Source of the DNA: Raillietiella orientalis
Taxonomy: Eukaryota
NCBI GenBank assembly: GCA_036172245.1
Contig: JAYWIR010000043.1
Location: 1,798,001-1,835,234 of the forward strand
Direction: 5' to 3'
DNA: 37,234 bases
Shown here piece by piece: positions 1 to 37,234 of this stretch. Each line of letters begins with the position of its first letter. Within the stretch, counting starts at the first letter, position 1. The notes beneath the pieces are model-generated. The model was not told where the DNA came from. It saw nothing but the letters and a program-made list of their open reading frames with translations, and searched no databases. A program made the position numbers and the translations under genes.

Positions 1-750
1 GGAAACACACGTATCTAGTATAGCAGTAACGTACTTTTCCGACTTGTCACATAGGTATTTTGCGGGACATCTACTGCTCCTTCCAGGCGAGAAGAGCACG
101 TGAGGGCGACTTTGGGCAGCGTCTGCTTCCAGAGGGCGTGCCCTTATCGAGAAAGCAAGAGCAGAACAGCGTAAAGCAAGATTTGACGATGGCAGAGATG
201 ACCTTCCCTATGGTCGATTGGAAACCGAGAAAGCACGCGTGTAAGATGGACTGCCTGCGTAGTCTAATCAGTGATTGGTGGCATTGAACGTCTCCTGGTT
301 GCCTGTCGACCCAATGGCAGTATGGCTGATGTTCCGTGAACGATCTTGGATCGTCCTCAACTCGTATGGGTCAGCTATAGCACGACTCCGCTTCCAAGGT
401 GGAGAACTGCGCAGGGGATGCAACTGTCGTCACATGATTGCAAGGGATGCGGTTGCAAAGCAGCTCGAAAAGCTCAGAAATGAGTGACAGAGAGGAATGG
501 GGAAATCCGTGGATATTCATGAGAAGCGGACGGCTGTTCCCAAACTAACCATGTTGAAGCAAACCTGTTTTGCGCCGGCACCTTTTTGCAGTTGCAACAA
601 GGCGATTCTGAGGTGTGACAAGAAAATCCTGCATTCTCTTCCGAAGGGAGGAACATGTGAATGGCAGGGTAGGAGGAGCGCCGTCCGGAGCCCTTGCAAA
701 GGAGGTCGATTTGCAAGAAGCATTCGATTCTCACCCAAGTTTCGCCGTGG

Positions 751-2328
751 CGTTTATTAAAAGATGAACTTTACAAGGACGTGCTGCAGGTGGAGCAGTG
801 CTCCAGACAGTCACGAAGATAAAAGGAGCCGGCAGGGTGACTGGTTCGAAAAACAGCACGGACCACCACGGCTGCAGGGTAAAGGAGGATAAAGACAAAA
901 GGAAATAAATAAATTGGGAGGGCGCGGGAAAAAGGCACAGTTGATGCTAGGACCGCTGCATCCTTCGCAGGATGTCGGCAAGCTCTTTCTGCATTCCATG
1001 ATAAAGGTGAGGCCATGTGTACTCCTTGAAAAATTGGGCAGCGTGCTGGATGTCAACCTGATCGCGAGTGCCACCCGTTGCCTTGCTGCAAGCGGCGACG
1101 ATCCCGCGAAGGCAGCACAGGGCTGCTGACAAGGCCATATGCGGAAGGGTGTCCGCAACGAAGAGGGCTTTCAACACGTACCTGGGGTTGCCGCAGGGGA
1201 TTGCGATGACTACCGCCAAGCGTAACCAAAGAGGCCGGGGGGCAACACAATCGAGTAAGAAAAGGGGGAGAATCTTTCGTGCCCTGCAGCTAAGACAGTT
1301 GCGATCGTCCGCTGCCCAGGTCCTGTGGTGCTCGCGGGAGTTGCAAAGGAGTCCCCAATGCTGCAAAAGAAGATCCAACCCCTTCCTTTTTGAAAAGGAG
1401 GGTGGAAGTGTTGCTTAGCACCGGTGGCCACTTCAGATATTCAATGGGAACATGGAGCAGAGCCCCCCAGCAGAGAAGTCCATTGGGAGGCGTTCTCGGG
1501 GTCGCAGCGTCTGTTAACTGGCGCGTCTTCCACACTGCCTGCTTCTTCTCCTTGGCGGACATGGCTGCCTTGACCTCCCACTTCGCCGAAACATGGCTGT
1601 CCTATTCTTCCACATGAGAGGGCAACACAGAAGCGAGGGGGTTTCTTCCTGACCACGCTCTCTTCTTCGGCTCCTCCAGGGTCGTGCAACTTCTGCAGCA
1701 CCCAAACAGGAACCTTCGTTCCTGCTGGGCGCGTTGCATGCTGCACTGTGCACACATGGGGAGGGTTACCTGCAACCAGGCACTACCATTCGCGGGTCGA
1801 CAAGTGATCCATGTGTGACTTTTCCGAACCAAGGCTGCCACCCTCCGCAGCTGGAGCCTACATCTCTTGATGCGGCAGCGATGGAGTGAAACAAATTGCG
1901 TGAATCCCGTTTCCTTGGTGGCTTTCTTGACCAGGAGACGTGGAGGATTGCTCCAGGAGCTGCACCACAACTCCGGCACAACGGCCAACTTCGGGAACTG
2001 GAGCTGAAGCACCATACGTTCCAACGTATTCATGCCAAAACCGACATCCCGATGCGGAGCGCACAAAACCTTCAAGCGGACTCCGGCACTCCCGTTGCTT
2101 CAAAAGGCGATACGGTAAAGTTCCATGGTCCGCTTTTTTATCCTCTCTCCGGGGGTGGCAAACAAAATGCTGGGCACGGAGGAGAGGAGCCGCGAACGTA
2201 GGAAACGGCTGCCTCGGAACGGGCCGATCGCCGTCTCTACTCTTTGGAAGCAGCCGGAAAACGCTCCGCAGGAAAATAGTCCCCCAACGGCACAGCAAGG
2301 TTGTTGGAGCTGCTCACCGTTAGAGTGT
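751..2328 (-). mobile_element. Degenerate L1/Tx1-like non-LTR retrotransposon, 3' part of ORF2 plus 3' UTR (copy L1)
   Basis: Minus-strand translations VPLGDY..SGCFQRVETAIGPFRGSRFL, APHRDVGFG and HWGLLCN..NCLSC..LLDC match the ORF2 C-terminal half of the other copies. There is a T-rich 3' UTR (about 885-915) and an end at AATAAA-CG (758-751). Confidence 0.85.
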
Positions 2329-3725
2329 GATGCATTCGAGTGCGTGGACCGAAATCTCGTTCTGCATTTCCCAGAGCGCATGCAATTTCGGGCATTCTTA
2401 CTGGACTGCCTGCGATTGTGTTTGCGCCCCGCGCTTCAAAGTATGAATTTCAGCGTTCGAAGAGTGTACAACCTGCCTGTTCGGAGAGGCATAAGGCAGA
2501 GTGACAGCCTCAGCCCATTGCTTCACAAGGTGTTCTTCGATCTGATGCTGAGAGAGGACTGGGAGACATTCGCGACCTTGCCGAGAGCATGTCCTGGCAC
2601 ACCTTCCGTGTCTGCCTATGCAGACGCAATTCTGCTGCTGTTACCCGGGACGTGGCTCGGATTTGCGCTCGAGGACTTTTTGGAGCAGCTATGCTGCTGC
2701 ACGAGCCTGCATGTCAGGAGGCTGAATTCGCGAATCGTTGCTTCCTTCTCGGCGTGGGACGGACGGTCGTAGTGGAAGCGCTGAAGGTTACCCAGAGGCA
2801 GGTGGTCCAAGTATGGGCGCGTTACGTAGGGAGACATCCGTGCGGCACAGGACTGGTCCGACCGCGTAGAAGAGGTGAAGTTTGCGATCGGTGGGTTGCT
2901 GGAAGGCAAATTTCACTTGCAGGAACGGGTGGACGATGCTGAACATGCTGGAGTTTGTCTGCAGACGCAGGTGGGCGGAGACGACCCCACCGTCCACGGC
3001 ATTGACGTTTTCAAGGAGGGTGCTCGGGAGTAGCGGAATGGCGAGTTGACAAGTCTCCTGCCGCATAGCAGGCAAGGGGAAGTTGCGAAGGGGTCAAACC
3101 ATGAAGGAAGTAACTGTCGACGCCAGCCGAAGCGTCCTCCCGCGGAAAATTCAGAGAAGGGGAGAGCTGCTGGGCATTTCGCCGGAAGATGTAAAGTAAC
3201 CCTCGGTATTCATAGAGACATCCGCCCTCTCCCTGAAGTGGTAGGAATCTGCGCTGATGCTGTTGCACTGGGGTCTTTCCTGCAACGCGCGTTTCCACCA
3301 ATGGACGTTAGGGAAGGTCGTACAGAAGTATGCAGTGCGCGTGGAGGAGGAATCCCTCCCCCAACTGTTCGTTGACTACAATGCCCTTCGGCCCTTGCGG
3401 GTACGTTTTGCTACGACGCTGCGGATGCCAATCGGCAGCCTCTCCAGAGACGGCAACGCCTCCTCTTCGTAGAAGACGCCCTGCCAGTAGCCTCTGCCCT
3501 GGCAGCGCTCTGCTCCCTCCGAGGATTTGTGCCAGCGTGGAGCGCAGCCAACAGCGGCATGAGCGAGAGTGAGCCCACCGTACACGCGGGTCGCTACCTG
3601 CGATTCGCGATCGGCTGGTCCCATCTTGCAGCTATGACGAAGGGACTCGTGGTCCTCATGGAAAGGATGGTCTCTTCCTCCAGCGAACAGCGATCCCATC
3701 CTTGCCATTCAAAGTGTTTGCTTGT
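2329..3725 (+). mobile_element. Degenerate L1/Tx1-like ORF2 fragment, RT to C-terminus (copy L2)
   Basis: AFECVD..PVRRGIRQSDSLSPLL..CPGTPSVSAYADA (RT motifs), then LHWGLSCNAR..ESLPQLFVDY finger. A 3' UTR-start motif gcgatcccatcc (about 3690) is shared with copies at 16461 and 11690. Confidence 0.85.
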
Positions 3726-3739
3726 ATTCCTTGAACCGT

Positions 3740-4322
3740 GAAAGTGTCGATATGATTTGTGCAGGGTGCGGGACACGGGAATTTTACGCTCACCTAATCA
3801 TGGAGTGTGTTGCCCATTGTCCTGTGTGGAATCGTCTGTCGTCGATGAACGACCCGAAATTCATTTTCCTATGGCTCCTGATGGCGACTCTTTGCCAGCA
3901 TTTGGATGTGTAGCAGTTGTCTGATGCATACGTAGAATCCTGGACAAATGGACTGTATAGACGAGATGTCAGAAGACCCGGTATGCCATACGCAGGGCAG
4001 CTATGTGCGTTTAGAAGGTTTGCCGAAGGGGCTGGCAAAAGTCATTCCGACGGGCAGTTGTCGGCTTTCAGAGAGCCCTTTTCGACGATCTGCGATCGTT
4101 TCCCTTCCGTCCGCTTTCAGGGCAACATGGTTTTCCCCTCGTGTTTTCGTTTTGTTTTGCTTTCGTCCCCCTCTCCCACTTTGCCGGCGAAAAAGACCTA
4201 AGCGTTTCGAGCGCTGGTAAAGACACAAGTTCCACACAGGAGGGACCACGTGTGCAGTCTGAAAGAACCTCGAGAATTTATTATAAAGTTCAGTATTTTA
4301 GAAATTGTTTGACGATAAATTC
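3740..4322 (+). mobile_element. Short 5'-truncated copy: ORF2 C-terminal finger plus 3' UTR (copy L3)
   Basis: ICAGCGTREFYAHLIMECVAHCPVWNRL is the CX2C-HX3C finger. T-rich tract at 4130-4165 and an approximate end at ATAAATTCG. Confidence 0.6.
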
Positions 4323-4384
4323 GCACGCTTGAGATAGTGAAAAACCCATTCACTGCTCTCCGAGTGTGAAAGTCGCAGAGAGCG

Positions 4385-5160
4385 TTGGAAGGTGGCGACG
4401 GAAATAAGGTGGTAATGAAAGGAAATTCTCCCCATGTTTTGCATTCGATGCAACAGCATTCACGAGCGTTGCTGACCACGTCAATCCGGTTCGATGCTTG
4501 GAGCGATCGCAAGCGTAGCAATCCTTGTTCCCATGAAGACAAACGGACGTCGCATTACGCACGAAGGGTACATTTTGACCAAAGGCAGTTGTGAAAGTAT
4601 AGAGGAAGCTAGCAGTGGCAGGGTGAATCGCGCATGTCATTCCCATTTTGCGAGTGCAATCGGCAACCACATCCAGATCGCTGCCCTGTGGTGGCATAGC
4701 GAAACCGTTTACATCACGCATTTGACCACTGGTGATACGTTTGGTTGAGAGGTATGCCGACGGCACTGGGAACGCCTTCTCCGCAATGGGGTCCAGTAGT
4801 GAGCTTTCGTGCTGCGAGCGGCAGATTGCAGCCCATGATCACTAGTTTGCGGAAAAAGCGGGTGGCGAAAGCAGAAGGAGGGAAATGCACGCAAGAATCC
4901 CCCCCCTGATTCTCTTTCCATCGGAGGAGAAACGAAACCATGGAAACGGTTGTTTTGGTTGGATTTCATGTCGGAGGCAAAACTGGCAGGGTGAGAATCG
5001 AGAGTCAAGGCGTCGGCGGCTGCTACCCGAAGGACGACGTTGCTTCAGTACATTGAGGTGCCAAGTCGACAGGTGCTTCGAAGAAATGCGCCTCCTTTTG
5101 CAAGAGGTGCAGCTGGTTGTGCGACTGCGGCATTGTGCACCAACATCGAAAGAGTGAGAG
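4385..5160 (+). pseudogene. Possible decayed hAT-superfamily transposase fragment
   Basis: SIRFDAWSDRKRS resembles the first catalytic Asp motif (D-x-W-S/T-D) of hAT transposases and is followed by HEGYIL..SIEEA. Many frame breaks; recognition by eye only. Confidence 0.3.
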
Positions 5161-8100
5161 GACAGTGGGCTTCCTCGGCAGCTAAAGGCACCACCACAAG
5201 GAGAAGTTGGCCACAGAGCTGGAGGAAACATGGAAAAGCGCCACCCTCACCGCCCACAAACCGCTTCCTGCCAAGGCCGTTTTGCACGCATGCCTGGTCG
5301 TCTGCACGCTCGGAGGCGAGAGCGGCGTGCAGCGGTGGTCGCGCGCGCGCTCCGCACGCGAGGCTGCCTGCCTGCTGCCGGCGCATTCGCTTCCACGCTG
5401 GCACCTCGGAAATTGGTGGCCATGCTGCCGATGAGCGACCAGCAGCACTGCTTGTGGTCTACGGTGCACCGGATCCAGCTGACGTTGGTCAGGGATGCAT
5501 CCAGCGTTGCGGTATACGTCTTCCTTGGAGAGGAAGACGGAATGACAGCGTGAACATGCGGGAAAGGCGGGTAAGGAGCGCTGCACGAGCGCGCGCAACG
5601 AAGCGCGATGCCAGGAGTGCGATGCGCGTTGCTATTAGTAAAGCCCGCAGGGACTCACGCTGGTGTTCGCGGAAGATGAGTGGGGTCCTTCCACGTCGAA
5701 GGGAAAGGGTGGGGTTGGATCTTTCCGCTTTCGGATGGAAGTGTGGTTGAAGAACGCGGTGGGGATGGGGAGGAGTACTGTACCTCATCCCGCCAACGAC
5801 GGGAAATGCATGCGGCTGCTGCCTAAATCGGGTTTCTAGCCGACCCGGAACTAGGTTTGCGCACGCTTCTTGGAATGCGTGGATCCGTTTGACAGGCGGG
5901 CACGTGTCAGTAGAATGCGAGTTGCCGCTTTTTTAGCCTTCCTCGTTGGGCAGGAGCAAGAATCGAGGTGGATGCTTCCTGTCCTGGAGAGCGCGCACAC
6001 CGTAACGGGAATCGTTGGCGAAGAACCAATGTGCAGGGAGCAAGGGGTTCTCGCACTCCCGGAGCAGCGGAAGACGCAAATGGACAGCTTGTTCTCGCTA
6101 ACCTTGAAAAAACGGTGGAATGGACTTCCGCATTTGTGAGATGTCATCAGGAGCTGTTAGGAAGCGTAGTCTTTTTGCAAAGTGGAGGAAACGAGGCGCA
6201 CAGCATACACGGGTACGTGTTGTGACACTTCAGGGAGAGGGAAACTCTTTTTGCGAGCGATGTGGTCGTCGACATGAAGGTGATGTGTGGTGGCCTATGT
6301 TTCAATCAAAGGCAATGAACTGGCAGTAATAGCAAGGTGGTTGCAGCACATGTAACGTGGGCTCCTCGAAGATTCATGGATGCTGCGTCCCAGCGCTCTA
6401 GCAATTCTCCCTGAAGTCACGGTGTACTCGATACAATTCGCCGCGAGCGCATATTCAGAGCTGTTGACCGGTGTTCGCAGAATGTTGACATTGGGGCTGC
6501 CGACGGAGGTGCAAAAACAAGGCGGAAAGAGTTGCAATTTGCCGTTTTTTGTGGCCATCCGATGTATGAGGTATTGCTGCTTGCCGTTCAACGGCAAGAT
6601 TGAGACCATTTCGTGAGGTGCTAAAGGTAGCAGTGAGTATATAAGCAGAGTAGGAATCCTTGTCTGCACAGACCACCATAATATAGAAGCTGTGCCTCCA
6701 TGACCACCGTTGGACTGTGCCGTGCCTGGGCTGTGCGCTCTCGCTTGGTATGCTTTTTTACTCCGGTGATGTACTGAAAGTAGCTGGGCAAAAGTCCGTC
6801 AGGATGGTGGCCACTTGGTGCTCACGGATTACTTCGTAAACTCCCTTTCGACAGTGCCGTTGTGAGAGAGGACCGCAGCTGTCCTGAAAGGGATGACCCG
6901 TTTCATCTCGAGTCTCACCTTTCCCTTTTGTATTCCCACCGGTGCGATGGACATTCGCGTTCTCTGTAGAAGCTTTAAATAGTGCAAAGCCTTTGCGATT
7001 CTGTTCCTAATAAGGAGCAAAACAAGCCAGTATGCTGGATTGCAGCTTTGGTTTCCTAAGCAGTCCATCCTGCCTCTCGAAATGTAGATTGCAGAATGAA
7101 AAATGCAAGCAGCGCGGGCGTTTCCATGGTTTCTTTCCTTTAGAGATGAAAACTCACAACTGAAAGAATGGTAGAACCGATTTTCCTTGTTTTGCGCAAT
7201 GCCGATTTTGCCGGCGCTGTTTCTTTCTTGCAATTGCTGAATTGCGAGGCCGCAGCAACCAACAGAGTTTCGCGCTCAATTTCTCTGGATTGCTTCTTAG
7301 CCGAAGGGAATCGTAGGGGATCCACATTGGATGTCGGTATGATGTTGCCAGTCGCACACAGTTTCCGACATTCAAAAGGACGGAGGGAGGGTTTGGGAAA
7401 GGGATGGACTTGCTTTTTCCGTTCTTGCCCACGATTCCCAAACGCGTAAACGGGAAAGGTAGGGGCTGCTCGGCTCTAGAGCTGAGCAAATTTCGTGGAA
7501 TGTGTGAATCGCCTGGATGGAAACCCCTATGCATGAAAGGGTGGATGCTCGTAGGAAAAGAGAATAGATGGACACCCTGCAGCGGTTTCGAGGTTGAGCA
7601 AGGGAGATGTGCGGAAATCAAATTTTATAGGGTTCATGGGTTGCGTCGTGACTTAGCGCATGAAGAATGGGCATGCGTCGCTGGTTGGTACGTGGTGGAT
7701 GGATGCGCAATATTCCAAGATTCCTGTTTCTAGGACAAAGGGATAGGGGTTTTCGAATTCCGTGGACATATTGAGTGAGCACTGGAAGAGGTACTGAGGA
7801 AAGGGAAGCGTTTTGCGGCTCGTGAGTAGGGTCGGTGTGACCAGGTACATTTGCAGTGTGTCGACAATGGAGGTTAACCGAAATCCTCAGCAATTGCGAA
7901 TGTATTCTTTGGCTACGTGGGCAATCTGAATGCGAGGAAAGTGCGGGCGCTGAGATGGGAAAACTGCAAGCAAGGAACCCTCCAGCAGGGCGGAGAAGAA
8001 AGAGAATTCTCAGCGGCAGTTCTAGTCATTGGCAATCTAGCTGCCTTGGATCGAGCCAATGTAGAAGATGTGCTGCATATTGCAGGTAATGCTAAGAAGC

Positions 8101-9479
8101 ACTCGGATGAGGTGTGCCAAATGATTGGGTGCGCTGACGTGCTTCCTACGGCACACGTAGGACACGTATGCATCCAACGTCACTGGAGCCTGCGCCACGC
8201 ACATACAGCCGGGGAAGTCCAGCAGGCTGCTACCGCCAAGCAAAGCATACGCTGCCGAGGAAGAAACGTTCCGAAGTGTTACGAACGGCGTCATTGAAAA
8301 GAGAAGGAATGGCGATGGAATGTGCAAAGCCGCACTTGGGAAGCGAAGAAAAGTCGGAAAACCTAGGAAGATGACTTCAAGAATGGTGAACTGCGTACCT
8401 GCATATTGACAAAGTCGGTTATTAGATTGCGGTTCCGGAAAAGAGCAAACGTTACCACGAAGGAAGATATTTGAACGGACGTTTGGATAGAGAAGTAGTT
8501 GGACGTTGAGGAGTTTGACCAGGAGAAAAAGAAGAGCGCAGCCATGCTCTTGCAGAATGTATGGTAAAGTGGTCCGTATATTCCAAACCCTCAACACTGG
8601 CATCCGAACTACATCCACGTTCAAAAACACATGGAATGCAGGAATGAATGTTCAAGTGGATTGTATGTTCTTGACGAATGGCTCGAATGCGAGACCTAAA
8701 ACCTGTCAATTGAAAAATGCTGAAAATAATGGAAGTGTTGCCATCCGTCTGGAGCCACATTTTGCTGCCAGCGACGCTGTACTCTTTCTTCGTTTCTTAT
8801 GGAGGCCGGGGCTGGTTTTCCTAAAGGAGCACCACGATCCGTAGCAGAAAAAGCTTCCATTTTCGAAACACACGAATGCGTTACAGCATCGATGACGTGT
8901 CGCGTCTTGTCACACAGGTAAACAATATGTCGATGCGAATGCGTCAACTGTGACGCGCGTCACTGTTAACGCATGCGCATCCAGAAACCCTTTATCGCTT
9001 CTCCCGAAATCTGCACGCTGGGGGACGGTTGCGGGATGGGAAGAGGAATCGGGAATACGCAGGTCCGTCCTTATCGTTCGCGGTTGCGTTGCGCCGACGT
9101 GCAGACAGACCACCGCCGAGGAAGTGCGAAAAGTTCGGAAATCCGGGTGAGCCGCTGCTGCTGCAGAGTAGGATGAAATTACTGAGAGCGCTCGACGGGA
9201 TGCTTGACGATGGCTTTCTACCGAGCAAGCGGCATCTTTGCTTTGCTGCTGCGTGCAAAAGTGCTCATTAGCACCACCTCCCAAAGGATTCAATGTAGAC
9301 GGAAGAGAGGAGAAATGCGCTGCATAGTTCGTAGCTAAGCATCCTGCCTGCCGTGGGCAGTGAAAGCGAAACGGATAGAGAGTTCTCGAGTTTTCCTTCG
9401 TTGGCCACGGTGTCAGCTGAGCAGCGCATGTCGCTGGGATTTTTTACGCTTGCGTTCCCTGTACAAGTCCAGCATCCGA

Positions 9480-11604
9480 GATCCGCATGCAGGCATTGCT
9501 CCAATTGCGAACGCGCTGGGAGGATGTGTGTGAACCTGAAGTTCGGAAGCCATCGCGTTGCCTTCTTGGACGCGCGCCTGGAAGAACACGACACCATGTG
9601 AGCTTGCGGGTGGTAGCGGAATGCCTGATAGGCGAAAGCGGATTTCGGTTCATTCGCGCTGGGAATTTGCGAAACCGTATACAGAGGGTAGTGGTGGGGT
9701 ATTGTCAACTTGAGACCAGCCCATGGGAATGGCGAGAGGAGATGGGAAGGTGCCGGTTGCCAACATCAACGAGCTGGCCTGCTAGATGGTGGTGCCTCCA
9801 CGGTACGCTTGCCTTCGGTTGGGCTCTGGTCGGCTGCCTCAGCTACCCTTTGGTGCAACAAGAGATCCAAGGATTGGACAACGGAGCACTCCCACGCTTA
9901 AGGAAGAGCAACTCTTTTTAATTTCAGGAAGGAAGCACGTGGGAGCATGAGGGCGCCAGAAGTCGGCCCCGCCGCAGCCGACCGCTGGCGGCAACCTCGC
10001 CGGTGTGTTCAGCACGCCGAAAGCTCCCCGCCGAAGGCTCCACTGAATGTGGTGGAGGTTGGTAGAAAGGATCGTGGGGAACTTGTCGAAACCGCCTCTG
10101 CAACATAGACATATGATGCGGTGGAGGCGCCATGCACGAAACGCATAGCTGCCGAAGGTGGGTGAGCTGCTCACTCGTATGTCGTGTGCTCATCCTGACT
10201 GCCCAGCATCGAACCAGCCTCGCAGGAGAACTGGAACGAAGAACTGTGAACGTGGGTATGCGAAGGAGGAAACGCATGGTTTTTGAAAGGCATCACTCCG
10301 AGGAGGGCGCACAGGCGAGGCTCACCTGCATCTCGCTCACCGCACCGCAGTCCGCCAGCAGCGCGCGGTAATCGAGCGGCAGCTGCTCCGCGCTGCCGTC
10401 TGGCTCTTGCGTACGAAACCTGAGGGAGCACCGTGCGACGAATTGGTGTTGTGCGGTACTCTTGGAAACCGCCAGAGGGAACCTCCGTCTTTCACCTCAC
10501 TGTGCGGAGCACCGATTGTCCTCTCACCTGCCGGGTGCATCTTGCTCGTTCTCGCTCTGTTCGACGTCACCAAGCACCTGCGCGATCTTTTGAAGCCTGA
10601 AAAAAGGTGCAGGAGGAGAGCGCAACATGGAAGGAGAGCACGCAAGAAGCGCTTGGCGACTGGACTCACCGGAGCGGGCAGACGTCGAAGAGGCGGGCCT
10701 GCGTCAGTTCGCTAGAGATCTGAAAGAAAGGGAGAGGGACCATGGAGCGGAGGAACATAAGAGAGGATACAAGAGAGGATGCGCGAGGATGGTCGGCGAA
10801 TGGATGCACACGCACAGCACCGAGGAGAGAGTGCGAGAGCGAGTGGGAAGGCGGCCGAGCTGACTGCGAGAGCTGAATAGGCGGTTTCGCTGCTACGCGA
10901 AAATCGAACCGCCACCGCGGCATTACGTGTTTAGAAGGGGCACGTTGGGCGCCCGGACGCACAGCAGGCTCGACGAACGGATGGATCGTCCTCCGGGCTT
11001 CGTTGGAAGTCCACCGTCAATTCTCTTTCTCCCAGCCGTCCATCTGCATTCTGCGATGCGGAAGAAGAATGAAAGGGATCTTCGAGTTAAGGATCGAAGA
11101 AAAAGGGAAGGCTGACGTCGTCTCCTGCCTGTCCGCCTCGTCGTGCTCCAACAGTCCGCCCATTGAGCTCGCGCTTCCTCGTCACCGCATCCTGCGACGG
11201 CACGTCCCCCGACTCGGCCTGCAGGATGTTCTGGGAAGAAGAGCGGGACGTGAAAAGCGTACATCTCTTCGCCGAGCTTTCGGCCGGGAATCAACGATCG
11301 ACGGCCTCACCAGGAAGCCGGCTTTCCTCGAGCGATGCTCATGGGCGTCCTTGGAACGTGATGGGCTGGGGTGGGCCGGAGGGACGATGGGTGTGTGACG
11401 CATCTGGCAAACGGGAGTCTTGAAGCGGCTCTTGTTGGGATGCTGCTTCTGCAAAAGAGTCCACCAAGCGGGTGGGCGTGAGAAAGTGCAAGTCGATGCC
11501 GTTTCCAGTGGCTACGCCGTGCGTGCGCGCGAGGAAACCCGCACAATCTTTCCGAGTGTGGCTCGGTACATGTGCCGCCTTTCTCACCTTCTCCTTGCTC
11601 CACG
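9480..11604 (+). mobile_element. Highly decayed Ty3/gypsy LTR retrotransposon pol remnant
   Basis: Motif remnants occur in PR-RT-RH-IN order: VNLKFGSHRVAFLD (protease-like), PTSTSWPA and ERHHSEEG (RT-like), FELRIEEKGKADVVSCLS (RNase H end-like), WASLERD and EKVQVDAVSS..TIFPSVARYMCRLSHLL (integrase-like). No LTRs were identified. Confidence 0.45.
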
Positions 11605-12094
11605 TAAGCGACTGCGGTTGGGGAAAAAACTTGAAGAAAAATAAAGAAAAATTAAAGCAAAAAGCCTTAGTTGTTTGGAGGGACTGGAAGGGATCGCTGT
11701 CCGTTTCGTGAAGCTTCCATCCTTTTCAGGATGCCGACGAGTTCCGTTTGCAGATTTCCCAGGAGGGGCCATCGGGATGCTATTCGCAGAAAGCGAGCTG
11801 CATGCTTTATGACATCACTTCTGTTAGTATCTTCGGTTTCGTCGGAACCACTGCAAGCTGCCGCAATTCCGATTACGCAGCAGAGAACTGCTATTACAGC
11901 GGCTGGCTGCAGGGCGTCCGGCACAAATAGGAGCCGAAAAACGTCCTCGGGAGGGATACCTTGTAGTTTCCCGAAGGTGATAACAAAACGTTCACAGAGG
12001 GGCCTGAGGGTAACACAGTCAAATAAAAGCTTTGGGATGGATACCCGCTCCAACACCTGACACAGTTGGTATTCACACTCTCCCGTGTCCTTCT
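11605..12094 (-). mobile_element. L1/Tx1-like ORF2 C-terminus plus part of 3' UTR (copy Z)
   Basis: TRESVNTNCVRC, then LLFDCVTLRPLCERF..PEDVFRLLFVPDALQPAA..ASRWPLLGNLQTELVGIL, homologous to 16080-16440. The 3' UTR gcgatcccttcc..ccctccaaac plus T-rich tract matches 16461-16530. Confidence 0.85.
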
Positions 12095-12500
12095 AGGGAG
12101 CGGACGTGGTTTGGCATCGCTCCACGGATTGGTTAGTGGAAAGCTTTTCGTTGGCTGTCTGGTGTGTGGGAGTACCGGTGTCCCATGGCAGAAATGCCTG
12201 AGGACACCGCGATGGAAGTTGGAGGAGGAGAAGCGACATGCTCTCCTCCACCAATGAAAGTGGGGGCATCCGCCCCCACGGAATCCGGGGCACTCGCCAC
12301 ATAGGAATCGGGGGCAACCGCCCCTTCGCGACCCTCTTCGCCATTGGCGAGGAGTTGGAGTGACGTCGTTGCTGCACCATCCCCGGCTGCAGTAGCGGAG
12401 CAGACTGCCTACAAGGACAGCGGCTACAAGCCGTCTCTGATCTATAAGGTAGGCAGTGTGTTTGATGAAAAAATTGCACGCTCCTTCGAAATGGAGCTAC
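12095..12500 (+). mobile_element. 5' UTR and start of ORF1 (copy P), 3'-deleted
   Basis: 5' motif GGAGCGGACGTG. ATG at 12185 (MAEMPEDT), then SWSDVVAAPSPAAVAEQTAYKDSGYKPSLIYKVG as in the other ORF1 copies. Confidence 0.85.
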
Positions 12501-13720
12501 CCTCTGTTTGCACAGAGGGTTCGCCTACCGCGGTCGCGACTTCGTCGTCAGCGAGGCGGGGAATATCTCCTCCGGTGGGGGTCTCGGGGACCTCCACACG
12601 CTCCAAAGCGACCGAGCATTCGGGAGCAACGCGCGGCGTTGTCTCCTATTTAAAAAAGATGTCACGGTTTCCGCTGTCGAACCTTCGGTTTTCTTGATTT
12701 TTTTCGTTTCAGGCTTTGCCTTATGCCAGCTCTCGCTCTCTCCAGCGTCGTCGGGAGTACCCTCGACCGGCGCTTGCTGCACGAGTTTGGGCTCTGGCTG
12801 TGGGTTCCGCCTCTCGGGTGCCTCCTTAGGCTTGTCCGATCTCCCCGCGCGTTTCCCTTTGGCTTTTTTCAAAGTAGGGGGAGCCGGGGTTTCGCGTTTA
12901 GGACACACCTTCCGCAGGTGGCCCTTTTCGCCGCAGTGGAAGCACTGGATGTGGGGGCACCGTTTTTTAAGGTGCCCTGTGGCATCGCAGTGTCCACAGT
13001 ACTTGGGCTTACCCACGTACCAGACGTCGACGACCTCGTTGCCGACGTCTAGTTTGTGGGGCAGCCCACCGTTTTCCTTGACGGTCACACGAGCTGCGGC
13101 CATGCCACTGAACAGTCTTCCGTAGCTTTGGAAGATGTTCGGCTTGGTCCATACCGCGTGTACCGTACCGTATTTGCTTAATTCCTCCTTCACGCCGGAT
13201 TTTGACATGCGGAGGGATACTTCCGTAAGATGCGCTACCACAGAGCGATCCTCGGTTACAGGGAAGACCTTTCTGCCTTCCAGCATGAGGGCGGTATTCA
13301 GCAGGCGTGGCGCCAGGCTTGCATCTCTGCAAGTAAGCTCCACCCGCTGGCCCCCACTGAGCAATGAAAGGCCTTCCAGGTCCTCCTCTTTGACGTCTAG
13401 CCGCTGTAATTCTCTTCCGAAATTGCGGGCGTTATTTCCAAGGAACAGGTTTCCTACCTTGTAAATCAAGGACGGCTTGTATCCTTATTCCAGGTAGGCC
13501 CGTTGTTCTGCTAAGGCTGCTGGAGATGGCGCTGCAGCCACGGAGCTCCAGGTCTTCGTGGATGGAGCAGGTGGATCCAAGGACGCGGTTGCTCCCTTTT
13601 TCAAGGAAGCGGTTGCCCTCTCCTCCGTGGGGGCGGCTGCCCCACCTCTGTGGGTTGGGGAGAGGAACCATCCTCTCCCCCGCCAACTTCCATCTCGGTG
13701 TCCTCAGGCATTTCTGCCAT
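12501..13720 (-). pseudogene. ORF1 gag-like nucleic-acid-binding protein with two CCHC zinc knuckles
   Basis: The 314-aa open segment 12525-13469 contains LSKYGTVHAVW (RRM-like) and CGHCDATGHLKKRC / CFHCGEKGHLRKVC (CX2CX4HX4C). The N-terminus is broken by a frameshift and a stop. Confidence 0.9.
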
Positions 13721-13810
13721 GGGACACCGGCGATGCACCACGCACTAACACACTAAAAAAAGGCTTCGAAAACTCGCGCGGCAGGAGCGCAGAAAAAACA
13801 CGTCCGCACG
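12501..13810 (-). mobile_element. 5' UTR and most of ORF1 (copy MA), 3'-deleted
   Basis: 5' motif GCGGACGTGTTTT at 13807-13795 and ATG at 13720. Abuts an ORF2 interior on the opposite strand at about 13811. Confidence 0.9.
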
Positions 13811-16648
13811 CTTCCTTTACGCCAGGGCGCCTCCGGAACAAGATGCCTCTCGGCGCTTGCTTCCGGACGGTGCCCCGGCAATAGGGGAGGAGGAGAAGGA
13901 AAACCTCGACGAGCCTTTCACCACCGGCGAAATTCTCGCCGGTATCAAAAGGCTAAAGAGGTGGAGAGCACCAGGGGAGGATGGCCTGCCCGCGGAGTTT
14001 TTTCAATGCTTCGCGACGGAGTTGGCACCACTGTTGCTTTAGTTGACAAGGCTTATCTGAGAGGAAGGCGATGTTCCCGACTCGTTTCGCTCAGCCAAAG
14101 TGGGGCTCCTTCCCAAGGGAGGAGACCTCAGAGAACTGAGCAACTAACGTTCGATCACCATTGTTTATACGGACGCCAAGCTGATCGCCGGACTGTTTGC
14201 GTCGCGTCTAGGACAGGTGGCAGAATCCGTAATTAGCCCGGTACAGATTTACGCTCTTCCCGCTCGAAGTATGGACGTCAACCTCTTGTTCGCGAGCACA
14301 TGGTTTTGTTGGCAGAGTAGTAAACATGATCGAGAGCGTGTAAGTGGCTGCCCCGCTATTGGGGCGCTAACTGGGCAGAAAAGGGACACCGCGACGGAGA
14401 AGGGGGTCCTAGCGATCGCGGTCGATCTGCATAAAGCGTTCGACTGCGTAAACCTGGAGCTTCTGTTGGAGCTCCTGGGTCGCTTGGGCTTCCCACCCTG
14501 CCTACTAAACTACCTGCGCTCCTGCTGGCGCAATGCTATGATCAACGTCTCTTTCAGTAGTCAACAGGTGTACGGCGTGCCGGTTCGACGGGCATCAGGC
14601 AGGGCGATAGCCTCAGTCCCCTGCTCTTCAGCGCCTACATCGAGTTGGTGCTGAGAGAATGCAAGGTGACTTTGGCTGCCTTGCCGAGCGCGTGCCCAGG
14701 TACGCCCGCCGTAGTGGCTTACGCCGATGATCTTTTGATCCTTTTGCTTATGTCCGCACCGGCTGCCGCAGTCGAGGATTCTTCGATCTGCTCATCCGCG
14801 GGACTGGACTACGGATAAAGAAGGCGAAGTCATCGGTGGTACCGGTGGGTGCGACGTGGGTCGGATGGCCTGACTGGATCCGTTTGGGGATCCCCACGGC
14901 GAGGAGCTTGAAGTACCTTGGTGTGCCGTTGGGGGACTATTCCCCTTCGGAAGCGTGGTCTGGTCGTCTCCGGAAAGTAGAGTTGGCGATCGGCTCGTTC
15001 TTGGAAGACAGGTTTCTCCTTCCGGAACGGGCCGCGGTGTGGAACGCGTTCGCGGCTCAGATCCTCCGCCCCCTGCTTTTTGTTTGCCTCGTCCCGTCGC
15101 AGTTGAAGAAACGGACGAAGGACCTCCTAAGGATCGCCCTTTGGGAAAGAGGGACGCCCCGAGTCCCGTTGATGGACTTGTCTGCTCCGCGTCGGGATGG
15201 CGGTCTCGACCTCTTGACGCTGGAGCGAGTGGAGACTCAGCTGCGATGGCGTACCCTGGCCATCGCAGCGAGGTTGTGGAGCAGCCCTTGGTGCATTCCG
15301 GCCCGCCTCCTAGCCAGCCGTGTGTCCCGCTGCGATGGACTCGCGTCCTTTCTTCTGCGCCCAGGCCAGAAGATAAGAAGATGCGGCCTGCTGCTCGGGC
15401 GCATGGCAACATTGGTCAAGGAGAACGTCTGTGTGGCATGCAGCCCCGCCAACTCCTCCGCATGGCTGGAGGAATCTGTTGGAACGTGGGCGAGGTTAAA
15501 TGCCCAAGGAGAAGAAAATTACAAGTGCCTGCGATTTTACAACCGTGCTCCATGCAGCCTGCGGACCTTCTTGCAATGCCCTGCCCGGTGCACGTGGGCA
15601 GAGACCATGGCCCTAGCTACGGCAATGCCCTTCCTGAGGAGGGCGCTCTCCAGCAGCCGCACGCCTCGGTGGCATGTCTACTGCCGAATCGCAGGCAGAG
15701 AGAAGAAGTTAAGCGGCTGGACCACGGCGCAGCTGGCCGATGCCACTACCCGAAGTGTCCTCCCGCGTGGTTTAAAGAGATGGGTCGAGCTGCTCAGCAT
15801 CCCGATAGATGAGCTGATGTGGCACCCGGATTTTATTGGATCGAGTGTCCTCCCCCTGAAGTGTCAGGAGTAGGCGCTTCTGTTGTTGCATTGGGGTCTA
15901 CCATGCAACGCGCGCCGCCACCACTGGACCAGGGGTCGAGTAGATCCTTCCTGCATCAGGTGTGGGGAGCGGGAAACCCTCTTCCACCTCCTTGTTGATT
16001 GTGCTGCCCTCCGACACCTGTGGGAACGTCTTCGTGCCTCCCTACGGATCCAGGAGGGCAGCCAGCCCAGAGACGAAGTGTAAGGCCTGAGTGTGCCAAG
16101 AGCGGGCAGCGGAAATCGTTCCCCCACCTACTCGTTGACTGTGCTGCCCTCCGACCCCTATGGGAACGGTTAGGGACGATCCTCGGGCTCCGAATGGGCA
16201 GAGCGCCTAGAGACGTTCTTCGGCCCCTCTTCGTGCGGGATGCCCTGTAGCCCGCCGCAGCCTTCGCAGCCCTTTACTGTATCCAAGGTATCGTGGCGGC
16301 CTGGAGCGATACCCGCGACGGAGGAGTAGACGCCAACTAGAAGGAAGTCATCCCGTATACTGAGCTTCATGCCAAGAGCTGCGAGATGGTCCCATCTGGG
16401 AAATATGAGGACAGACCTCGAGGGCTTCCTTCGACCGATGGGTCCTCCCCACAGCGTCCGGCGATCCCTTCCCTGCCCTCCAAACTCATTTTGTATGTTT
16501 ATCTCTTTTATTTTTCTTTTTGTTTTTCCCCCATCCCCTTTCGCTGTCGGTGAGTGCCACGTCGGGCTGCGTCCCGTTGTCCCGACAGCTCGCGTGTCCA
16601 TGGCCGTGGTGGGGCCTTGTACCACGCATTGTCAAGTTTATAAAAAAA
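13811..16648 (+). mobile_element. ORF2 RT-to-C-terminus pseudogene plus 3' UTR (copy A)
   Basis: RAPGEDGLPAEFF, VDLHKAFDCV, GIRQGDSLSP (frameshifted), YADD at 14720-14731, KYLGVPL, APRRDGGLDL, HWGLPCN..CIRC..HLLVDC. T-rich UTR and an end at TATAAAAAAA-CG. Confidence 0.92.
15938..16215 (+). repeat. Diverged tandem duplication (about 138 nt unit) of the ORF2 C-terminal finger
   Basis: HLLVDCAALRHLWERL and HLLVDCAALRPLWERL are encoded consecutively, with a junction near 16076. Confidence 0.85.
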
Positions 16649-17562
16649 CGCCTTGGGCGTAATCGCGTGGTAACGCCAATTTCGGCAGGTAGGAGTTCCA
16701 TAGGGAATTCGTCCCAAAACTCCCGGACCGAGCGCTTGAAGCGGTTTCTGTCCTGAAGCGTCTGCAAGCTGAAACCACGTATGAATCCAAGGAAATGCTC
16801 CGCGGCATCCGGAAGTTTCAGCCAGTCCCCCGTTCAACGCCACGCAGATGACGGGGGATCCCTATGGCGTGGGCGCAACTCGTGTACGATCCGGTCATGG
16901 TCCGACAGTTCCGGAGGTAACTTGCTATGCCTGCCCACGCGTGAGCATAGGTGCTGGTCAAGAAACACGTGATCTATGCTGTCGGCCATTTCCGGATCTC
17001 CCGCGAACAAGTTGCGCGTGTGCATCTCTGCGCACAGCTCGTTCACGCGGTCCCGAAGTGTGTCGGACGCACCTGACAGGAGTCGAAGGTAAAAGTCACC
17101 TGAGATTAGGTGCGCTTTGCGCACTTCCGCTTCGTCCAGATATTGGCGCCTCAGGGTAAGGAAGAAATCTCTCCATGCCTTTGCCCTTAACGCGTCGCTG
17201 CCGCTTGGAGCGTACACGTTGGTAATGGCCAGATCGATTTACGCGGACCACCTGATGGTCAACTGCCCGACGCGACCGGCACTATCGAACCGTACGCCCT
17301 TTGCCGCGGCCTCGACAGCTGGCCGAAGCCGGAACGCGACACCGCAAGATTTAACGGTGCCGCAACGCCACAGGAGCCGTCCACCCGAGATACGCTCGAT
17401 CTCCGTTGCCTGGTCTGCCGAGATCACGTGGATCTGCTACAGTAGCACCAGGTCGAACGATGCCATGGTGGAGGCCATGTCTCGTCTCTTGCCGTCGTCG
17501 CTTAGCCCGTTGACGTTCCAACAGGCAATTCGCAGACGGCGGCAAGAAGCGATTCCCGGCAT
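16649..17562 (-). pseudogene. ORF2 N-terminal AP-like endonuclease
   Basis: MPGIASCRRLRIACWNVNGL, NVYAPS, GDF, IDHVF and SDH catalytic motifs. Confidence 0.9.
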
Positions 17563-19189
17563 TAATGATGAGAACGGGTCGTTGCAGCACCTGTCAAGGG
17601 ACAGGTGGGAGAAACGAGTAAGGGGACCGCGGCCATCTCAGGCACTTGAAGCACCTGGGACACAGACTCTACCGTTTCCCTCCCTCCGTGGTCGCAGCGT
17701 AGGGTTACCTCTCGAGGAGAGTCCCCGGAGTTCCCAACTTTGTTCGCACGCTCGCTTCCTTCAATTATCACTCCCTTTTCTACGGACGGGATAATTTTGC
17801 GGGTAGCCTTCTTTGTGCGACTGGCCTTCCGGCGGGAGGCCGCAATACCGCAGGCTGTGTTTTCCGCCTCTGCGTCAGAGTTCCGAATCTCCGACTTCTT
17901 GATCGAGGTCGGACGCCTTAAGCCTTTTTCGCGGATTTAAGGGGACGCTGCAAGGACGCAGCCAGCTCCTCCGCCGCTCGCTCAAAGGCGACGTCGTCGA
18001 GCATGCGTTCGACGACGGACGCCACCGCCGGGTCGATATGCTCCGGCATTAATTTGCCGGAGGGCTGAGAGTCGGCAGAGACGAGTGCAATTTTGCCGCT
18101 CTGTTCGACCTCAGGAATGCACTTTCAGACGACGGAGCAGCGTTTGATTTTTTCGCGACGCGGCAAATTCTCGCTGCGTTTCGCGACATTCTTTTGATTT
18201 TGATCTTTGAGGTTTTTCTGCCTCTTGGATTTTACTGACTGCCATCCAGGTTCCTGGCCGTCCTCCTCGAACTTGTCCGCGTTTTTCGACAAGATCTCTG
18301 AGCTGACGTTTTCCTGGGGCACGATAGCTTTAGCGGCGGCTCTCTCTCGGGCTACTAGAACTCTTTTTTTTTTTGGCCGCGCCCTTCTTCGCATTCCTTG
18401 CGGACGCGACGCGGACTTCATTTTGCGGGCACACCGGAAGAGTGTGCCCGGGTTGCTGCATTGCTTGCACTGCAAGTGGAGGCAGTTTTTTCTCAGGTGA
18501 CCTGAAGTGCTGCAATGCCCGCAGAAATGCGGCTTACCAATATACTAGATGTCAACGGGCTCGCCGTTGACCTCCAGCTTGTTTGGTAAGGAGCAACCCT
18601 CGCGGACCGTGATTTGCGCGGAATCCAGACCGCAATTGAGAAGATCATATTCCCAAAACGGAATTGGCTTTTTTCACAGCGCGTGCACCGTGCCAAATTT
18701 CAACAATTTCTTTTGGACAGCCTCTTTGGCCCTCCGGAAGGTGATTCCGAGGAGGTGGATCACGATGGATCTATCCTCCGTGATGAAGAGGAGCCGGCGA
18801 TTACCCAAAGGAACAGGTGTACGGAGCAGACGTTGGGCAACACTTGCTTTTTTGCAAATCACTTCCACGTACTGTCTACGGCTCCTGATGGTCATCGCAA
18901 AGAGCTCCTCCTGTGGAACTTTGAGGGAGTGCATCGCTTTCGATAAAGCGCGTGCACTCTCGAAGGAGTAGAGATTGCCTACCTTATAGAGTAGCCTTGG
19001 ATTGTACCCCTTTTCCAAGTAGGCCTTTAATTCGGCCGCAGCCGCCGGCGATGGCGCTGCAGCCACGGAACTCCAGCTTCTCCCTGACGAGGGAGTCGCT
19101 TCTGTGGGGGCGCTTGCCCCAACATCCATTGATTCAGGGGGCGACATAGACGCCGCCCCCTCCTTATCACTGGCGGTGGTCCCAGGCAT
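17562..19189 (-). pseudogene. ORF1 (gag-like, CCHC knuckles), frameshifted
   Basis: MPGTT..SWSSVAAAPSPAAAAELKAYLEKGYNPRLLYKVG..KFGTVHAL and QCKQCSNPGH-type knuckle. Ends at the TAA of TAATG. Confidence 0.85.
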
Positions 19190-19287
19190 TGCGGCCTAGC
19201 CACCACCAAATCCACTAGCACACCAGAAAAAAAAGAAAAATGAAACCACAAACGCTCGGGAGCGAAACAAACACCCGTCCGCTCTCG

Positions 19288-22200
19288 TTCGCGGACTGAG
19301 ACAATCTGAAAAGATCGGTCCGCGAGTTTTGCTGCCGTTTTCCCTTGCACCAGTTTATGCGCGGGTTCAAAGAGGGTGTAGCCAACAGCAGAGATCTTCT
19401 GCCGCCCCGCTTTTACTCCGGGCGCGCAGACGTTAGTTGATTATCCGAGTACAATGCCAAGGCCGAGCGCCAGGTCTGGCAGTCAGGGGCGACAGTTCTG
19501 CTCGACGACCAGGACCGGGAATGCTCGGCTCCAGCCGACGTGCGACGGATAGTCAGGCGCTATTACTCATCTCTGTATGCAGAGGCACCGACGGAAAGCA
19601 GTCTATCCGAGCTGCACCTGCCGATTGATGCACCTGTTGTAAACGAGGAAGAACGCGCGCGTCTTGATGAGCCCTTCACGGCCGAGGAAATTTCTTCGGC
19701 CATCTCGGGACTCAAGAGACGAAAAGCGCCAGGCGAGGATGGACTCTTCGCGGAATTATTTCAGTGCTGTGCGCAAAGCTCATCGCCCTGGTGCTCCAAC
19801 TTTCGTCGCTGATGCGAGACGCGGGCGATGTCCTCGTCTCGTTTCGCTCAGCGAAGATGCGTCTCCTGCCGAAAGCGGATATTTGCGCCAACTGAACAAT
19901 TGGCGTCCGATCACATTAGTTAATTCGGACGCTAAGTTTTTCTTGAAACTTCGGGTGACGCGGATGGGTAGGATCGCCGAATCCTTGGTAAGTCCGGAGC
20001 AGACCCACGGTGTTCCTGAGCGGTCTATGGACGCGAACCTCTTGTTCTTCGGAACATGGCTGCAATTGCAGCATTGCGTGGCAATGGATTGTCGTGAGGT
20101 AGCGACGGCTTCGATATCTCACCGAAATAATCGCGGGCTGCAAAGGGGAACCCCGGGAGCCTTGGCGGTTGCAGTCGATTTGCAAAAAGCTTTCGATTGC
20201 GTGAGCGAAAAGCGTTTTCTTGAGCTCTTGGAAAGTCTGAGTCTCCCGGCATCCCTGTTAACGTACTTGCGCTCCTGCTGGCGCCACGCGATTACATTCA
20301 TTGTTTTCAGTGGCTGTCGCTTGTACGGCGTGCCGGTACGGCGAGGAATTAGGCAGGGCGATAGCTTAGCCCGCTGCTCTTAAGCATCTATTTTGAATTT
20401 GTGCTGGAGGCTTACAGACTGACGCTAGCCAACCTGCCGAGCTTCTGTCCAGGTACGCCGTCCGTGGCAGCGTATGCCGTCGTCCTGCTTCTTCTGTTGC
20501 CCATGTCCACCCCGGCGGCGTCGCTTGAAGATTTCTTTGAGTTGATCCGTCGCGGTGCGGTCGTGAGCGTCAACAGGAGAAAGTGCATGGTTATTCTAGT
20601 GGGAGCGACGTTGGAGAGGCAGTCCGACTGCATCCTTCTAAGGATCCCCACTAGCAGGTACCTGAGGTATCTTGGCGGGCCGTTGGGCGACTTCTGCATC
20701 TCAGAAGCGTGGTCGGACTGCTTTCGGAAGGCAGAGCGTGCACTTGACCCGTTCTCAGGAGGCGAGTTCGTCCTACCGGAAAGGGCCGGCATCTGGAACA
20801 CCTTCGTTGCCCCCTTTCTTCGCCCCCTGTTTTTTGTTTGTCCACCCCCCAGGAAGTCAAAGTCTGGGCACAGCGCCTTCTACGCAAAGCGTTGTGGGGC
20901 GCTGCAAGATCCCGCGTGAGGCTTAAAGACTTGGTGGCGCCGCGTCAGGATGCAGGCTTGGGCATCCTAGACTTAAAAAGTATGGAGCTGCAGGTGCAGT
21001 TTTGAATGCTGCGGCTCTGTGCCAAGCTGTGGTGTACGCCGTGGTGCTTACCCGCACGCCTTATACTAAGGCGCTGCACGGGAAGCGAGGGACTGCTTTC
21101 GTTGCTGCCCCACATTCGGCACACCAGAATAGGGTTTGGCTTCCCGCTGAGGCAGCTGTCCTCACTGCTGGAAGCCCAATGTTGCATCTCCTGCCGCCAC
21201 TAGAACCTGAAAGCTTGGCGGCAGGAATCTTTTTCATCGTGGGCTGCTTCCAAAGGAACGCGTTTGGAAGATCTTCGACGCCTGCGACTTCTCCTCAGTC
21301 ATCCAATGGACGAAGTCATGCGGCACAAGAAGAAGTCGGATCATCTGGCCACCACACCACTCGCCGCAGCGCTGTCTGCCCTCAGGGCAAGCAACGACAG
21401 TTGCCTACCGGCGAAATGGGAGTTCTCCTGTTAAATAGCGGCAGTCAGTAAGCTCCTCGGCTGCTGGACGACAAAGGAACTGGTGGAGACTGCCACTCCT
21501 CCTAATCGGGAGAAGGGGCTGCTTCGGTAAGCTGAGCATTTAAGTGTGCCCCCCGGAGCGATAGTGGTTCCCCCCGTTGGTTTGGACAAGTCCGTGTTCC
21601 CCTTTAAGTGGAAACAAGATGTGCTGCTCTTTTTACACTGGGGCTTCCACTGTAATCGGCAGCGAAGCATCGTTTCCGGGGGAGCTGCTTCGCCAAACTG
21701 TTTGAGGTGCGGTGAGATCGAGTCTTTTCCGCACCTCTTGCTGGACTGCGGTGACCTCCGTGAACTGTGGCGAAGGCTGATTTCAGCCATCCTGCCGCAG
21801 AAAGGCACTGCCATTGATGTGCTGCGGCGCTTCTTCAGCAGGATTGGATTTTCGGTTGGCGCGATTGTCGCAACCATGTGTTGCATTCGCGCCATCGTGA
21901 AGGCCCGCTACGCCCTGGAGTTGTCAGCGCAGCAAAGGGAGGCTCACCGGTTTGCATCAAAATCTATGGAAAAGGCTGCTTCGTGGCTTCATCTTCGTGC
22001 CAAGGTGAAAGAGGACATCGCCGGCATTCATCGCCGGTTTCCAGACTTTTAAAAACGGCTTAATCCGATGATCACTATGTCCTGAAGCCTATCCATACCC
22101 CTTCCTTGCTCGCTTATCTAAACTTCCGGTGCCATTACTTTTATCCCTGTGCGAACCAGAGCGATCCCAAAGACCCTTGTCCCGGCGTCTTCCATTGATT

Positions 22201-22375
22201 TCTTTTTCTTTTGTTCTTGTTTGTTTGTGTTCCCAGTTACCACACGCCGCTCTGTGTTATTCTGGCCTGCGTGCCAGCAATTTTCTCTTGTTCCTTCTTC
22301 AGTCGTCCGTTGGAAGCATGGTTCCCAGCTGGTTTATTTTATATAATTGTTTTTGTTTATGTTATATGAAATAAA
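19288..22375 (+). mobile_element. ORF2 linker-RT-finger pseudogene plus 3' UTR (copy Q)
   Basis: LKRSVREF, KAPGEDGL, NNWRPITLVNSDAK, VDLQKAFDCV, GIRQGDSL, YAVV (mutated YADD), HWGFHCN..CLRC..HLLLDC, stop at 22050-22052. T-rich UTR and AATAAA at 22370-22375. Confidence 0.92.
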
Positions 22376-23158
22376 CGTATTCGCGTGACCGGGTGAAAAA
22401 TCTCCTGCGCTTGTTTTGCAGAGATCAAATGGATCTTTTGCAGCAGCGCAAGGTCGAACGATTCTAGAATGGCGGCCATATCTGTTCTCCTGCTGGCGTC
22501 TGTGATGCCGTTTACATTCCATACGGCGATGTGCAAACGACGGCGCGAGGAGATTCCCGGCATTACTGCCGGGAAGATGACGGTGTGGGGGAACCCGCCT
22601 CGGAAGAGGCGGGTGAGATGACCATTAGGGTTTCGGCCTCCTTAGGCACCTGCAGTACCATTCAGGCGTCCACCCCTCCATCTCCTTCGTGTCTGTGCGT
22701 GGTGTTCTCTCGGGTGACGATTCGCGGGATTCTCCCACGCTCATGGCACTCTCGCAGTCGGAAGTCATCTCCACGCCTTCGGCCTGGAGAGGGGCTTTCC
22801 GGGGTTTGCTGGACTTCCTTCCAGCCTTCCGGCGGGGTGCCGCGGAGATGGAAACTTGGTTTCCGGCATGCGCTTCGGTGTCGGAAGTTACCGACTCCTC
22901 GGTGGAGGCCGGACGCCTCACTGCCTTTTTGCCAGCCTTGGAGGGGTCTAGCTGTAACGATGCAGGCTGCTAGTCCGCCACACGCTCGAAGGCGGCGTCT
23001 TCGATCACGGTCTCGATGACGGACGCTTCCGCCGGTTCGCTCCCCACGCTGTTGACATTTTCAACAAAGGATTGCTCATCGGAAGCTGCGAGTTCTACCT
23101 TGCTAAAAAGAAAGGAACAAGAACGCGTTCGACGGGAACGCGTTCGACGATGACGCTG
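22376..23158 (-). mobile_element. Copy D, distal part: ORF1 C-terminus and start of ORF2 endonuclease
   Basis: ASVIETVIEDAAFERVAD is homologous to ORF1 of copy MB. TAATG is followed by MPGISSRRRLHIAVWNVNGI. It reads on from 28796-30000 across the TSD (FKKCSV/IVERVP). Confidence 0.88.
23147..23158 (+). repeat. Left target-site duplication of copy C (ACGATGACGCTG)
   Basis: Identical 12-mer at 28796-28807 directly after the 3' end of copy C. Confidence 0.9.
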
Positions 23159-23241
23159 GACGGAAGTGTTCTGTGTTGCTCCTCGAGCGCGATTCCTTTC
23201 CAACTTCTTTGTGTGCGGTGTGCCCGAGTGCGTTCACTAGG

Positions 23242-25182
23242 ATGTCCACGGAGACCGTGCAGCAGAAGATGGATGTAGGGGCTCCTGCAGGCAATAAAGA
23301 CTCCACTCCGGATGCCCGGTCCGCCTCTGATTCTTGTGTCTCGCCACCGGCGAGAAGCTTCGTCGTCGTCGTCAATGCGGGGGCAGCCAGCGGAGCACCG
23401 TCCGACGAAGCGGAGCTGCAGGCATATGCAGCCCATGGCCACAAGCCTGCTCTCTGCTTTCCGGTTAGTGCTGCTATCTCCGACGGGGTCGGAGATATTC
23501 TGTGAGATGAGCTTTTGCACGTCAGAGTCCGGCAGGACGACCTCCTGACCATCTTGCCGGTTAACGCGCTCGTACAATGGAAGGTGCCCTGCAAAGAAAC
23601 ATCCCTAGTCCAGCGCCTTCTCCGCACCCCGCTTAACATACGCGAGAAGGCGGTCGTCCCTTCGGCCATGGACCAAGCGTTCGTGGTCCGATTCTTCGCC
23701 GTCCAGGTGGACACGCCCGATCGCGTGCTCGTCGCTGCTCTTAGTGCATTCGCCACGGTGCACGCGCTGTAGAGAGCAGACAATCCGATCAAAAGGATTG
23801 CATCTCTTTACAGCGGACTTGCCATGGCGCGTGTCACCATGGCGGATAGGAGGCAAATGCCTCCGCACTTGTAGGTGGGCGATGCGATCGTCCACCTTAA
23901 ATTTGCCGGTCAGCGACCGGCTTGCGGCATTTGCGGTGCAGAGGGCCACCGTCCGTGGAAGTGCCCTTCTCGAACTGCCGCTATTGTAAACAGCTTGGCC
24001 ACTCCATTAAAGAGTGCGCCGAGCTGAAGATAAAACGGCAGGCGAAAAGCCGCCAGCAATCGACCCCGTCCGCGCCGAAAAGCTCCCCCGTTTTGCCACG
24101 GGAGAAATCGGGCGCAAAGGGCGGGTCTTCATCGAGTGGCGGTCCCGCGAAAAAGGGCGGGGTTGCTCCTGGGAAGCCACCATCCCAGACAGCTGCGCAG
24201 ACGGGAAAGAAGCTACGTCGCCCTGGGGGCAAATCGCCCCCTTCGAAGCAGCCCAAGAGTGCTGACACGCACTTAAGAAAGGCTGCTGGACTGCCTGCGT
24301 TCGTTTCCGGGTCTAGCGGAACACCCGCGGAACCGTGCGAGGGCACGCCAGGGACTGCCTCTGAATGGCCGTCCTTCTCAAAGGCCGCGGAGAGCACGCC
24401 TACCTCGGCGAAGGCACAGGTAGCGAAGGCTGCAATAGCGCATGGCGCGACGGCGGCAATAACCTCCGTTTCACCAGTACCGGCGAAGAAGCAGGTGCAG
24501 CGCGTAACGGGGACGAAGCCATCTCCCGTCGCGAGCGCGCAACCTGCGCCGGCATCTCCGGACAAACAATTCAGGGAGGTGTCGGCATCCAGGAGGGCAT
24601 CCCTGACGCGGGCTGGACTCGCGTCTCCAGTGCGCCCACAAAGGGGAAGAAGAAGGTTGACCCTTCAATATTCCCATCCTTAAGGTAGGTGGGAGACAGA
24701 AGCGAAGCACTCCGAAGAAGGTGCGTACCCAGGTACGCACTACGGTTGCGTACTCTGTCTCTGTCGCTTCGCGCGAAAGGGAGGCTGTAAAAGCCAAAGC
24801 TCCAGAAGCTGCGTTGGCGACTGCGGCAACTCCCGCGCGGGCAGGGCAAGCCTCCACCTGCCGAAACAAAAAGAGACTGGCAAAACGCCAGTCTCGTGCC
24901 AGGCACTAGGACTTCGAGGTGGATTGCGAGTGCTAACAAATGGAGTGCGCATCCCGAGGTAAACCGGTAGCGCGCCGGGCTAAAGTGTGAAAGCACGAGC
25001 CTGTTGCCGGAGGCGGTTCCGGCTCCTGCACGTAGCCCGTGGCGCTGATCCTCGGCTCCCAGGACTAGTCTGGGTGCGATGTGGCGGCGAACGGGAGCGA
25101 TTCCGTTTCCCAATCCGCTCTCCTACCAGCTGACTTCTCGTCGGACTGGGCGAGGAGCACGCCGTCATGTCCGCAGCAGTAA
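23242..25182 (+). pseudogene. ORF1 of copy C (CCHC knuckles, Pro/Ala/Lys-rich C-terminal region)
   Basis: MSTETVQQKMDVGAP..AELQAYAAHGHKPAL, LSAFATVHAL, CGICGAEGH and CRYCKQLGHSIKEC. Several stops and frameshifts. Confidence 0.85.
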
Positions 25183-28100
25183 TGCGTGGACTGGCGTCCG
25201 CTCGTCGCGTCAGCGTGGCCTGTTGGAACGTCAACGGGCTGCGTGATGCTGACAAAAGGCTGACGGTAGCCAAAGCTTTGCGTGCGTTCGAACTGGTGAT
25301 GCTGCAGGAGATACATAGCATCTCCGAACGCTCTCAAGTGGTCCGAATCGATTGACCTGGTCGTTACGAACATCAATGCGCCGAGCGGCGGCCGGCATTA
25401 CGCCCAGCGACTCGCATTCCTGGGTGGCCTGCGAAGCCGCTGGCTCGCCGACTCCGGCCCCAACGTGGCGCACCTCCTTGCAGGAGACTTCAACGTCCAC
25501 CTGCTAACAGTGGAAAGATGCCGCTTGAGAGAGAAGCAACTGGTGAGCGAGGTATGCGCGTCCGTGCGCGTGCAAAACTCGCTTGCTGGTGAGCCCGAGA
25601 TGGAGAGATCGCCGGACCATGCGTTCCTCGAAGAACACCTGCTCTCACGAGTAAGTCGGAGAGGGCGCCTGCTGTCGGAGATTTCGGATCATCTGAGACT
25701 GGATTTCGAGCTCCTCCCGCCTGGCAAAGTGCCTCCGATGAATGTCTGGAGGTTGTCGGCCGACTGGCTTAGCAATTCGGAGGCGGGGGAGCATCTTCGC
25801 CAGCACCTCCGGGGCTTCGTCATCCGTGAACTCGAGGACTGGAACGATCTGAAAAGATCGGTCCGCGAGTTCTGCTTCCGGTTTCCCTTGCACCTGCTTC
25901 CACGCGGCTTTGGGGAGGGTGTCGCGTAGAGCAGATCTTTCTGCAGGCGCGTACCTTCTCCCGATGCCCGGACGTCCGGCGTCTGGCGGTGTACAAGGCC
26001 AGGGCCGAGCGCCAGGTTTGTCAGTCTGAAGCAGCTTATCTGCTCGATGACGTTGGCCACGTATGCTCGGCTGCATCCGACGTACACCGCGTTGTAAATC
26101 GCTACTACTCCTCGTCGTACGCAAAGCAGCCCACGGAACGCAGTCTCTTTTAGAAGCTTCTTACGACGGGTAGCCCTGCAATCGACGAGGAGGAACGCGC
26201 CAGACTGGATTGGACCTTCACGGCGGGAGAAGTATCTTCCGCCGTAGCGGGCCTGAAGAGGCCTGAGGCGCCTGGGAAGGATGGCCTGCCCGCGGAGTTC
26301 TTTCAGTGCTTCGCAGAGGAGCTCGTCCACCAGGTGCTGAGCCTTTATGCGCTGATGCGGCAAAAGGGGGATGTTCCCGCTTCTTTCCGCTCACAAAAGG
26401 TGCGGCTCCTGACGGAAGGCGGGTATTTGTGCCACCTCAACAACTGGCGTTCGATCACCTAAGTGAATTCGGACGTCAAGTTGTTCTCCAAACATTGGGT
26501 CGAGAGGCTGGGGAGAATCGCAGAGTCCTTGATAAGTCCGGAGCAGACGTATGATGTTCCCGGGAGGTCCATGGACGCGAATCTTTTCTTCGCACGAACA
26601 TGGTTTGATTTGCAGCAGTGCATTTTGCAGCGGAGCCAGGCAGCCGAAATTGTTGCTGCCAAGGGCAAGCGGCGGTGTTCAAGGCACGAAGGAACGCCGG
26701 TGGCCTTAGCGGTCAACGTCGATCTCCACAAAGCGCTCGACAGCGTGAACCAGGACCTCCTTCTGGAGCTTCTGGGACGCCTAGGCCTCCCGACGCAACT
26801 CATCGCCTACTTGCGCTCCTCCTGGCGCCACGCGTTAAGCTGTATGTCTTTCAGCGGGAACCCCGTGTGTAGCGTTCCCATACGGCAGGGTATCAGGCAG
26901 GAGACAGCTTAAGCTGCCTGCTCTTCAGCATCTTCTTTGAGTTGGTGATGAGGGCGTACAGGCTGACGCTGGCCAACGTGCCGATCTCCTGTCCGGGAAC
27001 TCCGGCCGTGGCCGCCTATGCTGACGACCCTTTCCTGCTGCTGCCTATGTACACCCCGGCGTCCAGGCTCGAGGACTTCTTCGAGCTCATTCGTCGGGGA
27101 GCAAGCCTGAGCGTCAACAGGAGGAAATCAACCGTTGCACCGGTTAGCTCTACGTGAGAGGGGCAGTCCAACTGGATCCGCCTAGGGATCCCACGGGCAG
27201 GTGCTTTAAGTACCTTGGCGTTCCGTTGGGCGCCTTCTGTCCATCAGAAGTGTGGTCGGACTTCCTTCACAAGGCCTAGACCGCTGTGGGCCCGTTCCAA
27301 GGCGGCAGGTTCCTCCTGTCGGAACGGGCCTTCGTGTGGAACATTTTCCTTGCCCCTCTGCTCCGTCCACTCTTATTTGTTTGCCCCTCTCCCTACTCGG
27401 CTAAGCGTCGGGCGCAACGCCTGTTGCGAAACGCCTTGTGAGGACCGGCGAGGTACAGGTTACACCTGAAGGAATTGACGGCTCCTCGGCGGGATGCAGG
27501 ATTGGGCATCCTGACGCTGGAGCGCATCGGAAGGCTAGTGCAGTTCCGCAAGTTGGCCCTTTGCCCCCAGCTTTGGACTACTCCCTGGTGCTCTCCAGCT
27601 CGGTTGCCGCTGCGGCGCTGCACGGGTGACGACGGACTGCTTTCGTTGCACCTGCGCACGGAGTTCGCCCAGTGAGGATTCGGCTTACCACTGAAGCAGC
27701 TCTGCTCGCTTCTGGGAAAGCATACGTGGATCTCCTGCCGGACGACGAACTTCAAATCCTGAAGGCAGGAAGCCTTATCGTCCTGGGCAGCGCAACAGGA
27801 TGTGTCCTGTTTCGAACACCGTTGCGCGAATCTTTCCCCACTCAGTACATTGGGGGAGGTGCTTGAAGACCAGGACCAGTGGACGTGACCAGCCGCTACG
27901 CCACTCGCCGAAGCACTTTCTGCACTGATGGTGCGAGACGACAGTGACCTACCGGCGAGGTGTGAGGTCGCTTGCGAAATCGCAGGCGATACCCTACTGC
28001 TGTGCTGCTGGAGGGTTTGCGAGCTGGCAGACACTGCCATCCCTCGCTTTCGTGCCAAGGGACTTCTCCATTGGAGCGAGCTCCTTGGGGTTCTTACCGA

Positions 28101-28590
28101 AGAACTTGTGGTCTCTTCTGCGTGCTTGTACGCGACTGTGTTCCCCTTTCGATGGAAACAGGAAGCTTTTCTGCTGGTGCATTGGGATCTTTACTGCAAC
28201 CAGCGCGCGCACCTGGTTTCCTGGGGAGTTACGTCCCCGAACTGTGCAACATGTGGAGCGGTGAAATCGCTTCCGCATTTGCTATTTGAATGCGCTGCCC
28301 TCCAGGAGCTGTGGCGGTGGCTGTCTTCAGCGCTCCTGCACCCCGGACACACCGCAAAAGACTGGATGCGCCGCTTCTTCACGCGTGGTGGTCTTCTTCT
28401 TAGAGCGGTCGTAGCAATCGTTTGCTGCGTCCGCGCCATTGTCAGAGCCTGCCAAGTATTGCAGATGCGAGCGGTCCCAACATCGGTCCCCAACACTGTA
28501 GCCTGCAACCTGCAAATGGCTGCCGGGTGACCACATCTTGGAGCAGAAGTGAGGAAGGAGATCTGCAGCATTCACCTCCGGTTCTGAGAA
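25182..28590 (+). pseudogene. ORF2 of copy C: APE endonuclease, reverse transcriptase, C-terminal finger
   Basis: VACWNVNGL, LQE, GDFN, SDH, RAPGKDGLPAEFF, DLHKALDSV, GIRQ, YADD at 27017-27028, HWDLYCN..CATC..HLLFEC. Confidence 0.92.
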
Positions 28591-28735
28591 TAGGAACGGC
28601 AAAACTGCATTCTCCTGTCCCCGCCTTTCCTGCAATTTATTTATTTATTGTTCCCCCCTCTTGTCCCGTTCTGAACCCTCATTGTGCCCGGGCTGCGTGC
28701 TGGGAACCCCACTCCCCATCTACTGTTCCCCTTAC

Positions 28736-28754
28736 CTGGGAACACAGTTCCCAG
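28736..28754 (+). other. 3' UTR stem-loop CTGGGAAC-ACA-GTTCCCAG
   Basis: Perfect 8-bp inverted repeat 36 nt before the terminal AATAAA. Counterparts at 791-805 (minus strand) and 22310-22328. Confidence 0.65.
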
Positions 28755-28795
28755 AAGATATTATTAATAAATGTCCCGGAGCAACCGTGTAATAA

Positions 28796-28807
28796 ACGAT
28801 GACGCTG
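28796..28807 (+). repeat. Right target-site duplication of copy C (ACGATGACGCTG)
   Basis: Identical to 23147-23158. Confidence 0.9.
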
Positions 28808-30000
28808 CATTTTTTGAAATTGTCGCTAACCTGCTGCTTTTTTTTTTGGTAGGTGAGCTTTTTTTAAATTCGTCGTTTTTTCTTCGACTTTCACTTTTTC
28901 GCTGTTGCTTCTTGCCATTCAGGCACCTGATTGCTTTCGTCGATCTTTTCGGCATTCGTTGCCGGGGTGTCGGCTGCGGCCTGGGCCATGGGCGTGGGTG
29001 GCACTGCTTGAGCGGCAGCCTTCGCCGCCAGCCTTTTCTGTAGCAGCCGGGCGCGTTTGTTTAGGTTGCTCGCGGAAACCACGCGCACAGCGGATTGTGG
29101 TCACACTTCCCTCGTGTGGCCCATTGTCCCGCATACCTGGCACTGTACGTTGGGGCACCTCCTTTTGAGGTGTCCCGACGTGTTGCAGAAGCCACAGTAT
29201 TTGGGCTTCCCCACGTACCAGAGGTCGACGATTTCTCCGCCGACCACCAGTTTCTGGGGAAAGGTAGAGCCCTCCCGGACGGTTACACATGCAGCCGTGA
29301 GGCCACATTGAACTGTAGTATAGTCCTTGAAAGAACTAGGCTTGGTCCACACTGCATGGACCGTGCCTTCTTGTGTCAACGCGGCACGTAGTTGTTCTTT
29401 CCGCATCCGCGCGGTTACTCCTAAAAGGTGGACCACCATACTGTGGTCCGCCGTAATGGGAAGTAGCCTGAGTATCCCCATCACCACGGGGATTTTGAGG
29501 AGACGTTAGGCCAGATCTGCGTGTTTGCAGATCACCTCAAAGTACTTCCCCTCGCTACGAATACTCATAGCGCAGAGCTCCTCCTCTTTAACATCGAAAG
29601 CGCGCATCCCCTTCGAAAACACGCGCGCACTCTCAGAAGAATACAAATTGCCAACCTTTTAGAAAAGCAATGGGTGATACCCCTCTTCCACATAGGCAGA
29701 TAATTCCGCCGCGGCTGCAGATGGTGGCGCCGACACGACGGCGCTTTACGCCCGCGCTGCAGCGGGGACCGGTTGTGTGGGGGTGGATGCTTCCACCTCC
29801 TTCGCCACTGAAGGCGGCGTTGCCGCCGCCACCTGGCACTCCATTCTCTCAGGAGGCGACGTTGTCGCCGCCCCCTGACGCGCACTGGTGGTCGTGTCAA
29901 GCATTGCTGCCTGATCGACCACCACCACACACGAAGCCCACACTTAGGGACGGTTCCTGGTACGAAAAGCACTGAGGAAACACGTCCGCTCAAACCGGCG
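28796..30000 (-). mobile_element. Copy D, proximal part: 5' UTR and ORF1 N-terminal portion
   Basis: 5' motif GAGCGGACGTGTTT at 29991-29978 and ATG at 29904. EGTVHAVWTKP..WYVGKPKYCGFCNTSGHLKRRCPNVQCQVCGTMGH. Confidence 0.9.
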
Positions 30001-30632
30001 TAAAGCACTCGACAGCGTCGACCAGAAGCTCCTGCTGGAGCTTCTGGAACGCTTGGGGTACGCAGGCTTCAATTTTGTCCTATCTGTACTCCAGCTGGCG
30101 CAACGCGTTAATCAGTCCTTCTTTCAGCAGGCAGACCGTGAATGGCGTGCCGGTGCGACGCGGCATACGGCAGGGAGGCAGCCTGAGCCCCCTGCTCTTT
30201 AGCGTCTTTTTCGAATTGGCTCTGAGAGCGTACAGGGAAACTCTGGCGCACCTGCCGCGCGATTGTCCCGGTACGCCTGCGGTTTCAGAGTACGCGGACG
30301 GCCTTCTGCTGCTGCTCCCTATGTTCACCCCGGCTTCGGCGGTCGAGGAGTTCTTCGACCTGCTGCATCGGGGAACCGAACTTACGGTGAACAGGGAGAA
30401 GTCGTCCGTAATGCCAGTTGGTGTGGCGTGGGCAGGGCAGCAGGACTGGTTCCGTTTGATGATCCCCACGGTGAGGTGCTTAAAGTACCTTCGTGTGCCG
30501 TTGGGGGACTACTCCCATGCGGAAGCTTGGTCCGGCTGCCTCCAGAAAGCAGAGACGGCGATAGGCCCGTTCCGAGGCGGCAGGTTTCTCCTGCCTGAAC
30601 GGGCCGCGGTTTGGAACACGTTCTTTCTTTGC
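30001..30632 (+). mobile_element. RT core fragment (copy R), truncated on both sides
   Basis: KALDSVDQKLLLELL..GVPVRRGIRQGGSLSPLLF..YADG..KYLRVPLGDY..PERAAVWNTF, followed by an abrupt change to AT-rich sequence. Confidence 0.9.
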
Positions 30633-32499
30633 TTCTAGGAGAAGATTGCACATGAAGATGGATGTATGATATCCATGAAGGACATTCTGCACTTAGCCAA
30701 CGTGTAGATATCCTCATTATCCGTCGCAGAAGGCCAGGATGAGCGATCACAAAACTGCATAAGTAATATTGATTTTTCCTTGGAAACCCTGGATATCGCG
30801 AAGATAGCAAGCGACAGGGTTTCCCCAGAAGATAAAAGGTAGTCTGCAGCATAGTAAGTGAACGATAATCCTTGTTTGGTGAGAAACATGATTGCCAAAT
30901 CTAGCTGCTATTTCGTGTGTTTTGAACAAAGTGTAGATACGACAGATCGGACTCAGATGATTCTTTCTGCAACATTTGTTTTCAAAAATAAATTTCTTAT
31001 ATCCGTCGAAAGTTTAATGAAAGCATTTTATTTCTACATTTCACCCTGTCTCTTAATGCTCAAGTCACGAATTAAGGATTGTTATTGTATATTTATCCAG
31101 CAGTAACAAAACATCACCTAAAAAAATCCAAACTAATGTGCAGAACGTTTTTATTCTCAAAAGCGCATTATCCGAAAAGATCTTCAGAGGTACTGTGGAG
31201 AACCTTCTGATCAATCAGGTGGAGTTCTGACTGTAACTGTGAAACGGCTTCCTCTAAGAGAGGACCACTCACACCTCAGCGAGCTCGGAACAACTCCAGG
31301 ATTTAGCCCAGGCAGCAGCCTTAAGCATATTTAAACATAAACACGAAATTCGAAAATGTAAAACAAGGAATGGACAAATTAAGCAATTGTTCATAAACAC
31401 AGTCACTCAGAATTGCGTTTTTTTGATATTGAGAACCTCTGAAAAACCGTAAATCCGAAAACATAAAAAAAATACCGGAAACTTGAAAAAAAAAATTCAG
31501 AAAGCATACTAAGGTTAAACAAACGATATAGGGAGTTACGAAAACACAAGGACGTCCAAAAATTCCCGAGAATACAAAGGAAAAAAAACCAGCTCCGAAT
31601 ACACTGACAATCATAAAGCTTTTTCACGAGAGCTAGAAACTATAGAAAAACGGACGAAAATCAACACTCAACCTTTCACAACTAGCGCCATTGTAAAAAC
31701 ATGCAATCAGAACAAGTAGCACATACCTCCAAGTTGCACCTCCTCCTAATACCAGATAACAGTTCCCACTGAATTGCGTTAAAAAAAAACTAACTGCCAT
31801 AGTAGATTGGCGGTGCAACAACTGAAATGCTGATAAGATCAGAGACTATGAGAAATCAGCTTACAAATAGAGACACAGAGCAAAGGCCACGACCTAACGT
31901 GGAACGTGAATTAGTCAACGAAATCTCGCATACTCCTGCATGGTTGGTAAAAAAAGGAACACAAGGTCCAAGTAGATTTTTGAAGCCCATCACATTTGTG
32001 AAAACTCTATCATAAGTCACAGTAGAATTTCCATTCCGAGAAAAATCAGAACCACTCTGGATATAACATAAAGATCCAGGAATCACCTACGAAACACAAG
32101 CACTGAGTGAATGAATAACGCATGCAAAACGGCAAATGAACACAATGAATTAAGCAGAAATGAGCAAGCAGTTTGCGCAAAGTGAGGCCAGAGCATTCTA
32201 GAGCATAGCAAAGCTTGATGGCACGGCGAAAAGTCGACGAATCTTAGTCAAGAGCACTTCCACGAGCCACACGGATCCACAAAGGATCACGTGATATTTC
32301 AGTTGAGCGCCTTCCATGCAAGTGGAAACATCCGATGGGCATTCCATCGGGAACCTCATCGGACATAAGAAGCACGAAAACATTCGGTGAACGACGTCGA
32401 AATTCGCAGAAAACGACGGGAAAAACAATCCGGATGCGTGCATTTGAAAGTGACAACAGAGGAAAGCAATGTGCCATAGAATGCATGGAAACTTAAAAG

Positions 32500-35400
32500 G
32501 AGGACAAAACCATCACTTTTCAAGTATGCAGACTCAGCACCCGTGCGCAAGCGCGTTCCATGGACCGAAGAATGCCGAGCGGGCTCGTGCCTCTCTGAGG
32601 GTCGCAGCTTCCGTTCACTGGATCCGCGACTCCGCATCCAAATGTATTCGAGTCAGCGCCAGAAGCCTTCAGTGACCTGCATGGGGAGCTGCCGCGAAAG
32701 CGCACATGGTCAGAAAAGGGATACTGCGCAGTCACGCAGATTCCGCTAAGAGTAAGTTGACCATGTCTAACCTTCGGAGCAGACGTCACTGCAGCACCCA
32801 CGCAATGCAAAGTTCCAGACGCGCAAAGCAGCAATCACTCCTTCAGAGCGTACCACGAAGCCGAAGTCCATCGAGAAACTCGTCACAGATAGGGAAGATT
32901 CTGTTTTGCGGCGCGATGAACGCACGCGGAAACGAAGTCGCGCTTCGACGGAAGCATCCACGGAGAAGCAACGCGCGCGCCCCAGAGGGAACCAGACCAC
33001 ACCCTTGCGCAGTTGGTAGGCGAACGAACAGAGGGCAAAAGAAACGTTTCGTTTCTCTCAGTTGCGCGATGAAAGTCGACGGCGCGACGGCGGATGCAAG
33101 AAGCCGCACTCAAGAGGAGGAAACGCGGTCCGACCAGCGATGCAATGGCTCTCTCAAAGAATGCTGCTTACGATGAAGAAGAGGATGCGCCACAGCATGC
33201 TGCTGCCTTTCAGAAACTCACACGGGACGAGTCGTTTCTTGAGCGCCGCACTCAACAGACGCTCGGACCTTCTCCAGCATTTATACCGAATTACGCACAT
33301 TGCCAACCAATACCAGCCACGGTCAACACTTGGAACGACATGAATCGAATGTGTCGAACACTCGTAGCTCTGGGGAGCATCGCATCGCAATATCGGTGAT
33401 GCAATCCTAAAGGATTCGCAGCTGCACGAACGTTAGCTGCAAATCACAGGCACGAAGCCGCCACGAAGCAGCGCTACAAAGCTGCGTTTACGATGATCGG
33501 CAAAACGCCGTGTGAAGGCACGGATCACTGCATCCTCCCGATCCGCGCGGCAAGACGGCCAAGAGACTCATGCAGCAAACCGAGAATTCTTTCACGGACC
33601 GCGGATGCTACAGTTGCTCCTCACAAGAAATGCCTGAAAATCAAATGATGCGGAGCGAATGATCTCCGTATCGTAGGAAAAAAGGACCTGGCACCTCGAG
33701 ATCGAAAACTGCATGTCCACAGGATCAAGGGAAGCTGAAAGGCCAACAAGAAGCAATGGGAAATCGCAGCCGTTTTTCTGCTCACTGGGGCTGAGATGCG
33801 TGAATGATGCTAGTCGACTGAGCGATGCACGAGAGAGGATTTTCCCGAACGGAGACATCCTATCAGACTTTCGCAACGCTCCCAAAACGTACGTCCCAAA
33901 CGAGTTGAGTTCGCTTCTCGGAATTCTCGCCTCCAGCCAGATTTGCTGCGAGAACGCAAAATCTGTATCAACACTAAGGTGCATCCTCCTCAGCTGCGTC
34001 GCCTGTTATCCAACATAAGTATGCGGAATCTCTCCTGCAGGTAGGGAGGCCATGTAGAGAGTGGAAGTGCACGGAACATACAGGAAGGCCGTCAACATTC
34101 GAGCAGGATTTGCGGGAATCACGGAATTACGCTTTTTGCTCTGCGATCGCTGTTCAAATGCAGAAGCTGTGAAGGGAAGCGTTCACTGAATGAGACAGAG
34201 TCTTGCATGAAGACGGTGGCATGGTAGCTTTCACCGCAAGCACGAGTTGCATCGCGTGATAGTTGGGAAACAAGATACGCCAAGCTTCCTCCATGGACCA
34301 GTTCTGAGTCCATTTCCTGTCCACTGCACCCCCCCATGCTGCTGTTTTTGAGAGCAAGCAGCATGCCGTCGGCGAGGGAGCAGAAGATCTCCTACAAACT
34401 GCCAATTCTGGCTTAAAAGAGAACGCCAGTTCCGGATGCTTCCTTCGAGATTCTCGGGAAGAACGCCGCGTGGTTCGTTCCGTGATGAAGGCGCATTCGC
34501 TTTTGAAGGAACAAATCGGAAGTGGAGAAACACGAAGAAACCTCCGAGAGTAGCGTTAAAGCGATCGACATCAAAACAGGAAGGAGAGATCTGGCAGGGA
34601 AAAACGCTAGCAGAAAGAAGGTCGTCGTTCGAGAACGCCAAAAGGAGAGCAAAAAGTTCCCGAACACCCTAATGATGGGGAACCCCGACAGCTGGACGGG
34701 AATTTCTTGTGCGCCAACTCGACGGTGCGAGATGCTGATTCCGCGTTCCCAGGACCCTGCACGGCAGCCAAGAGCTCAAAATCGCATCTCTTGTCGAGCA
34801 GATTGGATCCGTGTGCCAACTGCTCCTCAGGATCGGCTCCTAATTTTCCTAGAGCCCAATTCTTCTTTAAGGATCGCCGTCGCAGGAACATGGCAAAGAT
34901 GCCCCTAAACGACAACTGGCGATCTCACAAGGCAAGAAATTCTTACAAGCGAGTAGTGCGCACCACGAGGAGAGAAGCTTCAGCGTCGCTCAAGAGGCGC
35001 ACGCGGCAAAAAGTCGGTACACAAGGAGAACGCATTTCTCGTGGATGCACCCGAGAGGAAACGAGGTTCCTCAACCGCTTTGACAGGACGCTGGACTGAG
35101 CATATAGACGCAAAACAAGATGCAGCGTCGCCACCTGTTTCGGAAGTTTGCCCCAGCGGCAGTTTCCCGTAAATATTCTCTGATCCCGGCAAAGGATGGG
35201 CTGGGTTTTCCTCGGCTGCAGCCACCAGAAAATCACCTTGACTTAGACAAGAGCACCGACAGATGATCGCCATGATTGTGTTCAGAGCTTGAAGGAAAAA
35301 AAAGTGCTCCGTATACCAGGCATGCTCGTTGCTCGTTCAAGCAAAGCATCGAGGGAACAAAAGAAGAGGGAGTTGCCTTTAAGAGCTTCAACTGCTTTCG

Positions 35401-36200
35401 CGAAAACGATCCTGAGGAACAGCGTACACGAAAACTTGACGACAAGTGGAGGCAGATCTGCTGCAGTATCGCAAGGCGGACAATGCTGTTGGTTGTTTGC
35501 TTGTAGTGTCAGCTGCCTGACGCTTCCAATCCCACTGCTGAGCCTGGAGGAGATATTTGCAAGACCGATTCACCTAGGAACCTCATTGACTGAAGTGGAG
35601 ATGCCCGTAGATACTTTAGATAGCCTCGGGTGCTTCCCGTTGAGTGGCACGACTCGGCTCCGTGATCCCGCAAGGCACCATGCCATGCCACACACGCTTC
35701 CATCAGTGGTGCAGAAAGACCAGCATTCCAGATCGTGCCAGATTTGATTAAGGGCTGCTGCTGCTGCGGATGCTCTGAGGTGTTTCGTTGTGCCAGAAAT
35801 TTTTGTGTCTCCGCCGGCTCTTCCGCAATCGCAAAGTGTCTTGCGTGCGGGAAGAGTGCGAGATGCACAGCTGCTGTGTGAGAGACAAGATCGTCAGCAG
35901 CTGCGCGTCTCCGCGTTTTCACTCGCATGAGCGCGGCGCCTTATCAGACACCCAGGAAGCCGAGACTCGGTGGCGGCACCGAAAGACGCCAAGGATGCGG
36001 TGGTGTGACGAATCCGTCGCCTTCCCTTCACGTTTGTGTGGAGTCTCCGGGATACCGGCGCACCACCCCACTTCATCCTGAGGTCTGCCATGAAAATGTT
36101 CAAACCGTGGGGGCCATCATGCTTTGTTGCCCTTTCCTCTCCACCAGGAAAAACCTTCTTCTTCCTCATATCAACGGGCTCTTACCTAACGCATTCAAGC
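32500..36200 (+). mobile_element. Very old LINE of a different clade (jockey/I/CR1-like), heavily decayed
   Basis: Remnants occur in the expected order: knuckle-like Cys/His traces (about 32640-32810), ESFLE..IPNY (APE-like, about 33225-33295), NWRSHKARNSYKRVVRTTRR (EN-RT linker), SVIPQGT (GVPQG-like, about 35658) and AADAL (YADD-like, about 35765). Boundaries are approximate. Confidence 0.45.
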
Positions 36201-37234
36201 AATAGCATTTGAAGGTTCTCTTATCCATTCATTCCCTTTCCTCTTCCTTCTCTTTTGTTACACACTTTTTCTTTCCGGGAGTAGCGTGAAACGCGCACGC
36301 TCTAGGTTTTCTCCGAGGAAGTCAGGAAGCTCACGGCGAGAATACGCTCCTGCGTGCTATAACTCCTGCACGCGCAAAGAATGGGGACCGTGCGTATGCC
36401 CACGGCTTTCCATCGATGTTCTCGTAACGGGGGGAGCTGATGGAAGGAGCCAAAGGAGGAGAACGTTTTTGACCATCACGGTGGTCGTGGTCGATTAGCA
36501 AGTTTATTCAGCCTCTTCCTCCCTTTTCCAGTTTTGTGGCTTCAAAATATTGCAAACGTGAGCACTCCGAACGATCGACCGTACAGCTGGTCTGACGTAT
36601 TCGCTTTCATTCCCGAATAGAAAGAGCGCACTCTCGAATTCGCAAGGTTCTCAGAAGACAGTCTTCGGAACATCGGTATGAACAAAGGGCCAGAGGACGC
36701 TGTTAGTTTTCAAATCTAATGAGTTTTCAAATCTTGATCCTTCTCCAATTCTTTTATGGTTCGGCTACGTAGTATTTGCAAATCTGTGTATCTAAAGTAC
36801 GATACCAATTGGGATCAAACGCTTGTCAGAGCGTTGTTCCATCAACGACGCATGTTGAGGAACGTTGAAAAAAGTTCCGCACTTCTTCACAATTACATAC
36901 TAAAAGGCATCAGCAAAACGCTTTCTTTCGTTTCATTGGTCAGCTGTATAGAATGAGAGAATCTCCCTTGAGAGCAAGTCTACGAGCCCGTTGATGAGAA
37001 GTCAGTGAGAAATACATTTGCATTTTGGAAAAGTGCATAATCTTGCGAAAAAGGACAAAATATTCTGGAGATAATCATCCGGTGCTTGAAAGCGGTAGTG
37101 CTGGCATTATCACTGTCAGACAGTATTTTCTTGTTTCGATGCCAAGTTGTGTGGCCTACTGGTCGCCGATGGAGGATTCAAATCGCACTCACACAGGTTG
37201 TCTCGGTTCTGCAGTCTCAAGATGCGCGCTTCTT

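Follow-up and report, generated by a model that had tools for sequence, protein, structure and literature searches.

A stretch of 37,234 nucleotides from Raillietiella orientalis (assembly GCA_036172245.1, contig JAYWIR010000043.1, positions 1,798,001 to 1,835,234; hereafter the window) raises the question of why copies of a single LINE family that lie one within another should face opposite strands at every step. An earlier note on this DNA had described ten segments in strictly alternating orientation, and a combination of self-BLASTN, a TBLASTX comparison to the full-length copy and TBLASTN queries using a database reverse transcriptase (RT), P0001, bore this out: 10 segments of one LINE family follow the order - + - + - + - + - + over about 11581-30632 (Table 1). 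This pile of about 19 kb consists of decayed and diverged copies, one within another, with nucleotide identities of 56-80% from copy to copy (self-BLASTN). The window outside 11581-30632 was also compared and contained a second, small nest at 1-3850.

Table 1. Segments of the LINE family in the window. TSD, target-site duplication.
Feature	Position	Strand	Content
H, left part	1..727	+	LINE copy serving as host, RT region as far as the KAFD box; ends with TSD copy GAAGCATTCGA at 717-727
L2	728..2328	-	5'-truncated guest LINE, antisense inside H; native 3' end (AATAAA + 25-nt tail) at 728
H, right part	2329..3850	+	Begins with TSD copy GATGCATTCGA; RT resumes at the same codons
R, segment 1	11581..12094	-	Part of a minus copy with zinc finger and 3' region; left limit uncertain (11581-11605)
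D, 5' part, segment 2	12095..12500	+	Native 5' end (filler TAGG, then GAGCGGACG), 5'UTR, start of ORF1
C, segment 3	12501..13812	-	5'UTR and ORF1 (CCHC knuckle), native 5' end at 13812, without 3' part
D, 3' part, segment 4	13813..16674	+	RT through native 3' end; P0001 TBLASTN match 13815-15534; RVT_1 match; tail alignment
Q, segment 5	16675..19288	-	5'UTR, ORF1, APE; native 5' end at 19288; APE TBLASTN match 17535-17041
MB, segment 6	19289..22400	+	End of APE, RT, zinc finger, native 3' end
Z, part 1, segment 7	22401..23157	-	Start of ORF2/APE and inter-ORF region (translation); TSD copy 23148-23157; colinear with 17399-18035
A, segment 8	23158..28796	+	Full-length, 5639 bp; ORF1, APE, RT, zinc finger; TSD CGATGACGCT on both sides
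Z, part 2, segment 9	28797..30000	-	TSD copy 28797-28806, then ORF1 and 5'UTR; native 5' end at 30000; colinear with 18128-19161
P, segment 10	30001..30632	+	RT fragment beginning at the KAFD codons (AAAGCACTCGA); RVT_1 29.7 bits

The layout of the family is an ORF1 with a CCHC knuckle, followed by a putative APE, the RT and a putative C-terminal zinc finger. The RT was recognised as RVT_1 in four ORFs (Pfam, E 8e-7 to 8.5e-5), one of which, in P, reached the cut-off of 29.6 bits, and TBLASTN with P0001 gave significant matches at all listed RT loci apart from 155-553; those at 13815-15534, 19498-21245, 26040-27804 and 30057-30623 were the strongest (E 2e-77 or lower). The knuckle (zf-CCHC, PF00098) scored 23.8 bits against a cut-off of 20.8 in 12528-13484 (-) of element C, with weaker matches in two other copies. 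Pfam scores for the other two domains were below their cut-offs, with 17.4 of 24.5 bits for Exo_endo_phos, and with 24.7 and 19.7 of 27.5 bits for zf-RVT (E 3.7e-5 and 1.3e-3); residues 4-155 of P0012 matched the APE region of Q with E 3.8e-7. The RT, the ORF1 knuckle, the TSDs and the 5' truncation of L2 are features of APE-type LINEs of the L1/Tx1 superfamily, and an Atlas row named TX1, which scored 0.88, serves as a lead only. The closest relative in a protein search was 54% identical and the others 29% or less, while a metagenome scan with P0001 yielded 7 loci, of which the sole one above 35% identity (61%) spans just 28 residues, so that none provided a usable further copy.

The long segments were colinear with the full-length copy A, and none contained a same-strand coordinate jump (self-BLASTN). 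Positions 19289-22039 of MB aligned to 25832-28583 of A with 66.5% identity, and 11598-12079 of R aligned to 16554-16077 on the minus strand with 64% identity (E 2e-44; both BLASTN). The two minus segments on either side of A are parts of a single element, Z, which is colinear with Q, and a contig of a related sequencing run, X1, connects 23103 to 28796, that is, across the site of A; another contig of this run continues C from 12500. Q is interrupted at the end of its APE by the 3' end of D, and P stops at 30632 against AT-rich DNA unrelated to LINEs. The RT regions have accumulated 0-7 stops and 0-4 frameshifts per copy; since all copies are decayed, none is young. Neither these lesions nor CpG depletion (observed/expected ratio 0.78-1.11 everywhere) had the power to order the elements by age.

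We next turn to the ends of the elements. Five native 5' ends were identified (12095, 13812, 19288, 23158 and 30000), and a 5' motif was present at all five of these putative ends, in its full form GAGCGGACG at four and as GGACGG at the fifth. The native 3' ends consist in 4 of 4 cases of AATAAA and a conserved tail of about 25 nt (tail alignment); TSDs fix the position of two of these ends, and at the other two the homology to the host starts directly after the tail. At each of the eight junctions of the earlier description a native end does meet the inside of a relative that lies on the opposite strand, but two had been placed about 25 nt too far to the left: because the elements end in a 25-nt tail after AATAAA, 16649 should read about 16674, and 22376 should read about 22400.

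TSDs of 10-12 bp surround A and L2. The one at A has 12 identical bases, or 13 of 14 with one mismatch counted, and that at L2, GA[A/T]GCATTCGA, matches at 10 of 11 positions, as compared with a null of 1000 random position pairs in which two pairs reached 10 matches, the best value, and none reached 11. Both flanks and a TSD are thereby preserved in 2 of the 8 host-guest relations in the window, and within the cluster in one of seven only (23158-28796, inside the minus copy Z). The priming (3') junction in a relative is preserved in 4 of 8 relations. The events in the cluster other than the insertion of A show one junction each and are probably ordinary insertions. A repeat with 9 of 10 matches (TCCTTCTAGG at 12088-12097 and TGCTTCTAGG at 30630-30639) was also considered and was set aside as a chance match, since about 1.2 such matches are expected among 133 pairs.

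The small nest is a complete antisense insertion outside the cluster, in which L2 lies within H. Positions 2320-1221 of L2 aligned to 14896-16028, and its 5' side carries 8 filler bases at 2321-2328. In the left part of H, P0001 matched 155-553 without reaching significance (TBLASTN), and 353-729 aligned to 19830-20198 (BLASTN). H probably extends past the start of the window; its right part is cut about 470 bp short of a native 3' end, with the last homology at 3737-3847. This relation was found independently of the selection of the cluster and thus represents a single unbiased trial.

For each junction, the partner that shows its native end was taken as the guest and the other partner as the host. 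On this basis the order of insertions in the cluster would form a chain in which P (+) hosts Z (-), Z hosts both A (+) and MB (+), MB hosts Q (-), Q hosts D (+) and D hosts C (-), while the 5' end of D would have landed in R (-). If the labels of the earlier note run from left to right, host and guest appear to have been exchanged in four of its pairs. The cluster was probably built up as diverged lineages of a single LINE family retrotransposed, time after time, into copies of that family that were already in place.

The comparison of the earlier note with a Russian doll holds for the nesting itself, but only the right half of the doll appears to be left. Missing are the left half of each of P, Z and MB, 2.3 kb of Q/R and 2.5 kb of D, as well as 4.3 kb on the 3' side of C. 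A homology search revealed no sequence of the family in 3851-11580 or 30633-37234, the roughly 14 kb of other DNA in the window, and these intervals also contained no LTRs or TIRs, no Pfam matches in 99 ORFs and no Rfam matches. Since these parts are missing and the flanks lack homology to the family, the history would require at least three deletions, by which the left halves were lost. Two of the deletions probably arose during integration, because both end at native termini of elements.

An explanation that accounts for the missing partners without any deletion is twin priming, in which the 5' arm of an L1 insertion comes to lie inverted ahead of a 3' arm in sense orientation. Several of the minus/plus pairs (12501-16674, 16675-22400 and 22401-30632), or all of them, would then be single insertions with an inverted 5' part, and there would be far fewer independent choices of orientation. 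The local layout of the arms is indeed the same: at 13812, 19288 and 30000, a minus arm that ends in a native 5' end is followed directly on its right by a 5'-truncated plus arm that has a native 3' end, and the mirror image occurs at 12094. Furthermore, the break points of the pair at 16675-22400 almost coincide, and the two arms overlap by 94 bp. This overlap (16675-19288 versus 19289-22400) is, however, only about 60-68% identical, with 36 of 53 positions matching in a local alignment, whereas the first 60 bases of the overlap in the plus arm show about 85% identity to A (hand count on the alignment), for which reason the two arms must be assigned to different lineages rather than to one RNA. 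In the other three of the four pairs the break points lie 1.4 to more than 4 kb apart. The 12-mer that appears to flank a pair as a TSD (11 of 12 matches) is part of the conserved 3' tail, and no other pair-flanking repeat exceeded the null. Finally, the junction at 30000 coincides with a proven integration site, for which the model offers no explanation. A twin-priming origin thus found no support when tested, and we regard it as unlikely.

We also considered sense nesting followed by antisense insertion targeted to the junctions, and rejected it: TCTC.T is all that the two flanks of 19289-22400 have in common, and those of 13813-16674 have nothing in common.

Host and guest are on opposite strands in all 8 relations in the window, 7 in the cluster and that of L2 in H, or in 7 of 7 if the two ends of D are counted once; self-BLASTN revealed no same-strand nested insertion in the window. 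The two ends of D may have been counted twice as events. The earlier claim of seven antisense insertions thus stands as far as strand is concerned, but not as seven independent events, since only one of the seven cluster relations retains both flanks and a TSD. The probability of 1/128 attached to it is also weakened, as it presumes seven independent and unselected events, while 2 of 8 relations are complete, 4 of 8 have a priming junction and the pattern was chosen after it had been seen.

The nest could also be real and follow no intrinsic orientation rule, with a few insertions antisense by chance and the window noticed for that reason, in which case we are dealing with a decayed LINE nest of the ordinary kind. 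With two complete relations and four priming junctions, all four antisense, p is only 1/16, and the selection was made after the fact in a very large scan, of which L2 in H alone is independent. Such an account nevertheless has to accommodate eight opposite-strand relations with none on the same strand, as well as one site that was used twice in the same orientation; we consider it rather unlikely, though to be taken seriously. The antisense count, which rests on few events in a pattern selected afterwards from that scan, is suggestive.

The site used twice is the KAFD box of the RT. The junction at 30000/30001, where Z (-) enters P (+), falls within 1 nt on the same KAFD codons as the target of L2 in H, and P starts within 1 nt at the same codon as the right TSD copy of L2. 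For any one pair the chance of this coincidence is roughly 3 in 5600, which becomes about 0.01 when 21 pairs are allowed for. Two events at one KAFD site within 1 nt point to recognition of a target sequence. The earlier note had described the target sites as scattered, which is true of most but not of these two: the other five or six sites differ and are located at the ORF1/ORF2 junction, the start and the end of the APE, the start of the RT and the zinc finger. TCGA adjoins the first nick at both of the sites defined by TSDs, and 5.5% of the cluster positions have a TCGA that close; no convincing nick motif was common to the junctions.

The reading that we favour, with confidence about evenly balanced, is that of a self-nested cluster in which the antisense bias is real and originates from an integration machinery that places its first nick, by choice, in the sense strand of copies already resident. 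Since the KAFD box was struck twice, we propose that this machinery probably reads sequence features of the family. A stricter version, which seems possible and which we put forward tentatively, is that the family homes to its own copies with a hotspot in the KAFD codons and that the first nick is always made in the host sense strand, so that every nested insertion becomes antisense. The cluster would then be self-inactivating and rich in inverted repeats, and the tendency of new copies to land in the previous newcomer would point to transcribed or open copies as targets.

The earlier note had suggested homing through an RNA-DNA hybrid, by which the RNA of the element pairs with resident relatives and displaces the host sense strand, which is then nicked and used as a primer. 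The nicked strand was the host sense strand at 4 of 4 preserved priming junctions, and the KAFD codons with the recurrent site are common to all four intact copies, both of which agree with such pairing. Host and guest are, however, only 56-80% identical, which would not suffice for extended hybrids; the KAFD box itself is conserved at only roughly 75-80% over 30 nt (estimate by eye), and the 3' tails showed no microhomology to the primer ends. Because of the divergence of the copies, we consider RNA pairing very improbable.

The same divergence argues against the other suggestion of the earlier note, that sense insertions occurred and were lost through recombination between direct repeats, since sequences with 56-80% identity are poor substrates for homologous recombination. 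That deletions have shaped the cluster is clear from the loss of the left halves and from the ends cut short at 3850 and 30632. A misassembled array is a further alternative. The sole public sequencing run with related sequence, which contains 8% of the sampled words, gave no confirmation of the junctions of this locus and no empty site other than that of A; since most of its contigs (182 of 320) were less than 90% alike, we take them to represent related copies rather than the locus itself. The junctions are, however, situated at native termini with TSDs, 5' motifs and tails rather than within shared sequence, where assemblers switch copies. Neither loss of sense insertions nor misassembly is therefore credible to more than a very slight degree.

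Should the strand rule prove obligate and the element's own RT gene contain a recurrent target, the family would provide a concrete handle on the targeting step, and would also account for the many inverted repeats in such clusters. Self-nesting LINE clusters are of wider interest as marks of centromeres in several green algae. Insertion into resident copies, as in all eight relations with relatives here, is the behaviour of the L1 LINE Zepp, whose self-targeting nested clusters are already described in the parts of the literature drawn on here (PMC3446292, PMC8226300). The Zepp/ZeppL clusters of green algae measure 1.5-42.3 kb with a GC content of 61% versus 53% in the portion of PMC3446292 used, and our locus resembles them, as far as that account extends, in that LINEs enter their own resident copies and form localized nested clusters of tens of kb with higher G+C than the surroundings. 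By the description in part of PMC8226300, citing Higashiyama 1997, Zepp clusters are tandem arrays mostly of 3' ends, whereas ours displays alternating orientation and five native 5' ends rather than 3'-end arrays of one orientation.

The 3' ends also differ, since in this family they consist of AATAAA and a 25-nt tail. Zepp, in contrast, ends in a long poly(A) tail. Site-specific LINEs of the Tx1/L1 superfamily, such as Tx1L in Tx1D, insert at a defined site in another repeat with a fixed orientation. The present family is similar to these in its RT and ORF1 with CCHC knuckle, in its putative APE and C-terminal zinc finger, and in the KAFD box that was used twice in one orientation; it differs in that the target is the family itself and that the other five or six sites are at different positions.

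In the human genome, L1 elements nested in L1 number 21,559 in sense versus 9,899 in antisense (Levy, Schwartz and Ast 2010, PMC2836564, Table 3), and the passages of that study considered here ascribe the orientation bias of nested L1 and Alu to intrinsic features of the target sequence. By analogy with these human data, as far as that part of the study goes, an orientation bias can arise from the composition of endonuclease sites alone (PMC2836564). The human bias in that table is about 2.2-fold towards sense, whereas here it is towards antisense and complete so far (n = 7-8). Strict antisense nesting, if upheld, would be new beside the known self-nesting LINE clusters.

Two blocks of one LINE family were present in the window, at 1-3850 and about 11581-30632, and family homology was not detected in the DNA between and flanking them (3851-11580, 30633-37234). 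These flanks gave no Pfam match in 99 ORFs and no Rfam match, and contained no long repeats beyond a 76-bp palindrome at 8919-8994; the G+C content falls to 38% at 31-32 kb. When 127 ORFs of the main block were searched with Pfam, plus-strand ORFs gave RVT_1 (four), zf-RVT (two) and a weak match to Exo_endo_phos (one); zf-CCHC was also identified, above the cut-off in one interval and more weakly in two others. The RT sequence in the window was 54% identical to P0001, a database RT protein fragment used as query. Copy A, which is full length, served as the coordinate ruler for the other copies. Because the nucleotide identity among copies was 56-80% and all of them contained stops and frameshifts, the copies are old and derive from diverged lineages; the RT region of A, for instance, has seven stops and two frameshifts over 1.8 kb, and 13815-15534 has three stops and two frameshifts. 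In the zinc-finger region of copy D, about 119 bp are duplicated in tandem (15957-16075 and 16097-16215, 70.6% identical, period about 140), and the minus-strand fragment R aligns to both units.

Copies, domain matches and 3' tails of the LINE family
Feature	Position	Strand
Copy H	1-727, 2329-3850	+
Copy L2	728-2328	-
Copy R	11581-12094	-
Copy D	12095-12500, 13813-16674	+
Copy C	12501-13812	-
Copy Q	16675-19288	-
Copy MB	19289-22400	+
Copy Z	22401-23157, 28797-30000	-
Copy A	23158-28796	+
Copy P	30001-30632	+
RT match to P0001 (TBLASTN)	155-553	+
RT match to P0001 (TBLASTN)	2288-1671	-
RT match to P0001 (TBLASTN)	2332-2928	+
RT match to P0001 (TBLASTN)	13815-15534	+
RT match to P0001 (TBLASTN)	19498-21245	+
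RT match to P0001 (TBLASTN)	26040-27804	+
RT match to P0001 (TBLASTN)	30057-30623	+
APE match (TBLASTN)	17535-17041	-
zf-CCHC (Pfam)	12528-13484	-
zf-CCHC, weaker (Pfam)	23901-24680	+
zf-CCHC, weaker (Pfam)	29104-29505	-
3' tail	728-759	-
3' tail	16642-16674	
3' tail	22369-22400	
3' tail	28765-28796	

Five putative 5' ends could be aligned, four of which share GAGCGGACG; copy A has GGACGG. All four 3' ends also align; the family has no poly(A), its terminus being a conserved tail, about 25 nt long, that comes after AATAAA. The tail reads roughly CGYC..GG.CG.AA.CG.GTG..AA, its last two to five bases being A, and in A and L2 its end point is set by target site duplications (TSDs). By homology, the segments starting at 13813 and 19289 stop at about 16674 and 22400, rather than at 16649 and 22376 as given in the earlier note. 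Host homology begins exactly there: Q matches A as far as A position 25925, equivalent to window position 16675, and Z matches the Q protein as far as the codons at 22399-22404. Therefore, once the 3' tails are included, all eight junctions place a native end against internal sequence of a relative lying on the opposite strand, as the earlier note had claimed, and the ten segments in strictly alternating orientation that it described were recovered by alignment to copy A and by self-alignment.

Two insertions are complete, and both are antisense to their hosts. Either side of A carries the same 12 bases, ACGATGACGCTG (13/14 when extended over one mismatch). The parts of Z on either side are colinear with Q at 17399-18035 and 18128-19161, and in an A-less contig from the only public run with related sequence 23103 is joined to 28796; the host of A is a single element, Z, split in two. 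Directly before the insertion site, Z has a tandem repeat of GAACGCGTTCGACG (23118-23157). The other insertion lies outside the previously described region: L2, which is 5'-truncated, splits H, the two parts of which are contiguous in element coordinates (729 = 20198, 2332 = 20189), with the TSD GA[A/T]GCATTCGA matching at 10/11 positions. In a null set of 1000 random position pairs given the same scoring, no pair had 11 or more matches and two had 10.

The L2 TSD falls within an RT motif read as (K/E)AFD (717-727 and 2329-2339 in H). Z has its native 5' end at 30000, and P, which adjoins it there, begins AAAGCACTCGA, the same KAFD codons (30001-30012), at most 1 nt from where the right-hand TSD copy of H starts. 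The two hosts are 59% identical and the guests differ, one being full length and the other 5'-truncated. The coincidence has a rough chance of 3/5600 per pair, or about 0.01 allowing for 21 pairs. Since these codons were entered twice, in the same orientation, the coincidence supports taking the 30000 junction as a genuine insertion, with Z as guest and P as host, and argues for target recognition. At each of the two sites defined by a TSD, TCGA lies directly beside the first nick, against 5.5% of cluster positions with a TCGA equally near; no motif common to all junctions was derived. In H, the 12 bp of the pre-insertion site, GCATTCGAGTGC, form a nearly perfect palindrome with TCGA at its centre.

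Each -/+ pair could instead represent one 5'-inverted (twin-primed) insertion, which the layout of the pairs fits, and at first sight a 12-mer matching at 11/12 positions flanked 16670-22375 like a TSD; this 12-mer was rejected, since it belongs to the conserved 3' tail. The 94 bp shared by the two arms show no more than about 60-68% identity (36/53 in a local alignment), and over the first 60 bases of that stretch the plus arm and A are about 85% identical (hand count on the alignment), so the arms belong to different lineages. Inversion also leaves the KAFD coincidence at 30000 unexplained, and we regard it as improbable.

If the element showing a native end at a junction is taken as the guest, nested insertion would have placed Z in P, A and MB in Z, Q in MB, D in Q and C in D, with the 5' end of D in R and, separately, L2 in H. 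The relations are on opposite strands in 8/8 cases (7/7 counting the two ends of D as one event), and BLASTN against other copies revealed no same-strand coordinate jump in any long segment. Of the Russian doll in the earlier note, only the right-hand half is left: nothing remains of the left portions of P, Z and MB, about 2.3 kb of Q/R is lost next to the intact 5' end of D, D is short of about 2.5 kb and C of its 3' 4.3 kb, and H and P break off at 3850 and 30632, where they meet non-LINE DNA. This history requires at least three deletions. Two of them end at native termini, which suggests that they formed in the course of integration; target-site deletion mediated by L1 is known. A 9/10 repeat, TCCTTCTAGG and TGCTTCTAGG, sits exactly at the 5' junction of D (12088-12097) and at the right cluster edge (30630-30639); with 133 pairs tested, chance would give about one such match. 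The start of MB (19289-19350) is about 85% identical to A (25832-25893) over the first 60 bp or so, as compared with 66.5% overall; this stretch is locally conserved and lies at the APE/RT linker, between the points where Q entered MB and D entered Q.

Only four relations (A, L2, D and MB) retain a priming 3' junction within a relative, and the host sense strand was nicked in all four, as the earlier note had proposed. Its mechanism, homing by an RNA-DNA hybrid, agrees with this strand choice but is hard to square with a host-guest identity of 56-80%, and the same divergence makes it unlikely that sense insertions were lost through direct-repeat recombination. Our preference is for nicking of the sense strand of the resident copy, which would be directed by sequence or by state (transcription or open chromatin); state-directed nicking would also account for newcomers tending to land in the previous newcomer.

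The locus is a genuine cluster of decayed LINE copies nested in one another, and its all-antisense pattern is striking, if statistically fragile. Strict antisense nesting would be new, the repeated use of the RT KAFD box as a target is newly noted, and the locus merits a genome-wide census; self-nesting LINE clusters were already known. No statement on antisense-only LINE nesting was found in the literature searched, the primary Zepp papers being outside that search, and the available portions of PMC3446292, PMC8226300 and PMC9940879 make no mention of orientation within Zepp or ZeppL nests. An orientation bias in LINE nests is known in principle from human L1-in-L1 nesting, where PMC2836564 (Table 3) gives 21,559 sense versus 9,899 antisense cases, about 2.2-fold, and ascribes the bias to target sequence features; the human bias is towards sense, whereas the present cluster is antisense. 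Zepp and ZeppL are, as the same portions of PMC3446292, PMC8226300 and PMC9940879 describe them, established self-targeting, nested, GC-rich LINE clusters, and the cluster in the window is like them in its self-nesting.
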